Positions 1 to 64,000 are shown, numbered from the stretch's first letter. The stretch: 64,000 nt of DNA from an uncultured Planctomycetota bacterium (GCA_963845755.1 CAWJTV010000044.1:50936-114935), one strand, 5' to 3'. Numbers and translations: made by a program. The notes: generated from the sequence alone by a model not told the origin.

Positions 1-151
1 ACGCCTCTCGCCTCGACGACCGGCCGCGTACCACGACCGCTGCCAGCGCGGCGAGCGCGAGAGCCCCGACCACCGCGACCAAGACCAGTGCGCGGGACCG
101 CGCGAGCGAACGAGTGTCCGGACGATGGCTCGGCCTGTCCACAAGGGTCAT
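1..151 (-). CDS. 5' part of a membrane-anchored protein running off the window edge, downstream of the multicopper oxidase
   Basis: Manual translation from ATG 151: MTLVDRPSHRPDTRSLARSRALVLVAVVGALALAALAAVVVRGRSSRREA, a single hydrophobic N-terminal anchor; frame stays open to the edge. Confidence 0.5.
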   Translation of the reverse strand, partial: MTLVDRPSHRPDTRSLARSRALVLVAVVGALALAALAAVVVRGRSSRREA

Positions 152-260
152 CGACGGTCTCGCGAGAGTGCGGAACACCAGGAGCGAGAAGGGCGCGCAA
201 AACCCTTTCCCCTCATACTCGTCTCATTTCAGCCGGCGTGATCGCCACCTGTCAATCGCC

Positions 261-3200
261 TCATGGAGTGACCCGGAACAGGCCCCAGATGGCTTGCGTG
301 TCGCCGTTACCGCTGGTCTGGCCAATGAACGTCCCGTAGAAATAGTCGCCCGGGACCTTGAACGAGCCGCCCGCGCTGTCGAACAGCATGTCTATGGTCT
401 GTCCGGGGAGGATGAAGCGGCCGCCCATCCATTCCGACAGGGGGTTGAATCCCAGCTCCCTCGAGTCGTTCACATACGGCTCTTCCTGGAAGACGTGGCC
501 GTGGACCACGGGGACCTGGCTGCTCCCGCCGGCATCGCCGCCTGCCCCGACCGGGTAGATCCAGCGGAACCGCACGGGCGTCCCGGCCTTGACCGTGAAG
601 ACCGGCGTCTGCGGGTCGGCATAAGCCAGCGGTTGGTTCGGTAGCTGCGGGCTGACAAGTCCGTTGGACAGCCGAGAAGCGGTACTCGCCGGTGCGGCGG
701 GTGGATAGCCGCTGGTGGGGTAACGGTACTGGATCGGCTCGTTGCGATAATTGAGGGCCGGGTAGTTCGTACCCTTGTTTTTGTTATTGACATACGTGAA
801 GGCATCGGTCTGCATCACGAGGGCGAGTTCACGGAACTCCTTGCCGTCGGCCTTCGTAACGGTCGCCGTGGCGCGGGTCCTCATCAGGTGGTTTTCGATC
901 TTCGTGACCGTTCCTTTGGTATCATAGACATACTGATACTCGGGAACGAGATCCAGTTCGTGATGTCGCTTCGGCCATTTCGAGCCGAGCGGCTCGACGA
1001 CCAGCGCACCGATGAGACCCTTGCGGTGCTGGATCAGGGGATCGGCGGGAGCCAGGTTGACCGAGCCGAGTTCGACGGGTGTCTGTATCAGCGTGTCATC
1101 CTGGTCGAAGGAGAGAGAACCTGCGTACCAGTACATGGTCCGGACGCCGGCCGGGTCGGCGGTCGCCTTCGGGTTGTAACCCACGTTCATCCCGTCGCCA
1201 GAGGTGATGTCGTACTCGACCAGTTGGGGATGCAAGCCGACGGATTTCGACGTGTTCAATGTCAGGGGTGTCGTATTGCTGGATAGCGCCAGGCGGGCGA
1301 ATGGGTTCCCGGCAGCGAACTGACCGATGCCGGCAGCCGTTCCAAACGTCTGGTCACCCGGGTTGAACTGATTGATCAGGTTGATCTTGATCCAGTCACC
1401 GGCATTGGCCCGCAGGATTAGGGGTTCGACATGCATGTCTCCCCTGAGCTTGCCGTCGGGACCGAGGTCGTCGCCGTTCACGTAGATCAAGGCGTATGGG
1501 TTTTCGAGTTTCGTGGTTGACGCACTTGCAGACTGGAAGGGGAAATTGTGGCTCGCCTGTCCGCGTGAGTTGTAGTACAGCGTTCCGGCGGGCAGTACCT
1601 GCGCGACCGTCGATGCCACGATCGTGTATTCCTGCTTCTGGTCGGCGGGCGCAGCCGCGTAGAGTTTTTCGAAGTCGAGCGTATGGGGTGCCTTGCCCGC
1701 CTCATTGTTGGGAAGCGGCTTCAAGTAGGTGCGCGAGCGGGGATCCGAAGGCCCTCGCTTCGGCCGGTACCTGTGACCGAGATTGTACGCGGCCCCATCG
1801 TAGGCACGCAGGATTCCCCAGGCGCCGCTGGTCTGACCCTGGGCGTTCCCCGACGGCTCGTAGAGGTAATCGGCGAAATAGCGATGCTGAGTCTCCGTCT
1901 TGGCCGGGATGGTGAAATCCATCTCGAAGTGTTCCGAGAGCGAGATCGCCTGCGTGTTCTGGAAGCCGGAGTTGGTGTAGGACGGCTCGAAGTAATACTT
2001 CACACCGTGGATCGTGAAGCTATGCTCGTCCATGTGGGCACCCGCGAGCGCCCGCACCTGCACGCGGTCGTTGGCGTAGGCTCGCAGCATGGGCGTGTAA
2101 GGATCCCGTCCGGTCACGCCCCCCTCGTTCGGATCGGCCGAGAGCGGGACCAGCGGCGCCGAGAAGGATCGCGGGCTGCCAATGATACCTGTAAAGACGT
2201 AAAGGTCACTCGGGATCGGGGCGCCGAATTCTTTGATCACGTAGATCGTCAAGACCTTGCCCGGCACCTCGATGGTCCACTCGTGCAAGACCGGGTTGAA
2301 CGCGAGCTTGGCCGAATTCGGCAGCAGTACGCCCGCGTCCTCGAACGCTTTGACGATCTCCGGTGGGACGTTGCCACCCGGAGGGACCAGGTACTTCTTG
2401 AGCGCCGGATCCATCGCAAAAAAGGCCGGCTGAAGGTCGAGGTCGCCGTCACCCCGCTCGATCGATGCATAGGCGTAGGCCAGGTCGGTTGATTCGGGCT
2501 TCCCGGGGACAGGAATCGCCACGCGCAACGGCAACGGCTCGTTGCGATAGCCCACCGAGTAGGTTCCGATCGTCCCGAAGCTGATCAACTGCGGCGTCAG
2601 CGGTGTCGGCGTGTTCGGGCCGACGCCGGGCGCGTTGACCGTGTTGGGCGGGTCCGCCCAGCCCGGTGCCATGTCTGGGGTGTAAAGTCCGAAATTGACA
2701 TCGAGCGGGTAGCGCTCGGTGATGATCGGGTTTCCGGCAGCATCTTTCGCCCTGACATCATTGATCTGGAACAGAAATGGCGACGTACCCGCCACGAGCG
2801 TGGCACCCGTTTCGGAAAGGTCGATACCGAAGGCCAGGAATTGAGAGCGAACGGGATCGGTCGGGCTATTCGGGATCACGTCGCCTGGCTTCAGTGTCGT
2901 GGTAATCTCGTTCTTGGCCGATGCGTTCAACGTGAAGAGCGGCCCGGCGGTCACGATTGTCGAGACAAGGAATACGGGATCGATCGAATAAGCAACGACC
3001 GACGCCGGCCCTCCCGGGTCATTGATTCGGAACCCGATACCCGTGGGCGGGGTGACCAGGACGGCTTCGTTAGAGAGCGTGATGCTGTTCGTCTTGAAGT
3101 CGGCGCGGATGGGATCGCTCGCTGCGGGTGGTATCTTGTCTCCGACATTGAGGGCCTTGAGTTCGGCTTGAGCCGCCGAGTTGAGCGTGAACGACTTCGT

Positions 3201-6200
3201 GGCGGTGAACTGGAGTTGAGAAGGCGTTCGCAAGACCGACGTGCTGACACCAAGATAAGCAAGCTGCATGTCCTGGAATTCGATCGCGAACTCGCGGTAG
3301 CTCTGGGCGCGGTCGGCCGTGATAATGTTCGCCTGCCAGCTCGTCGGGCCACCGTCATGCCGCTGTCCGCCTTGCTCGTATACCACGGTCGGCTTGTTCA
3401 AGGCGTTGGGCGTGACGACGGGGATCTCCCACTTCGAGTCGTCGGGTTCGACCAGGAGCGCCGCATAGTAGCCCGCTTGCTGGTGCGTCGAGGGGCTAAA
3501 GTGATCGTGCGTGAACACCGAGCGAACCGTTCGGTCCAGCCCGTCGTTGTTCAGCGTCGGGTCGGTGTCGAAGCGCTGGATGGTCGTCTGGGCGCCGTCC
3601 CAATTCTGGAAGGCTGGGGGCTGGCCGAAGAGACTCCCCTTCGAGGGCGTCTTGGGATCGAGGGGGTAACTTTCGTTGACGGGGATGACCTTCAGTTGCC
3701 GCTGCGTCGTCCCCTTGTACTGGGTGGTCTCGTCGAATTTGTAGATCCCGCCCTTGGCGTTGACGGCCGCGATGCGCTCGCGGACCTCTTGCGGGCTGAA
3801 CGTGCCATCTTCGTAATTGAAGCCGTTACCGGCGCCGTCGGACGAGGTGACATCGAACTTCACGAGATGGATGTGCTGGCCCAGAACATCGGTCGGTGTG
3901 CGCACCTGGAAATCGTCCATCTCGTAGTAATTCGGCACCAGGTTGGTGTGCCAGTATTCGATCGTGTCGTCGGTATTCGATCGGAAGAAGAAGGGTTGCG
4001 GCGCCCTGACGCCCGTCACGGTCGGCGCCACGTCATCCCAGAGGGTGAGGAGCCGCTGCTGGGGGAAGTGCCACCCTTTCTTGTTGAGCACCACGTCGAG
4101 CTGGAGGACGGCCGCCTTGTATCGGCGGACGTTGACATTCGATTCGCCGTCGCCGCGGACACCGGGAGGGGCATAAGGCGCACCGGGGACGGCGGGCAGG
4201 CCGTTCAGGATGAAATTGCCCGGATCGCCGTTGGGTAAGTAGGACCTGCGGGAACGTGTGGAGTGGGTCCTCATGGCCGCCTTCTCGATAGCCGTCCCAT
4301 CCTGCGGCAGCTCGAAGGCGACCAGACCGCCGGCTTTCGCCTTGTAGTCGGGAGCGGGGCCGACATCCACGAAGTCTTTCGAGAAGTCCCGCGCCGTGAA
4401 GAGATTGCGAACGAGATCACCGTCGAGGACCTGGTGTCGCGGGAGTCCACCGTCCAGGTAGACCTTCTGGCCGGTCGTCGCGTCGTAGATGGGATTGCCG
4501 CGTGCATCCTCTTTCCAGGCGTAATCGAGTGGCGGATGCGGTGGGCGATGTCCGGCGACGGCGGGGATGAAGAACGGGTAGCCCGGATTCTCGAAGTCGG
4601 CGCCGGGCTTATCAACCTCGACCCGCCGGCCATCGTCGATCAGACGGACTCGTGCGGGTGTGGAGGCCATGGCGAGCGAGGGCATCGGCACGATCGCCGG
4701 TATGGGAGTGCCCGTCACAATCTCGCCATCTGGCTGGGCACGGTTCCAGGCGGGCTTGACGTCCGTGTCGCTCACCGATTGGCGTGTACCCCCATTGTCA
4801 AAATAGTAATACTGGATCATCCCGCTCTTGTCCTCGCGGTAGACCACATAATCCTTCCCGCCCTGGCTGGTAATCAGGGTCACGGGACGTCCGTCCTTGT
4901 CAAGCCTCGTGCCAGACTCGAATGCGTCGTGCACGCGCCAGAGTGACCACATCCCCTCGGCGAAGTGAGGGTAGAAATGGCAGTGGAAGATCGAATCGCC
5001 CACAGTATAGTTGAGGTTGCCGCTACCGCCGTGGGTGATCTCCATCGTGTAGCCGGAGCCGGCGACGACGGTCTGGCTATCCAGGTATTGGCCGTTGTCG
5101 CTATTCGGTGTGTGCAACCACTGGTGCGCATGCTGGTGGTGAACGTGGGTTATCCCCTCGCTGGCGTTGAGCACTCGGAACTTCACATGATCTCGCATGT
5201 AGCTGTGATAGACGTTGGATGGGTCGTCGGGGTAATAGGCCTTGGTAGCACCCTCGCCTGGTTTCTTGGGGGCCACGAGGGTTCCAGGCTTCGGGATCAC
5301 CGCCACTCCCGGTTTCGTCGGCGGGGTAGGAGGTTCACCGTCGGGGTTTGTAAGCGCCTGATTATTCGCATTGGCCGGTACATCGACGACCATGGCCGGA
5401 TCACCGCAAGACCATGAACTGAGGAAAAACTCCTCGAATTTCAGGTCGACCGCGTCCTTCCTTCCCATCGGCCCTACGCCCAATCGATTGGAAAGGATCT
5501 CGGCGCCGATCCCGGCGCAACCGTAGTTGATTCCGAAGAAGTCACCGCCGGCATTGGCGTAGGTATTCAACTGCGGGAATGCCTGGACGGTCGAGAAGTT
5601 ATAATGGTAGACGATCGTGAATTCGCGATACGGCTGCCTTCGGTCGGGCGACGAGGGATTCTCGTGGAATAGCGGGCCGTTGATCGAGTAAGGCCAACGG
5701 TCATGGTTGGGCCCGGTGATGATCGCCGTTAGATCACTATCGACCAGACTAAAATCCTTCTGATTGGGAGCGTGATCGGGGTCGGGCGGGTTCTTGAGCA
5801 TGCTGAGCACAGGGGTACCGTCCGGGATGAGCTGCCCGCTCGGGTATTTGGCACCGGGTGGGTAAAGTGCCAGGTAGTTGACCAGATGCTGCAATTGGTG
5901 AGGGACCGATTCCAGGTTGACGAGGTGCAATCGCCTCCAGGTGGACGGGTCGCCTGCCCGATGGATGAGGACCACGGAGGTGGTCTTGAACGTGCGCTTC
6001 TGGATCTGATCGGGAGGTGCCGGTACCACAGTCGTCAGGGTGTAGACCTCGTAGGAAACACCGCGGATCACCACAGTGACCGGGTCGGCTTTAGAGTCGA
6101 GCTTGACCTGCAACTGCATATTCGTTCGCTTGCTCGGAGGCGATTCCAGCAGGTAAACCCCCGGCTGCTCCGGCAGATAGATCACGTATTCATGGGATTG

Positions 6201-7232
6201 TTTGATCCTTTCGGCCACGCTGAGCGTCGCGACGGCGCGCCTTTTTTGCTGCAAGCCTCGTTCCTGACTGTCCTCCACGTAATAGGTCGCCTGGTCCAGG
6301 TCCTCGCGGGTCACCTGGCTCCGGTAATACTCGGCCCCTTCGGGCTGGACATTGACCACGCCGAAGAGCCCTGACTGGAGCTGACTTGTGTCGTTCGGTA
6401 GCGGCGCGTCATCCGAAAAGCTGTGGACCAGGTACGTCCCCTCGGCCTTGGCGTAATACCGGTAAACCTTCGTTGCTCCTGGGGCACAGACACTCCCGGG
6501 CTCACCACCCGGCTCCTTGGATGGGTTACTCGAGCCGTTTTTTTGCGTCTCGGTCGGTTTCGCTGGCGGGTTCGTGCCGACCCAGGACGAGTCGTTATCG
6601 ATACCGCCCTCCTTGAGAAGCTCGAGTCCCATCGGATGGAAACCCGCATAGCGAGTCAGGGACGCCGTGCTGACCGGGAGCTTCGGATTCAGCAAGTTGG
6701 TGAAAGTCACCTCCAACTCGTCGCCCTCGTTGACTCGCAAGACCAGGGGGCGCGGACGCTTGTCTTCCCGCAGCCGAACCTTGCCCGGCTCCAGCGTTGC
6801 GAACTCGAAAGCCGTTGGATGCTTCGGGTCGTAATCGGTCGGGACCACATCCCGCGCCAGGGCGTAGATCATCGCATTGGGCTGCGATGCACCGAGGCGA
6901 TTCCACATGTAAGGCTGATCCAGCGCGACGACGTGGGCCTTGACGGTCCGCCGGCGTGCGCGTGCTGCCTTCTGTCGTTGATAGGCTCGGGAGAAACGAT
7001 ACAAACTCGAGCCACCCTGGGAACCCTGGGTTGCACGAGCCGGCGGGGCCGGGGTCTCATCGGCGGTATCGGCGGTGTCCGACGGCGGAGCGTCTGAGGA
7101 GGCCGGGGCCGTGCCACCGGCCACCTGGGCGAGTACGGTCCTCTCGATCGTTGCGGAGGCTCCCCAGAATAAGAGGGCCAATCCCGCGAATTGGCCGACC
7201 ACTCGGACGACAAAACGACTTGAGATCGACAT
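261..7232 (-). CDS. Very large secreted multicopper oxidase (MnxG-like)
   Basis: ORF 261..7274; likely ATG at 7232 after GGAG; N-terminal signal-like segment; copper motifs THVHHQHAHQW, FHCHFYPHFAEGMW (type-1 Cu), GQHIHLVKFD, FTHDHFSPSTHQQAG, EHSFTIHG, VVHGH. Confidence 0.88.
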   Translation of the reverse strand: MSISSRFVVRVVGQFAGLALLFWGASATIERTVLAQVAGGTAPASSDAPPSDTADTADETPAPPARATQGSQGGSSLYRFSRAYQRQKAARARRRTVKAHVVALDQPYMWNRLGASQPNAMIYALARDVVPTDYDPKHPTAFEFATLEPGKVRLREDKRPRPLVLRVNEGDELEVTFTNLLNPKLPVSTASLTRYAGFHPMGLELLKEGGIDNDSSWVGTNPPAKPTETQKNGSSNPSKEPGGEPGSVCAPGATKVYRYYAKAEGTYLVHSFSDDAPLPNDTSQLQSGLFGVVNVQPEGAEYYRSQVTREDLDQATYYVEDSQERGLQQKRRAVATLSVAERIKQSHEYVIYLPEQPGVYLLESPPSKRTNMQLQVKLDSKADPVTVVIRGVSYEVYTLTTVVPAPPDQIQKRTFKTTSVVLIHRAGDPSTWRRLHLVNLESVPHQLQHLVNYLALYPPGAKYPSGQLIPDGTPVLSMLKNPPDPDHAPNQKDFSLVDSDLTAIITGPNHDRWPYSINGPLFHENPSSPDRRQPYREFTIVYHYNFSTVQAFPQLNTYANAGGDFFGINYGCAGIGAEILSNRLGVGPMGRKDAVDLKFEEFFLSSWSCGDPAMVVDVPANANNQALTNPDGEPPTPPTKPGVAVIPKPGTLVAPKKPGEGATKAYYPDDPSNVYHSYMRDHVKFRVLNASEGITHVHHQHAHQWLHTPNSDNGQYLDSQTVVAGSGYTMEITHGGSGNLNYTVGDSIFHCHFYPHFAEGMWSLWRVHDAFESGTRLDKDGRPVTLITSQGGKDYVVYREDKSGMIQYYYFDNGGTRQSVSDTDVKPAWNRAQPDGEIVTGTPIPAIVPMPSLAMASTPARVRLIDDGRRVEVDKPGADFENPGYPFFIPAVAGHRPPHPPLDYAWKEDARGNPIYDATTGQKVYLDGGLPRHQVLDGDLVRNLFTARDFSKDFVDVGPAPDYKAKAGGLVAFELPQDGTAIEKAAMRTHSTRSRRSYLPNGDPGNFILNGLPAVPGAPYAPPGVRGDGESNVNVRRYKAAVLQLDVVLNKKGWHFPQQRLLTLWDDVAPTVTGVRAPQPFFFRSNTDDTIEYWHTNLVPNYYEMDDFQVRTPTDVLGQHIHLVKFDVTSSDGAGNGFNYEDGTFSPQEVRERIAAVNAKGGIYKFDETTQYKGTTQRQLKVIPVNESYPLDPKTPSKGSLFGQPPAFQNWDGAQTTIQRFDTDPTLNNDGLDRTVRSVFTHDHFSPSTHQQAGYYAALLVEPDDSKWEIPVVTPNALNKPTVVYEQGGQRHDGGPTSWQANIITADRAQSYREFAIEFQDMQLAYLGVSTSVLRTPSQLQFTATKSFTLNSAAQAELKALNVGDKIPPAASDPIRADFKTNSITLSNEAVLVTPPTGIGFRINDPGGPASVVAYSIDPVFLVSTIVTAGPLFTLNASAKNEITTTLKPGDVIPNSPTDPVRSQFLAFGIDLSETGATLVAGTSPFLFQINDVRAKDAAGNPIITERYPLDVNFGLYTPDMAPGWADPPNTVNAPGVGPNTPTPLTPQLISFGTIGTYSVGYRNEPLPLRVAIPVPGKPESTDLAYAYASIERGDGDLDLQPAFFAMDPALKKYLVPPGGNVPPEIVKAFEDAGVLLPNSAKLAFNPVLHEWTIEVPGKVLTIYVIKEFGAPIPSDLYVFTGIIGSPRSFSAPLVPLSADPNEGGVTGRDPYTPMLRAYANDRVQVRALAGAHMDEHSFTIHGVKYYFEPSYTNSGFQNTQAISLSEHFEMDFTIPAKTETQHRYFADYLYEPSGNAQGQTSGAWGILRAYDGAAYNLGHRYRPKRGPSDPRSRTYLKPLPNNEAGKAPHTLDFEKLYAAAPADQKQEYTIVASTVAQVLPAGTLYYNSRGQASHNFPFQSASASTTKLENPYALIYVNGDDLGPDGKLRGDMHVEPLILRANAGDWIKINLINQFNPGDQTFGTAAGIGQFAAGNPFARLALSSNTTPLTLNTSKSVGLHPQLVEYDITSGDGMNVGYNPKATADPAGVRTMYWYAGSLSFDQDDTLIQTPVELGSVNLAPADPLIQHRKGLIGALVVEPLGSKWPKRHHELDLVPEYQYVYDTKGTVTKIENHLMRTRATATVTKADGKEFRELALVMQTDAFTYVNNKNKGTNYPALNYRNEPIQYRYPTSGYPPAAPASTASRLSNGLVSPQLPNQPLAYADPQTPVFTVKAGTPVRFRWIYPVGAGGDAGGSSQVPVVHGHVFQEEPYVNDSRELGFNPLSEWMGGRFILPGQTIDMLFDSAGGSFKVPGDYFYGTFIGQTSGNGDTQAIWGLFRVTP

Positions 7233-7953
7233 CGGTCTTGCTCCATTGACCAGCCGATGAATCGAAAACGACACGCAGCCCAGAGTGTTACCGTCAACGC
7301 CGATTCATCTGCGCAGACTCATCTACTTCGACGGGAGCGCCACGACTCCCGAACACCATTTTCACGCCTCAAGGAGACGCGACGCCTCTCCCCTCGAAGT
7401 CGTCGCCCACCCTGTGATCAGTTCGATGAAACCGAAGTACGCGGTTCGCGCAACCCCACTTGATTCCGAGTGGCGCGTCTGATCGATTTGTTTGATGGTC
7501 CACACATGAACCGATTGACCTCGAGATGAGGGTTCGAAACGTGGATTCCATCGACACCTTAGATAGTCGTACCGGGTCCCGTCTACGTTGTCTAGAAAAA
7601 AATCAGATTTGGCCAAGAAAAAGATTTCGGCAGACTGGCGACTGGATTATAGTCGTTTATCAAATCCTCGCTGCCTGCGCCCGAAACATTGTGTGAAGGT
7701 TTCGGGTGCCGGCAGGCTGCGGCCGTTGGTTGCAGTTCTCAACAGCCCGTCATGACGGCTCGGGGGATAGGTCACCACGAAGACCGGTCGCCTCTCACAT
7801 CGTCGTGGGGAGCGGCCTCCATCTCCCGGCTTCGCACGGCACCATGGATCTCCCGACGCGACCCGATGAAGTGCCCGGATCGAGTCATCAGGCTTGAGCC
7901 GATCGAGGGGAACCGGCCAGGGGACTTTCGTTCGTAGGAAGGAATCGACTGCG

Positions 7954-8739
7954 ATGAGGAAGGGGCTTTCGGCAGACCAAGTCGGGTCATATGAGCGTCT
8001 GGGGGCGCTCTGCCCGATCCCCGTCCTCAACGGCGCCGAAGTCGCCTGCTATCGGGCAGCCCTCGAGGAAATCGAGCTCCAAAGCGGAGGCCAACTAAAG
8101 AGACTTGATAACGCGCACCTGTTCTTCCGTTGGGCTTACCGGCTGGCCACCCACGACGCCGTAGTGGACGCCGTCGAGTCGATCCTCGGCGACGATTTCC
8201 TGATCGACGGTACATTGATTCTCTGCAAGTACCCACAAGATCCGAGTTATGTGTCCTGGCACCAGGACAGCGTCTATTCCAACTGGCATCTGTCTCCGAG
8301 CACCTCGGCGTGGATCGCGCTGAGCTCGAGCACCGCCCGCAATGGCTGCATGCGCGTGATAATGGGATCTCACGCACGCGGCCAGGTCGACCACGAAGAG
8401 ATCCAGGATCGCAATAACCTCTTGCGGCGCGGAGAGCGGATCGGAGTGGCGGTCGACGAAAGTGAGGCGGTCGAACTCGAACTGCGTCCGGGCGAGATGT
8501 CATTGCACCATTGCAATATCATCCATGGCTCGAATGCGAACCACACCGATGACAAACGAATCGGGTTCATCGTAAGGTTCGTCACGAGCCGGATCCACCG
8601 CGATGGCAAGCCGCTCGTACGGGTCCGCGGCTCGTCGGATTGCCGGCATCTCGAACTGGTCGGAGAGCCGGCCGACATCGACCCGGCCCAGGCGTTCGCG
8701 AACTGGTGTGCATTTACGCGGCGGAGGCAGCCGTCCTGA
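7954..8739 (+). CDS. Phytanoyl-CoA dioxygenase (PhyH) family Fe(II)/2OG dioxygenase
   Basis: WHQD iron-binding motif, AWIAL...NGCM..IMGSH, distal IHGS..N.TDDKR. Confidence 0.9.
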   Translation: MRKGLSADQVGSYERLGALCPIPVLNGAEVACYRAALEEIELQSGGQLKRLDNAHLFFRWAYRLATHDAVVDAVESILGDDFLIDGTLILCKYPQDPSYVSWHQDSVYSNWHLSPSTSAWIALSSSTARNGCMRVIMGSHARGQVDHEEIQDRNNLLRRGERIGVAVDESEAVELELRPGEMSLHHCNIIHGSNANHTDDKRIGFIVRFVTSRIHRDGKPLVRVRGSSDCRHLELVGEPADIDPAQAFANWCAFTRRRQPS

Positions 8740-8794
8740 TCGCGTAACAGTCGAGGCATCGGAAACTTGACTCGAAGGGCAACGGGGTGGCGCG

Positions 8795-9634
8795 ATGACC
8801 GACAAGGAACGATTCCTCTTCGATCTGAACGGCTATTTGACCCTGGATTGCGTCCTGACCGATGAGGAGGTCGCGGCGGCCAACCAGGCGATCGATCGCC
8901 ATGCCCACCTGCTCGAGAACCGACGGCCCGGCCTGGCTCATACCTCGCAGGTCCTCAAGGGGTCGAGCGGAAAGGCCGGGTTCACGCGGAACCCGCTCGG
9001 CTTCGCGAGGCCATGGTGCGAGCCATTCCGTCGCATGCTCACGCACGCCCGGGTCGCCGAAGTATTTAATGAGATTCTGGGCCCCGGGTTCCGCCTCGAT
9101 CATGGCCCGATGTTGATCCAGATGGTGAGGGAGACTGAAGGCCACTGGCTGCACGGAGGGCTGACTTTCGACCCGTCCCGTTATCACCGCTTCGAACATG
9201 GAAGGATCCGGTGCGGGCTGTGCGTGGCCGCCTTTCAATTAACGGACGTCCGGCCGGGAGATGGCGGTTTTGTGTGCGTGCCGGGATCGCACAAGTCGAA
9301 TTATCGGCCGCCGGAGGAGATGCTGTCGATGGCAGATGATCTGGGCTTCGTCCGGCAGGTCTCTGCGCCGGCGGGCTCGGTGGTCATCTTCAACGAAGCC
9401 CTTGTCCACGGGACGTTCCCCTGGCAGCCGGAGGAGCGCATCCGCCGGTCCGTTCTGTTCAAGTATTCGCCGGGTTTCCTGGCCTGGGATAAGACGCCGC
9501 CATGCCCGATCGACGACCCCACGCCGGACGAACTGGGGCTGTTCGAGCCGACGTACCGGACGGGGAGACCCATACTGGGCGGCGCGGAAGAGGAATATGA
9601 TGTCATCTATGCTCACAAACGGCCAATAAGCTGA
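8795..9634 (+). CDS. PhyH-family dioxygenase, second diverged copy
   Basis: FLFDLNGYL N-terminus, LTDV.PGDGGFVCVPGSHK, FNEALVHGT..W...RR; first metal motif reads LHGG rather than HxD. Confidence 0.85.
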   Translation: MTDKERFLFDLNGYLTLDCVLTDEEVAAANQAIDRHAHLLENRRPGLAHTSQVLKGSSGKAGFTRNPLGFARPWCEPFRRMLTHARVAEVFNEILGPGFRLDHGPMLIQMVRETEGHWLHGGLTFDPSRYHRFEHGRIRCGLCVAAFQLTDVRPGDGGFVCVPGSHKSNYRPPEEMLSMADDLGFVRQVSAPAGSVVIFNEALVHGTFPWQPEERIRRSVLFKYSPGFLAWDKTPPCPIDDPTPDELGLFEPTYRTGRPILGGAEEEYDVIYAHKRPIS

Positions 9635-9750
9635 GCGGCCGACGGTAGGCCGGCATGATCGATCCGACACGGCGCGATCGCGAGACGGCGAGCGGAGTCC
9701 GTATCGAGACGGTTGGTCGGCATCCGGCAATCCTCGTGCAGAGAACTTCC

Positions 9751-10677
9751 ATGAACGGTAACCTCGCCTTCATCGCCTGCGTGGAGCGCGGGAGGCTCGA
9801 AGACCAGACGATCCTCCTCTGCCGGTCGATCCGCAGGTTCGGCGGTGTGTATCGCGACGCCCCGATCTACCTATTTCAGCCGCGCCCCGGGATGGACGTT
9901 AGCGAGCGGACGTTGGCGGTGCTGTGCGAGCTCGGGGCCGTCCACATCTCCGAACCGCTCAACCTCGACTTCTCCGACGAGGGGACGCTGAACAAGATCT
10001 TCGTCTGTGCCTATGCGGAGCGGGTCCTTGACGAGTCGACGCTCGTCTTCCTCGACAGCGACACCGTCGTCATCGGAGAGCCCGCAGACCTGGCCCTTCC
10101 GCCGGGAATCGACATCGCCATTCGTCCCGCACACTCGACCAGGCTAAATAGCCGTGGCCCCACCGACCCGATCGATGCCTACTGGCAGCGGGTGTTCCAG
10201 GATCGCGCGCTCCGCGATGTGCCATTTGTCGAAACGGAGCTGGGGCGGCGCGTAAGGGCCTACTTCAGTGCGGGCCTGATCGCGGTCCGCCGCGAGGCAG
10301 GTGTCTTCCGCGAGTGGGAGGACGATTTCCGGAGCCTGGTGAGCGGCGGGATTATTCCCGACGGCGCTCTCCCTCGGATGGATGAGATCGCGCTGGTTGC
10401 CACAGTCGTGCGCCGTTACGCGCGAGCACGGCTCCTGGACAAACGGTACAACTACCTGATCTACCGGCGGCCGATCATGATCCCGCCCATACGCCTCCTC
10501 TCCTTGAACCAGATCATACACATCCACTACCGACACGCGTTCTACAAGCCGGGTTTCTTGCGGTGCGTCCAGCCCCCCTTCGATGTGACCTGCCCGATCC
10601 TCCGGTGGCTGGATCAGTTCCTGCCGATGGAGCCGACGTTCGAGGGGGCCGTAGACGTGACCGAAGTCCTCGGATAA
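9751..10677 (+). CDS. GT-A fold (GT8-like) glycosyltransferase-like protein
   Basis: SIRRFGG..., NK, VFLDSDT (DxD), YFSAGL, DEIAL, YNY and HIHY motifs typical of GT8-like proteins. Confidence 0.65.
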   Translation: MNGNLAFIACVERGRLEDQTILLCRSIRRFGGVYRDAPIYLFQPRPGMDVSERTLAVLCELGAVHISEPLNLDFSDEGTLNKIFVCAYAERVLDESTLVFLDSDTVVIGEPADLALPPGIDIAIRPAHSTRLNSRGPTDPIDAYWQRVFQDRALRDVPFVETELGRRVRAYFSAGLIAVRREAGVFREWEDDFRSLVSGGIIPDGALPRMDEIALVATVVRRYARARLLDKRYNYLIYRRPIMIPPIRLLSLNQIIHIHYRHAFYKPGFLRCVQPPFDVTCPILRWLDQFLPMEPTFEGAVDVTEVLG

Positions 10678-10694
10678 TTCGGAGCCATCGATCG

Positions 10695-11402
10695 ATGCTC
10701 ATCGACAACCAGACAGCCGTCCTGGTCTGCGCCGGTCCCTCCATAGACCGACTCTCGCCGGTCGCCTGGAGGGCGATCGAACAGGCGGGCGTGACCGTCT
10801 CAGTCAACGGATCGCTCGTCGCGCGGGCCTGCCTCCGTCACCGCCTCCGCTTCACTTACGCGGCGGCGATGGACGTTGCGACCGGGTTGGCCGAACATGT
10901 ACCGGGGTTCGCCGAGGTCTGGAAACAGACTCCGGCATGGCGTCTCAGCGCCCACGGAACGGCGGCCGAGGCCGAATCGTATGTCAAGGAGGTAGAGTGG
11001 TGGGGTGACTGCCCGGACGAAGGATACATCGGCGGCAGCACGGCAATGGTCGCCGGCAACTGGCTCTGCAATCCCTGGCCGGAGGACGCCGACTCCCGGA
11101 ACGCGTTAGAGGCTACGTCGCGCAGGTCCGGCAAGCCGATCCCCCGCCGCGGCTTCAAGCGACTGGCCTATGTGGGCCTGGATATGATACCCGGGCAAGG
11201 TGGACACGCCGAGGGCGCCGGGATGCATAGCAGCGGCTTCTCAGAGAGCCTCAGTCGGTACTACATTGTCTGCAACAACTGGAGGCTATTCTTCCTCGAG
11301 GCCCGCGAGCGCGGGATCGAGGTTGTCAACCTGACTCCCGGGTCGGCATTGGAGCGACTCCCCCGACTCGACATCCCGGATGACTGGTTGGTGCCCGGAT
11401 GA
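10695..11402 (+). CDS. DUF115/sialyltransferase-like Rossmann protein
   Basis: AVLVCAGPSI, VSVN, GGST, GFKRLAYVGLDM and VVNLTPGS.L pattern. Confidence 0.55.
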   Translation: MLIDNQTAVLVCAGPSIDRLSPVAWRAIEQAGVTVSVNGSLVARACLRHRLRFTYAAAMDVATGLAEHVPGFAEVWKQTPAWRLSAHGTAAEAESYVKEVEWWGDCPDEGYIGGSTAMVAGNWLCNPWPEDADSRNALEATSRRSGKPIPRRGFKRLAYVGLDMIPGQGGHAEGAGMHSSGFSESLSRYYIVCNNWRLFFLEARERGIEVVNLTPGSALERLPRLDIPDDWLVPG

Positions 11403-11643
11403 TGGCTCTCCGCGGGCGTCGGTTCCGGCCAGACCACACCGCCTGGCCGGACTCGCCGCCGAGACAACCTGGGCACAGAATCCTGATCTGATTCGAGTAT
11501 TCGGAGTATCGAAGGCATTCTTATAATGAATCGACTTTGCCGGGAGAGATGGTCCCCGAGCGTATCCACTTCGGGGATGGCGAGCGTTCTGGCTGGCAAC
11601 AGCAAATCTCTCGCAGGGCCCCTTGACCAGGAGAAATAGCCGA

Positions 11644-12511
11644 ATGTCGATCGATAGACCACCGGGCTCTGAGGCCAGGGCGACACGCCCGGATGACGTC
11701 GACCCCGGTCCGCTGATCGGGACCTGGCGGAATACCAACGCCGACACCGGCCAGATCGCGGGCCTGCACGTCCAGGTTGTCGAAGGCCTGCGCGATGCTG
11801 AACGTGTGGGGGTCGTCGCGGCCATCCCACCGAGACTGGGGCAGGGTCCCCATCGGCATGCTCTACAAAGGGAGCCCGGGGGCCGCGCAGGCGTCGGCCT
11901 TCGAGGCCCAATTCGAGTTCGGCCCGATGACGGCCCTCCTGGAGGCGAACCTTAGCAAGGGCCTGCTGATCATCGCCTGTTTGAAGACTTTTCGCGATGA
12001 CAGCGGGCGGTCGAACTACTTTGTTCGGGAGTTTTTCCGGAGGACCGACGAAGGTCAGCCGCCCGCGCTCGCCCCCGTCAACCGTGGAGGGCGGCCCATC
12101 ACGTGTGCCGACGATGAGCCCCCACAGGCCCAAGAGCTGTCGGGCTCGCGGAGTCTCGACCCGAAGTTATTCGCCGGTCATTGGAAAAACACCGACAATG
12201 GGACGCACGGCCTTCGAGAGGTCCGGCTGGCCGACCGGGACGGCGGGTTTCTCTTCGAGGCTGACTTCGCCGAGGATCGAACGGACGATCGACGGCGCGA
12301 GGCAATCGCCCAGCCGTTCGCCGAGAACGCGGCCGGTACGGTCGCGACGCAGTTTCACACAGCGATCGAGCGGGCCGGTCAACGAATGGTGATGCACGGT
12401 TGGGTCAAGCTGGGGGTGATGGTTATCGCCGTGTTCCGTCGTCCGATGGACTCGTCGGCGATCGCCCCCTGGTTCGACCGCGAATTCTTCTATCGAGCGG
12501 ATCGCCATTGA
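11644..12511 (+). CDS. Hypothetical protein with two tandem beta-barrel-like repeats (frameshift near 11790)
   Basis: Joins ORFs 11623..11955 and 11777..12511; repeat 1 DPGPLIGTWRNTN...NYFVREFFRR, repeat 2 DPKLFAGHWKNTD...PWFDREFFYR. Confidence 0.65.
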
Positions 12512-12588
12512 AACTCCGAGGGCTTGGGCGCCGACGGCCCGGATGGGCCACGATCTTGCCCGCTCCGATGACCCGGGGAGAAGCCACG

Positions 12589-13685
12589 ATGATGCGACGT
12601 CTCCGCTTCCACTGGAGCCTCTCCGCGGCGGGCGACCCTCTGCGTGCCTCGCAAGCACGCGCCGAGCAATCGGGGGTTCCGGATATCCCGGCTCACGTCG
12701 AATTCTGCCGGTACGCGGAGCGTTGCGGCATCGAATCGCTGTTGACCGCCTATGGGTTCCACCGGCCCGACCCGATCGTCCTGGCCGCCGCCCTGGGATG
12801 CCGGACGGAGTCCATCGCCTTCATGATCGCAGTCCGATCGGGAGTCTTCGCCCCGACCGCTTACGTCCAGCAGATCAACACGTTGTCCGTACTGACCGGC
12901 GGCCGGGTGTGCTTGAACGTCGTCATGGGTCACACGCCGGAGGAGCAACACTACTACGGTGATTTCCTCTCTCACGACGAGCGATTCGAGCGGACGGACG
13001 AGTTCCTGACCATCTGCCGTGTCGCTCTGGGACAACCAGGCACCGGTCACGTTCCAGGGCAAGTATTATCGGGTTGAGGGGTCGCGGCTGAACACTCCGT
13101 TCAGCGCCGCCGGACGGATCGGACCAGAGATCTACGTCGGCGGTTCCTCGCCTGCGGCGCTCCACCTTGCGGTCAAACACGCCGACTGCCTGCTCACATT
13201 GCCCGACGCCCCGGCGGCAACGGCCGAACGAGCCCGTCCCGTGCTCGAGGCCGGCAAGGCCGTCGGACTGCTCGTGTCCCTGGTGGCGCGGGCTTCGCGC
13301 GACGAGGCCCTCTCCGCGATCAAGGATCTGCTGGCCCGCGTCGCCGATCGCGCGGAAGACCCACCGCGAGTTCTCGGCTCGCTCGGACTCGGTCACGTTC
13401 ACCTCGATGATCGGGAAGGCCGAGTCGCAGGATGCCTGGGTCACACCCACGCTCTGGACTGGCGCCGTCCCGTATCTCGGGGCACCTTCGATCGCCCTCG
13501 TGGGCGATTACGACGAAGTCGCGGACGCCATCTGGGAATACCGGAAGGTCGGGGTGAGTCAATTCCTCTTCCTGGGCTGGCCCGACATCGAGGAGATGAC
13601 CCGATTCTCGCAACACGTCCTGCCGCGCGTTCGGCATCGCGAGAACACCGAAGCGACAGGCGACCGTTCGACAACCGAGGGATGA
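12589..13685 (+). CDS. LLM-class flavin-dependent monooxygenase (SsuD-like), two frameshifts
   Basis: LRFHWSL, AERCGIESLL, FMIAVRSG, GRVCLNVVMG, RFERTDEFL, PEIYVGGSS, LWTG...ALVG; spread over three ORF-track frames. Confidence 0.85.
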
Positions 13686-13691
13686 GCTGCC

Positions 13692-14760
13692 ATGAGCCTT
13701 CGTTTCCACTGGCGGATGATCCACGGCGGTGAGACCGGGGGCGTGCCGCGCGGCACCCAGAACCAGTCGGTCGAGATGAGCCAGCCCGATCTGGTAGCCC
13801 AGGCCGAGTTCTGCCGCCTGCGCGCTGGCGAGCGGAGTCGAGTCGCTCCTCCTGGACTTCGGCTTCGCCAAGCCGGATCCGATCCTCCTCGCCGCTGCCC
13901 TCGGCATGCTCGTCGATGACATCAAGTTTATCGTCGCGTACCGTTCCGGCCTGATGTCGCCGGTGACTTTCGTGCAGCAGCTCAACTCGCTTTCGTCCCT
14001 GATCCGTGGCCGTTTCTCCTTGAATATCGTCGCCGGCCACTCTCCTGACGAGCAGCGCTCATACGGCGACTTCCTCGATCACGACCGGCGCTACGAGCGA
14101 ACGGACGAGTTCCTCGCGGTCTGTCACGCGTTCTGGCGAGGCGAGAAGGACATCGACTTCGAGGGACGGCATTACCGGATCCAGAAGGGAAACCTGAATG
14201 CGCCATTCATCTCCGACGACCGGCGCCATCCGGAGATCTATATCGCGGGCAATTCCGAGCAGGCCGAGCGATTGTCAATGTCGCGGGGGGACTGCTGGAT
14301 GCGAATTGCCGATACGGCCGAGAATGTCGGCAAGGCGGCCGCCCCTGTGCTGGAGCAGGGGATCGACGTGGGGTTGCGGATGTCGGTCGTGGTCCGCCCC
14401 ACGCACGAGGAGGCCGTTGCCGCGGCGTACGACCTCGTCGGGGGCATGCAAACGGGTGACCCGGTGCGCCGGGTCGAGCAACACTTCATTCAGCGTAGCG
14501 ACTCCGTCTCGATGCATGACCTCTACCGCCGCGCCGAGCAGGACTGGCTCGGACCGGCATTGTGGGCCGGCGCCGTGCGCACCCACGGTACACCGGCGAT
14601 CGCGCTGGTCGGCTCGCCCGAGGAGGTCGCTACGGCGATCATCGAGTACAAGGCCGCAGGGGTTTCCCAGTTCATCTTATCGGGATGGCCGAAGCTCGAC
14701 AGCATGGAATTCTTTGGCATGCATGTCCTGCCGCTCGTTCGAAGCATGGAGCGAGCCTAG
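13692..14760 (+). CDS. LLM-class flavin-dependent monooxygenase (SsuD-like), paralog, one frameshift near 13825
   Basis: LRFHWRM, FIVAYRSG, GRFSLNIVAG, RYERTDEFL, PEIYIAGNS, ALVGSPEEVA, FILSGWP. Confidence 0.88.
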
Positions 14761-14935
14761 GGCTTCCGCCTCGTGTCTCTCGCTCGAGGCTCGTTAACCG
14801 CCTTCTGCATCCTCGGTAGCCTCGTCCTGTTCGGAATTGTCAACCCCGACGAGGATTGGCCAGGAATGCGACCTGTCGCGTCCATAGACTGGCCTCGGCC
14901 AGACGCAACCTGGCCGACGGCGAGGAATAAGAGAA

Positions 14936-14978
14936 AAGCCACCTCTCGGACTCGAACCGAGGACCCCAGCTTTACGAA
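14936..14978 (-). repeat. att site: 43-bp duplicate of the tRNA-Thr 3' part
   Basis: AAGCCACCTCTCGGACTCGAACCGAGGACCCCAGCTTTACGAA is identical to 27194..27236. Confidence 0.95.
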
Positions 14979-15164
14979 CGAAGCTCTTGCAACCGCTTCT
15001 ATCGCCTTAACTTGATGTCGCTTCACAATTTACCGCCAACTCTCCCCGGTTTGCAAGTCCTGACGAACCGAAATGTGCAAGTGCCTGTGGTCACGGTAAT
15101 TGCGAAAAAACCTCTTACGAACGTAGTCGGATTGGCCGGTAGTTTTCGGTAGTCGCCGCGCACG

Positions 15165-15197
15165 AAAAAACCCCGCGCCAGCGTACCGGGCGGGGTT
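15165..15197 (-). terminator. Rho-independent terminator closing the element's minus-strand transcript
   Basis: Minus strand AACCCCGC-(loop)-GCGGGGTTTTTT. Confidence 0.7.
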
Positions 15198-15243
15198 AGC
15201 AGAACACTCAGATTCGCGGCCTTGCGTCGGGATCGGGGAAGAC

Positions 15244-15657
15244 TCAAGCCATGGCCGGAGAACGCAAGGGCGCGGCGCCACGTCGCTCTATCAATAGGGA
15301 TTTCATCCGCTCGGATCGGGCACTCCGCTCCACATCGGTGAGGACTGGACGGCGACGCTTCCGGGGTCTCAGGATTGCGGCGACGTCGCCGAGAAGGAAC
15401 GGCGCGAACAGGACCCGGGCCTCGGTGTCACCCCGTTGGTGCACGTGGACGCCGGGGACTGAGATCAGCTTGCCGACCATCTTCGGATTCCCGGTCCAGG
15501 CGGCCAGTGTGGTCGGTCCATGGACGGAGATGAACCCGTAACGGCATGGAATGCGATAGAGCCAGGGCCGAGACGACCGAGCCTGGTCGATCGTCGCGGT
15601 CTCATCGACGGTGATGCGGTATCCTCGCTCGGCAGCGAGGCGGTGAAGGTCGATCAT
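15244..15657 (-). CDS. Hypothetical protein of the element
   Basis: MIDLHRLAAERGYRIT...PWLYRIPCRYGFI...HQRGDTE; GAGAGG RBS upstream. Confidence 0.65.
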   Translation of the reverse strand: MIDLHRLAAERGYRITVDETATIDQARSSRPWLYRIPCRYGFISVHGPTTLAAWTGNPKMVGKLISVPGVHVHQRGDTEARVLFAPFLLGDVAAILRPRKRRRPVLTDVERSARSERMKSLLIERRGAAPLRSPAMA

Positions 15658-15713
15658 TCGGTCCTCTCGTAAATGTGGGGCTCCAGGCCCCGTGGAACGT
15701 AGCAAGGTCCCCT

Positions 15714-16013
15714 CTATCCAGCCGATGGCCAAGCGGGGCTCCCAGGGTCACCAGGGGCGTTGTACAGGCATCCCCGCGGGCGCGGGCGCGGTGGCTTGGG
15801 TCCCTTCAGGATCTCGAGGAACCGAACCAGCTCGGTTTTTGGAACGTGAAGGGTTCCGCGCTGGTTCGGATGCAGGTGCAACCCCAACGGCCGGGTTACG
15901 CGCTTGAGATCCTCTTGGGACCATCCGGCATCCCGCATGGCAGTTTCGATCTCGGCATACATGTGAATGTCTCCGTTCAGGGTCGAAGCAAGCGGGCATT
16001 TTGTTTGAGCCAC
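15714..16013 (-). CDS. Small hypothetical protein
   Basis: ORF in the tightly packed minus-strand run (MYAEIETAMRDAGWSQEDLKR...); start uncertain. Confidence 0.45.
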   Translation of the reverse strand: MAQTKCPLASTLNGDIHMYAEIETAMRDAGWSQEDLKRVTRPLGLHLHPNQRGTLHVPKTELVRFLEILKGPKPPRPRPRGCLYNAPGDPGSPAWPSAG

Positions 16014-16246
16014 CGCCGGGCCTGTGCCTTCTCGGTTTTCAGCCGCTTGGGAAGCTCGGCGTAAGTTCTCAGGAGTCGGAGGGCTGTCAGCGAATCAAGC
16101 CAAGGGCCTCCCTCGACGCGTGCAACCAGTTCAAGCTTCTCGAGCGGATCGCATGCCGGTCGCCTGCGATTCGCCGTGGCCAAACGATCGTAAAACCGGG
16201 CCGTGCGTGGCTGCTGTGCCATACGGTCTCCGTCTGTGGAGTCCAA
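15977..16246 (-). CDS. Small hypothetical protein
   Basis: Helical, protein-like ORF in the same run. Confidence 0.45.
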   Translation of the reverse strand: MDSTDGDRMAQQPRTARFYDRLATANRRRPACDPLEKLELVARVEGGPWLDSLTALRLLRTYAELPKRLKTEKAQARRWLKQNARLLRP

Positions 16247-16367
16247 TGAACCATCGTTTCAGTGGAGTTGGCGTTGGCGTCGGCGAGTTGGCGCCGAAGA
16301 CGCCGTTCGGGACCACGGTGTTCGGGACGAATTCGTTGAAGACGGCAGAAGCAGAGATCGCCATGGT

Positions 16368-16802
16368 TCATCTCCGATCCGGCTTGAAGCCGACTGTCTT
16401 GAGCAACCTCGCAACCATCTCGGCATCGGGTTCGGTCTCTGGGTCGCGTTCGATGCCGGCTCGGAGGTCGCGCGCGAAGTTGCGCATGGCCAGCGCGCTC
16501 GCTGGCGTGGCGTATGTCCATTTCTCGGGATGCCCCCTGTGGCGAGTCAGCTCGCCAGTCGTATTGCCGAATAGCTCGGCAACCACCAGCCAATAATGGG
16601 CCAGCGTGGCGCCGTGCTCGCCCCCTGGGTTGCCGAGTTGCCCCTCGATGTAGCGATCCAACTCGTCTTTCGGACCGTCGCGATCCGCTGGCTTCCACCC
16701 GCGGGGGATGAGCAGCCTCTCGGCAGTTTTAATCCTCGAACGAATCGACCTCTCCAGCCCCATGCTTCCCGCCTTTCTTCTGCGACTCGATGTAGGACTC
16801 AA
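16368..16802 (-). CDS. Hypothetical protein
   Basis: Start overlaps the end of the upstream ORF; protein-like composition. Confidence 0.55.
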   Translation of the reverse strand: MSPTSSRRRKAGSMGLERSIRSRIKTAERLLIPRGWKPADRDGPKDELDRYIEGQLGNPGGEHGATLAHYWLVVAELFGNTTGELTRHRGHPEKWTYATPASALAMRNFARDLRAGIERDPETEPDAEMVARLLKTVGFKPDRR

Positions 16803-17149
16803 TCAGCGCCGTGCGGCGTTCCAACTCGGACCACGCCGAGACGGCCACCAGTTGGCTGAGGATCTCGCGAAGGGCACCAAGCTTGACCTGGTCGCTGGTC
16901 GATGACTTCGCCAGGTTGGCGAGCCCCGCGATGGCCCAATTTCCAAGTCGCCGTCAGTCGGCCGATCATGGCGTCGGTCAACTCGCGGCGGTGTCTGGCA
17001 ACCTGCGCCTTGAACTCAGGGGTTGACGCCCATTGGTACGCAGTCCGCTCTGATACTTGATCCTTGTGCTTGGCCGCCCACTCGCGGATGCCCTGGCCGC
17101 CGGCGACCGCCAACGCCAGCTCGTCTAGCCTGGATTCCCATGGAGGCAA
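16799..17149 (-). CDS. HTH protein, terminase small-subunit-like (3' end probably frameshifted)
   Basis: LALAVAGGQGIREWA..VSERTAYQW...PEFKAQV..RRE: HTH followed by a helical tail, a pattern seen in small terminase-like proteins. Confidence 0.5.
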   Translation of the reverse strand: MPPWESRLDELALAVAGGQGIREWAAKHKDQVSERTAYQWASTPEFKAQVARHRRELTDAMIGRLTATWKLGHRGARQPGEVIDQRPGQAWCPSRDPQPTGGRLGVVRVGTPHGAD

Positions 17150-17598
17150 AAACGGGGTAGGCTACGACGCAATCAATAAACGAAACGAAATTCGTCGAAG
17201 TGGGGTTTCCCCTGGATTTCAAGGGGTTCTGGCCTGAAACGGCTCATCGAAACGCCACCCTCGATGTTAGGCGATCCGTAAACTGAAAAAAGAGCATCCA
17301 CGGCGTCAACCCAATGTATCCACTGTGGCGAATTCGACAGATTTATCCCAAAAACCCCTTATTTTCCAGGAGGAAGTGAGATTCGCTCGATGAACATATT
17401 ATCCACGATGATCAAGTTAACTTAGTGGGAGACCCACCTTTAACTCTTGGAAGAGCATAACCAGTTCCGAGGCGAAAAGCTGGGAATCGCGGGCTTTTTT
17501 CCAACTATGCGGCAACAAATGTTAGCCCAATCTGCCTCCATGGGAATCCAGGCTAGGAGTGCGGGATTCTTCTTCTTACGCATCGGAATGCTCCGTTC

Positions 17599-19144
17599 TT
17601 ACCATGGCACCGTTGGCTTCGGCGCGCTGGGCATCGGGGGTGGAACTCCGCTGCCCTTCTGTTTCTTGATCACTTCGGTTTGGTGCTCAATCCGTTGGAT
17701 CAACTCGCGGAGCAACTCGTCTGTAATTCCGCGACTCTGGCTCTTTGCGTTGTCAAAGGGCGTCGGACTCTCGCCCAATTCGGCGCGAGCGCGAGCGATC
17801 GCCTGGCGGTTGATCTGTTGGGTCTTCAGGTCATCCGAGAACGGCAAGATTCCCTTCGCGCGATCGAGCCAGGACGGGTGCTCGAAGGCGCCGCCTTTTA
17901 TCAGTTCGATCTCTGCAATCTGGCGACGTCGAGCCACCGAGTCATTTCGTGCGCCCATCCGGGCCTCTTCCGCGGCCTGAGCCGCATCGAGCTTGGCCTG
18001 GCGAGCCGTCTCGGTTCCACGGTTCTCTTCGATGGTTGTCTTGAGAACGTCAGGGGTCGTCTCATCGACGAGCTTCTTCCACTTCTCTAGCCCCCTGTCC
18101 CCCTGATCGACGAGCCCGCGCAGGGTGTTCTGGCCGATGGATTCCGGCGCAATCTCTTTCAGGACCTTATCGAGATCCTCACCGTTCGCCTTCCGGCCTT
18201 CGAGGTTCTTCACGAGTCCGCGGAGCCGTTGGTATGGCGTGGCGTTGTGCTCGACGCCGTATTCCTTGCCCTTGCCCTCGATATCGAGTTCACGAGCTAC
18301 CTGGATCGCGCGGAGAAGGTGGGTCCCTTCTTCCTCTGGCGCAATCTCCGGCATTCCGGCGAGGAGCGGGGCGGCTTCTTCGGCCGAAAACCCCTGAGCC
18401 TGGATTCGAGTCATCATCGGCAGAAGGTGCCCAACTTCGGCCGATGACGCTTCGAGGGTGGCAAAGACCTTGCCGGCCCTTGTCTTCATCTCGGTGGCGT
18501 TAGTCGGCCCTTTCTGCTGGGCCAGCAAGCCACCAGCGAAACCGGCCATTTCCTGCTGGGAAACGCCCTTCTGCTTGGCGTATTCCATAAGTGCCGAAGT
18601 GAACTCATTAGAGTCTTTCTGAGATAGTTTCGCGTTGGGTCCATCGCCGACGTACAACGATGCCTTGGAGAGATAGGCTTCGCTGAACTGCTTGGCTTCC
18701 TCTGGGGTGACGTTAGCTTTCTCGGCCCGATCGATCTCAGCCAGCGCAAAGGCGGTCGTGTTCTTCTTGCCGCTCAGGCTGGCGACGGCGTTCATGTCGG
18801 CGCGGAGCTTCTGGAAATGGTTCGCCATCTGTTCGACGCGAATGGAGGCTTCATTGAACTGTTCCACGATGGCGCCGGCGGTTGCCTTGACCGCCGCAAG
18901 CCCGATCTGTGGCGCGTATCAGGTTCGCGACTTCGTTACTGACGCCCCTGGCGGCGGAGGCAACGCCATCCATGCCGCGCTTGGCCGTGTCTGTCCCTCC
19001 CTTGCTCGCGCTGCCGAAGTCCTGCATGCCCTTCGCGCCCTTGTGCGTCGCCTGATCCAAGGCTCGGCCGAAGGCATCGACGTTCCTGAGCGCCGACTTG
19101 TTTTCGAGCACGAGGCTAATCTTGAGTTGCTTACTTCCGTCCAT
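17599..19144 (-). CDS. Short tail tape-measure-like protein (~515 aa; frameshift near 18910)
   Basis: Joins 18851..19144 and 17599..18867; N-terminal LKISLVLE, Ala/Gly/Lys-rich helical body; directly downstream of a G/GT frameshift pair. Confidence 0.7.
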
Positions 19145-19152
19145 TTATTGCC

Positions 19153-19740
19153 TCAAAATATGCCTTCGCAGGCATCATTTTCGATAGCCATCCGGATGCT
19201 GTCCACCCAGTTGGTTCGCGGTGGGGTTCTGTCGTTGGCTTCCAGGATATCGACGACATCCACTAGGTCTTCGAGGAGCATGAGCGCTGGCAGCGACCCG
19301 TTCGCCATGGCGGTAATCTTCCGCCAGCGCATCAGCGTTTTGGGCCGGTTTTCCCCCGGACCAAATTGGTTATCGACTCGACCATCTCTATTGACTGCTG
19401 GCTCTCATCGGGACTGCCGAACTCGAAAATGAACAGACTCTTCAAGTTCCTCGTCGCTTAGATCGTACTGACGTTCGAGCAGCATCGCCCCGAGGGTCAG
19501 GATACCGATGATAATGTCGTGGTTCGATGATGTATCGTTGGCGATCACATCGACCGCCTCATCGAACTCCGGCCCGAACGTCGTGTTTTATGTGAGACCG
19601 ACCGGGCGCCCATCGATGAACGTCGGATGGATCACGCCGACTGGCTTGGGGAAGTGCCATTCATTCCCGTCATGCAGTCGGATCGGATACGAGTGCTCGC
19701 TGAACGTAGGCAGTCTTCGGCTTTTCTCGTCGATTTGCAT
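19153..19740 (-). CDS. Tail assembly chaperone pair G/GT with programmed -1 frameshift; G copy has an in-frame TAA and one indel
   Basis: G: MQIDEKSRR...QYDLSDEELE..LF...RGKTGPKR*, stop at 19332; slippery C-CCA-AAA at 19344..19338; -1 frame open to TGA 19153, 8 bp before the tape-measure ATG. Confidence 0.72.
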
Positions 19741-19924
19741 TGGGGTTCTCGAAGAGGAATCGGTGTGCGTCCTGGACAGCCGGCCGGGTCCGCTCTGCGA
19801 ATCGGCACAGCTCGCTTGGACGGCTTCCGGATCTGCCTCGGTCGGTTGCTTGGGGTCCATGGGAGCCTTTCGGGGGGAGATGGGAGCGTCCGTGCTCCCG
19901 GGGCAAGCGTCACGTGCCCAGTTC

Positions 19925-20601
19925 TCAGGTGTAATGCTTGTAGAAATGATCGCGATTCGTGTGTATCAGGACCTTCGTCGGCTGGCCGGGGGCGAGCAAC
20001 GCCCACAGGGTGACCGTGTCGTCCTTGTTGCGCCGGCGATTGAGTCCCAGGGAGAAGCGATAGCGCTCGTCGGCCACCTGGGTATCAACGCTCGCCTGTG
20101 CATCCGCCACGCGGAACGCGTTGAACCTCGCCTTCAGCAGTCCAGACTTCTGCGCAGGGTTGCGGCATTCCGGGCGGCCTGGTCGGTATCCTGGCTGAAC
20201 TCGCCGAAGTCGCCGCTGGTCATCCTCGTGACCCAGGTGCGAACTTCGTCGGGGGCCATCATCAAGATCCGGTTCCCGCCCTCTTTCGAGAATGTGACGT
20301 CGCTCTCGGCAACCGTGAACAGGCTCTTGGCATCGCCGATCACCGCGGTTGCGTTGAAGGGCTTCACCGGGGCCGGGGCGCCATCGGGGGTCGCCATCAC
20401 AGCCGCGGCGTAATCGCCCTCGAGTTGCTTTACCAGTCGGTCGGCTGCCAGGTTGTATCCGGCATTCCGCAGGCTCGCGATTTCCATGTCGGCCGCAGTC
20501 GGGACCGAGGGAAGTGCGCCGATCTGCGAGGTCTCATGGAACGCGTCGGCGAACATTTGGGCCGGCGACTTGGGCTTGGAGAGTTGGGTTCCACTTGGCA
20601 A
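19925..20601 (-). CDS. Hypothetical protein (probably one gene, frameshift near 20140)
   Basis: ORFs 20134..20601 and 19925..20110 are collinear. Confidence 0.5.
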
Positions 20602-20659
20602 TTTAAGGCTCGCTTTCTAATGTTGAGATGTCAATCTTTGGGGGTTCAGCGGATGACGA

Positions 20660-21387
20660 TCACCTGCCGCTTGGCCGCTCCGCCGAGCCCGACGCTCTGG
20701 CCGAAGATGAACCCGGCTTCCTTGGACTGGCTTTGGATCGCCTGAAGGCGCTGGGCCATCTGATCCCAGGTCTCGGGCTTGACCTCGCGGGATGCGGCAG
20801 ACCAGCTCCCGGCTGTGGCTGCGATCCCAGGCCGCTCGAGCGGACCTGGGTGAGATGCTGGCCGCCGAGACCGATGGCACCTTGCTGGCCAACCCGTCGC
20901 TCATATTCGGCCGCGATGGCCTCCAAGCTCCCGGGCCGCGGCTGTGCCGGCGGCATGACGAACTGATCCCGGTTCACGGCCGTTTCGAGGCGAGCCCGAA
21001 TGACTTGCGGCAAGAGAACCGGATCAACCTGTTGTAGGTCGCTCCAAGCGGTCGCCAGCGTCTGCGCGGCGCCCGGTCGGAGGTTCGTGCCGGCCGCTTC
21101 GATCGCGGCTCTCAGGTTGATCTCCGACGTCTTCATCGGGGCCGGCTTGGGCGCCGAGGCTGGATCTTTCCAAAAGCCCGCGTAGTGCCCGCTTGACAGG
21201 TTGTTGACGACGAACTTGGAGACTTCTTCGGGCGTCTTGCCAGCGATCTGGCCAGCCCAGACGTGAGTCAAGGCCGGCGTAGCTCCATCAACCAGCGCGA
21301 CCTGATAGGCGCCAGCGCCGTTGTGATGGCCTCGGCGGGAGTCGGAGGAGTCGGGGCCGGGGTTTCAGGTGCGGTCTCGGTGCTCAA
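20660..21387 (-). CDS. Pro/Ala-rich protein with a duplicated helical unit, possible capsid-scaffold-like (frameshift near 21310; true 3' end uncertain)
   Basis: TTG start after GAAAGGA; units AEAITTALA..ALVDGATPALTHVWA and INLRAAIEAAGTNLRPGAAQTLATAWS. Confidence 0.4.
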
Positions 21388-21562
21388 GGATGGTCTTCCT
21401 TTCGGGAAGCGGTTGTGGTTCGAACTCGGATGGGTTGTGCAACAGGATCGACTCGACGGGGCAGTCCGTGGTCAAGCACTCGTAGCGCGCCGCAGAACCG
21501 CGGCGAGTCCGGAAGCGGGCCGCTTGGCCGCATCCGGGGCATTCGATCGATGGGGCGGTCAT
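21365..21562 (-). CDS. Small C4 zinc-finger protein, Ogr/Delta-like
   Basis: CPGCGQAARFRTRR...YECLTTDC (C-x2-C-x17-C-x4-C); ATGA overlap with the upstream gene. Confidence 0.55.
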   Translation of the reverse strand: MTAPSIECPGCGQAARFRTRRGSAARYECLTTDCPVESILLHNPSEFEPQPLPERKTILEHRDRT

Positions 21563-22137
21563 GCTTCCGTCTTGATCAGCCCCGCAACTTCGAGTTCGTT
21601 GAGTGCGGCGCGGACTTCAGAGACCTCCATCCCGCAGGCGCTGGCGATCCTGTCGGGGGGCGTCCAGGATTCGCCGCTGTAACGGTGGCAGTACCAACGG
21701 AGCTGAGAGACGACGATCTTCGCCGCGGCGCTGATCGAACTGTCCCGAAGGGTCTCGGCATACAGACGAACGTGGCGAGTGTCGGAAGGCTCGGGGGCTT
21801 GGATCTTCAAGGCGTTCTCCGTCAGGGTGAAAACGGGAGCGAACGCGGCAGGTCTCTCAAACCTGCGCGCTCCCCGCGTGGGGCTCTCACCCCACCATTT
21901 CGGATTCTGCGATGAGTAATTCGAGGGATATGGGGCCGGAATCGACCCCAGAATGGCGAAAACGGGGCCAAACTGTGAATAGAACCATATCATTCTACGC
22001 ACATGCCGCCATCTGCAAAACTCGAAGAGCTGGCGGACGATGCCGAGCCTGATTTCAAGGCATTCGGTGAATGCTAGGGTGCCCGGAAATATGCTAGTGG
22101 ACGCTGATGGTCGCGGATCTCCGTGATTCGGAGGCAT
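21559..22137 (-). CDS. Winged-helix (HTH_36-like) protein; true start probably downstream of 22137
   Basis: ISAAAKIVVSQL...SWTPPDRIASACGMEVSEVRAALNELEVAGLI. Confidence 0.6.
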   Translation of the reverse strand: MPPNHGDPRPSASTSIFPGTLAFTECLEIRLGIVRQLFEFCRWRHVRRMIWFYSQFGPVFAILGSIPAPYPSNYSSQNPKWWGESPTRGARRFERPAAFAPVFTLTENALKIQAPEPSDTRHVRLYAETLRDSSISAAAKIVVSQLRWYCHRYSGESWTPPDRIASACGMEVSEVRAALNELEVAGLIKTEA

Positions 22138-22204
22138 TTCCCGGCCCTCTGGCGCGTGGCGCGGCCGGTCAGGTCAAATCATACTGGCGATGGTCCGCGG
22201 AGGC

Positions 22205-23281
22205 TCAGACGGCCACGCTGGCGTGCGCTGATCGAAGGGAATCCGCAATAGGCTTGCACCATCGATTCAGTTCTTCTCGCACGACGGCAGGGAACCTAGT
22301 CCAGCGATCTGGCCACATCGCTTCTCTGGAATGCTGGATAGCCGCATCGACGTCGCCGTGGGTCGCGTAATGATCACCCAGGATCTTCTTGAGCCTAGCT
22401 TTCTCAGTCGTCTCGTCTAACCCAAACAGCTTGAGTTGGATCTTGATCTCTTGCTGGACGTACGGGCTGTCTGGGGGTGCGACATGGGGCCTTGGCCGGT
22501 TATAGTTGAATGCGTCCGGACCACTGGCTTGAACACGCTCCCATGGAGCAAGCTGAACCATACCTTCCCGCTTCCAGCGTTCCAGAATGCGGAACACATA
22601 TGATTGGTCGATCTTGCCGCAACCGACCGCTTCAGAGAAAGCCGCTCCGATGTTCGACGCTGGGAATCCAGAGTGTCCCATTCGGCGCACCCACTTATCC
22701 CAGGAGTCATCTCCCAAGACGCGCCGGATGTGCTCGGCAGCCCTTTCGTATTCCGGTCCAAGAACGTCTGTGGGAGGAGGTGGTCCCTCCTCCTCTCTTT
22801 TTCGTTCATCTGAGTTAAGACTTCTACTTTGGGTGACATGGGTGACACCCCCGGGGAGACACGGATGACACCCCCCGGGTGACTCTGGTGTCACCCTCCC
22901 ATCAGATGAGGGTGACTCTGGTGTCACCCTCTTTTGCCTCCCGGGAAACCGGAAGTGGTAACGATAGCCGGTCCGGTTTCGGGGGTCGTCTGGATCAGGC
23001 TTGGCGACCTCAGCCCTGACTATCAGCCCATGACACCCTTCGCCGAGTTTCTTGAGGGCGCGCTGAATCGTCCGCTCGTTCAGGCGAGTCCGTTCTTCGA
23101 TCTTCTTGATAGTCGTCCACGCAGAGGTTGCGCCGCGGGGGCAGTATCGCAGGAACGCTGCCAAGACGACGTATTCAGTAGGGGTGAGTTTTCCCTCGCT
23201 CACAAGGTCGAGAGCGATTTCCGGAATGGGGTCGAATTTGTAAGCGAGCTTGTTTTGCTCGGCATGCTCTTGATCTTTCAT
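22205..23281 (-). CDS. Phage-type replication initiator / replisome organizer
   Basis: N-terminal wHTH (LTPTEYVVL...TRLNERTIQRALKKL), repeat-encoded linker (RVTPESP x2), DnaD-like SYVFRILERWKREG. Confidence 0.75.
   Translation of the reverse strand: MKDQEHAEQNKLAYKFDPIPEIALDLVSEGKLTPTEYVVLAAFLRYCPRGATSAWTTIKKIEERTRLNERTIQRALKKLGEGCHGLIVRAEVAKPDPDDPRNRTGYRYHFRFPGRQKRVTPESPSSDGRVTPESPGGCHPCLPGGVTHVTQSRSLNSDERKREEEGPPPPTDVLGPEYERAAEHIRRVLGDDSWDKWVRRMGHSGFPASNIGAAFSEAVGCGKIDQSYVFRILERWKREGMVQLAPWERVQASGPDAFNYNRPRPHVAPPDSPYVQQEIKIQLKLFGLDETTEKARLKKILGDHYATHGDVDAAIQHSREAMWPDRWTRFPAVVREELNRWCKPIADSLRSAHASVAV
22831..22930. repeat. Iteron cluster, probable origin inside the rep gene
   Basis: Two exact copies of the palindromic GGGTGACTCTGGTGTCACCCT (22877..22897 and 22910..22930) plus GGGTGACA and GATGACAC half-sites. 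Confidence 0.75.
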
Positions 23282-23429
23282 GGCACTCGCGTATGATGTG
23301 AGAGAATGGCACTCGCGTTTGGCCCGGGATCGTCTGGCAACGATCGCCGGGCCTTTTGTCTTAAGGGGCTGGCCGTAGCCAGCGACCAGCCCCACCGGTC
23401 GGAGCGCCGGGACCGGGTGGTTCAGTGTT

Positions 23430-23636
23430 TCAACGGCCGGTGCCCTGAGTCGCGAAGTAGAATCTCTCGACCTCGCTCCGCGTGGCCATCCAGATCCCCC
23501 CGCGACGAAATGCCTTGATCTTGTCCCCGCAGACGCCGATGGTCCGCCATCGGTATCGCGTCGTCGAAGGGATGTCCGGCAGGAGCTCCGAAAGTCGCTC
23601 GAACCGCTCCGCGTCGCAATTCGCAGTGTTCGCCAT
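23430..23636 (-). CDS. DUF1580-like small DNA-binding protein
   Basis: PSTTRYRWRTIGVCGDKIKAFRRGGIWMATRSEVERF. Confidence 0.65.
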   Translation of the reverse strand: MANTANCDAERFERLSELLPDIPSTTRYRWRTIGVCGDKIKAFRRGGIWMATRSEVERFYFATQGTGR

Positions 23637-23748
23637 GTCTGTTGCGCCCTGTTGGTTCGGCCGATTCGAGTTGACCGGCGATGGGAAAAAAAACCGAATG
23701 ATCCCTCCATTGCTATATAGCAGAAGGCTCCTCATGTCGGCTCATGGC

Positions 23749-24723
23749 TTATGTGATCTCAAGCCGGCGCTTCAGGACGGCGATACATCGGGCCAAGGTC
23801 CGCTTGACGGTCGCTTCCGAGACGCCGAATTCCCAGGCGACCTTGACGTGGATCTTGCCGCCTGCGCCATCGAATCCGAAGCGAGCCCCGAGGATCTCCC
23901 AGTCCTCCTCGGTCATGTCGCCGTCCTGGATCGCCTCACGGATCGCTCGACCGATCTCGGGCGGAACGACATCGCTCAGCGAGGTTCGCGCGATAAGAGT
24001 GGGGCGACCACCAACCCGCTGTGCGGCGTTCAGGTGCTCGTCGGCGAGCAGGGCGGCCTTTGCGGCATTGATCGGTCGCCTGTTGTTCTTCTTCTCCCGG
24101 AACATCGCCAGGATCGCGTTGACGATATACTTTCGGGCCAGGTGCTCGAATGGGCCGACCGCAGGGTCGAAGACCGATGCAGCCCGGCAGAGGGCGTCGT
24201 AAGCTTCGGCTATCATGTCCTCGTCATCCAGTCCCCTTTCGCGGAATCGGCGACCCAGGGCGATGTTGTGGGCGAGCTCCAGGTGGGCGCCCACGAGGGC
24301 CTGTTGATCCCCGGTAAGCCTATGGAAACCACCCTCGAAACCCTCCTCGGTGGTCGTCTCGTCGCCCCACTGATCGTCGCCGGCCGGCTTCCAATCGGTC
24401 TGCTCTCTCCGCCACCGCCTCATGAGATCGGGCGATGCCAGCTCCTCATCCTTGTCGCGAGGCCACGTGGGATCGAATCGGTATCGCCGGGCCAAGGAAA
24501 TGAAGAGCATGCCGTCCGTGTCATCCTCTTCCGTCGCGCCGACGAGATGACGGACGAGCCAGTGTTCGCAGTCCCCGGGTCGGAATACGGTCCCCCCTTC
24601 GTCCAGCTCCCGTTGCAGTACGACGTGGTCTCGTTCCTCGGGCGGAAGAACGGGCGGTATCCGCTCGTATGCCTTGCCGGCGGTCGCCTCGCTGGGATAC
24701 CTCGCTCCGACGCACTTGCACAT
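23749..24723 (-). CDS. Sigma-70 family sigma factor with N-terminal extension
   Basis: Region 2 (LVGAHLELAHNIA...DEDMIAEAYDALCRAASVFDP...FEHLA) and region 4 (EILGARFG...VAWEFGVSEATV). Confidence 0.8.
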   Translation of the reverse strand: MCKCVGARYPSEATAGKAYERIPPVLPPEERDHVVLQRELDEGGTVFRPGDCEHWLVRHLVGATEEDDTDGMLFISLARRYRFDPTWPRDKDEELASPDLMRRWRREQTDWKPAGDDQWGDETTTEEGFEGGFHRLTGDQQALVGAHLELAHNIALGRRFRERGLDDEDMIAEAYDALCRAASVFDPAVGPFEHLARKYIVNAILAMFREKKNNRRPINAAKAALLADEHLNAAQRVGGRPTLIARTSLSDVVPPEIGRAIREAIQDGDMTEEDWEILGARFGFDGAGGKIHVKVAWEFGVSEATVKRTLARCIAVLKRRLEIT

Positions 24724-24827
24724 GTTAGCCTCTAGGAGATGACCGCCGCGCGCAGCCCGATCGAGCCTGCGCGGCGGGGTAGAAGGAAAGGGCGTTGCAT
24801 CACCATGAAGGGTCGTTGATGGTGACG

Positions 24828-25196
24828 CTACAGTCGAAGCGCGGAAATCTCGGCATCGACCCGCGCCAACTCGGCGCGCCGGGTCTTCGTCATGGGAGCC
24901 GGCTCGATTTCGGCCTCATCCTCGCCCAATGCGGCGGCCGTGAGGCGTCTCAGGAATCGCTCGATGGCTTCCTCGGTCGTTTTCCAGCCGCCGGGAAACC
25001 GGATCGCTTCGAGCCGGATGAACTGATTGGGGCCAACGCGGACTCCGTGGACAATCCAGCGCGTCAGTGTCGCGGGATGCACTGGCCTATCGCCCCGAGA
25101 TGGGCTGAAGAGCGCGGCCGCCTGAGAGAGATTGAGTTGTGCGCGCAAGTTTGACGTCTCCGTGCGTTGCGGTTTTTGACTCCTTCGCGTGATCAT
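24828..25196 (-). CDS. DUF1580 domain protein (excisionase-like)
   Basis: LNLSQAAALF...PVHPATLTRWIVHGV...IRLEAIRFPGGWKTTEEAIERF. Confidence 0.8.
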   Translation of the reverse strand: MITRRSQKPQRTETSNLRAQLNLSQAAALFSPSRGDRPVHPATLTRWIVHGVRVGPNQFIRLEAIRFPGGWKTTEEAIERFLRRLTAAALGEDEAEIEPAPMTKTRRAELARVDAEISALRL

Positions 25197-25361
25197 TAGC
25201 CACACTTCGCGGGTACTGTTCCTCTGTCCCCACGGGGAGTCTAACACCTTTAAAACGCAATGGAATAGTTGCATTCGCAGACCCGGTGTGTTCTCGAAAG
25301 ATTCCGTGTTTCCACTGACAAGAAACGAGTAAGGTTTGCGAGGATGTGATTGAAAAATGAG

Positions 25362-25383
25362 AAAACCCGGCCGGAGCCGGGTT
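25362..25383 (-). terminator. Rho-independent terminator
   Basis: Minus strand AACCCGGC-TCCG-GCCGGGTTTT followed by CTCATTTTT. Confidence 0.6.
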
Positions 25384-25413
25384 GGGTAGGAGGCGGGATC
25401 AAGATGTAGAATC

Positions 25414-25716
25414 CTACCTCTTGGCGGCCTTCTTGGAGCGGGGGGCCTTGGGCGCCGGAGCCTCGACGGGCCGCGGATTCTCTCGCTTGAAGACATCGGC
25501 GGAGGGCTCGATCTTGATCGCAAAATTAAGATCTACATGTGGGTCCATTCCAGGGAACTCGTTCAGGCTGAACTCGATTTGTCCCGAGTCGGTCCTGACA
25601 CATGCGACCATCCCGACGGCGCGGAACGTGTCCGTGAGTACCAGTTCAAGGGCATGCGTCATATCGGCGATGTTCGCGATCGAACCCGTGGCGAAAGGCG
25701 GAATCAGGGCCTTCAT
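25414..25716 (-). CDS. Hypothetical protein, monocistronic
   Basis: GAGGGAGG RBS, its own promoter and terminator, basic C-terminal tail. Confidence 0.65.
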   Translation of the reverse strand: MKALIPPFATGSIANIADMTHALELVLTDTFRAVGMVACVRTDSGQIEFSLNEFPGMDPHVDLNFAIKIEPSADVFKRENPRPVEAPAPKAPRSKKAAKR

Positions 25717-25775
25717 AGTGCTACCTCCCTCGGTGTGAGACTCGGCGTCAGGTCGAACATCGACCCGACAAAAGT

Positions 25776-25805
25776 AGTCTAGACCACGCGCCATATCTCT
25801 GTCAA
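25776..25805 (-). promoter_or_regulatory. Sigma-70-like promoter
   Basis: Minus strand TTGACA-N18-TAGACT with an AT-rich upstream tract. Confidence 0.6.
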
Positions 25806-25915
25806 GGGTGTAAATTTAAAAATTTTTTGATCACTTGATCGAATAATCGGTTGGCAAACTGATCAGTTTTTTTCCGTCTCCGGTTGGTTCTTCGGCTCGA
25901 CGTGCCTCCGGCAAA

Positions 25916-27074
25916 TCAGCCGATCTTTTGGGCAATCTCGACGGCGAGATTCAGGTTTCTCTCGGCGTAAACCTGGGTGACGTCGGCTTTCGAGTGACCA
26001 AGTAGGACTTGAGCCGCTTCAAGTCCGTGCTCCCGGCGAACGCGGGTGGCGTAGGCATGCCTGATTTGGTTCGGCCTGAAGACGGGGATTCCAGCCTTTC
26101 GGCATCCCGCTTCGATGGCGTGGGCGTAGGACTGACGCTCGTAGAAGAGACCGGGCTTCCGCTTCGGATTCCGACGTCGGCGGTTTCGCTGGGAAGGCTG
26201 GACTGGCGTCTTCCGGCGGGAGCGGATCTCGTCTCGAAATGCCGCCATGGACTCGGCTGGTGAAAAGATGGGGGCGTCGGGATCGGCCTTCAGGAGACCT
26301 TCCAGGAGTGCCCGTGCTCGCGGGCCAAGGGGGATGACACGATCCTTGTCGCGATGGAGATTCTTGTGCTGTCGCGGCGAGTAAATCCACGGATCAACGG
26401 TCCGGTCAATCTGACCAGTCGTGATCAGGCGAGCTTCTTGCGGTCGCATGCCCGTCAACCGTTGCAGCTCGATCATTCCTCGGATCGTCGGCGGGACATG
26501 CGGTAGGACAGCCTCGATATCGGCCTCGGGCACCGGCTTGACCTTTCTCGAGGGTTTCACGGCGTCACGGCCGACGCGGAGCCCGGCAACCGCCTCGATC
26601 CGTTGGAGCGAATCAGCCGGGAGCATCTCGTTCTCGACGCCCCAGGCCACCATACGGCGAATGACGCCCATCCTGTCACGGATCGTCGTGATGGATAGGC
26701 CGCTCTCGATCATCTTGAGCCGGATCGCCTTGAACGCCACGCTGCCGAACTTGGCCGCTGGCGTGTTGCCGTAGAGTTCCCTGGCTGCCTTCAGGGCCAG
26801 CCGATATTTGTCATCGACCTTCACTATGGTCGAATGCAAATGTGAGTGGTAGCCAATAACCAGCTCTTTGACCAGGAGTTCGTCGGAGCGCCTTCTCGCG
26901 ATCCGGCATGCGCCGCCCACGGGCCATCCACTCGGCGATGAGTCGATCGTATTCGGCCCGAGACTGGGGAGTGTTCCACTTTCCCAGGTAGAAATCTACG
27001 CCGTTCAGAGTGACCACGGCTTGGCCGCTGGCGCGGTGGCGTCGGTAGGACGGGATGAATGCTTGTTGCGACAT
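25916..27074 (-). CDS. Tyrosine recombinase/integrase (frameshift near 26915)
   Basis: N-terminal PSYRRHRASGQAVVTLNG; catalytic TGMRPQE, HKN, PNQIRH, LLGH, TQVYA. Confidence 0.92.
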
Positions 27075-27194
27075 TGCATGCCTCATTGCTTGAGATCCTT
27101 CGGTAGTTCTACCGTTTGGAGCATCAAGATAAGGCTATTGTAGCAGGTCAAGGTGCATGTCGCAAATCGCCAAGACGCTTCGAGTTGCGTCTTA

Positions 27195-27267
27195 AGCCAC
27201 CTCTCGGACTCGAACCGAGGACCCCAGCTTTACGAAAGCTGTGCTCTACCGACTGAGCTAAGGTGGC
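27195..27267 (-). tRNA. tRNA-Thr(CGT), CCA not encoded
   Basis: GCCACCT/AGGTGGC acceptor stem, AGCTCAGTCGGTAGAGC D-arm, CAGCT-TTCGTAA-AGCTG anticodon arm, GGTTCGAGTCC T-arm. Confidence 0.97.
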
Positions 27268-27312
27268 GGCTGAGTGAGGGGAACGGCCCAACCCCTCAAA
27301 TCGACACTGTTC

Positions 27313-27341
27313 ACAGTAAAGGCGGGGCGATAGGGTGTCAA
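27313..27341 (-). promoter_or_regulatory. Probable tRNA promoter
   Basis: Minus strand TTGACA-N17-TACTGT, about 45 bp upstream of the tRNA. Confidence 0.55.
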
Positions 27342-27365
27342 GGTCGAGCCGAAGGTGACTCGCCA

Positions 27366-30228
27366 TCAGCGCCCTGGAGCTTCCGGTGCTCGGACCGCAC
27401 CTGTGTCGCGAAGACGCCAAAGACCCACGATGGCCAAGACCTGGGCCAGAATCAACGGCAGGAATTGAACGAATCGCCAGCGCGGAGCCAGTCGATCGAA
27501 CCAGCTCGATGCGCAGGGAGACCAGATTACGACTGAATTGCTCGCCGTAACGCCAACTAGGAGCCGGGTCCCGACCCGTCCAGAGCGGCCAGACCTGCTG
27601 GGCAAGCGGCTCGGCCAGGGGCCGTTGTTGACCGCGATCGTCGATCCCCTCATGAGGAATGCGCCCGCCGGCTCCCTGGAACAAGAGCATCTCGACTCCA
27701 CCGATTAGCGCGAGACTGATCCCGACCATGGTCGCCGCTCTCGCCCAGCGCGACGAGCCCGCCAGGAGGCCGGCGACCGGGATCATCGCGAACGGGATCA
27801 GAGGCACAAGCAGCCGCGGGCCCGTCGCCCATCCGCCCGTCCATTCCGGATAGCTCAGGTTCACCAGGAAGATCGCCACGACCACGAGCATCGAGATCAT
27901 CGCCAGGCTCCGCCGACGATTCACCATCAAGACGACCCAGCCCGGCGCCGCCAGGATCAAGATCGGCGCATAGAACAACAGTCCGCGGTAACGACCCCAG
28001 AGCAGGGGACCCAGCTTCCGCCAGTCCGGCCCCATCAAGCCCAGCGGGTTGTTGCGGTTGTGGACCCTGGCAAATTCCTCGGTCGCATGATGGAAGTATC
28101 CCATGTCCCAGGGAGAATGGAACGCGATCTGATTGTAACCCAGGAGCAGGAGGGTCGGTATCAGGGCTCCCAGGGCGAAGAGGGAGAGGCGGTCGAAACG
28201 GCGATGGCCGCCTATCCACTGCACCATCAGATAAAGTCCTAGAATGACCGAGACCGGCGCGAGCTGAAGCTCGATGACCGAAGCATAAGCCGCCAGGAAC
28301 CCCGCGAGGACCACTCTCAACCCTTCGACCTCTGGTCCCTTCGTCCAGAGGAGGAGAAACGCGCTCAGAAGCATGAACGCCGAGGCCTGGTGACCATAGG
28401 CAAGCGTCGCATAGACATAGGCCGGGGTCGAAAGACCATAAGCCAGGCCGACCAGGACGGCCGCACGGGGCGTACATCCCAGGTCACGTGCCAGCATCAC
28501 CAATAACGACGCGGCGCCGGCGGTGAGAAGACCTGATGTCCCCAGCGTGATCCAGTAGTCCGGCCACCAATGGGCGATCGGGCCGGAGTCGAGCGGGTGA
28601 CTCGGTAGATCGAAGGCCCATTTGGCGTATGAATAGGGCAGGGACGCCAGGAGCGAGTAGCCCGGGAGCTTATCCGAATAGAACCGTCCCTCGAATTCGG
28701 CCTTGTCGCCAGTCTGCTGATCCAGACCGGTGATCGAAACCGTGGCACGGTCAACCATCGCGTAAGTGAGCATGAGCCGGCTCGCGGTATTCCAATCGCG
28801 CGAATGCCAGAAGAATGCGTAGCTGCTCCACAGGATGACGAAGACCCAGACTGCCGGGGCATAGAGCTTGCTCCAGGCCGCCTGAAGGGGATCCCGGAGC
28901 CGATCCCAGATCGCCGAAACTCCGACCGCGGCCAGCAGCGCGTTCGGGGCCTGGATCGGCAGGAGATAACGGTCCCAGGCCATCGGCAGATACGCCGCCA
29001 CGACGCACCAGGCCACCACGGCCCAGATCAGCAAAGCAAAGGCCGTCGGTGGCAGACCTTCCCGGACTTGATTCCGACCGAGTCGGATGGTGTTCACCAA
29101 GCCGAAGAGGACCAGGGGCCACCAGAGGACCGCCCCCCAATCTTGGCGCCCCTCGAAGCGCACCTTGGAATTCGATTCGCTCGGTCCGAACGGACCAAAT
29201 CGTCCGAATCCCTGCGTGACGAAGACCTTAGCCCTGTCGGGCATTGTCTTGAGCGCATCGTCGGGGAAGCTTTTTTGCTGGCCCGCCGAGCTCTCGAGGC
29301 GATAGTCGATCATGCGACGGGACCGCTGCCAGAGGTTCTCATGCGGTTTAGCGATGCACCAGGGGTTGAGACGCCCCTGGGGTTTGGCCGTCATCGCGGG
29401 ATTTAGAGCGATGAAGACCGCGAGGGCAATGGCCGCAATCCCCGCGGCCGCGCCGAACACGGCCATTTGTCGCAACGGCGCCAAACGTGGAGCGATCAGC
29501 GCCACGGTTCCCCAGCAACCGATGACGATCAGCCCGAGCACGCCGTTGAACTTGCAAAGGATCGACAGGCCGGCGGCGATCCCCGCTAATGCGAGAAGCA
29601 GGAGACTCCCTGGCCGGAAACGGCGGGACCAGATCCGCTGGATCGCGCATAGGGCCAGTCCCAGAGCCGCGATGAGAAACGCTTCGTAGGGGACTTCGGA
29701 CATCGCGCGGTGTGCGTGGAGAGCATAAAGCGGATTGAGCATCAGCAGGACTGCGGCGATCGTACCGACGCGCCGATCCTTGACCAAAACGCCGCAACCG
29801 AAGAGGGCGACGCAGCCCAGGGCTCCCAGGAAGGGGATCGGAATGCGCGCAGCAGTCAGGGTGTCGCGGTCGCCGAACTGATAGTGGGTGTTCGGATACC
29901 ACTTCGCCGCATCCGACGGTCCGGGCATGCGAAGGTGGGCCGCCCGCAAACTGGCCCCGATCAGGTATTTCGGCACCGGCTGGAGGTCAAAGGCGAAGAG
30001 GTCCAGCCAGTCGGGATGGTTGAACTGTCCGCCGAAGAACCAGTCGGCATAGTAGCTCTGCGTGATATAAGCGTATTCATCCACGAACGAGTCTGCAAAG
30101 AGGCTCGTCGCGTAAAGCGCCAGCGCCAGTAACCCGAGGACCGCGGCCCGTCGCGGCAGGTACGTTGCGGACTGCGGGGAGTTTGTCGAGCGTGCACGGT
30201 GCTCGGGTGGCGTAAACCCCATGTGCAA
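27366..30228 (-). CDS. Polytopic membrane protein with two fused GT-C (ArnT/PMT-like) glycosyltransferase modules; frameshift near 27510
   Basis: Module 1 DEYAY...AHRAMSE...CKFNG...WDRYLLP; module 2 NTASR...YSDKLPG...GGWATGPRLLVP; the true end lies in frame 27366..27701, so the gene does not cross the tRNA. Confidence 0.75.
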
Positions 30229-30658
30229 GAGAAGCCTTGAGAGATTTAGCGGCTACGCAGCAAAGACTTAAAGTCCCATTCTAGATTTAGGTCGGTTTCT
30301 TTGGCAACGGTGCGATCATCGGCTAAGTTTCATCGACGGCCCTTTGCGATGGGGTCGTCCTTGAGGTTCCATACCCCTGCGTCGATTGGGCGAACTGGTC
30401 GATCGTGCGAGCCGGCCGCGGGTCTCCGGGAAATCGGTGACGAGGTGAGAGAACGGCGGGCTCAGCCATCGGATCACCCTCTCGCCGCTCCTGGGAACGA
30501 TCACCGAACGTTGAGCCGGCACCCCGAGCGTCCCGAAGTGCATCATCCCCTACGGTCGCTCTCATGGCTTGGAGACTCGACTGGGCGGGGCTCGACTCGC
30601 GTCGTGAGCGACGACCGTCGATGATGCGCGCGGCGGTGTCCAAGAACAGGAGAATCGA

Positions 30659-32349
30659 ATGACCTTTCATCTGGACTGGTTGAAGATCGGTAGGGCGACT
30701 CGCGGCACGCCACGACGGTTCCGGACCGGTCGAGGCCGTATCTTCGCGATCGCGCTGATGGGCAGCATGGCGGTGCTTCAGTCGGGCTGCCAGTCAGGCT
30801 CGTTGAGCAATTGCAGAATGTTCAGCCCGTGCGGCTTCCTGGCTCGCACGACGAACCGGATCCTCCACCGAGATAAGGGCTGTTGCGGTTCCACGGCCGT
30901 TTCCGACGGCGTGGTCGATTACGGGCGCCGGCGGGCGTCCTGTCACCTGCCCCGGGCTCCATCCCATCCTACTCATCGGGTGGACCGATCGGAACAACAC
31001 CCTCGACTGTGTCGCCGCCGGCGATCGATAATCCTTCGAACCTCGAGGAAGTACCGAAGGCCAAATCGGTCCCACTGCCCAGCGGTGGCGGGGCGACTTC
31101 GAGCACGGGCTCGGGGGCCAAGAACACCAGTTATTTTGCCCGCCGCAACAGCACGCCCTTGGCGATGCGAGCCGGTCGCAACCCGAGGGGCATGGCGGCC
31201 TCGACGCCTGATCCGGCCACGCGGCCGGTTCCGGCGTCCGCCCGTCCCTCAACGGCCGAGCCGGCCGGCGCCGATAACGACTTACTCGATCATCTGCCGC
31301 CGCTGGACTTGCCGGGCGAGGTGACGAAGTCGGCGACCTCGCCACCGAGCCCGCCCGCCGCGCCGGCCGAGGCGAAAGCCTCGGGCGCGGCGCCGGACGA
31401 TCGTACGACGCAGCGCGATCCCGACGAGGCGGCAGCCGATGTCCGTCTGACGGTCGCGCCCGAGCCCGTGCCGGACTCCGCGTCGGCGGCCGGCATCGGG
31501 ATCGCACGGTTTGCGTCCGTCAACCTCAAACTGGCCGGCGGAGGCCTCCCCTCGGCGGCCGGGTTGACCTGGCTCGTCGAGAAGGGTTACCGGACGCTGG
31601 TGGACCTCCGGGAATCACCCGAGGTCTCTCCCTCGTTCATCACCAGCGTCGCGAACCGGGGACTTCGGTACGTGGCGCTCCCCATCAATCTCAAGACCAT
31701 TGACACCAAAGACGTTGCACGATTCAACTTCGAGGTCGGCGCCGACGACGCGCGGCCCTTATTCTTCTTCGACTCCGACGGATCCCGACCCGGGGCCCTC
31801 TGGTACATCCGCCGCCTGACCGTTGACCAGGTCGACCCCCAACTCGCACGCCGCGAAGCCGAGGAGCTCGGCCTGCTGGACAAGACGGCCTGGCTCGCCA
31901 CAACTCAATACGTGGAAAAACGCAACGCCGATCTGGCTCATCCCGAGTCTGCCCGGTCCGGCGCGACCAACACGTCCTCCCAGACAGAATCCAAAGATCA
32001 TGCGGCCTCTGCCGACCGAGATCGAGGTGACGAAATCCCAGCGATCATGGCGGCGACCGCCGACAACGCGCCCACGCCGACAGCCGGACAATCCAGGTCA
32101 ACGGATGCCAATCGGCGCACCTCCGATCCGATCGGCGACGAGGGGAAACCCGTGGACAAGACAGACTCGCTCCCGATGCGAGATACGCTCGTGTGGCGGC
32201 CGCTGGCGGCCGTGCTGCTCACGGGATTGAGCGTCCCCCTGGTTTACTGGACGCGGACCGCCGTGCCAGCCGTGATTTCCAGGGCTCGGGCCAGTCTGCC
32301 TGCACCGGGGCTTCGACCACGATCGCTTCCCCTCGAATCGGGTGATTGA
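30659..32349 (+). CDS. Lipoprotein with a phosphatase-like (DUF442/PTP-fold) domain; frameshift near 30930
   Basis: Lipobox LQSGC; LAGGGLP...GYRTLVDLRE...PLFFFDSDGSRPG (catalytic Cys absent); C-terminal TM helix. Confidence 0.65.
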
Positions 32350-32953
32350 ACGTCAATTCTCGGGCGTGCAACGCAATCCTTGCCCGACCGTCCCGCGCCA
32401 TGATCCGTGTCGTCGCTCCATATTTCGCGTCGCCCACGATCGGCAAACCGCGCCGCGCCAACTGCACCCTGAGCTGATGACTTCGGCCTGTCCTCGGCCG
32501 CAACTCGACCTTCGTCGCATCAGCCCACCGTTCCACCACTCGAAATGTGACGCAAGCGTCCTTCCCCTCCGAGTCCCCCTCCTCAGCAATCCAAGATCGG
32601 TTGATCCGCCGGTCCTTCTGGACTCGATCGATCCATTCCCCCTCGTTCTCCCCAGGCCCACCCTCGACAATCGCCCAGTAGACCTTTGCGATCGTCCCCG
32701 CGCGAAACTGCGCGGAAAGCCGCCCGGCCGCCTTGCTGGTCTTCGCAATCAGCACCACCCCGGACGTCGGCTGGTCGAGCCGATGGAGCAGCCCGACATA
32801 GACGTTCCCCGGCTTCTCGTACCGTTCCTTGAGATAACGGCTCACGACGTCAACCAGGCTTTCCGAGCCCGTATCATCCCGTTGCGAGGGCAAGCCGGCC
32901 GGCTTGTTGATCGCCAGACAATGATTATCTTCGAACAGCATGTCGAGGTTCAT
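32219..32953 (-). CDS. RluA-family pseudouridine synthase
   Basis: INKPAGL, LHRLDQPTSG, TGRSHQLR, PIVGDAKYG, LHA. Confidence 0.92.
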   Translation of the reverse strand: MNLDMLFEDNHCLAINKPAGLPSQRDDTGSESLVDVVSRYLKERYEKPGNVYVGLLHRLDQPTSGVVLIAKTSKAAGRLSAQFRAGTIAKVYWAIVEGGPGENEGEWIDRVQKDRRINRSWIAEEGDSEGKDACVTFRVVERWADATKVELRPRTGRSHQLRVQLARRGLPIVGDAKYGATTRIMARDGRARIALHARELTFNHPIRGEAIVVEAPVQADWPEPWKSRLARRSASSKPGGRSIP

Positions 32954-34128
32954 CGGGCAGGTTCCGCGGCATCCGTCAGTCGTTTCACCAGGATGGTCGC
33001 ATACGATCCTTTCGATAAGGCAAAGGACAGTCTCAACCCGCGGCGGTCGGGATGAAGTTCGTCCGCGACCGCCGAGAATTCCAGTTCTTCGGCGAAGAAG
33101 AGGCAAGGCCGCGCACCCTTCGAAAAAAAGATGTCCTTCTGGTGCTTGATCCGGAGGTCCGACCAGGCCAGCCCGAATCGTTGGAGCACGTCGTCAACGA
33201 TCGCGCCGAGCCGGCCCTCGGGAAGCGGCGTTCGCGCGGAGGGAAGCGGCAGCATCGTCCGGCTCAATTCTCGCACTTGCTCCGGTTCCATCCGTCGAGG
33301 AAACGGGAAGGTCCCGAGCTTGAGGGCGACCGGAACGAGGGAATCGGCGCCGGCGCATGATTCGAGCCAGCGTGCTAGCACCAGGTTCCACAGGTGGCTC
33401 TGGAATGCCGAGAAATAAAGCGTTCGCAACTCGCGGCGCAGGCGGACAAAGGCACCACGGTAGTCCGTCGGATGGTCGACCAGGTAGGTCACGATGCTGC
33501 GGGTTGACGAGCGCGGAAGTAACGCCTTCGCCTCCGCCCAGTGCCCCCAGTGAGCGCGGAGTATGGCCTTCTGCGACTTGATCGCCGAGCGGTCGAATGG
33601 GTTCGGTTCGGCCAGGGCGAGCCGCAACGCTCTTTCGTGTCCGGCCAGCAGCCAGGCCTGGGCTACGAAGTCACCGGATTGGCCCACAGACCCGAACCGT
33701 TGATCGTCGAAGTAGTTTGGAAGCCCCACCTTCGGGATCGTCTCGATCTCCGCGACGGCCAGGTCCAGCTCGCCGTCGGTCAATCCTCTGAGGATCAGTT
33801 CGAACCGATTGCCACGCAGGTCCCTCGACGAGTATGCATGATCGAGGCGACCCACCGGTTCGAGGTCGAATTTCGTCGTGTTGATGGAGCGACTGGGCCC
33901 ATCCGCGATGGTGAGATACTGGACGGTCCGCGCGTGCCGATCCTTCAAGCCCGCGTAGCTGACCCGTCGGCCGGAGAGGTTCCATCGCCGGCAAATGGCC
34001 TCGACCGCCTCGAGCGTGCCCAGGTCTCGCTTGGTGAGCCGATAATAGGTGTACCGTCCTCCTCCGCCCGGCCGGACCAGCGACAACTCCTCCACGCGAA
34101 AGTCTTCTGGCAAGCACTTCAGCTTCAT
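32950..34128 (-). CDS. truD: tRNA pseudouridine(13) synthase
   Basis: PEDFRVEE, YAGLKDRHA.T.Q, GNRF, PNYFDDQRFG, SAFQSHLWN, F.LSKGSYAT. Confidence 0.93.
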   Translation of the reverse strand: MKLKCLPEDFRVEELSLVRPGGGGRYTYYRLTKRDLGTLEAVEAICRRWNLSGRRVSYAGLKDRHARTVQYLTIADGPSRSINTTKFDLEPVGRLDHAYSSRDLRGNRFELILRGLTDGELDLAVAEIETIPKVGLPNYFDDQRFGSVGQSGDFVAQAWLLAGHERALRLALAEPNPFDRSAIKSQKAILRAHWGHWAEAKALLPRSSTRSIVTYLVDHPTDYRGAFVRLRRELRTLYFSAFQSHLWNLVLARWLESCAGADSLVPVALKLGTFPFPRRMEPEQVRELSRTMLPLPSARTPLPEGRLGAIVDDVLQRFGLAWSDLRIKHQKDIFFSKGARPCLFFAEELEFSAVADELHPDRRGLRLSFALSKGSYATILVKRLTDAAEPAR

Positions 34129-34881
34129 GATCAGGACCGAGCCGGAAGGCCGATGGGCAGCCGTATTCCACCGCGAATCCGGGCCGCCTGCCCGAGAGGG
34201 ACCGCGGCCTCCTCATCAATGGTAACACGGTTGCGACATGGCCGGCCAGGCTCGGCACACACGGGAGACGATCCCGACTCCCCTCGCACTGGAGAACGCG
34301 ACAAGTCAACTGCAGGAATTCAACGACTCCCGAGGCACATACCTCGGAGACCGTGCGGACTCGTTACAGAAGCATGGCCCGAACATCCGATATCACAACC
34401 AATTACGACAAAGTCTCGATCCAGGCAGTCGATCCCTGCCGTCTGGATTCCAACGCCCCGCGAGAAAGAGTTCGCATTTTTTCCCGAATAACGTGGAAAT
34501 GGGAGCCCAGGCTGTATACAAGTTACTGGCCTGTCGCGGGCTGCGCCCGATCGACCGAACCCGGAAGCCGATCGATCCCTGAATCGACTCCGCCAAAAAA
34601 AAGCCGCCCCTGAGCGATCCACGTCGATCGGAATGTCCAATGACCCGTGATGTTTGTGTACCGATGTCTGAGCTCAACTGCTGCCTGAACCAGCCCCCTG
34701 GTCTTTCGGGCTCCTGCGATTCTTCAAACAACTGATCAGTCCGATGCGGCGGCAACGTGAGACGAACACGCCAGCCTGAATGGACCCGTAGCGTTCGATC
34801 GACCCGGACCTCCCGATTGAGTCGACGAATCGACGCACGGCGAATTCCCGCCTCGATAGTATCTCAATCACAAGGTTGATC

Positions 34882-35763
34882 ATGGCGACAACGACGACTG
34901 CGCCGGCAGCGCCTTACAGACTGGCCTGGGGCCCGCTCATCTGGATCGGGGGCCTGCACCTTGGTGCAGCCCTGGGATTCTATTGGGGGTTTTTCTCCTG
35001 GTCCGGTCTGGCGCTCTGTCTCTTCTTGCATTGGCTGACGGGCGGTATCGGGATCTGCCTGTGCTATCACCGCCTCTTGACCCATCGAAGCTTCGCGTTA
35101 CGGCCGGCCTGGCTCGAATACGTATTGACCGTCGTGGGGACCTGTGCGTCGGAAGGAGGCCCGATTGGCTGGGTGGCCGACCACCGGCGTCACCATGCCC
35201 ACTCCGATGACGAAGACGATACGCACACCCCGAACGAGGGCTTCGCCTGGGCGCATATGGGCTGGTGGATGAAGGTCGAGGAGTCCTCGGAGCATTCTCC
35301 GGAGTATTACGAGAAATGGGCACCTGATCTCTATCGGGATCCGGTCCATCGTTGGCTAGAGCGTTACCATCTCCTATTCCCGATAATGCTCTTCGCGGCC
35401 CTGTACGCCGCGGGTGGGATGAAGTGGCTGGTCTGGGGGGGGTTCGTGCGGTCGGTCCTCGTGCTGCATTCGACGTGGCTGGTGAACTCGGCGAGCCACA
35501 TCTGGGGATATCGCTCGCATGTGACTCGGGACAACTCGACGAACCTCTGGTGGGTCGCGCTGCTGACCTACGGCGAAGGCTGGCACAACAATCACCACGC
35601 CTATCAGACGTCCGCGCGACATGGCCTGAGATGGTGGGAAGTTGACGCAACTTATATCACGATCTGGATGATGAAAGTGTGCCGCATCGCGTACAACATC
35701 CGGCTGCCCAGGATCCGCACTGCGGATGTGCCCAACATGGCCTCGGCCGGTTCGGCGAGCTGA
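34882..35763 (+). CDS. Acyl-CoA/acyl-lipid delta-9-type fatty acid desaturase
   Basis: His boxes HRLLTH, HRRHH and GEGWHNNHH. Confidence 0.93.
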   Translation: MATTTTAPAAPYRLAWGPLIWIGGLHLGAALGFYWGFFSWSGLALCLFLHWLTGGIGICLCYHRLLTHRSFALRPAWLEYVLTVVGTCASEGGPIGWVADHRRHHAHSDDEDDTHTPNEGFAWAHMGWWMKVEESSEHSPEYYEKWAPDLYRDPVHRWLERYHLLFPIMLFAALYAAGGMKWLVWGGFVRSVLVLHSTWLVNSASHIWGYRSHVTRDNSTNLWWVALLTYGEGWHNNHHAYQTSARHGLRWWEVDATYITIWMMKVCRIAYNIRLPRIRTADVPNMASAGSAS

Positions 35764-35833
35764 TTGCCGGAGCCCGGTTACCGTCTCTTGCCTTCGCAGC
35801 GGTGAACGGCGAAGATGGGGGAGCCTCGACACA

Positions 35834-36262
35834 GCGGCCCTAGCTCAACGGCAGAGCAGGGGACTCATCACGACAAAAGGTGGCAGCGGAGGGTAACCTT
35901 CGATTGCGAACCGGGTGAATTGCGGGAAACCTAAACTTCGATCGATTCCGATGGGCCCGGGTCTGTCATTCCGAATTCGGATGGGCCTGAGCGATCGGTG
36001 AACGAACTGGGGCAGGGCAATCCGCAGCCAAGCCTGGCCGGGCATCGGTGGCCAGGACGGTTCAGAGACTAGCGGGGTGAGTCCCAACAATAATCCCCGC
36101 CGACGAGCGCCCGGCCTCCTCGCGAATCGCCAACGGCCTCGGAGCGTCAGCGACGCCTCGAAGTCAGCCGCGATCGCCGAGGAGGATGAGATAGTCCAAG
36201 CCTCGTGGAAACACGAGGGCACTTGAATCCCTTGGTTGCAGGTTCGAATCCTGCGGGCCGCA
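35834..36262 (+). tRNA. tRNA(CAT), most likely Ile2 (lysidine), split by an intron; exons 35834..35868 and 36226..36262
   Basis: Joined exons give a 72-nt cloverleaf: GCGGCCC/GGGCCGC acceptor stem, GGGGA-CTCATAA-TCCCT anticodon arm, GCAGG-TTCGAAT-CCTGC T-arm; the G1-C72 pair argues against fMet. Confidence 0.92.
35869..36225 (+). ncRNA. Group I self-splicing intron, 357 nt, no internal ORF
   Basis: P AATTGCGGGAAA, Q AATCCGCAGC, R GTTCAGAGACTA, S GAGATAGTCC; P3 CCGGGTG/CGCCCGG; P7 GACTA/TAGTC; P9 CCTCGTG-GAAA-CACGAGG; exon ends in U and intron ends in G. Confidence 0.93.
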
Positions 36263-36327
36263 TGGATCGGATTGTTGTTCTCGTTCCTGAGCCCCTCTGC
36301 CGATCGTGACCTTTCAGGGCCTTCGCG

Positions 36328-38619
36328 ATGGCCCCTGCCGAGCACGACACGTCACAGCCGACAGACACCGCGGTGGAAATACCTACCACGCAGCCTCGAC
36401 GATCCTTCCGGATCTACCGCATCGGGAAGGCGGTGGGACCGACCCTGATCGTCACGCTCTGTCTGCTCCACAGTCTGGCGATCTGGACGGGTCTGGGTGG
36501 AATTACTGGTCTGACCAATGGTTGGCCGCTGTGGCGTGACGACCATCCGCTTTACTTCCACAGTGCCCTGGTCACTCGTGACTTCTTGAGGGACTCGTAC
36601 ACCACGGCCGGCTACGACGCCAGCTTCATGTCGGGTTATGCCAAGAGCGTCGTGTTCCCCGCCTCCTCCACCGTTCCCGAGCTAGTCGTCGCGCTCTTCG
36701 GTGGCACTCATCCCGAGTTCGCATACAAGGTGTATGTGCTGATCTCGGCCGCGGCAGTGCCCTGGCTGATCGCGCTGGCCTGCGTCCTCTGGCACGTCCG
36801 GCATGCATCGACAGTGACCGCCGTCTCGTTGGTCCTTATGTATCTCTGGACGGATTTCCCCATAAGTTATGTTACCTTCGGAATGCTCCCTTACTTCCTG
36901 GGAATCCCCGTTGGATTGGTCGCAATCGGGAGCTTCACGCGTTACTTGAGGCTTGGGGGATGGGGCAACTGGTTGCTGGCCGCCAGCCTCATGAGCCTGG
37001 CTGTCCTCGTCCACCTGACGACCGCGATGGTCATCGCGCCTGCGGCCCTGCTTGCCTATCTCGTCGGATGCATGAGACCGGGATCGATTGCGCCCGAGGG
37101 CCTGCTGGAGTCTGGACCCGCGGGGACCGTCTCGGAGCCGGGTTTCCCAGGGCGCTGGAGCTGGACGCGCCATCTGGGAGTCTGGCTGATTCCGGCTTGC
37201 GTGCTGGCCCTCAACGCATTCTGGTGGGTACCCGGCATCTGGTTGTCGTCCACGAAGGGACCCAGCGATTTTGCCTTCCACCATCCGGAAGGCGTGCTCG
37301 GCCGCCTGGCTCAGATCATCGTCGGGCCCGAGGCACCCATCCAGAGCATCCTGCTGGCCCTGGGCCTGCCGGGGCTGGCCTGGATGGTTCGCCGGCAACG
37401 AATCGAGGGTGTCGCGTTGCTGGGGTTCTGCGCCGCGGGCCTGTTCTGGGGTTACCTGGCCGGCTTCCTCCGCCGTCTCGACTTCTTGCAGCCAGGGCGA
37501 CATACCTACGCGCTCTACACCGGGCTGGCCATCGCAGGTGCCCTGGGACTCGAGGAACTGGCGCGGCGACTTCGCATGACGGCTCGGAGCCGCGACCAAT
37601 TCCATCGCTGGGTGATGCTAGGAGTGGTCGTGATCGCCGTGCGAATGGTCGGCACTCCCATGTTCGACGCGATCCGATCCCTCAGATCCGCCGGAGAGCC
37701 CTTCCTGTCGAGTCGGCCGTCTCCGCGGTTGCTGTGGGTCCTCAAGCACGTTCGCCGCCATGTCCAGCCCGGCGAGCGCCTGCTCTACGAGGAAGGGGGT
37801 AAGGATCTACCCGGCATTCCCGATCCCTTCCATCACGGACGATTCAGCGGCCTCCTCCCCCAGCGCACCAGCATCGAACTTCTCGGCGGTCCCTATTTGC
37901 ACGCCTCACTGACGACGAACTTCACCCAGTTTGGCGAGGGCAAACTTTTCGGGCGACCAGGCTGGTACCAAGTCTTATGCGAAGACCTGTCGAAGATCGA
38001 CCTGGCCCTGGCGGAGAAAGTGTTTGGATGGGAGGACCGCTCCCGACTGGAACAGCTCCGCGACAAACGCACCGCGATGGCGCCTACCATGCTCGCCCGA
38101 TGGGAGGGGCTGGACGGGTTCCTGGACAAGTTGCGGAGGCTCGACCCCACAGTGGCGGCGAAGATCTTCGGCCGGAGCGGGTGGGACCGCGATTTCTTCG
38201 TGCGATATGCCAGGATCTATCGCCCGTCGGCGATCTTGTGCTGGAGTCCGGACGCACGCTGGTTCTGCCGGAATAACCCCGATCTGATCCGGATTCTCGA
38301 AGATGACGGAACGCTCCTGCTCGGCCAGGTGATCGGCTTCGGCGGCGACACGATCCGGGGCCAGGCAAAGGTCGAGGCAGGATCGGGTCGGATTCGGGTC
38401 CGGGACCTTTCTCCCGGACTTGACGGATCCGTCGTGCTGCGGTATCACTTCGTGCCGTGTCTGACGACCAGACCGCCGGTCGCATGCGAGCCGGAGTACC
38501 TCGAGGAGGATCCGGTCCCTTTCATCCGCCTGCGACCGCCACCCGGAATACGCGACGTCGAGCTCGAGCTGGCTCTCCCCGGCCGGGATAAGTCCGCCGG
38601 GACTCCGCTCGACCGATGA
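36328..38619 (+). CDS. Polytopic membrane protein, GT-C/YfhO-like
   Basis: DDHPLY...YDASFMSGY N-terminal loop, many TM helices, C-terminal soluble domain (VVLRYH). Confidence 0.65.
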   Translation: MAPAEHDTSQPTDTAVEIPTTQPRRSFRIYRIGKAVGPTLIVTLCLLHSLAIWTGLGGITGLTNGWPLWRDDHPLYFHSALVTRDFLRDSYTTAGYDASFMSGYAKSVVFPASSTVPELVVALFGGTHPEFAYKVYVLISAAAVPWLIALACVLWHVRHASTVTAVSLVLMYLWTDFPISYVTFGMLPYFLGIPVGLVAIGSFTRYLRLGGWGNWLLAASLMSLAVLVHLTTAMVIAPAALLAYLVGCMRPGSIAPEGLLESGPAGTVSEPGFPGRWSWTRHLGVWLIPACVLALNAFWWVPGIWLSSTKGPSDFAFHHPEGVLGRLAQIIVGPEAPIQSILLALGLPGLAWMVRRQRIEGVALLGFCAAGLFWGYLAGFLRRLDFLQPGRHTYALYTGLAIAGALGLEELARRLRMTARSRDQFHRWVMLGVVVIAVRMVGTPMFDAIRSLRSAGEPFLSSRPSPRLLWVLKHVRRHVQPGERLLYEEGGKDLPGIPDPFHHGRFSGLLPQRTSIELLGGPYLHASLTTNFTQFGEGKLFGRPGWYQVLCEDLSKIDLALAEKVFGWEDRSRLEQLRDKRTAMAPTMLARWEGLDGFLDKLRRLDPTVAAKIFGRSGWDRDFFVRYARIYRPSAILCWSPDARWFCRNNPDLIRILEDDGTLLLGQVIGFGGDTIRGQAKVEAGSGRIRVRDLSPGLDGSVVLRYHFVPCLTTRPPVACEPEYLEEDPVPFIRLRPPPGIRDVELELALPGRDKSAGTPLDR

Positions 38620-38686
38620 TCGGGACGCGCACTTCGCACGCCGACGAATTGTGTAAGCGTGGCCGTCTCCAGGGAAGGGGTATGCC

Positions 38687-40087
38687 GTGCCAGCGATGGA
38701 TGCCGGACTGACCGAGCAAGTTCGCCGCGACCAACTCTCGCGCTGGGTCTTCTGGTCGCTCTGGGCGACGATCATCTTGATCGCCGCGGCGTTCTATTAC
38801 GAGAAAGCCGCGGACCACAAGAGTGCCTTCGTGCGCTGGAGGCCCCAGGTCCTGCAGTTCTGGCACGGGGTGAACATCTACGACAAGATGCTCTTCCCCA
38901 ACCCGCCCATGATGCCGATCTCGCTCTATCCGCTGATGACGCTCCCGACCGTCGCGGGTGCGATGTGCTGGTTCGCGATCAAGGTCGCCATGACGACCCT
39001 CGCGCTGATCATGTGTTTTCGGATCGCGCAGCCGACCGAACGCACGCTGCCCCCCATGTTCCGATCTCTCGTCTTACTCCTGAGCCTTCGCCCGATCCTT
39101 GGCGACCTCCACCACGGCAATAATAACCTGCTCATCCTGTTCCTGATCGTCTCGATGCTCTACGCCTGGCGGAGCGGCTATGACATCGTGGCCGGCCTCC
39201 TCCTGGCCCTGGCGACCACCTACAAGGTGACGCCGGCCCTGTTCTTCGTCTACTTCGCCTACAAGCGCTCCTGGCGGACCGTCTTCTGGGGATTGCTGGG
39301 GATGGGCTGCTTCCTCATCATTATCCCCAGCCTAATCGTCGGTACCGAGTTCAATGGCGAGTGCCTGGGCATGTGGTGGCACAGGATGGTCGCTCCCTAT
39401 GTCGTCAAGGGCGCCGCAAGCCCCGTTTTCATCAACCAATCCCTCGTCGGCGTGATCTACCGCCTGTTCACGGATCGAATGCCCGGATCGGGGCACTACG
39501 TGATGGATAGGGATATAAACATAGTATCACTAAGTCCATGGATCGTCAAGCAACTGATCAAGGCGATCATCCTGCTGCTCCTCGGCCTGCTCGCGTTCCT
39601 TTGCCGGACGAAGACGACGGATCGGCGGGATCCGCGCCTGCTCGGCGAGTTCGCGCTGGTTGTTCTGACGATGCTTTTCGTGTCGGAACGAAGCTGGAAA
39701 CATCATTATGTGACGGTCCTCCTGCCGATCACTTACCTGGTTGCGGAATTCTTCTCGCCGCGACTGGGGCGGAGAGGCCGAACGGCGATCATCCTGGCCT
39801 GGGCGGTTTCCTTCGGCCTGATGGCGTCCACCTCGCCCGAGATCGGGGGCATTTTCGCCGATGGCGAGGGTCACGAGATCGCCCAGGGATATGGACTGTT
39901 CATGTGGGCCGGGGTGGTCCTCTATGCGACCGTCGGCTGGCGGGTCTGGGCCCGCCGTCGCGAACCGTCGCCGGATCTCCGATCTTGCGACCACCGCGGC
40001 GATCGGCTCCCACCCACACGGTGGGACCCTCCGGAGCGACTCGCGACGGGCCGGCCGTCGGCCCGGAGGATTTTCCTTGGTCGTTGA
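38687..40087 (+). CDS. GT87-family (DUF2029) membrane glycosyltransferase
   Basis: FPNPP, HGNNNLL, LALA...KVTP, NQSL, SWKHHY. Confidence 0.8.
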   Translation: MPAMDAGLTEQVRRDQLSRWVFWSLWATIILIAAAFYYEKAADHKSAFVRWRPQVLQFWHGVNIYDKMLFPNPPMMPISLYPLMTLPTVAGAMCWFAIKVAMTTLALIMCFRIAQPTERTLPPMFRSLVLLLSLRPILGDLHHGNNNLLILFLIVSMLYAWRSGYDIVAGLLLALATTYKVTPALFFVYFAYKRSWRTVFWGLLGMGCFLIIIPSLIVGTEFNGECLGMWWHRMVAPYVVKGAASPVFINQSLVGVIYRLFTDRMPGSGHYVMDRDINIVSLSPWIVKQLIKAIILLLLGLLAFLCRTKTTDRRDPRLLGEFALVVLTMLFVSERSWKHHYVTVLLPITYLVAEFFSPRLGRRGRTAIILAWAVSFGLMASTSPEIGGIFADGEGHEIAQGYGLFMWAGVVLYATVGWRVWARRREPSPDLRSCDHRGDRLPPTRWDPPERLATGRPSARRIFLGR

Positions 40088-40099
40088 ATGACTCTAGTC

Positions 40100-40142
40100 A
40101 GGGGGAGACCGGCTCCAAGCCTTCGGGATACCTGTCTCCCCT
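40100..40142. repeat. Degenerate REP-like palindrome
   Basis: GGGGAGACCGGCTCC...CCTGTCTCCCC resembles the reverse complement of 45014..45051. Confidence 0.5.
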
Positions 40143-40378
40143 GGGAAACAGCCCCTGATCGGCGGCGAGGTCGGGTTTCGGCGTGCCGCCGTCCTCGTCA
40201 TCCCGCTCGGCAAATCCATCAGACTCTGTCGCATCACGTCGCGGTTTTTCGATCAATCTCCCATACAACCGGAGTCCCGGAGACCAGGAAGGTTGCCGGG
40301 CGGGACCGTCGTGGTCCGGCTGGTTTCACCTCGGCTGATTCCTCACTTCCCAGTCTGGTCGAAGGCCAAGGAGGGCCT

Positions 40379-41398
40379 ATGTTCACGTCAAAGGACTTAC
40401 CTCGTGTGCGCCGTGGCAGGTGCCTTGCGCCTGATGTGCTGGAACCGCGTATGGTCTTGAGCTCCGGCCAGGGGAGCACTTTTGCCATCATGCCGGGCTC
40501 TATCGACTCCGCCGGCCAGGTCTCCTCGGTCCCGTTCACCATCGACCCTTCCTTGTTTACCCCGGCCTCCGGCATGCACGGCAAGATGATGATCGGAATC
40601 GATGTCACGCCCGCCACGGCGTCGACCACGACTTCGGGCACGGCCGCGCCGATCACGCTGCGGCCCGACGTCGTTTCGGTCACGAGCTCCACTGGCCAGG
40701 TGATCAAGGTCGATCACACGCATTATTATCCGAAGATCGCGAAGGCCAATCATCTCGGGCATACGCCCACATCGGCGGTCCTCCTGACGATGAAGGTGCC
40801 GGCCACGGGCGATGCCCCGGTGGGCTACTCGGTCCAGATCAAGGGGATGGATCATACGACCGGGAAATACCTGCTCGGCTTCTACCTCCCCGGCGACGCC
40901 AACGGAGACGGCACGGTCAACAGCACGGACATCACCACGATCAAGTCGCTCAAGGGCGACGCCGCGACAAGCTCCAACTACAATTTCGACGCAGATGTCA
41001 ACCGCGACGGTATCATCAACAAGAAAGACGTCAATCTGGCCGAAGAGAACCTCGGTGCCTCGACGAAGGTCAGCCCGGTGGTCTCGGTGAATCTCGACCC
41101 GGCTTCGGACCCGAGCCTGGATCGGACGACGCCCTACAGTACGGTCCACTTCGCGGGCGAGATGACGCCCGGCGCCACGATTACGTACGCGAACAACCAG
41201 AATAACGGGGCGGCGACCACGGCCACGGCCGACTCGACCGGTGCCTATAGCATCATGGTGCCGCTCGTCTCGGGCTCGAACACGTTCAGCGTCACAACAA
41301 ACGACGGATTCGGCCAATCGATCTCCGGACAAATCTCGCCGGTGGTCTATGACCCGAACTCGACCACGACGAGCCCTAGCAGCACATCCTCGTCGTAG
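40379..41398 (+). CDS. Secreted protein with a dockerin-like Ca-binding pair and an Ig-like domain
   Basis: Planctomycete-type LEPRMVLS motif; GDANGDGTVNSTDI and ADVNRDGIINKKDV. Confidence 0.8.
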   Translation: MFTSKDLPRVRRGRCLAPDVLEPRMVLSSGQGSTFAIMPGSIDSAGQVSSVPFTIDPSLFTPASGMHGKMMIGIDVTPATASTTTSGTAAPITLRPDVVSVTSSTGQVIKVDHTHYYPKIAKANHLGHTPTSAVLLTMKVPATGDAPVGYSVQIKGMDHTTGKYLLGFYLPGDANGDGTVNSTDITTIKSLKGDAATSSNYNFDADVNRDGIINKKDVNLAEENLGASTKVSPVVSVNLDPASDPSLDRTTPYSTVHFAGEMTPGATITYANNQNNGAATTATADSTGAYSIMVPLVSGSNTFSVTTNDGFGQSISGQISPVVYDPNSTTTSPSSTSSS

Positions 41399-41511
41399 AC
41401 GAATTCGAGCTTGAGAACGACGGATCGACCGCGGCCGGATCCTCGTCGTTCCGGGCCGGCCGCGATCAGGAATCCTGCGGTCGGAGAGAGCGGGCTGACG
41501 AGACGAATTCA

Positions 41512-42712
41512 TCAGCCCGCCCTCTCTTGACTCCCAGGGGCCTCTCCTTCTGCGTAAGCGTTACGGACCGAATCGCGGACGATCGGGTCCGCGTCGTTTC
41601 GGTGTCGATCGAGGGCCGCCAAGGCCTCGTCCCCCGCGATCCGGGCCAGGGCCCAGGCCGCCGAGGCCCGGACGATCGGATCTTCGCCCGGGTCGTCGAG
41701 CCTGGCGACCAGTGGCGCGACCGCCTCGGGTCGGCGCCGGGTTCCCAGAACCAGAGCCGCATTGCGCAACAATCCCACGCGCTTCGTCCGCGATAGGGCC
41801 GTCCCTTTGAGCTTCGCTCGCAATTCCGCAGGCTCTCGGCCCAGCCACTCGATGAGATCCGGATCGACCCACTCCGACCGGGCCTCGAACTCGCTTGACC
41901 GCCCCGAAGGAGCCTTCCGATTCCAGGGACACACGTCCTGGCAGACGTCGCAACCGAAGACCCAGCCGTCGAGCCGCTCGGCATCGGCGTCGGCGAGCAT
42001 CCCGCGATGCTCGATGGTCCAGTAGCTGATGCATCGCCGCGCATCAAGTTGATACGGGCCAGCGAACGCATCGGTCGGGCAAGCGTCGAGGCATCGGGTA
42101 CAAGTTCCGCAATGGTTCGCCTCGTGGGTCACATCGTACGCCAGCTCGACGTCGGTGAGCAGGGCGCCCAGGAATGTGAAGCTCCCGAGTCGCCGGCTGA
42201 TCAGCATGGTGTTCTTACCGATCCAGCCGAGCCCGGCCAGCCGGGCGTAGTCCCGTTCGAGAAGCGGGGCCGTATCGGACACGGCGCGTCCCCCCGCGTC
42301 GGGCCGTTCTGATCGCAGCCAGTCGAGGAGCGACCCCAGCTTCTCCCACAGGACCTGGTGGTAATCGGCCCCCCGCGCATAACGCGCCACTTTCCCCTGC
42401 GTGGGGCGCGGAGCCTCCTTATCCTGACCCCGGAAGGCCTCCTTCGACCCATAGACCAGGCTAACCATGACGATCGACCGGACCCCTTCCAGCAACGAAT
42501 CCGGATGCGACCGATTCGGCTCCTGGCGTCTCAGGTACGCCATCCCGGCGTCATGGCCTGCATCCAGCCAGCGGAGAAAGTCCGGGTACCCGGGCGCCAC
42601 GACGGCCGGGGCGATACCGACATCGTCGAATCCCAGGGCGCAGGGCTTCGGCCTTGAGGCGAGCGCTCAGGTCCTGACAGGTCGGGGATATAGGAGAAGG
42701 GGAGTCTGGCAC
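41512..42712 (-). CDS. queG: Epoxyqueuosine reductase (frameshift near 42640)
   Basis: ARYARGADYH, DTAPLLER..A..AGLGWIGKN, CGTCTRCLDACPT, RCISYWTIE, FGCDVCQDVCPWN, HEAT tail. Confidence 0.93.
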
Positions 42713-43082
42713 GAGGATGGCCTGGACGAAAGTCCGTTGGCGGCATGAGGACCGATGGAGAGGATCGCGCTGCGTGTCGGAAAAACGCGGCCTCCATTGG
42801 GGTCAAACATCCGACCCCAGACGATGTCCCCAGATTGCATGGGCCTCACTCGCAGGCTTTCGCACGTTCATCCCGACCGTTGGCGGTTCAGAAGCCCTCG
42901 AAGTCCTCGTCCCACCACTTCTGTGGCGGAGGAAATCATCTGGCCAGTTCAATGAGGGTCTCGGCTGAAAGCCCGATTCGCTCGAATTCGCGGATGTCTC
43001 TCATCTCCGCGACCCGGTCAATGGGCGGCACGACCTCCTGGAGTTCGGAACAACCTTCAGGATGGTCGGTAGCCTCACCCAT
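42667..43082 (-). pseudogene. Decayed toxin-antitoxin-like pair: small acidic protein plus a PemK/MazF-like N-terminal fragment
   Basis: 42888..43082 has an AGGAG RBS and an in-frame TGA at 42936..42938 before FPPPQKWWDEDF; next ORF begins MQSGDIVWGRMFDPNG..RSAILS and then degenerates. Confidence 0.4.
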
Positions 43083-43262
43083 CTCCTAGTCCTGCCAAAA
43101 AGTCCTCGTGGATTTGAGCAGACAGCGTGAATCCCGGTATAGTACCCCGAAGGAAGTTGTGCAGTCCACGCGCGCGAAAATCGCCTCTGACACCAACCTT
43201 ATCTATTGACGCAACATTATCGCACACTTGGTGGGCGTCTCGCGCTTCAGGTTTGATCGGGT

Positions 43263-43769
43263 ATGCTCATGGGATCACCGATTTCTCGAACTCGCTGCCG
43301 GATCGTACTTTCACCGTTGCCCTGTCTAGCGACGATGCTTGTCGGCGCCGCGTTCACCCAGGCGAACCTGGGCGGCTCGAACCTCTCGACTCCCTACTAC
43401 GACTTCGGCTTCCCGCTCACTTATCGGAGGCACTTCTTCCGATCCGTCGGGGTGGACGAGTTCCATCCCGCTTCCCTGGCCTTCGACATCGCCCTTGCCG
43501 CCGTCGTCTCCGTGTCAACGTTCGTGGCTACGCGGCGGTGGTCCTGTCTGATCGAGCGATACCAGAGATTCACAGTACAAGGGCTCATGGCAACGGTCGC
43601 CATCTTCGCGATCACGTTCGCCCTGTTGATCGCTGCCCCGCTACTCTACTTCGGTGTGCTCCTCGGTTCCTTGTTCTACGGACTCGTCTGTATCGTGCAT
43701 GTGTCCGTCCTGTGCACGTTCCATCTCCGGACTCGGCCGCGCAGCCTCAAGATGAGCCGTCACCGATAA
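43263..43769 (+). CDS. Hypothetical membrane protein
   Basis: About four TM segments, YYDFGFP and RFTVQGLMATVA motifs. Confidence 0.6.
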   Translation: MLMGSPISRTRCRIVLSPLPCLATMLVGAAFTQANLGGSNLSTPYYDFGFPLTYRRHFFRSVGVDEFHPASLAFDIALAAVVSVSTFVATRRWSCLIERYQRFTVQGLMATVAIFAITFALLIAAPLLYFGVLLGSLFYGLVCIVHVSVLCTFHLRTRPRSLKMSRHR

Positions 43770-43780
43770 AGCGGCACCTG

Positions 43781-44449
43781 CTAAATCAGCGGCCGATTCT
43801 CCAGCCCGCCGGAATCCTTCACACCGAGGTTCTCGTAGATCTGGCGCGTCGCGTCGGAGCGATTGAGGGTGTAGAAGTGGAGCCCGCGGACCTGGTGGTC
43901 GAGCAGGTCCCGGCACTGTTCGGTGGCCCAGTGGATGCCGACCTTGCTGACGGCCTCGGGCGAGTCGGCACAACGGCCGAGCGCGCGGAGCAATCGGGCC
44001 GGGAACCGGGCGCCGAGCGCCAGCTCGGCCATCCGGGCGAGGTTCTCCCGCGAGGTGATCGGCATGATTCCCGCAAGGATCGGCACTCGGATGCCGGCCA
44101 GGTCGCACCGTTCGCGGAAGTCGTAGAAGTCCGCGTTACTGAAGAAGAGTTGCGTGCAGATGTAATCGGCGCCGGCGTCCACTTTCCGCTTGAGATAGTC
44201 CAGCTCCTTGAGCCGATTCGGAGTCGTCGGATGTCCCTCGGGAAAGCCGGCGACCCCGATCTCGAACCCGCGCGCGTCGGGGACCCGCTCGTCGCGCGAA
44301 CGGATAAACCGGACCAGTTCCTCGGCGTACTGAAATGCGTCCTGGGATCGATCGTGGTTCGCCATCGTCCGGGGCGGATCGCCGCCCAAGGGCAGGATGT
44401 TCTCGATCTGCGATTCCGCGTAACGGTCGAGGATCGTCGCGAGTTCTTC
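43781..44449 (-). pseudogene. metF: 5'-truncated second copy of metF
   Basis: Near-identical to 52590..53240; lacks about the first 85 codons; stop codon upstream in frame. Confidence 0.9.
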
Positions 44450-44663
44450 GTGGCCAGCGATCTGCGGACGCGCTCATCGGTCTCACCGGTCTGGCGGTTG
44501 AGCCAATGTTCCCTCGAAAAAAAATCGATGGAGCATTGATCCGCGATTTGTCGCTTGATAGACTCTGAGGCGTAATCAGACATGTCGCGCACCGTCTGCC
44601 CCGAGGGTTCCGGCGATGGTCGAGCGTGATTTCACATCATCTACACTACCGACGGCTAAGGTG

Positions 44664-44740
44664 CGCAGCCCGCAGCCCGCAGCCCGCAGCCCGCAGCCCG
44701 CAGCCCGCAGCCCGCAGCCCGCAGCCCGCAGCCCGCAGCC
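44664..44740 (+). repeat. Perfect heptamer tandem repeat (CGCAGCC)x11
   Basis: Counted directly, 77 bp. Confidence 0.95.
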
Positions 44741-45001
44741 ACTTCTCTACCCCATTTCGACGCCTCGTCCAGATTGAAGCGGACGGCGAGCACGAGAGCA
44801 AGGTGGACCCGGGACGGATCGAGGAATTCAACTTCTTCCCGTATCGGCTTCGAACGAGCCTGCGGCATCCGCCTCATTGTGTTGACCCTATACTGTGCGG
44901 ACGAACACGTCAAACGGCAACGTCGTCCCAACAATCCGTCGGTGTTCAAGCATAATCCCCGTATTCCAATGCGACCCGGAGATGGGAGTCCAATCTTAAA
45001 A

Positions 45002-45064
45002 GCTGTTTCAAAAGGGGGGACAGGCACCTCGAAGACTCGGAGCCAGTCCCCGTTTTGAAACAGC
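45002..45064. repeat. REP-like palindrome
   Basis: GCTGTTTCAAAA-GGGGGGACAGGCACC...GGAGCCAGTCCCC-G-TTTTGAAACAGC. Confidence 0.75.
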
Positions 45065-45083
45065 CTGTTAGTGAGGATCCGCC

Positions 45084-46080
45084 ATGAAGACCCATGCCCA
45101 TCAGCATCTGTCGTCTAGAGGTGGTTATTCAATCACTTACAGGCCGCGTGGATTCACGCTATTGGAGTTACTAGTCGTCGTTGGCATCATCGGTTTGTTG
45201 GTTTCGATCATCCTGCCCGCAGTCATGTCTGCACGGGATGCGGCGAGGAAGCTCTCATGCGCAAGCAACCTACGCCAGATTGGTGAGGGACTTCAGAACT
45301 TCGAAATCCTCGAACGGATACCTCCCCGGGGTTTATTGGGGGGTGGTCGAAGAGGATGGAGGGGCGTACCTCTCTAGGTGGTCCTTCTCACCGTCAAGTC
45401 TGATCGCTGGGTTCATCGACAGCACCGCACTCGCTAACTCGGTACAAACCCAGATGCCTCCAGGTGATAACGACCCTACCTGGACGAGCCTGGGGCTTCC
45501 CGCCCCTGGAATCCTTCATTGCCCGGCAGACGCATTTGCGTCCGGCATGGACACCAGTTATCACTATTGTCGAGGCAACATACCGCTTTGGCCCGCGGAC
45601 CCTGGAGGAGCGTTCGTACGTCATAAAGGTATACGCCTTGCGGAGATTCAGGATGGCCTCGCGAATACCGCATTCGCATCGGAGCGCCTCATCAGTCGGC
45701 CACAGTCACACAGTCCGGATCGGAGCCGCGATTACATCGCGGTTGACTCGGAGGTGAGCAACCAAGTTGCACCCGACTGTATCGGTGCCAATACGACTGG
45801 GTCGTGGGGTTGGTCTCTCCAACCCTCAGGGACCTCTTGGCTCAGTGGCCGCTGGCTCGATGCCTCATACTATCACCTCTTTCCGCCAAACTCGTTGTGG
45901 GTCGATTGCGTGGAGCGTGATCCATCTTACATGGCGGTGACCACAGCAAGGAGCTACCATCCTGGAGGAGTCAATCTTTTGTTCGGCGATGGGCATGTGA
46001 AGTTTATTAGCAACGGCGTCGGTCTGCAAGTCTGGCGAGCATGGGCAACTCGCAGCGGATCGGAAATCCAGGGGGACTGA
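45084..46080 (+). CDS. DUF1559 prepilin-type protein (frameshift near 45305)
   Basis: [31 protein letters not shown]...C..NLRQIG; I.DGLANT...[18 protein letters not shown] (H-X9-DG). Confidence 0.92.
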
Positions 46081-46084
46081 TGGA

Positions 46085-47327
46085 ATGCGCTTTCAACTTC
46101 GGGTATTGATCTGGTTTCTCCTTGCATTCGTCCTCACTCCAAGCTCGATCCAATCCGAGATGATTGGTAAGGCTCAACTGGAGCAGATTCGACTTTCGGT
46201 CGAGTCATACATGTCTCGTATTCAGAGCATTCACATGGACTACATTGTGGACTGGGAGCCCGATCGTGACTCACCGCGACTACCGCAGGTCGGTCTCCGC
46301 CAAGATTAAGATGTTGGAAGAGGACCTGAAGAGGGAGACCGAACCGGCAAAGCGCGATCTGATCGTCAAGGCGATCGAAAGTCACAAGTCATCCGGGACA
46401 GCTTATTCCTACAGTCTATCGTACGCTTTTCCGTCGATGCGATATGATCGTATGGCCTTGGAGCAGGCAGGTGGTGAGGTCGGGCCCTCGAGTCGAGAGA
46501 TCCGGGCCGTCGATGATCGGCGTTTTACCGGGATCGACTTCCAAAGAAAGCTCGCTGTCAGTGTCTCCCAAGTCTCAGAAAACGAGCTCAGGTTCTTCGT
46601 ACGGTTACCAACGGCTTCGATTGGAATGAAATCTTACCCCGTTGAGGGCCCGGACGACCAGTGTTTAGAATCACTCCTTTCACACCCGGGGATGACTACC
46701 ATTGAAGGACACGAGCAGATCGGGAACACAGCCACCATCATCCTGAAAGTGGGCCCAGGGATTCCAGGGGCAAATCGGCCCACAGGTCTCGGCGACGACG
46801 GCTATGTCAAGCTGTGGCTGGCGCCGTCTCATAACTATCTTGCGATCAGGAAAGAGTATCAAGTCATCCTACCGGTGCCAACGAAGATGGAAAGGAGTGA
46901 GGGCGTCTACACGATCGCACTGGCTGACTTTCGTTCGGTCCCGGACAAGGCAAGACGGAACTCGAGCATGCAACTCCCTTTCTTGATCACCTACAGGGAT
47001 CCCGTGGGAACGACGATCTCCAAGGTGGCTTCGGTTGCGATCAACGGCACCCTCGCCCCTCATGAGTTCGATCCGCCGATTCCCCCGGAATTCGTTGTGT
47101 CCGTTAACAAGGGGATCGGGAGAAAGCTAGCCGGTGGCAGGACGGCCATGTCTCGGGTTGTTGGCGACACGGTGAAAAGGGCTCGTGCTATCCTGGCATC
47201 GTCGCCACCGGAAGCACCAAACACCTACTCACCTATTCCTTACCTTGGAATCGCGGGGGTTCTCGTTTGTACGGTCGGTCTCGCAATTCTTTACCTCTTG
47301 AAAAGGAGAGTTGGACATGCGCGCTAA
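46085..47327 (+). CDS. Exported protein with signal peptide and C-terminal TM anchor (frameshift near 46290)
   Basis: Joins 46085..46309 and 46164..47327; beta-rich body (VKLWLAPSHNYLAIR), C-terminal TM plus KRR. Confidence 0.7.
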
Positions 47328-47739
47328 CTACGTTCCGTTGGCGGCCCTTGGAGGGTGGCTCGTGGTTACCCTGTTTATACGTACGCCTGCTGTCCCTATC
47401 ACCACTTTCTCGAGTGCTCAACTGCGAGGCGGCGATGGGACGTGCTTTTGGCCCCAGAACCCGACCGAATGCAACGGCTGTCGACCGCTCGGAAGCACGG
47501 AATCCTATCAATGCGATAGCCTTGCCTTCGGTGCGGATTGTGAGGCGTATTCCGGGTCCTCCTGCATCGCGTGTACAAACACGGGCTGGGATAGCTGTGG
47601 CGCTGGTTACACCGATTGGAGCCAACCCGGGTGCACGGGGATGCCTACGCACTACGCTGGTCAATGCGGTCCTCTGTACCATGTTTACTCGTCGAGTGAA
47701 TATGGAGGTTCGTGTGATCAAAATGCCTGTAACCCATAA
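47317..47739 (+). CDS. Secreted Cys-rich peptide with a double-glycine-like leader
   Basis: AGGAG RBS; hydrophobic N-terminus, FSSAQLRGG, then a 101-aa core with 12 Cys. Confidence 0.75.
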   Translation: MRANYVPLAALGGWLVVTLFIRTPAVPITTFSSAQLRGGDGTCFWPQNPTECNGCRPLGSTESYQCDSLAFGADCEAYSGSSCIACTNTGWDSCGAGYTDWSQPGCTGMPTHYAGQCGPLYHVYSSSEYGGSCDQNACNP

Positions 47740-47909
47740 TCGTGCCGATGTCTTCAGGGTCGTCCGCGCACCCCGGCCTGCGACTGGGCAGGCCGGAGCC
47801 GGATTCGTCCGGCGCTCATCGGCCGAGTTTGGGAGTCGAGCTCTTCGATAGGGTTGCCTGTGTGATGTAATCATGCTAACTGATCATCGGTATAAATAGG
47901 TGTAACTGT

Positions 47910-48599
47910 ATGTATGCTGATTTCGATGCGTGGAGAGGGGGACTTTACCGCTGCGGGAAGAGCGAGGAGAGCTTGTTTCGACGACTAGCAAAGCATCTTA
48001 TAATCATCTTAATTGTTAGTCCATGTCTACAATCCACTGCGATCTCGCAAGAGGATGTTAATTTATCTGATAACATGTGTGGGCCTAACAGCCTTTCTTT
48101 GATCTTGGCTTATCTAAGCGGTGATTTGAGCAAGGATTTCATGGAACTCGGCCCGGACCCGGGAAAACATCCATTCTCATTGGCGGAATTGGAAGACTTG
48201 GCGAGACAACCTGGTTACAGGACTCTATTATTGCACTGGGAAGCCAAAGAGGCGGCATCCTTCGATTGTCCGGCACTCCTGCACGTGCGAAGTGCCCGGG
48301 CAGGTGGGACGCCGGACCATTTCATCGCGTGCTTCGGATCAATTAATAAGGGGATTTGCATCGCAGACTTCCCCCGGTCGCCTCGCGTCCTGCCGTATGA
48401 GGACCTGTATCGTATCTGGGATGGTGACGTTCTTTACGTCGATCGTCGTGATAGTTGGGCATTAGACCGGTTAAGGTTTGACGCTTATGGATATCGGGAT
48501 GGCGTCCGCATTTCATTGTTGGTGGTCTTCGGCGCCGCCAGTCTGTACGTTGTTGCCAGACGGGCCTCGAAGTCCTCGAGGTCCTCGAAAACCGCTTGA
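47910..48599 (+). CDS. Stand-alone C39-like cysteine peptidase, membrane-anchored
   Basis: NMCGPNSL (Cys), FSLAELEDLA, PALLHV...DHFIA (His), IADFP (Asp), WDG; hydrophobic segments at both ends. Confidence 0.8.
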   Translation: MYADFDAWRGGLYRCGKSEESLFRRLAKHLIIILIVSPCLQSTAISQEDVNLSDNMCGPNSLSLILAYLSGDLSKDFMELGPDPGKHPFSLAELEDLARQPGYRTLLLHWEAKEAASFDCPALLHVRSARAGGTPDHFIACFGSINKGICIADFPRSPRVLPYEDLYRIWDGDVLYVDRRDSWALDRLRFDAYGYRDGVRISLLVVFGAASLYVVARRASKSSRSSKTA

Positions 48600-49093
48600 T
48601 AATCGTAGTCCCAAGAACGGACCCCTGAGAGCGCCAACCAACACTCCTCCGGAAGAGATCACGTGGGAGCGTTTCTGAGGATGGGAAGATATGCGGGATC
48701 TTCAAACTTCAACGCGATCGCGATCGAGCGACCGGATTTTCTGGGTCGTCGCTTTGGTAGCCATTCCTGCCTCGCTGCTCATCCCGTTTGTTCTTATGCG
48801 AGGGCATCGCAAGGCACCTGACGGTTTGTTTGCCAGGGAGTCCGTGGTCCGGGTTAAGGCGATGGGTCCGGAGGAACGACGAGGAAGGGCTGAGTTCCAT
48901 CTGGTCAACCAGAGTAAGACACCCATAACCATCCGGTCAGCAAAGCCGTCTTGTAACTGTGTCGAAGTACCTTCCGGTGAGCCGCCCGTCATTCCGCCCG
49001 GAGGGCATGGAGTCCTCGCGTTCTTGGTCAACTTCCCGGACGCGGGAACGAGCTCGGCGAGGATTGAAGTTTTCCACGATGGGGCATTAAGCC

Positions 49094-50583
49094 CAATACC
49101 GTTGAAATAGGCGCAAGCCACAGCCTCCTGTTACTTTGGGTTTACTCACGACCCAAGCAACACGGAGGCCATGACTCGCATGCCGCACGGACATTGCACG
49201 CTGCCGCCCGATGCGTCGGGCCGGATCTTGGATCGCTTGGCGGGACTGGAACAGATTATCTCGCCCGAGGCCGTTCGCCAAGTCCTCGCGGCCACCGGTA
49301 AAACCAATCAACGACGTTGCACACTGACCCACGAGATTGTTTGCTGGGTGGTCCTGGCCATGGGGCTGTTGACCGACTTGCCGATCCGCCAAGTCTTCAA
49401 GCATGCACGCCGGCTCCGAGTCGGCGAGGAGAGTCCCCATCGATCCAGCCTGTGTGTGGCCCGGCAACGCCTGGGCATCGCGCCGGTCCGCCACCTGTTC
49501 GAGCACGTCGTTCATCCTCTGGCCCGGCCCGATACGCCCGGAGCCTTCTACCGCGGGTTCCGCCTGGTCGGCATCGATGGGACCGTCTACGATGTCCCCG
49601 ACTCGGAGGCCAACGCCGTGGCCTTCGCGCGCCCCTCGGCCGGGCCGCGCGGCGACGGCGCGTTCCCCCAAGTCCGCAAGCTGAGCCTGGTCGAATTGGG
49701 GACCCACATCGAACTGGCCTTCGTGGTCCGGTCGATCGCCCACGGCGAACCGTCGATGGTCGGCGGCTTGCTCCGCCATCTGACTCCGGAGATGCTCCTG
49801 TTGGAGGATCGCGGGTTTTTCAGCTATGACCACTGGAAAACGGCGATGTTGCGGGGCGTCCAGCTGTTGGCACGCGTGAAAAGCGGCTTGATCCTCAAGT
49901 CGATCCAAAACCTGGCGGATGGCTCGTACCTGGCCAAGATTTATCGGGGTTGCTACGACCGTCAGATCGATCGGGATGGGATCGTCGTCCGGGTGATCCG
50001 CTATACACTGGACGACCCGCAACGAGTCGGACACGGTGAAACTCATGTGCTGATCACGAATCTCCTTGACGCGGAGCTTTATCCTGCTGAAGAATTGATT
50101 ATTCTTTATCACGAGAGATGGGAACAGGAGTTGGTCTATGATGAGCAAAAGACCCATCATGATCCGCGGCGGGCGACCAAGCCGGCACAGATGCGAAGCG
50201 AGACCCCGGCGGGGGTGATCCAGGAGATCTATGCGCTGTCGCTGGGTCATTTCGTGATCCGAGCCTTGATGGTTGCGGCCGCCGGGACCGTGGGGCTGGA
50301 CCCGGATCGGCTGTCGTTTCTGGGGTGCTTCCAGATCCTCAAGTGCCGGTTGCCAGAATGCAACAGCTCGACCCCCGAGGCGTTCGAGGAGTGGTACCAG
50401 GGATTATTGTGGGAGATGCAGGGGGAGCGCACCGATGACGAAATGCGGAGGAACCGGATCAATCCGCGAGTGATCAAGCGTAAAATGTCCAAGTGGAAAA
50501 AGAAACGATCCAAACATCGACACATTCCGCCCTTGAAGAAAACCTTTGCAGAGACAGTGGTTATGCTTCCTTAAACGGTATTG
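49094..50583 (+). mobile_element. IS4-family insertion sequence (1490 bp)
   Basis: IRs CAATACCGTT/AACGGTATTG; 10-bp target duplication GCATTAAGCC at 49084..49093 and 50584..50593. Confidence 0.95.
49171..50574 (+). CDS. IS4-family DDE transposase
   Basis: IDGT, DRGF, YHERWEQELVYDEQK (YREK-like). Confidence 0.95.
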   Translation: MTRMPHGHCTLPPDASGRILDRLAGLEQIISPEAVRQVLAATGKTNQRRCTLTHEIVCWVVLAMGLLTDLPIRQVFKHARRLRVGEESPHRSSLCVARQRLGIAPVRHLFEHVVHPLARPDTPGAFYRGFRLVGIDGTVYDVPDSEANAVAFARPSAGPRGDGAFPQVRKLSLVELGTHIELAFVVRSIAHGEPSMVGGLLRHLTPEMLLLEDRGFFSYDHWKTAMLRGVQLLARVKSGLILKSIQNLADGSYLAKIYRGCYDRQIDRDGIVVRVIRYTLDDPQRVGHGETHVLITNLLDAELYPAEELIILYHERWEQELVYDEQKTHHDPRRATKPAQMRSETPAGVIQEIYALSLGHFVIRALMVAAAGTVGLDPDRLSFLGCFQILKCRLPECNSSTPEAFEEWYQGLLWEMQGERTDDEMRRNRINPRVIKRKMSKWKKKRSKHRHIPPLKKTFAETVVMLP

Positions 50584-50888
50584 GCATTAAGCCCCCTCGT
50601 CCTAATCGTCGAAGTGGCTGGGGCCGGGACTATCCCGGGGATTCGTCGGATTCGAAATGCCTCTCAATCATTCCCCGCGTTGACCTCAACCACTGAGGAA
50701 TCGGAGATTACTATCGAAACGAGGGAAGCCGCCGGCTCGGTACCCTGGTTGACTGGCCTCGATTGCGACCTAGGTGAGGCGAAGATTGGTCTCGCTAGGA
50801 TTGACGAGGAAAGGTCCGGATCGGATTGTGTGGATCGCGTATATATCTATCGCATCGGTTGGAGGGAGCTTCCCAAGACTGCTTTGTT

Positions 50889-52119
50889 GGTGGTGTCCTA
50901 CGCAATTTGAACAGATGGCATTGTGATCCACTCACGCATCGTCCAGACGTGGTCGGCCAGGCCGGCAGCCATCGCCGGTGACCCCTTTCGCACCCGGCCA
51001 TCGTCGTCCCGATATTCCAACGTCCTCACAGGCCAGCAGAAGTTATCGCTGTACATCGTAAAATAGGTCATCGACTCGTGCACCCGCCAATCCTTCGAGA
51101 ACGTGTACGTCTTCCGCACCTTCCGGGCGTTCTTGTGCCGGTCGGTCGCGTTGTACCGCTCCAGGAACGAGACGTTGACCTGTCGGCTCAGCTTCGAGAG
51201 CCGCAACGCCTTGGCCAGCGCCGCCAGCGTGCCGAAGATCAGATGGACCAGGATCTCCACCACCCGACCCCGCCGCCGCCGCTTCTCGACCGTGGCGTAG
51301 GTCAGCTCCGGCGGCGGTACCTTCTCAGGCACCATCCGCTTGCTGTCGCGGCCCGTCGGCGTCGCGGTGACCTCGCTCCCGTAGATGCGCAGGATCGCCT
51401 CCTTGTACGCCGGGTAGTCGTCGCTGGTCATCAGCCTCACGGGGTGGTCTCCTGTCCGCTGCTTGGCCGCGGCGACCACGGCCTCGACCTCCTCGGCCCC
51501 ACGCGCCCCGGGGACGACGCAAAGGACCAGCTTGTGCTCGGGATCGTAGGCGGTGTGGTCCCACCAATCCCCATGCTGGTCATCAGCCGGATTGCCCGGG
51601 TCGCAGTGCTCCTGCTTCTTGAACACGAACGACCACTTCTCGTCGAACTGGACCTCTTCCGTCCGAGGGGGAAAAAGCCACGAGCTCGTCGTGGAGTTGC
51701 CGGGCGTGCTCGCCCAGGACTCGGCGGTAACGTACCACCGTGTCGCGGTGCACACCGAGGAGTCGAGCGGTGGCCCGCACCCCGGTGCGATCGGCGAGAT
51801 GTTCGATCAGCGAGATGGTCGTCTCCCGGGGCAAGCTGGAGCGGTACAGCGGCGTACCCTTGCGCTCGGAGAAACGGGCCTTGCAAGTGCGACAGTAGAG
51901 CTGGCGGATGGGCTGGCCCTGGCCGTAGGTGCCGCAGACCGACAGGTTGCCGAGCCCACGCAGGCCGTAATCGGGGCAATCCGCACGCTGGCAGCAGAAG
52001 CCGGAAAGATCCTCCATGGCAGTGCCTCCATGATCCTGGGACCAGAGCAAATGGGGTCATGTCGAGGAACCCATGATACACGAAGAACTTACTGCGTTCA
52101 AATTCCATAGGACACCACC
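50889..52119 (-). mobile_element. IS1-family-like insertion sequence (1231 bp)
   Basis: IRs GGTGGTGTCCTA..AATTTGAAC / GTTCAAATT..TAGGACACCACC; 8-bp target duplication GCTTTGTT at 50881..50888 and 52120..52127. Confidence 0.93.
50898..52017 (-). CDS. IS1-like transposase in two frames (Zn-finger/HTH plus DDE), likely programmed frameshift
   Basis: CQRADC...CRTC, HTH; VQFDEKWSFV, TSDDY, LERYN; frame change at TTTTTCCCCC near 51670. Confidence 0.85.
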
Positions 52120-52574
52120 GCTTTGTTTAGCGGACAGATATGGATCAATCGACGGGACCCATCAATTCCTCGAATCAAAATCGGTCATCTCAGCGGGGCC
52201 CTCGGGTCTCAAGGCCTGATATCGCCCACGGTCATCCGGATCCACCCTCGTGAGCGTTCCGAAGAGACGGTCCTGTTCAAGGCAAATACCGGGACATGGG
52301 AGCTTGATCCCAAAACAACCTTGCCCATATGGTTGACAGCAAGATGGGAATCAACCGACGGAAATCAGCGACTCGTACTCCTCGCAGCAGAGCGCAGCGA
52401 GCCTTTGGATCATCCCGGCGTATTCACGGTCTCATTTGTCAGCGATCGTGGAAAGAAAGCTCAACTGAAGATCCTCTCTGACATTTCTTATGTCCCCAAT
52501 GCTGCAGCGCTAACTCGGCCTTGAGGCGAAGGCCATTATCTGCGGCCGAACGGACTCCATCAACTCGACCGGGG

Positions 52575-53495
52575 CTACGTGATCGGACGATACTCCAGAC
52601 CGCCGGAATCCTTCACGCCGAGATTCTCGTAGATCTGGCGCGTCGCGTCGGAACGATTGAGTGTGTAGAAGTGGATCCCGCGGACCTGGTGGTCGAGCAG
52701 GTCCCGGCACTGTTCGGTGGCCCAGTGGATGCCGACCTTGCTGACGGCCTCGGGCGAGTCGGCACAACGGCCGAGTGCGCGGAGCAATCGGGCCGGGAAC
52801 CGGGCGCCGAGCGCCAGCTCGGCCATCCGGGCGAGGTTCTCCCGCGAGGTGATCGGCATGATTCCCGCAAGGATCGGCACTCGGATGCCGGCCAGGTCGC
52901 ACCGTTCGCGGAAGTCGTAGAAGTCCGCGTTACTGAAGAAGAGTTGCGTGCAGATGTAATCGGCGCCGGCGTCCACTTTCCGCTTGAGATAGTCCAGCTC
53001 CTTGAGCCGATTCGGAGTCGTCGGATGCCCCTCGGGAAAGCCGGCGACCCCGATCCCGAACCCGCGCGCGTCGGGGACCCGCTCGCGCGAATGAATGAAC
53101 CGGACCAACTGCTCCGCGAACTGGAACGCGTCTTCGGCGCGGTCGTGGTTCGCCAGCATCTTGGGCGGATCGCCGCCCAGGGCGAGGATGTTCTCGATCC
53201 GCGATTCCGCGTAACGATCGAGGATCGCCGCCAGCTCTTCCGCGCTGTGGCAGACACACGTCAAGTGGGAGACCGCGGTCAGGTTGGTTTCCCGCTGGAT
53301 CCGGACGATCAGGTCATGGGTGCGTTCTCGCGTCGAACCCCCGGCGCCGTAGGTCACCGACACAAAGGAGGGCTGGAGCGCTTGCAGATGCGCGATCGTC
53401 TCGAATAGTTCGTCCGAGGCCTTATCGGTCTTGGGGGGGAAGAATTCGAAACTGAACGTGGTGGGCCGTGCCCTGAATATGTCTTGAATGTGCAT
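52575..53495 (-). CDS. metF: 5,10-methylenetetrahydrofolate reductase
   Basis: SFEFFPPK, SVTYGAGGS, HLTC, KVDAGA...TQLFF, HFYTLN. Confidence 0.96.
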   Translation of the reverse strand: MHIQDIFRARPTTFSFEFFPPKTDKASDELFETIAHLQALQPSFVSVTYGAGGSTRERTHDLIVRIQRETNLTAVSHLTCVCHSAEELAAILDRYAESRIENILALGGDPPKMLANHDRAEDAFQFAEQLVRFIHSRERVPDARGFGIGVAGFPEGHPTTPNRLKELDYLKRKVDAGADYICTQLFFSNADFYDFRERCDLAGIRVPILAGIMPITSRENLARMAELALGARFPARLLRALGRCADSPEAVSKVGIHWATEQCRDLLDHQVRGIHFYTLNRSDATRQIYENLGVKDSGGLEYRPIT

Positions 53496-53599
53496 GGTCT
53501 TAGTCGAGTTCCCACCGTCGAGAGGTCCCGGTCCGGATCGTCATACTCGGCTTGTATCATACACGACGATCGGGAATGCCGGGAGTCCTCCGACCCCCG

Positions 53600-54661
53600 T
53601 CAGATCGACGGCGTTCCGTCCGGACCGCTCGCACCACGACGATGGCGGCTGCTAACACCTTCGGACCGGTCCTTTTTTTCAACCCCGGCGGCTCCTCGGT
53701 CATCCATCCGCCCATTGAGCAGATAGAGCACGGCCATCCGGACCGCCAGCCCGTTGGCCACCTGGTCGAGGATGGCCGAATGGCGGCCGTCGGCAACCTC
53801 CGGAGTCAGCTCGACGCCGCGGTTGATAGGGCCGGGGGCCAGCAGCAGCAGGTCGTCCTTGGCCAGGCGCAGCCGCTCCTGCGTCATCATGTAGAACTGC
53901 GAATATTCGGAGACCGAGGGGAACAAGCCACGCTGTTGTCGCTCGAACTGGATTCGCAAGACATTCACCACATCGCAGCGTGGCAGGACGTCGTCGAGCC
54001 GATAGGCGACCTCGCAGCCCAACCGTTCCCACGCCTTGGGGACCAGCGTGGGCGGCCCGCAGAGAATGACCTTGGCGCCCAACTTATTGAGGGCGTAGAT
54101 GTTGGAGCGGGCGACCCGCGAGTGCGAGATGTCCCCGAGGAGGCCGACGGTCAGGCCGTCAATCCGTCCCTTGGCGCGGCGAATGGTCATCAGGTCGAGC
54201 AGTCCTTGCGTAGGGTGCTCGTGCGCACCATCCCCCGCATTGATGATCGAGCAGTTGACGTGTTGAGCCAGCAGGTGCGGAGTTCCGGGTGTTGGATGCC
54301 GGATCACCAGCACGTCGGCCCCCATGGCCTCGATGTTCTTCGCGGTATCGATGAATGACTCGCCCTTCGAGAGGCTCGAGCCGCTGACCGAGAAGTCCTG
54401 CGTGTCGGCCGAGAGCCGCTTGGCGGCCAGGCTGAAACTCGTCCGCGTTCGTGTGGAGTTCTCGAAGAACAGGTTGAAAACGATCCGGCCCTGGAGCGTG
54501 GGGACTTTCTTCCGGCTGCGTGTTGAGATCTCCGCGAAGTTCTCGGCCGTATCCAGGATGGCCAGGATTTCTTCGGACGACAGGTCTTCGAGACCCAGGA
54601 GGTGTTTGCGGCTCCAGCGCGCGGCACCGGAACCCAGGCTGGTAGGGGCGAGGCTGCTCAC
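53600..54661 (-). CDS. pyrB: Aspartate carbamoyltransferase catalytic subunit
   Basis: FFENSTRT, INAGDGAHEHPTQ, HSRVARSN, RIQFER, PGPINRG. Confidence 0.96.
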   Translation of the reverse strand: MSSLAPTSLGSGAARWSRKHLLGLEDLSSEEILAILDTAENFAEISTRSRKKVPTLQGRIVFNLFFENSTRTRTSFSLAAKRLSADTQDFSVSGSSLSKGESFIDTAKNIEAMGADVLVIRHPTPGTPHLLAQHVNCSIINAGDGAHEHPTQGLLDLMTIRRAKGRIDGLTVGLLGDISHSRVARSNIYALNKLGAKVILCGPPTLVPKAWERLGCEVAYRLDDVLPRCDVVNVLRIQFERQQRGLFPSVSEYSQFYMMTQERLRLAKDDLLLLAPGPINRGVELTPEVADGRHSAILDQVANGLAVRMAVLYLLNGRMDDRGAAGVEKKDRSEGVSSRHRRGASGPDGTPSI

Positions 54662-55239
54662 GACGGCGACCTCCCCTCTGCCGCCAAGGGCACGGTACCA
54701 GCCCCGGTCCAGACGACTTCGTCGACCGGATCGACGGGTTTGAGTCGCACGCGGACATGATCCTCGTGCGCGGTCGACAGCTCCAGTCCGACGACATCCG
54801 CCTGGATCGGGATCTCCCGGTGCCCTCGATCGACGAGCACGGCCAGGCGCACCGACGCCGGACGCCCGAGGTCGCAGATGGCGTTCAAGGCGGCACGGAT
54901 TGTTCGACCGGTGAACAGGACGTCATCGACCAGCACCACGTTGGCACCGTCGACGTTGAAGGGGATCTCGGTCCCATGAAGGACGGGCCAGCTCTGGGTC
55001 TGGCCGAGGTCGTCACGGTAAAGGGTGATGTCGACGGCCCCGACTTCCACGCTCACGCCGAGGATCCGGCTCAACTCCCGGGCCAGACGCTCGGCCAGCG
55101 GGACGCCGCGCGTCCGGATTCCGACCAGGCCGATCGGCGATGATGACGATGGGGTAGCCGTTAGCTGCTGGGCCATGGTCGCGACGAGGCGATCCATCGC
55201 CGGGCCATCACAAACCCGCTGCCCGCCCGAATTTGGCAT
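54658..55239 (-). CDS. pyrR: Pyrimidine operon regulator / uracil phosphoribosyltransferase
   Basis: GIRTRG, DITLYRDD, VVLVDDVLFTGRT, DRGHREIPI. Confidence 0.95.
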   Translation of the reverse strand: MPNSGGQRVCDGPAMDRLVATMAQQLTATPSSSSPIGLVGIRTRGVPLAERLARELSRILGVSVEVGAVDITLYRDDLGQTQSWPVLHGTEIPFNVDGANVVLVDDVLFTGRTIRAALNAICDLGRPASVRLAVLVDRGHREIPIQADVVGLELSTAHEDHVRVRLKPVDPVDEVVWTGAGTVPLAAEGRSPS

Positions 55240-55468
55240 GACATGACCTCCGCGCGGCCACTCTCGCAGCCACAATGTAGAGAACTTTAACAGAGACGGA
55301 TCCCGCCTTCAAGCAGCCTTGCACGGATCAGGAACGAACGAATCCCGGCGAATTGCTACGATTCCCCGAATTCCTTCGCCCGATGCGGCCACGACTCGCC
55401 TTTCCCTCGGACCGCCGACCGCATACGATAGGGTCGGTTTCCCAGCGATTCCGGAGGCTCCGTTTGCA

Positions 55469-56503
55469 ATGAAGATCATCCTGGCGAATCCCCGCGGTTT
55501 CTGCGCGGGCGTCAACATGGCCATCGAGTGCCTCGAACGCGCCCTCGACTTCTTCGGCCCACCCCTATTCGTCTACCACGAGATCGTGCACAACCAGTTC
55601 GTGGTCGAACGGTTCCGGAAACGAGGCACAGTCTTCGTCGAATCGCTGGACGAGGTTCCCGAGGGCTCGCCTCTGCTCTATAGCGCCCATGGCGTCTCTC
55701 CCCAGATCCGCGACCAGGCTCGCCGTCGCCGCCTGCTGGCCATCGACGCGACCTGTCCGCTGGTAATCAAGGTCCATCTCGAAGCTATCCGCTACGCCAA
55801 GGAAGGATACACCATTGTTTTGATCGGTCATGAAGGACACGACGAGGTCATTGGCACCATGGGTGAGGCGCCCCACCAGATGATCCTCGTGGAAACCGCG
55901 GAGGACGTCGAGCGGCTCTCGATCGCCGACCCCGCGAAAGTGGCCTACCTCACCCAGACGACACTGAGTGTCGACGATGCCAATCTGGTCATCGCGGCGC
56001 TTCGGAAGAAGTTCCCACTCATCGCCAATCCCCCCAAGGACGATATCTGCTACGCCACCCAGAACCGCCAGGAGGCGGTCCGTGACCTGACCGCTCAGGC
56101 CGACCTGGTGCTCGTCCTGGGCAGCCAGAACAGCTCGAACAGCCGCCGGCTTGCCGAAATCGCCAATTCTCTCGGAATCCCGTCTTTTCTCATCGATGGC
56201 GTCTCCGAAATCCAGAAAGCCTGGTTCGAGGGCGTCCAAACGGTCCTCATCACGGCGGGAGCCAGCGCCCCCGAACAAGTTGTGCAGGAGTGCATCGACT
56301 ACCTTCAACATCATTTCAGTGCGACCATCCAGGAACGAATCGTCCGCGAGGAGAACGTGCATTTTCCCCTGCCCAAGTCGCTCCGGGAGCTCCTCCCGGG
56401 CGGCCTGGCGAAGCCGGCGGGTGCCGACGCGTCCGCCCTGAACTCGGCCGCCAGCGGACCGGCCTCCGTCGAGGCGGCCTGGAGTCTGGATGCCGTTGAG
56501 TGA
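55469..56503 (+). CDS. ispH: 4-hydroxy-3-methylbut-2-enyl diphosphate reductase
   Basis: PRGFCAGV, IVHN, SAHG, DATCPLV, DICYATQNRQ, SSNS, TAGASAPE. Confidence 0.97.
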   Translation: MKIILANPRGFCAGVNMAIECLERALDFFGPPLFVYHEIVHNQFVVERFRKRGTVFVESLDEVPEGSPLLYSAHGVSPQIRDQARRRRLLAIDATCPLVIKVHLEAIRYAKEGYTIVLIGHEGHDEVIGTMGEAPHQMILVETAEDVERLSIADPAKVAYLTQTTLSVDDANLVIAALRKKFPLIANPPKDDICYATQNRQEAVRDLTAQADLVLVLGSQNSSNSRRLAEIANSLGIPSFLIDGVSEIQKAWFEGVQTVLITAGASAPEQVVQECIDYLQHHFSATIQERIVREENVHFPLPKSLRELLPGGLAKPAGADASALNSAASGPASVEAAWSLDAVE

Positions 56504-56910
56504 GGGGTGCTTTCGTAAAGCGATCCGAGATTCTGGATCGGAGCTTCCTTCCTGGAATCGCTGCGCCGAGCGTGCCACCGGAACGCAGAGTCGGGTTTCC
56601 ACCCGGGGATCTCCGAAGTCTTGAATCCTTCGTGGGTTGTGACCGGAAACCGCGTCAGGCGCGTCCGGAACGGAAATCGAATGCACCGGAAATCGTGCAC
56701 GCTCCGTTCCGTCCATGATCCCGGGACCAGGATCGGTCCCACTTGTCAGATCCGTCTTGTTTTTACCGACTAGAACCTCAACCTACGGCAAGGCAGTCTA
56801 TGCTGGAAGAAGGTCGCGCCCAGACGTCTTGGAAATATTAATTCTCTCGGCGCGAAGTGTTCACAGGAGGTGACCAGCAAGATGAGGGTTCGTGTCCGGG
56901 AGCCGACGCT

Positions 56911-57556
56911 ATGAATCTGAGCAAGATGGTGGACGATGGCCGGGGTGATGCCGGCTTCGACCCCGAGCTCCTGTTGGTCCTGGCGAAGGCGGGAGACACG
57001 GCCGCGCTCGGGCGGCTGCTCGAACGTTATCGCAATTACATGGCCTTGCTGGTTCGAATCCAGATCGGCCGCCGACTGAGCCGGAAGGTGGACGCGGAGG
57101 ATTTGCTCCAGGAGATCGGCCTCGAGGTTCATCGAAAGATCGCGACGTTCCGGGGCGGTACGGAACGCGAGTTCCTCACATGGGTACGTCGGATGATCGG
57201 CTCGATCCTGGCGAACCAGCTACGCCACTTCCTGGGAACCAAGTGTCGGGATCTCCGGCTGGAAAGGGCGCGTGGTCAACGAGCTGGATCATTCCTCCCA
57301 GGCCCTGAATGCGAGTCTGGTCGCCCCACAGAGCACTCCGAGTCAGCAAGCCGTCCGGCGAGAGCAAGCGGTGCTCTTAGCCGATGCCCTGCAAGGACTT
57401 CCCGAGAATTACCGCGAGGTCATCATCCTCCGCCACCTTGAGGGTCTGAGCTTTCCTGACGTCGCCCAGAGGGTGGGACGGACTGAGGACAGCGTGAAGA
57501 ACGCCTGGCTCCGGGCGTTAGCCCGGCTTCGGCGCTCCCTGGAGGATCGCTTATGA
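56911..57556 (+). CDS. ECF sigma factor (frameshift near 57270)
   Basis: ALGRLLERYRNY...DAEDLLQE...F.G...FLTW; TPSQ..LPENYREVIILRHLEGLS. Confidence 0.9.
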
Positions 57557-60420
57557 ACGGTCACGACGGGTCGGGAGCGTGGATTCCACGCGATCACAAG
57601 TCGGATGCCGCGGTCGACACCCATCCACATATCCGGTTCTGGGGAGGCGTCGGCCCTAAGGCCCTCGGCGATTCCAGCTCTTCACGTCCCGGAGGAAGCT
57701 TGTCTCGCGACGATGCCCCCGTCATCAAGGCGCTGGAGTCGTATCTCGAGGCCCTTCGCTCGGGCCGCCCGTGTTCGCGGGAGGAGTTCCTGGGGGAACA
57801 TCCCGAGATCGCCGACGCGCTCCTCGAGTGTCTCTCCGGGCTGGAATTCATCCAATCGGCAGCGGTCCAGATCGGCGGTTCGGACGGCGACCGGCCCGGC
57901 TTGCCGGCGGATGCCGTCCTGCCGCGCGCACAACTCGGTGACTATCGGATCCTTCGCGAGGTGGGACGAGGTGGCATGGGGGTCGTCTACGAGGCCGAGC
58001 AGGTCTCACTGGGCCGTCGCGTCGCCCTGAAAGTCCTGCCCTTCGCCGCGGCGATCGACCCGAAACAACGGCAGCGATTCCAGATCGAAGCCCAGGCAGC
58101 CGCCCAGTTGCACCACCCCCACATCGTGCCCATCTTCGGAGTGGGCTGCGATCAGGGCGTTCATTACTATGCCATGCAATTCATCGAAGGCCGTAGCATG
58201 GCCGCGATCGTCCGCGAACTCCGGTCCGGCGACGAGAAGTTGGCGAAGTCCGCGGCAAACTCCTCCTGGGATTCGTCGATCGAGACCGAGGAGGCCACAC
58301 CGACGCCCGGCGTTCTCGACGGGGACACTCGCGATGCGCCGGTCGCGAACCCGTCAACGGCGATACACGCCAGTCGGAGCACGAACGGAGACCCCGTTCT
58401 GGCGCCACACGCAGCTTCACCCGCCGAAAATGCGTCCGGAGCGCCGACCGCCGCGGAGGCCGTCTGTCAGGATCGGGTGTTCTGCCGATGCGTCGCCCGG
58501 CTGGGTGCTGACGCGGCCGACGCCCTCGACCACGCTCATGGCCTGGGCATCATCCACCGCGACGTCAAGCCGGCAAACCTTCTGATCGATCAGAACGGGG
58601 CAGTCTGGATCACCGACTTCGGCCTGGCCCGATTCCACAGCGACTTCAGCCTGACCGGGACCGACGACATCGTCGGGACGCTCCGCTACATGAGCCCGGA
58701 GCAGGCCCTCGCTCGACGCGGTGTCGTCGATCAGCGCACGGACGTCTATGCCCTGGGCGTGACCTTATACGAGCTCCTGACACTCCGTCCCGCGTTCGAT
58801 GGTCGCGACCACCAGGAGCTCCTCCGACAGATCGCCCTCGACGAGCCGGTCTCCCCGCGCCGACTCAACCCGGCCATCCCTCGAGACCTGGAGACGATCA
58901 TCCTGAAGGCGATGGCCAAGGATGTCTCGAGCCGCTACGCGACCGCGCAGGAAATGGCCGGCGATCTCAGGCGATTCCTCGACGATCAACCGATCGTCGC
59001 CCGCCGGCCGGGGATTCTCGAATGCACTTGGCGGTGGGCTCGACGACACGGGAAACAACTGGCCTCCGCCGCTGCAATCGTGATGGTCTTGCTGATCATC
59101 ACGACCGCCGTCTGCTGGAGATTCTACGTCTCGAGCCGGGAATCGCGAAACCGTTACCTCGCTTACCTGATCAAGAACTATCCCCTCATCGACCGATTCG
59201 CCATCGATCAGGTTCATCAAGAGGCCTCGCTCCTTGCGACCTCGACCGATCCGACGACTCGCAAGCAAGCGTATAAAATATTTGATGAAGTGATAGAACT
59301 CTTCAAGCAAGCCAGCGAGCTCCCCCCAACGAACCGGGAATCGCGCATCATCATCGCCCGCGCGTTCTGCCGTCTTGCATCCACACGGACATACATGAGC
59401 TTCTGCAGGGGGACGATGCAAGAACCCGATCCGACGCTCATGTCCGCGGCCTTCTCCGACTATCGCGAGTCCATCGCGCGGTTCGAGGGATTAGTGGCCG
59501 AGTCGGGCGGTGATGTCACGGCGCGCCGCTATCTCGCCGATGCCCTCGGATTGGGCGGAATGGGATGCTACAAACGGCTCGCGAGTCAGCCCAAGGAGGC
59601 CGAGCAGTTCTATAGCCGTGCGATTCAGCTCAGGCGGGACCTGCTCCGAGGGACCGACGGAACGTCGGACAAACAGGACCGACCTCGACTCGAGGTCAGC
59701 AACGAATGTGACGATCCTCTCTGGTTGGTGAGGACCGTTCACACCTTGACGTCCATGCTCGACGGAGAGGGCCGGAAGGAAGAGGCCGAACGATTGCGTC
59801 GTCAATCCGAAGAGGATTTCATCGCGGTGGCCGCGAGGTATCCGATGCCGGAGTTTCAAGGGATCCGGAAGCTGTGGGCCGACCAGTTGATGAAGGACCT
59901 GAACTATTCCTCCGAGCAGTATCTCGATTGCAGGCTGACCATGATCCTCGACCCCGAACGCGCCGAAGCCCTCAACACCGTGGCCTGGTTCCAGGCCCGA
60001 TTCCCCGACGACGCTTCGTTCAAACCAGAGCAGGCCCTCATCTCGGCCCAAAAGGCCGTCGCGCTTGAACCAAGCAATTGGCTATATTTAAATACGTTAG
60101 GCGTAGCGGCGTTTCGCGTCGGCGATTGGAAGACCGCCGAGAAGTCGCTGCGGGAATCGATCGGATTCAATGGTGGCCGGGCCGAGGACTGGTTCTTCCT
60201 CGCGATGACCCGCTCGCGCCAGGGAGAGTGTCAGGAGGCCCGGCGGTGGTTCGACCAGGCCGTTTCCTGGGTCTCCCGGAACAAATCGAGCTATGAGCTG
60301 CGACGATTTCACGCGGAAGCTGCCGCGTTGCTGGGACTTCCCGAGCCCGATTCCAAGCAGAGTACGCGCAAGATCGAGAAATCGAAGAGGATCACGCCGG
60401 AGGAAGGTGCGCCGGCCTGA
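57553..60420 (+). CDS. Ser/Thr protein kinase with TM segment and TPR C-terminus
   Basis: GRGGMGVVY, VALK, HRDVKPAN, TDFGLA, YMSPEQ; TPR-like NTLGVA.FR. Confidence 0.95.
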   Translation: MNGHDGSGAWIPRDHKSDAAVDTHPHIRFWGGVGPKALGDSSSSRPGGSLSRDDAPVIKALESYLEALRSGRPCSREEFLGEHPEIADALLECLSGLEFIQSAAVQIGGSDGDRPGLPADAVLPRAQLGDYRILREVGRGGMGVVYEAEQVSLGRRVALKVLPFAAAIDPKQRQRFQIEAQAAAQLHHPHIVPIFGVGCDQGVHYYAMQFIEGRSMAAIVRELRSGDEKLAKSAANSSWDSSIETEEATPTPGVLDGDTRDAPVANPSTAIHASRSTNGDPVLAPHAASPAENASGAPTAAEAVCQDRVFCRCVARLGADAADALDHAHGLGIIHRDVKPANLLIDQNGAVWITDFGLARFHSDFSLTGTDDIVGTLRYMSPEQALARRGVVDQRTDVYALGVTLYELLTLRPAFDGRDHQELLRQIALDEPVSPRRLNPAIPRDLETIILKAMAKDVSSRYATAQEMAGDLRRFLDDQPIVARRPGILECTWRWARRHGKQLASAAAIVMVLLIITTAVCWRFYVSSRESRNRYLAYLIKNYPLIDRFAIDQVHQEASLLATSTDPTTRKQAYKIFDEVIELFKQASELPPTNRESRIIIARAFCRLASTRTYMSFCRGTMQEPDPTLMSAAFSDYRESIARFEGLVAESGGDVTARRYLADALGLGGMGCYKRLASQPKEAEQFYSRAIQLRRDLLRGTDGTSDKQDRPRLEVSNECDDPLWLVRTVHTLTSMLDGEGRKEEAERLRRQSEEDFIAVAARYPMPEFQGIRKLWADQLMKDLNYSSEQYLDCRLTMILDPERAEALNTVAWFQARFPDDASFKPEQALISAQKAVALEPSNWLYLNTLGVAAFRVGDWKTAEKSLRESIGFNGGRAEDWFFLAMTRSRQGECQEARRWFDQAVSWVSRNKSSYELRRFHAEAAALLGLPEPDSKQSTRKIEKSKRITPEEGAPA

Positions 60421-60656
60421 TGCGGCGCTCGGGCGCAACTCCGGGGCGATTCCCGATTCGAGATCTCGATCCCGAATCTCGGGTCCCAGATGCCCGATTG
60501 ATACGGATCCGCCTTCGACTCTTCTCGACAGACATTTTCATTCATTTCACCCGGAATTCAGCATCTTCCATCCGATTCCTTCACAAACTTCCACCCGGAA
60601 CCCGAGCGTGCCCACGCACGTGCGGATCTTCGCAGAACAACCGCGCACCGCAGGGT

Positions 60657-60685
60657 TTGACGCCAGCCCGCCCAACCGATAAACT
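60657..60685 (+). promoter_or_regulatory. Probable rpsB promoter
   Basis: TTGACG-N17-TAAACT, followed by a structured leader (CCCCGGAC/GTCCGGGG). Confidence 0.6.
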
Positions 60686-60796
60686 ACGATTCACGTGGAT
60701 TGTTCATTCGAGTTCCGCTACTCGAGAAAGGCCGCCCCGGACCCGACGTCCGGGGAACGCGGCCGGATTCTGACCAACGGCTTCGGAGGGTTTTTC

Positions 60797-61744
60797 GTGT
60801 CGCTCGTGGTGAAGGATCTGATCGATGCCGGGGTTCATTCCGGTCACCGCGCCAGCCGGTGGAACCCCAAGATGAAGCCGTACATCTACGGCAAGCGCAA
60901 CCTGATTCATATCATCGACTTGAAAGAGACGGTCCGCGGCCTGCTCCGCGCGATCAAGTCTTCAGCGCGTGGCCGCGTCCAACGGGCTGATCCTGTTCGT
61001 CGGTACCAAGCGCCAGGCTGCCGACACGATCATCGATCAGTGTAACCGCTCCGGAATGCCATACGTGACCGAACGATGGCTGGGCGGGACATTGACCGAT
61101 TTCCGGACGATCCGCAGCCGGCTACATCGCCTCGAGGAGCTGGAGTCGATCCTGGACGGCGAGCAAGGCATCAGCTACTCCAAGAAGATGATCTCGACCT
61201 TGAGCCGCGAGCGGCGGAAGATCAAGCGGAACCTCCGCGGCATCCGCCACATGAACCGGCTCCCCGAAGCCCTCCTGGTCATCGACCCGCGACGCGAGCA
61301 CATCGCGGTGGCCGAGGCCCGCAAACTGGGCATCAAGGTCGTCGCGCTGCTGGATACCGACTGCGACCCGGATGCGATCGACCTGCCGATCCCCGGTAAC
61401 GACGACAGCATGCGGTCTATCGAGCTGCTCCTGAGCCGGCTGACGGAGGCGATCCTCGAAGGCAAGGCGGCGGCACCGGTGGAACCACCACCACCGGCGG
61501 ATGGCGGCTCGGGCCGTGGCGATCGCGACCGCGATCGTCGCCAAGGGCCGCCTCGCGGCGAAGGTACCCGCGGGCCGGTGAAAGTCGCGAGACGGAAGCT
61601 CCAGTCACCGAGCCGGCGACCGCGTCGAAAGCAACGGTGGAGCCCGAGCGCAATCGCAGGTCGAGTCGGTCAACCAAACCGCCGGCACCGAGCGGCGACC
61701 TTGGCGGCGACGATGAAGCGCCCGTCCCCGCCGAAGGCCAGTGA
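60797..61744 (+). CDS. rpsB: 30S ribosomal protein S2 (frameshifts; long low-complexity C-terminal tail, end approximate)
   Basis: AGVHSGH...[33 protein letters not shown]. Confidence 0.95.
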
Positions 61745-62002
61745 GCCAGCCGCGGCTGCCATAAGATGTCGGCGCACCCAGACCGGGGTCCCGATCGATC
61801 GCATCCGGGCGCGCCGGCTTCCTCGGGAAGGGGTGCCATCCTCATTCCGGACGAGCAAGACATCACGAATCGACGGGTCGCTCCCGAGGGCGACCGCAAT
61901 CGATACCTCCAACAAGCCCGGCAAGATCTACTGCAACAGGCGATTTCCGTTCGCGATCGCGCAAGTCGCGACGCATCCCGCACGAGAACGAGGCGTCTGC
62001 CG

Positions 62003-62597
62003 ATGGACGAGATCACGGCTCAGGCTGTCAACGAATTCCGCAAGAAGACCGGCTGGGCCTCGACTGGGGTGCAAGGCGCTCCTGAAGGAATCCAACGAAG
62101 ACATGACCAAGGCCAAAACCCTGGCCAAGAGCAAGGCATGAAAAAAGCCGGGCTCCGCGCCGGCCGCACCGCCAAGGCCGGCCGCATCGAGGTCTACATC
62201 CACCACGACTCCCGTCAGGAGTGATGATCGAGCTCAATTGCGAGACGGACTTCGTCGCCCGCAACGAAGAGTTCAAGCAACTGGCCAAGGACCTGGCGCC
62301 GCAATCATGGCGGTCAATCCGCTGTATGTCCGCCGGGAGGATGTGCCCGAGGACGTCGTCGCCGAGCAGAAGCGGATCTTCATGGCCCAGGTGGCCGACA
62401 AACCCCAGAATATCCAGGAGAAGATCGCAGAAGGGAAGCTCAACGCCTGGTTCGGTGAGTCGGTCCTGATGGATCCGATGTTCGTCAAGGATGACACGAA
62501 GGCCGTTCGCGACGTCATCCTGGCGGTGAACTCGCACACGGGAGAAGACATCTCGGTGGCCCGGTTCGCCCGGTTCGTCGTCGGCGAAGGGCGATGA
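62003..62597 (+). CDS. tsf: Elongation factor Ts, short (~200 aa) form, several frameshifts
   Basis: [46 protein letters not shown]. Confidence 0.93.
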
Positions 62598-62612
62598 CCG
62601 CTGCGGTCCAGG

Positions 62613-63498
<886 letters not shown>

Positions 63499-63638
63499 GA
63501 GAATCCTCTCCTCGTGACGGACCGAGGCGACCATAGACAACGACGGCCGTGCTAAGATGGACCCCATGGACGGACAATCGACGGTGGTTAACGACATTGA
63601 TCGGTTACGGAGTGTCCGTCGAGGGGAGAGAGCATCCC

Positions 63639-64000
63639 ATGAGTATCGAAGAGATCACATTCGAAGCGGAAGAGCGCATGGAGAAAAGCCTCGCGTTGCT
63701 GGGTGACCAGTTCCAGGGGCATCCAGAAAACGGGCGAATGTCGGCCTGGTGGAATCGATCCGGGTCGAGTATTACGGCTCGCCGACGCCGCTGAAGCAGA
63801 TGGCCAACCTGAGCACACCCGAGCCGCAGCAGATCCTGATCCGCCCCTTCGACCCCTCGGTCGTCGGTGACATCGTGAAGGCAATCCAGACCAGCGACCT
63901 GGGCCTGAGTCCCAATTCGGACGGCAAGGTCGTTCGACTCAACGTGCCGCCGCTCTCGGTCGAACAGCGGAAGAAGCTGGTCAACCGCGTCAAGGAGCTG
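63639..64000 (+). CDS. frr: Ribosome recycling factor, partial, frameshifted
   Basis: AEERMEKS, VEYYGSPTPLKQMA, IRPFD, SDLGLSP.SDG, PPLSVEQRKKL. Confidence 0.93.

Follow-up and report, generated by a model that had tools for sequence, protein, structure and literature searches.

A 12,301-bp island, bounded by an exact 43-nt repeat pair, sits at a tRNA-Thr gene in the 64,000-nucleotide stretch of DNA from an uncultured Planctomycetota bacterium that was analysed here (the window), and every gene in it lies on the minus strand (Table 1). In classical PICIs and SaPIs, the integrase gene is followed by an AlpA/Xis-like regulator, a replication module, a late operon with terS at its end, and accessory genes. 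The island shows the same succession, from the integrase over the regulators and a Rep-origin segment to a late block with the TerS-like gene last and the accessory genes behind it, and its own integrase and att-bounded 12.3 kb fit the size range of PICI-like elements (about 7-20 kb). Because of this layout, I read it as a phage-derived, satellite-like island of the PICI/SaPI type whose late module is decaying in this copy; the likeness is one of architecture, and the reading is put forward tentatively, as somewhat short of probable. The initial annotation had proposed an att-bounded, replicative, phage-derived element in which a chaperone and a tape measure are accompanied by a TerS-like gene, and it was largely right about this anatomy. 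The element is not free of scars, however: these three morphogenesis genes are all damaged in the island copy.

An exact 43-nt match at a spacing of 12.3 kb is far beyond chance, and the earlier description of two intact att repeats, a small element of about 12.3 kb and a single-strand gene order holds. The tRNA-Thr of a sister species (G001) shares a 42-nt core of the att sequence, which there adjoins a related, cut-off integrase. A six-frame scan, with the three minus-strand frames taken from 45 aa and the plus-strand frames from 100 aa, gave 108 open stretches, only four of which matched any family: the integrase, the sigma factor, Rep and an HTH protein. PHROG matches to capsid, portal, TerL, tube or lysis proteins were found in none of the 108, p203 and the ~230-aa p155/p61 being without family assignment.

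Table 1. Features of the island and its borders, in window coordinates, from the tRNA end to the distal end.
Feature	Position	Strand	Details and basis
tRNA-Thr(CGT), integration target	27195..27267	-	ARAGORN
attR, right repeat copy	27194..27236	.	within the 3' part of tRNA-Thr
Tyrosine integrase, two frames	25916..27086	-	N-terminal domain 26811-27086, core 25916-26920; PF00589, phrog_1
Small ORF, 126 aa	25414..25794	-	without Pfam/PHROG assignment
Terminator-like site	25364-25383		after the 126-aa ORF
HTH protein	24828..25523	-	weak DUF1580 match at C-terminal end; PF07618
Sigma-70-family factor	23749..24723	-	Sigma70_r2 and r4, phrog_351
Small ORF, 101 aa	23430..23735	-	second DUF1580 of the initial annotation; without family match
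Replication initiator, lambda O/DnaD-like N-terminal wHTH	22205..23275	-	putative origin within gene; phrog_270, HTH_36
Four iterons, 22-23 nt	22831..22932	.	putative origin inside the Rep ORF; repeat families D1 and D3
Second winged-HTH protein	21559..22137	-	HTH_36, DprA_WH, phrog_270
Cys-rich ORF, 65 aa, zinc-ribbon-like	21365..21562	-	direct sequence reading
p203	20660..21271	-	possible frame switch near 20870; frame plot
p155 + p61, single gene, ~230 aa	19925..20601	-	just upstream of G; one frame in second assembly (P0061)
Tail assembly chaperone G	19332..19740	-	in-frame TAA 19588-19590, frame change near 19425; homologues in 8 loci
Slippery heptamer C CCA AAA	19338..19344	-	-1 frameshift into the T frame
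T extension of GT	19153..19332	-	-1 frame
Predicted tape measure protein, ~514 aa	17599..19144	-	split near 18912 into p97 + p422; alignments, fold, synteny
TerS-like gene	16732..17583	-	start at 17583 cut off by MITE, frame change at 16948; G085/G083 homologues
MITE, 432 bp	17125..17556	.	terminal inverted repeats of ~24 nt; target CTAG, TA duplicated; genome copies
Accessory ORFs p144, p89, p99, p162	15244..16802	-
Hairpin + U6, terminator-like operon end	about 15165..15197	-	after the last ORF
attL, left copy of 43-nt direct repeat	14936..14978	.	exact, 43/43

Family matches or the sequence itself bear out the earlier calls of an integrase, a sigma factor, a Rep with iterons, an HTH protein, a Cys-rich or zinc-finger ORF, G/GT chaperones and a terminator. 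The integrase (PF00589, E 8e-13; phrog_1, E 2e-26) is broken into two frames, and its paralogues on C7 and C17 as well as the homologue in G001 are each encoded in a single frame. Since the second assembly breaks the integrase at a different place, this frameshift is probably an assembly error. The DUF1580-like HTH protein that follows has a homologue in a paralogous element on C40 and may have an Xis/AlpA-like role; it does match PF07618 at its C-terminal end (E 1.6e-4), but with 21.6 bits it stays below the cut-off of 24.4 and is a weaker case than had been claimed. The same applies to the second proposed DUF1580 protein, which exists as an ORF of 101 aa but gave no Pfam or PHROG match at E<=0.01. 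The sigma factor is supported by Sigma70_r2 (24.2 bits, cut-off 24) and phrog_351 (E 1e-9), and Rep by phrog_270 (E 1e-6) and HTH_36. The island carries its own replication initiator and putative origin, which are predicted to be functional. A weak paralogue of the Cys-rich ORF is likewise present on C40.

In the late block, the G/GT chaperones are recognisable by the slippery site CCCAAAA and by a conserved T extension in the -1 frame. In 8 of 11 loci, the window included, the heptamer has the same position, and the T extension, which is 47% identical to the C11 copy, is kept in 9 of the 11. The G frame itself is not intact: apart from a frame change, it stops after 50 codons at a TAA present in both assemblies, the 50-aa fragment up to this TAA being identical letter for letter in the second one (P0048).

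The gene directly downstream of this -1 frameshift pair encodes a protein whose sequence gave no Pfam or PHROG match at E<=0.01, and among six members of its family only faint matches appear (PF20155, E 0.041, in two; phrog_4211, E 0.093, in one). Its AF2 model (pLDDT 91.2, pTM 0.83), compared by Foldseek, gave nothing in the PDB at E<=0.001, and 121 matches in BFVD at the same threshold. The best 50 of these 121 comprise 18 tape measure proteins, 10 minor tail proteins, 2 uncharacterised and 20 unnamed entries, so that 28 of the 30 named rows are a tape measure or a minor tail protein. Fold and synteny, though not sequence families, support the prediction that this protein is a tape measure. 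The earlier description of it as short does not hold, as its ~514 aa lie within the 471-683 aa of 21 of the 22 aligned homologues, the 22nd being left out of this tally.

The TerS-like gene is situated downstream of the tape measure gene, with 13 nt from the tape measure stop to its GGAG and ATG. It is through its homologues that this gene can be regarded as a probable TerS, which is less than had been claimed: the piece in the window matches phrog_2538 at E 0.039, and the homologues in G085 and G083, to which the protein is 42% and 38% identical, do so at E 6.5e-6 and E 0.003 and precede TerL (phrog_2, E 1e-20, for the G083 TerL). Across the TerS family, TerL is found within 1.5 kb downstream in 17 of 30 loci. 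The gene is split after about codon 10 by a MITE that has 19 other copies in the genome, with flanks CTA...TAG in 17 of 19 full-length copies. The insertion parts TerS from its ribosome-binding site and operon; the putative gene for packaging redirection is present, though not in working order. As the terminal repeat of the MITE supplies an in-frame ATG, TerS might still be made. The accessory ORFs behind it gave no Pfam, PHROG or PADLOC match, and the seven other homologues of p162 are all annotated as 'hypothetical'.

Two further genes precede G. The first, p203, had been called scaffold-like; the ORF is there, but it has no Pfam or PHROG match, and a search of 5.8 bn proteins found no homologue. 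The second, p155/p61, has no homologue in 1.84 bn representatives, and its AF2 model reaches a pLDDT of 44.8. Its position is exactly where siphoviruses keep the tube (major tail protein) gene, and it may encode a tube protein, in which case the island would simply contain a segment of a tail operon. The earlier statement that the island lacks a tail tube agrees with the family scan, but is put in doubt by this gene.

The relatives of the late genes are found in other surroundings. The nearest tape measures (54-66% identity) belong to G082 and G085, in larger phage-like loci with TerL; the G082 locus contains a TerL fragment and a portal gene, and those of G085 and G083 contain TerS and TerL. 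Wherever the surroundings of the G/tape-measure module could be read, in eight cases, it belongs to a larger phage-like locus; five of these loci are full structural clusters (C11, G035, G008, G029 and the G032/G120 type), and the remaining three have TerL or a portal. These surroundings count, at least in part, against the satellite of the initial annotation, as does the lack of recurrence described below. C11, a contig of the same genome, holds a prophage-like cluster with the parts that match the island most nearly, and in a metagenome contig whose tape measure is 50% identical, the usual post-tape-measure gene is present. The TerL-bearing loci and this contig are compatible with a complete phage as ancestor. 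The gene set of the island was not found in 120 other family genomes, where p155 had no credible match and Rep no credible homologue, with weak wHTH matches only; scans of viral contigs also found nothing, and among 50,697 phage records tblastn gave no match to the tape measure or to TerS. The architecture recurs once only, in G063, as a second small island at a tRNA-Leu with a related integrase, a DUF1580-like HTH protein, a TerS-like gene but no TerL, and restriction-like cargo; this second case speaks for the satellite reading.

These observations could be explained by a complete temperate siphovirus that was never a satellite and that lost its head, motor, distal-tail and lysis genes internally, the rest now drifting. 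The phage-like contexts, the absence of recurrence, the lesions (real in G and TerS, probably so in the tape measure) and the ~230-aa gene at the tube position are as such a deletion remnant would have them, and the island resembles defective (cryptic) prophages in being phage-derived, tRNA-integrated and incomplete, with pseudogenes and a transposable-element insertion. However, its gene order and tight junctions are unlike the outcome of random deletions. The att copies match exactly, G has a complete start and the tape measure a complete end, the junction between tape measure and TerS is a tight gene-to-gene one, and no remains of truncated tube or distal-tail genes were detected at E<=1. 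Moreover, TerS follows the tape measure, whereas G085 and G083 have the opposite order TerS-TerL...tape measure. I therefore consider a deletion remnant rather unlikely, although a serious candidate.

The initial annotation had instead seen no obvious deletion scars and proposed an active helper-dependent satellite that redirects packaging and tail length, which would require the breaks to be assembly errors or to be tolerated. To some extent the assembly is indeed at fault. Five essential genes of this genome contain 6 frameshifts in ~16.6 kb, or ~0.36 per kb, which predicts ~4.4 in 12.3 kb. Beyond the TAA in G, the split tape measure and the MITE, the island has four or five frameshifts that can most probably be put down to the assembly. 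In a short-read contig the additional base at 16948 is missing, which removes the frameshift in TerS, and the second assembly removes the split of p155/p61 and moves the break in the integrase; the exact att sites, the ATG provided by the MITE and the tape measures of published satellites (PMC12987554, PMC12822802) also suit an active element. However, the same essential genes contain no in-frame stops, and the TAA in G is a substitution that, like the tape measure break (P0058), is common to both assemblies, whose other indels differ. As the two assemblies may share reads, the common tape measure break could be a systematic sequencing error. With the tape measure in two frames, the TAA in G, TerS cut from its operon by the MITE and no island relatives found, the earlier impression of an unscarred element does not hold, and an active satellite seems unlikely. 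Very improbable is a non-viral, plasmid-like integrative island with captured tail genes, e.g. as a decoy against phage tail assembly, or a wrongly joined assembly. A Rep with iterons does recall plasmids, no family could be assigned to the accessory genes, and interference of mobile elements with tail assembly is described (PMC11364771), but the genes of the island run in one direction as a single block that includes TerS and a sigma factor of phage type, PADLOC found no match among the 14 island proteins scanned, and a mis-join is disfavoured because the second assembly holds the same genes.

That a satellite can carry its own tape measure is an already published idea. A tape measure is described for PLE11 of Vibrio cholerae, which confirms the parallel to Vibrio PLEs drawn in the initial annotation, and putative tmp genes are described for PLE-like elements (Nature 2026, PMC12987554) and for cf-PICIs (PMC12987554, Extended Data Fig. 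10b legend). By its description, PLE11 resembles the island in being small and integrated, in lacking capsid genes and in having its own tape measure, with which it would make tails for itself from helper parts. However, PLEs are described as parasites of a lytic myovirus, with RepA and other hallmark genes, whereas Rep is lambda-O-like in the island, which also encodes a sigma factor and TerS and whose tape measure and chaperone are broken. The cf-PICIs differ in carrying capsid, portal and connector genes, of which the island has no recognisable ones. EPIPs of Mycolicibacterium aichiense, satellites of ~11 kb for which a change in the length of the hijacked tails has been proposed (bioRxiv Dec 2025, PMC12822802), are similar in size and, like the island, encode an integrase, an HTH protein and TerS as well as a tape measure. 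They are described with a serine integrase and with scaffold, capsid, adaptor and stopper genes, and were isolated as particles, whereas the integrase of the island is a tyrosine one, G/GT are present, a capsid gene is absent, and the element is known from sequence alone.

If the island is indeed a decaying element of the PICI/SaPI type, its tyrosine integrase would have placed it in the tRNA-Thr(CGT), the small HTH proteins and the private sigma factor would control it, and the lambda-O-like initiator would fire the four-iteron origin inside its own gene. The late block would yield the ~230-aa protein, G and, by a -1 slip on CCCAAAA, GT, then the tape measure and, last, TerS, with the accessory ORFs and the terminator after it. 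The island alone would be unable to make particles; in its working state, TerS would load island DNA into helper heads, and the chaperone and tape measure would set the tail built from helper parts. Because G stops early, the tape measure is split and TerS is cut by the MITE, the island has most probably lost the ability to spread as a satellite, but its excision and replication may still be possible.

The island, a phage-derived element of 12.3 kb in tRNA-Thr(CGT), is delimited by an exact 43-nt direct repeat detected by repeat search, the bounded stretch being 12,301 bp long with every plausible gene on the minus strand. When its 21 minus-strand open reading frames (named here p plus their length in amino acids) were scanned against Pfam and PHROG families, PHROG matches were obtained for four and the others stayed blank. 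A six-frame scan of 108 open stretches, taken from 45 aa in all three minus-strand frames and from 100 aa in the plus-strand frames, matched only these same four genes, and no fragments of capsid, portal, large terminase (TerL), tube or lysis genes were seen among them. The iterons lie within the initiator frame, as they do in lambda O. A stable hairpin followed by U6 is found downstream of the last frame; a generic terminator scan was no better than expected (15 sites vs. 12.2 ± 3.7 in shuffles). PADLOC, applied to 14 of the 21 proteins (without the integrase, chaperone, tape-measure and TerS pieces), gave a single stray match of Rep to mad1 (E 0.007), in which no stretch passes by itself. 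No empty integration site could be rebuilt, the left and right flanks lying on different contigs in the family genomes G001 and G012. In the left flank, the in-frame N-terminal part of the host gene may be missing, and a 75-aa frame overlapping its start in another frame is possibly another assembly indel.

Coordinates of the island's features, its lesions and related loci (window positions unless a genome and contig are named; G000 is the window's own genome)
Feature	Position	Strand	Remark
att repeats	14936-14978; 27194-27236		exact direct repeat
tRNA-Thr(CGT)	27195-27267	minus	right repeat copy is its 3' part
Integrase	island	minus	PF00589 E 8e-13; phrog_1 E 2e-26
DUF1580, weak	island	minus	21.6 bits, under the 24.4 cut-off
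Sigma factor	island	minus	Sigma70_r2 24.2 bits (cut-off 24); phrog_351 E 1e-9
Replication initiator (Rep)	island	minus	phrog_270 E 1e-6; HTH_36
Second winged HTH	island	minus	family scan
Four iterons, 22-23 nt	22831-22932		inside Rep ORF; repeat search
CCCAAAA heptamer	19338-19344		window copy
In-frame TAA in G	19588-19590
MITE, 432 bp	17125-17556		terminal inverted repeats of ~24 nt; 19 other genome copies
Other MITE copies	G000 C11:979776-980221; C40:58190-58624; C41:400633-401069
Left-flank host gene	13692-14760		LLM-type oxidoreductase-like, 284 aa
Broken essential genes	G000 rpoC C34:567489-571586; rpoB C34:79366-83015; gyrA C11:955025-957483; secA C25:256019-259175
Prophage-like cluster (L003, L004)	G000 C11:142691-167236 and C11:107940-110705		portal, scaffold, SU10-type capsid, Ig-like proteins, tube-like, G/GT, tape measure, distal tail genes
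Paralogous element (L029)	G000 C40:35591-45184
tRNA-Thr locus (L027)	G001:C32, 1428-2411
tRNA-Leu island (L116)	G063:C29, 7750-14793
Compact elements	L064/L065 (G085:C5); L068 (G083:C302)

Together with the stretch that separates them, the frames p90 and p59 form a single pair of tail-assembly-chaperone genes. Homologues of the pair adjoin those of p422 in the window's own genome (contig C11), on two metagenome contigs, and in genomes G035, G008, G029, G032, G120, G082 and G085. The G frame stops just past the heptamer CCCAAAA in 8 of 11 loci, where the -1 frame then codes for a conserved T domain; this G/GT arrangement is a signature of long-tailed phages, reportedly described by Xu et al. 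in 2004. Judged by alignment, p97 and p422 are one gene: p97 matches the homologues over their first ~75 residues, and the frame of p422 carries on without a gap. No tape-measure family in Pfam or PHROG matched this gene at E ≤ 0.01, and among six family members the matches were faint (PF20155, E 0.041, in two of six; phrog_4211, E 0.093, in one). From 23 homologues AlphaFold2 produced a confident model (pLDDT 91.2, pTM 0.83), for which Foldseek found 121 matches in BFVD at E ≤ 0.001; the best 50 comprise 18 tape measures, 10 minor tail proteins, 2 uncharacterised and 20 unnamed proteins. Against the PDB, Foldseek returned nothing at E ≤ 0.001, and the profile of alignment A2 matched no PDB sequence. 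On predicted fold and synteny, the gene is accepted as a tape measure. The initial annotation had called it short; its ~514 aa are ordinary for the family (471-683 aa in 21 of 22 aligned homologues, the 22nd being left out of the tally).

The frame p116 is 42% and 38% identical to proteins of the family genomes G085 and G083, which match phrog_2538 (E 6.5e-6 and 0.003, respectively) and directly precede a large terminase, matching phrog_2 at E 1e-20 in G083. This TerS-like HTH family (loci L077-L116) occurs in 37 of 121 host-family genomes and is highly multi-copy, with up to 24 copies per genome (24 in G008). A TerL gene lies at most 1.5 kb downstream in 17 of the 30 loci returned. Ten of the 13 loci without TerL were read over ± 10 kb, and no other recognisable phage structural genes were present.

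Against their homologues, the island's genes change frame in the integrase (~26890-26905), in G (~19425), in the tape measure (~18912), in TerS (16948) and at the split between p155 and p61, two parts of one gene of ~230 aa. I have dropped the reading of these five frameshifts as decay, as essential genes are equally broken and independent sequence removes some of them. In five essential genes of the same genome, spanning ~16.6 kb, six frame breaks are present (rpoC 2, rpoB 1, secA 1, gyrA 2, ileS 0) and no in-frame stops, a rate from which ~4.4 breaks are expected in 12.3 kb. One base is missing, exactly at 16948, from a short-read metagenome contig that shows no other difference. In a second assembly with nearly the same island, known from the proteins of a 42,816-nt contig, the indels fall elsewhere: a shift affects p162, the integrase is broken at a different point, and p155 and p61 are fused in one frame. 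The genome assembly thus carries frequent indel errors, the frameshifts are not evidence of decay, and any frameshift in it needs independent reads. Four soil-metagenome runs from one study contained only 5-7% of the sampled words. On the island they cover the MITE (through its other copies) and a few pieces of 150-240 nt, but neither the TAA nor the tape-measure break nor the MITE junctions.

Three lesions survive the test for assembly error: a MITE in TerS, a stop in G and the break in the tape measure. The MITE is inserted after about codon 10 of TerS. If its sequence is left out, an upstream ATG at 17583, preceded by GGAG, reads in phase with the remainder of TerS; the terminal repeat of the MITE brings an alternative in-frame ATG. 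The flanks read CTA...TAG in 17 of 19 full-length copies, which is the CTAG target with TA duplication known from IS630/Tc1-type elements. Of the 20 copies in the genome, the island's diverges by ~6.6% from the others, which are themselves nearly identical. The 50-residue G fragment that ends at the TAA is found letter for letter in the second assembly. The tape-measure break is at the same place there (protein P0058), where a systematic error is possible, because both assemblies may share reads.

Tape measures of this kind are restricted to the family of the host: they were matched in 15 of 121 host-family genomes and, among 401 sampled genomes of the phylum, in the window's own genome only. 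Large structural clusters surround them in five contexts, in the order 150-aa protein, tube-like protein, 101-aa protein, G, T, tape measure and five more tail genes; the C11 cluster of the window's own genome includes portal, scaffold and SU10-type capsid genes as well, and is the nearest candidate helper there. A TerS-TerL pair lies ~30 kb upstream of it. The closest tape measures (54-66% identity) are those of G082, next to a TerL fragment, a portal gene and, immediately before G, a sigma factor, and of G085, next to tRNA-Ala, an integrase, a D5 primase, an Xis-like HTH, TerS and TerL; the G083 locus has TerS, TerL and the tape measure. The compact loci of G085 and G083 consist of an Xis-like HTH, TerS, TerL, a few unknown genes and the tape measure, with no recognisable portal or capsid gene, and may be capsid-less elements; no att repeat of at least 14 nt was found for that of G085. 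None of these tape-measure loci shares the island's Rep, sigma factor, p203, p155/p61 or accessory genes. For p155 there were no credible homologues in the 120 other family genomes or among 1.84 billion representatives, no usable match in the Atlas, and an unusable AF2 model of the protein alone (pLDDT 44.8). Rep gave weak wHTH matches only and p203 no homologue. Nothing was retrieved from viral contigs with p422 or p155, from genome contigs with alignment A2, or from 50,697 phage records by tblastn of p422 and TerS, and a metagenome scan gave two short contigs only.

Integration at this site appears recurrent. In the sister species G001 the same 42-nt core lies in tRNA-Thr beside a 74%-identical integrase (the match ends at residue 179), with the other island genes absent. 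In the paralogous element of the window's own genome there is an integrase of 37-48% identity, a DUF1580 HTH, a Cys-rich small frame and a paralogue of Rep that is 39% identical across 126 residues, and tail and packaging genes are absent. A second small island built on the same logic, with tRNA-Leu, is present in G063. Its integrase is intact and related to that of the window; a DUF1580-like HTH, three genes of no known kind and a TerS-like gene without TerL accompany it, and the cargo comprises a topoisomerase-like gene (phrog_6247) besides a helicase of type I restriction-like character. This is a PICI-like layout with defence cargo.

The island is predicted to be unable to make particles. 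Its order of integrase, HTH regulators and sigma factor, Rep and origin, a late block ending in TerS, accessory frames and terminator follows the SaPI/PICI plan, and I tentatively prefer to read it as a satellite-type island in decay. Alternatively, it could be what deletions have left of a prophage. Relatives of its tail genes do sit in large structural clusters; however, random deletion from the TerS-TerL...tape-measure order of these relatives does not fit the island's gene order, its tight junction between tape measure and TerS or its two exact att sites, and this origin is unlikely. Somewhat less likely still is an active satellite, with the same layout in working order, as the three lesions sit exactly in morphogenesis genes and no relatives of the island were found. 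Some other origin is improbable.

The initial annotation pointed to a similar case in Vibrio PLEs, and rightly so: according to PMC12987554, PLE11 encodes a tape measure of its own, and a figure legend there marks PLE-like elements and cf-PICIs as carrying putative tmp genes. EPIPs are described in PMC12822802 as satellites carrying a tape measure, with altered tail length. As PLE11 and the EPIPs are published, a satellite with its own tape measure is not a new concept. In the literature library searched, no paper names both planctomycetes and phage satellites. It is conceivable, if rather doubtful, that large-genome planctomycetes host a PICI-like satellite lineage, represented by this island and the tRNA-Leu island, that hijacks packaging by TerS only; to this the present island would add a G/GT chaperone and tape measure of its own, with which it would re-measure tails built from a resident prophage (for instance the C11 cluster), its copy being alive or only recently dead. 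This would be the first such system described in the phylum.

At present the island is known from one damaged copy, in an assembly prone to errors. If alive, it would give Planctomycetota, the phylum suggested by DUF1580 and genome size, its first reported phage satellite, and would be another that brings its own tail ruler. Its main value lies in drawing attention to an abundant TerS-like family, in which TerL is lacking at 13 of 30 sampled loci, and to planctomycete tape measures and chaperones that form a family with a conserved CCCAAAA slip site.

Follow-up and report, generated by a model that had tools for sequence, protein, structure and literature searches.

Full double-glycine leaders, with the consensus LSxxELxxIxGG, comprise 15-30 amino acids at the extreme N-terminus of a precursor and contain no Sec signal, and PCAT-type C39 peptidase domains possess an oxyanion-hole glutamine a few residues before the catalytic cysteine. 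A class II bacteriocin or microcin is a short, usually cationic peptide accompanied by a dedicated PCAT exporter and an immunity gene. To our knowledge, DUF1559 proteins have no known function and DUF1573 proteins have no established one. The original prediction for the locus described here took C39 domains to be normally cytoplasmic parts of ABC exporters, which holds for the characterised PCATs, but the cited sections of one report describe an exception, FapD, a Sec-exported periplasmic C39 peptidase whose catalytic cysteine is required (PMC5557850). FapD was the only periplasmic C39 peptidase found in a literature search, and no linkage or fusion of DUF1559 to a C39 peptidase was found in the literature searched. 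DUF1559 proteins constitute the largest paralogue group of Planctopirus limnophila in the excerpt cited (68 genes, PMC10632474), and at least 155 matches are present in the genome considered here. DUF1573 selenoproteins with a U-G-C motif are listed in the cited table of a review (PMC9312934).

The window, a stretch of 64,000 nucleotides from an uncultured Planctomycetota bacterium, contains a cassette of five parts: a DUF1559 pseudopilin-like gene, an unnamed gene (gene2), an ORF encoding a protein with 12 cysteines, a gene for a stand-alone C39 peptidase, and a DUF1573 gene. GC content falls to 0.53-0.57 between approximately 44500 and 49000, compared with 0.60-0.67 in the flanks, and is 0.554 for the cassette versus 0.63 and 0.61 in the adjoining 4-kb flanks, which bears out the AT-rich island of the original prediction. 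The island is bounded by two metF copies that form direct repeats (96% and 83% identity): a partial second copy at the left edge, consisting of the 3' two-thirds of the gene (43781..44389, - strand, Pfam MTHFR positions 107-287), and a full metF at the right edge (52575..53495, Pfam MTHFR positions 2-287). The genome of a member of the same genus (G001) has one metF region and contains no match to the 44450-52575 stretch. The features originally placed within 45084..52524 are real and all five parts are present, but the "five co-oriented genes" are not all intact units: the DUF1559 gene, gene2 and the DUF1573 gene are each broken, and two insertion elements as well as the frame breaks had been overlooked. 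Because the span includes an IS4-family and an IS1-like element, approximately 3 kb of it is insertion sequence.

The ORF at 47317..47739 (+ strand) encodes 140 amino acids, and its sequence and hydropathy agree with the predicted arrangement of a hydrophobic N-terminus, the motif FSSAQLRGG and a 101-amino acid core with 12 cysteines. The leader of 39 amino acids (47317..47433, + strand) consists of MR, approximately 18 hydrophobic residues, a linker and L-R-G-G (GG codons at 47428-47433), followed by the core and stop codon (47434..47739, + strand); the core is acidic, with one arginine and no lysine. The ORF and the end of gene2 share 11 nt, start codon included, and the identical 11-nt overlap is found in two related loci (L018 and L034). 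A phmmer search of 1.84 billion representatives gave eight matches at E<=1e-3, among them five that are full-length (138-147 amino acids) and one that is partial; the full-length relatives retain all 12 cysteines and the GG. Across 13 relatives, five cysteine columns of the core are invariant and six further columns are at least 90% conserved. Judged by this conservation, the small ORF is a genuine family, beyond chance, because its full-length relatives keep the 12 cysteines and the gene set recurs elsewhere. The core has no family match in Pfam or NCBIfam and no fold match, and its AF2 model is beta-rich with middling confidence (mean pLDDT 64.5).

Conservation of the Gly-Gly in syntenic precursors, a check suggested with the original prediction, was found in 10 of the 11 close relatives whose N-terminus is present, with G-S in the eleventh (L020), and the aligned motif column has glycine in at least 90%. 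The pattern hydrophobic-x-G-[GAS] occurs between residue 21 and the first core cysteine in 19 of 20 precursors, distant ones included, versus an expected 5.0 of 20 derived from composition-preserving shuffles, and this count overstates independence because the 20 precursors are mutually related. In one precursor (L056) the GG is retained but position -4 is not hydrophobic. In the window, L-R-G-G conforms to the double-glycine rule (G at -2; G, A or S at -1; hydrophobic at -4), and not all of the classic hydrophobic positions of the leader are occupied by such residues: -4 has L and -12 has I, but -7 has S. Identification as a full-consensus double-glycine leader was rejected on account of the 39-amino acid length, the hydrophobic N-terminus and the serine at -7. 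Classic double-glycine leader spacing is found in the precursors of L022 (LHRTELENLRGG), L057 (ATELAAIQGG) and L063 (LSLDQLQAVTGG, LSFEQLHAITGG), which also bear a hydrophobic N-terminus; one of these has a weak NCBIfam match, below cut-off, to a GG-leader RiPP family in its leader stretch.

The stand-alone C39-type cysteine peptidase (47910..48599, + strand, 229 amino acids) matches Pfam PF03412 (Peptidase_C39) over residues 54-181 with 33.7 bits versus a cut-off of 22, and scores 34.8 bits, above cut-off, in the whole-genome family search. Alignment, hydropathy and Pfam all uphold its description as a C39-like peptidase with Cys/His/Asp intact, hydrophobic ends and no ABC domains. The family profile puts Cys57, His137 and Asp153 opposite the DCG, H and D of the ComA peptidase-domain chains 3k8u and 5xe8, residues that we take to be catalytic in ComA. 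Among 22 related C39 domains, the cysteine is present in 21 and the histidine in all 22; at the third position, 16 have D, five have E and one has N. The oxyanion glutamine column is occupied by Gln47 in the window protein, yet glutamine is kept in only two of the 22 related domains. Neither an ABC-transporter domain in this protein nor an ABC gene in the cassette was found, and a separate canonical PCAT-like gene is located elsewhere in the genome. The window protein was ruled out as a PCAT itself, since its 229 amino acids comprise only a C39 domain between two hydrophobic segments and the cassette has no ABC gene.

The hydrophobic or transmembrane segments of the peptidase span residues 30-46 and 199-215. 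By hydropathy, the N-terminal segment, which follows a basic stretch, is a predicted export signal, and the C-terminal tail after the transmembrane segment has five lysines plus arginines and no acidic residues. The family shares this layout of an N-terminal hydrophobic segment, the C39 domain, a transmembrane segment, and a K/R-rich loop or tail with almost no D or E; in fusion proteins, the K/R-rich loop is followed by a prepilin-type or second transmembrane segment leading to DUF1559 or DUF1573. This layout puts the C39 domain, by prediction, on the periplasmic side, export and topology being read from hydropathy and the positive-inside rule only. The maturation in the periplasm that had been proposed originally is consistent with this charge pattern and with the architectures of the fusions.

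The DUF1559/HX9DG pseudopilin-like gene (45084..46080, + strand) has a prepilin-type N-terminus, and the motifs behind its original description as pilin-like were found by Pfam (N_methyl, DUF1559) and NCBIfam (an HX9DG C-terminal motif and a GspG-like N-terminus). The prepilin N-methylation motif, DUF1559 domain and H-X9-DG C-terminus are spread across two reading frames of the assembly, 45084..45377 (N_methyl and DUF1559 positions 2-41) and 45181..46080 (DUF1559 positions 48-264), with a one-base break near 45303. Comparison with an intact relative by tblastn places the frame switch at 45304/45305, and dropping any single base within 45285-45344 yields one open frame. The unnamed type-I membrane protein gene2 (46085..47327, + strand) is likewise in two frames (46085..46309 and 46164..47327). 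A soil-metagenome contig is identical over 46166-46331 except for having one base fewer at 46279, and omission of base 46279 gives a single frame of 413 amino acids that aligns end to end with an intact relative. These one-base frame breaks may be assembly errors, in the case of the DUF1559 gene because many other DUF1559 genes and a PCAT gene of the same assembly are similarly split. The gene2 product has a predicted layout of an N-terminal signal-like segment, a beta-rich periplasmic part, a C-terminal transmembrane segment and a basic tail. It has no Pfam or NCBIfam match, and relatives are syntenic in other cassettes. Atlas leads for gene2 are large Planctomycetota clusters, LolA/RseB-like neighbours and one C39-fused cluster; its AF2 model (pLDDT 39.6) is too poor for use.

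The DUF1573 gene had been assigned to the correct family (Pfam match in the first piece at 32.6 bits versus a cut-off of 26.1), but it had been taken as a single gene and is actually in three pieces, separated by two insertion elements, one of the IS4 family and one IS1-like, each flanked by a target duplication. Piece 1 (48691..49093, + strand) encodes an N-terminal transmembrane segment and the first Ig-like domain with S-C-N-C (residues 8-141 of an intact relative by tblastn), piece 2 (50583..50888, + strand) corresponds to residues 137-234 (phmmer E 1.7e-19), and piece 3 (52120..52524, + strand) to the C-terminal residues 233-351 and the stop codon (phmmer E 2.6e-15). The IS4-family element (49094..50582, + strand; transposase ORF 49171..50574, Pfam Nterm_IS4 and DDE_Tnp_1) has terminal inverted repeats AATACCGTT/AACGGTATT and a 12-bp direct duplication, GGCATTAAGCCC, at 49082-49093 and 50583-50594; metagenome contigs match it from 49094 on, the preceding DNA being unrelated. 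The IS1-like element (50889..52119, - strand; overlapping transposase ORFs 51583..52050 and 50898..51755, Pfam DDE_Tnp_IS1 and HTH) has 24-nt inverted repeats and an 8-bp duplication, GCTTTGTT, at 50881-50888 and 52120-52127. A weak match to NCBIfam OS_HP2 was also obtained for the DUF1573 gene, and the S-C-x-C motif is kept in 13 of 14 DUF1573 proteins of the cassettes.

Further copies of the five-part set are present in other planctomycete genomes and in metagenome contigs, in two gene orders. The order DUF1559, gene2, Cys-rich ORF, C39, DUF1573 is found in L018, L019, L020 and L054, with partial runs of it on short contigs (L034, L036-L039); L022 has the five parts in a different order, and C39::DUF1559 and C39::DUF1573 fusions also occur. 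Co-occurrence of the genes, another check suggested at the outset, was evident in the close C39 subfamily, where a Cys-rich ORF lies upstream of all nine C39 genes that have upstream DNA. In a wider survey of 16 C39 places outside the window among 60 relatives, a signal-bearing Cys-rich ORF was located directly upstream, or past gene2 only, at eight and 1.2-1.9 kb upstream at three; one had no upstream DNA, and no precursor was found at the remaining four. No such small ORF was found at the four gene2+DUF1559 pairs without a C39 gene (two in L029 and one each in L030 and L031). The L055 precursor, which a group II intron truncates, has no C39 gene within 16 kb.

These comparisons point to a conserved cassette in which a secreted 12-cysteine protein is likely to be cut after Gly-Gly by a membrane-anchored, periplasm-facing C39 peptidase. 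The precursor would be exported by means of its N-terminal signal, presumably through Sec, and the adjoining anchored peptidase would cut after the conserved Gly-Gly (LRGG/DGTC in the window, with the slash at the cut), freeing the 12-cysteine protein from a short propeptide. That signal peptidase I alone might mature the precursor, leaving the GG stretch a structural or sorting element and the C39 peptidase to act on DUF1559, gene2, DUF1573 or an unlinked substrate, seems improbable given the fixed short distance of the GG from the first core cysteine in 19 of 20 precursors, the classic spacing in distant members, and the joint presence or absence of precursor and C39 in the gene2+DUF1559 loci examined. 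Nevertheless, most leaders have small residues after the hydrophobic segment (such as AFA/Q in P0008 and TSA/S in L034), which could allow signal peptidase I to make the sole cut; the oxyanion glutamine is not conserved among the related C39 domains; and the target of FapD is given as unknown, and Fap proteins as having no canonical sites, in the cited part of the FapD report (PMC5557850). It is highly doubtful that the C39 domain is instead cytoplasmic and cuts the precursor before export, with the hydrophobic N-termini as anchors of the other orientation. The C39 domains of all characterised PCATs are cytoplasmic, as stated in the portion of that report used here (PMC5557850), but the cassette has no ABC exporter, the hydrophobic segment of the leader precedes the GG, the tails or loops after the C39 transmembrane segment are K/R-rich with zero or one acidic residue in seven of the 10 proteins tabulated, and in the C39::DUF1559 fusions the prepilin cleavage site and the DUF1559 domain would fall on the wrong sides.

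Whatever the cassette does elsewhere, the evidence is evenly poised as to whether the window copy is what remains of an island gained by horizontal transfer, decaying and no longer functional. The two insertion elements that split the DUF1573 gene, the frame breaks in the DUF1559 gene and gene2, the low-GC island bounded by a partial metF duplicate and unmatched in G001, and the group II intron in another relative's cassette all favour decay; however, both the precursor ORF and the C39 ORF are undamaged, a metagenome contig that is otherwise identical does not share the gene2 break, assembly error may account for the frame breaks, given the many split genes elsewhere in this assembly, and the IS insertions are recent, because their target duplications are intact. 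The local cassette is probably not fully working, because its DUF1573 gene is interrupted twice. Decay of this copy qualifies the proposal of C39 cleavage at Gly-Gly as the best explanation and does not contradict it.

Beyond cleavage, DUF1573 with its C-x-C motif may be a helper in disulfide formation, and the DUF1559 pseudopilin and LolA-like gene2 product may have some handling or delivery role, the tie of the cassette to DUF1559 being a genetic link only. The pilin/T2SS-like path of display or secretion in the original prediction, with the product as bacteriocin, effector or adhesin, would be a conjecture beyond that link. Our guess is that the mature acidic, disulfide-rich protein would be a secreted or surface-delivered accessory factor of the competition or binding type. 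More tentatively, the cassette could represent an undescribed envelope pathway of Planctomycetia in which the periplasm-facing C39 peptidase, a redox DUF1573 protein with C-x-C, an anchored LolA-like protein and a DUF1559 pseudopilin dedicated to the task fold, release and hand on Sec-exported, GG-tagged, disulfide-rich proteins. If so, DUF1559, which forms the phylum's largest family of paralogues, would gain its first function, and a periplasmic C39 peptidase would for the first time have a cognate substrate.

Among known systems, the first gene resembles type II secretion pseudopilins and planctomycete DUF1559 proteins in its N-methylation motif, GspG-like N-terminus, DUF1559 domain and HX9DG motif, read across two frames, and the S-C-x-C of the cassette DUF1573 proteins corresponds to the U-G-C of the OS_HP2-type selenoproteins in the table cited (PMC9312934). 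A class II bacteriocin or microcin was ruled out for the precursor, with its acidic 101-amino acid core and no PCAT in the cassette, and no gene of the cassette could be called an immunity gene. The cassette resembles PCAT/AMS exporters such as ComA in possessing a peptidase of the same Pfam family with Cys/His/Asp aligned and an adjoining small protein with G-G and a hydrophobic residue at -4, and its distant members have the full classic leader spacing. Unlike those exporters, its C39 peptidase is stand-alone and without ABC domains, has a signal-like N-terminus and a C-terminal anchor, is predicted to be periplasmic, and does not conserve the oxyanion glutamine; the leader is preceded by a hydrophobic export signal instead of standing at the very start of the protein, the cargo is an acidic 12-cysteine protein of 100 amino acids rather than a short peptide, and the partners are DUF1559, DUF1573 and gene2. 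With FapD, the cassette peptidase shares a stand-alone C39 domain with an export signal and a periplasmic location, predicted for the window protein and demonstrated for FapD in the cited sections (PMC5557850). The operon that encodes FapD, fapABCDEF, also specifies amyloid subunits and an outer-membrane pore (FapF), and the FapD substrate is described as not known in the cited part (PMC5557850), whereas no amyloid-type repeat or pore annotation was found by Pfam or NCBIfam among the cassette neighbours. These neighbours (DUF1559, gene2, the Cys-rich ORF and DUF1573) do not make up a fap operon. Set beside FapD by description, the cassette encodes a GG-bearing candidate substrate adjoining its peptidase.

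The low-GC island of the window carries five genes on the plus strand: a DUF1559/HX9DG pseudopilin-like gene (45084-46080, with an N_methyl motif, a GspG-like N-terminus, DUF1559 and the HX9DG motif), a membrane-anchored gene without any Pfam or NCBIfam match, here called gene2 (46085-47327), an open reading frame for a Cys-rich precursor of 140 amino acids (47317-47739), a 229-residue Peptidase_C39 protein (47910-48599, 33.7 bits versus a cut-off of 22), and a DUF1573 gene (from 48691) that lies in three pieces. The original prediction was correct about the low GC content, the five plus-strand genes, and the features of the precursor and the peptidase, but it overlooked the splitting of the DUF1573 gene and the frame breaks; the observation is real yet incomplete, and the local copy of the cassette is damaged.

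Comparative genomics shows that the cassette recurs. The complete order DUF1559, gene2, Cys-rich ORF, C39 and DUF1573 is found in G015 (locus L018), twice in G041 (L019 and L020) and in G474 (L054), and five further loci (L034, L036, L037, L038 and L039) have the same order as far as the contig extends, L036 starting within the C39 gene; L033 and L035 are repeats of the L018 sequence. The co-occurrence on which the earlier proposal hinged was found, a Cys-rich ORF being located upstream of nine out of nine close-subfamily C39 genes that have upstream DNA. The 11-nt overlap of the precursor start codon with the 3' end of gene2 is the same in three loci (the window, L018 and L034), which suggests coupled synthesis. 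A distant version in G009 (L022) is ordered DUF1573, DUF1559, Cys-rich ORF, gene2-like gene and C39; after it come an ABC ATPase, an ABC-2-type permease and one more membrane protein (7977-10996). In G536 (L055), the precursor is broken off by a group II intron (reverse transcriptase ORF, 6027-7517), and no C39 gene is present within 16 kb.

The window C39 protein has matches (E ≤ 1e-3) at 17 places, distributed over 14 of 61 related genomes, and all 16 places outside the window were scanned. In eight of them, a signal-bearing Cys-rich ORF is directly upstream of the C39 gene or has just a gene2-like gene in between (L018, L019, L020, L022, L056, L057, L061 and L063); in three, such an ORF is 1.2-1.9 kb upstream (L021, L059 and L066); four have none by a crude filter (L060, L062, L064 and L065), and one has no upstream DNA (L058). 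About 1.8 kb from the C39 gene of L064, a 56-residue ORF (10422-10592) combines a signal-like N-terminus with LSGKDLSHVRGS and has only five residues after it; it could be a remnant or else a very short cargo. Across the phylum, the C39 profile matches eight of 401 sampled genomes (E ≤ 1e-5) and the gene2 profile five of the 401, while the precursor profile matches five of 121 genomes of the family; the distribution of the cassette is sporadic. Among the 13 non-window loci of the phylum C39 sample, three are L057, L061 and L063, and none of the other ten, scanned with flanks of only 1.5 kb, has a clear signal-bearing precursor, one (L074) having a leader-like ORF that lacks a signal segment. 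Locus searches with alignments of closer relatives gave two genome loci and six metagenome loci for C39, and no metagenome locus for the precursor. None of four gene2-DUF1559 pairs that lack a C39 gene (two in L029, one each in L030 and L031) has a small Cys-rich ORF, indicating that the precursor travels with the protease.

The sequence of the precursor is as originally described: MR, about 18 hydrophobic residues, a linker ending in FSSAQLRGG, and a core of 101 amino acids with 12 Cys. A word-indexed homologue search returned no relatives of the precursor and only one of the C39 protein, so that exhaustive searching was needed; phmmer against 1.84 billion representatives gave eight matches to the precursor (E ≤ 1e-3), five of them full-length (138-147 amino acids, 33-60% identity) and one partial. 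One match (P0004) is a giant repetitive Ig-like protein with a Cys pattern and was set aside as uninformative; another (P0007) has no Pfam match. In an alignment of 13 rows, comprising phmmer proteins and syntenic ORFs of other loci, Cys is invariant in five columns and conserved to at least 90% in six others, and G38 of the GG is likewise at least 90% conserved. Conservation of the GG in syntenic precursors had been set beforehand as a test, and G-G is present in 10 of the 11 rows that include the N-terminus, the other (L020) having G-S. These matches and the conserved Cys and GG establish the small ORF as a genuine conserved protein. The core has no Pfam or NCBIfam match and resembles no fold in the collections searched (best Z of 3.2 by VIA-align against 48,161 chains; only noise, E about 0.09, in a PDB profile search; best Atlas feature score 0.77); its AF2 model has a mean pLDDT of 64.5.

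A motif of hydrophobic-x-G-[GAS] between residue 21 and the first core Cys is present in 19 of 20 precursors versus 5.0 of 20 in shuffles that preserved the composition of each region, a count that overstates independence because the precursors are related to each other. Distant precursors that cannot be aligned to that of the window still have the motif, placed 3-11 residues ahead of the first core Cys. The classic double-glycine consensus is LSxxELxxIxGG, and precursors of L022 (LHRTELENLRGG), L057 (ATELAAIQGG) and L063 (LSLDQLQAVTGG and LSFEQLHAITGG) fit it at positions -12, -8, -7, -4, -2 and -1; one L063 precursor also has a sub-threshold NCBIfam match to a GG-leader RiPP family exactly in this stretch. 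The leader of the window is a poorer fit (L at -4, I at -12, S at -7). Unlike classical double-glycine leaders, every cassette leader has a hydrophobic signal-like segment ahead of the motif.

A profile built from five cassette C39 proteins matches the peptidase-domain structures of ComA (3k8u/5xe8, E = 4e-4) with Cys, His and Asp aligned. Among 22 related C39 domains, His is present in all and Cys in 21, the exception being outside the alignment coverage at that position; the third catalytic column is D in 16, E in five and N in one, and the Gln column is kept in two. By hydropathy, the C39 proteins have a hydrophobic segment before the domain and a transmembrane segment after it, then a K/R-rich loop or tail with few or no acidic residues (five K+R and no D+E in the window protein). 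Fusions join the C39 domain to DUF1559 in L057 and L058 and to DUF1573 in L056, L062 and L063; Pfam places PF03412 at 29-160, N_methyl at 227-250 and PF07596 at 255-528 of the L057 fusion. In the DUF1559 fusions, the basic loop after the C39 domain has a prepilin-type site at its end, with the pilin helix next, and the only consistent topology has the C39 domain in the periplasm, the placement predicted from hydropathy. The whole C39 protein replaces the short leader of the pseudopilin in L057 (7971-9611) and L058 (7036-8622), and the halves would be expected to be separated by prepilin peptidase at the cytoplasmic face. A 112-member Planctomycetota cluster in the Atlas has PF03412 and a structural match to gene2; the Atlas gives gene2 LolA/RseB-like neighbours, as a lead only, its AF2 model being unusable (pLDDT 39.6) and a PDB profile search with it empty. 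DUF1559 proteins are numerous in P. limnophila, for which 68 paralogues, two of them essential, are given in one source (PMC10632474).

The DUF1559 gene shifts frame near 45303, and gene2 between 46243 and 46338. A single 165-nt soil-metagenome contig (depth 3.7) equals 46166-46331 except for one base missing at 46279, and deletion of this base gives gene2 one frame of 413 amino acids that aligns end to end with an intact relative. The sole other C39 match in the genome of the window, a canonical gene like those of peptidase-containing ABC transporters (PCAT; L067, G000:C33:353075-356458), has its peptidase, membrane and ATPase parts in three frames, and at least 155 DUF1559 matches are found in this genome, many as adjacent half-matches. 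On these grounds the frame breaks may be assembly errors; the assembly may be indel-prone, or the genome may have many pseudogenes. The metagenome check drew on small parts of four soil-metagenome DNA runs of one study, the DUF1559 break and the insertion-element junctions falling outside its coverage, and the sequencing runs listed as containing window sequence include no RNA dataset.

The DUF1573 gene is interrupted by an IS4-family element (49094-50582, terminal repeats AATACCGTT/AACGGTATT, 12-bp duplication GGCATTAAGCCC) and, on the minus strand, an IS1-like element (50889-52119, 24-nt inverted repeats, 8-bp duplication GCTTTGTT), leaving pieces that correspond to residues 8-141, 137-234 and 233-351 of an intact relative. 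That the target duplications are intact and the pieces otherwise open points to recent insertion. The two different elements are less than 300 bp apart in one gene. Soil-metagenome contigs join the IS4 end to other DNA, so this element is multi-copy or shared.

The island (about 44450-52575) has a GC content of 0.53-0.57 versus 0.60-0.67 on either side, and seven of seven cassettes (L018, L019, L020, L022, L054, L057 and the window) are 4-10 points under their own 4-kb flanks, which fits repeated horizontal transfer or a common composition bias. It is bracketed by two metF copies in direct repeat (96% identity over 300 nt, 83% further in), a partial 3' copy on the left (43781-44389, Pfam positions 107-287) and a full copy with a Pfam match on the right (52575-53495). 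In the same-genus genome G001, nothing matched 44450-52575, the search of related genomes gave no match to the C39 protein, and the single metF region is on a contig other than that carrying the counterpart of the left flank. An integrative element with its own integrase was considered and dropped, as no integrase ORF is found between the metF copies. Just upstream of the cassette in G015 is a partial duplicate of the N-terminus of a neighbouring methyltransferase-like gene (L018 2653-3375 and 4147-4863), an arrangement that echoes the metF duplication. Between the metF fragment and the cassette is a perfect tandem array of about 11 copies of CGCAGCC (44664-44740), and a 24-nt inverted repeat (44995-45018/45048-45071, arms 83% complementary with 29 nt between them) ends 13 nt 5' of the DUF1559 start codon. 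A promoter and terminator scan of 44400-49200 gave results no better than shuffles.

Beyond gene content, we infer the following steps from sequence. The N-terminal signal would export the precursor, its 12 Cys would form disulfides in the periplasm, and the membrane-anchored C39 peptidase would then cut after the GG, either removing the remaining propeptide or detaching the protein from its anchor. DUF1573 may help in oxidative folding, as S-C-x-C is kept in 13 of 14 cassette DUF1573 proteins, U-G-C is given for DUF1573 selenoproteins in a review table (PMC9312934), and OS_HP2 is identified as a selenoprotein family (PMC1976440). Periplasmic processing at the GG, as originally proposed, withstood the computational tests of GG conservation and gene co-occurrence.

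Synteny and fusions tie three orphan families (DUF1559, DUF1573 and gene2, itself a large unnamed planctomycete family) to one concrete process, and the small, fast-diverging 12-Cys products are possibly a new class of secreted planctomycete proteins. No account of the cassette was found in the titles and abstracts of literature outside subscription journals. So far, double-glycine processing has been regarded as cytoplasmic and linked to ABC exporters, and FapD is, to our knowledge, the one periplasmic C39 enzyme studied. The closest systems to the cassette are the C39 domains of PCATs with their double-glycine leaders, and FapD, which one source describes as a Sec-exported, catalytically required periplasmic C39 peptidase of the Pseudomonas Fap system with a substrate still unknown (PMC5557850). 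Unlike FapD, the cassette C39 peptidase has an obvious candidate substrate encoded alongside it, and this pairing makes the question of periplasmic double-glycine processing directly testable.
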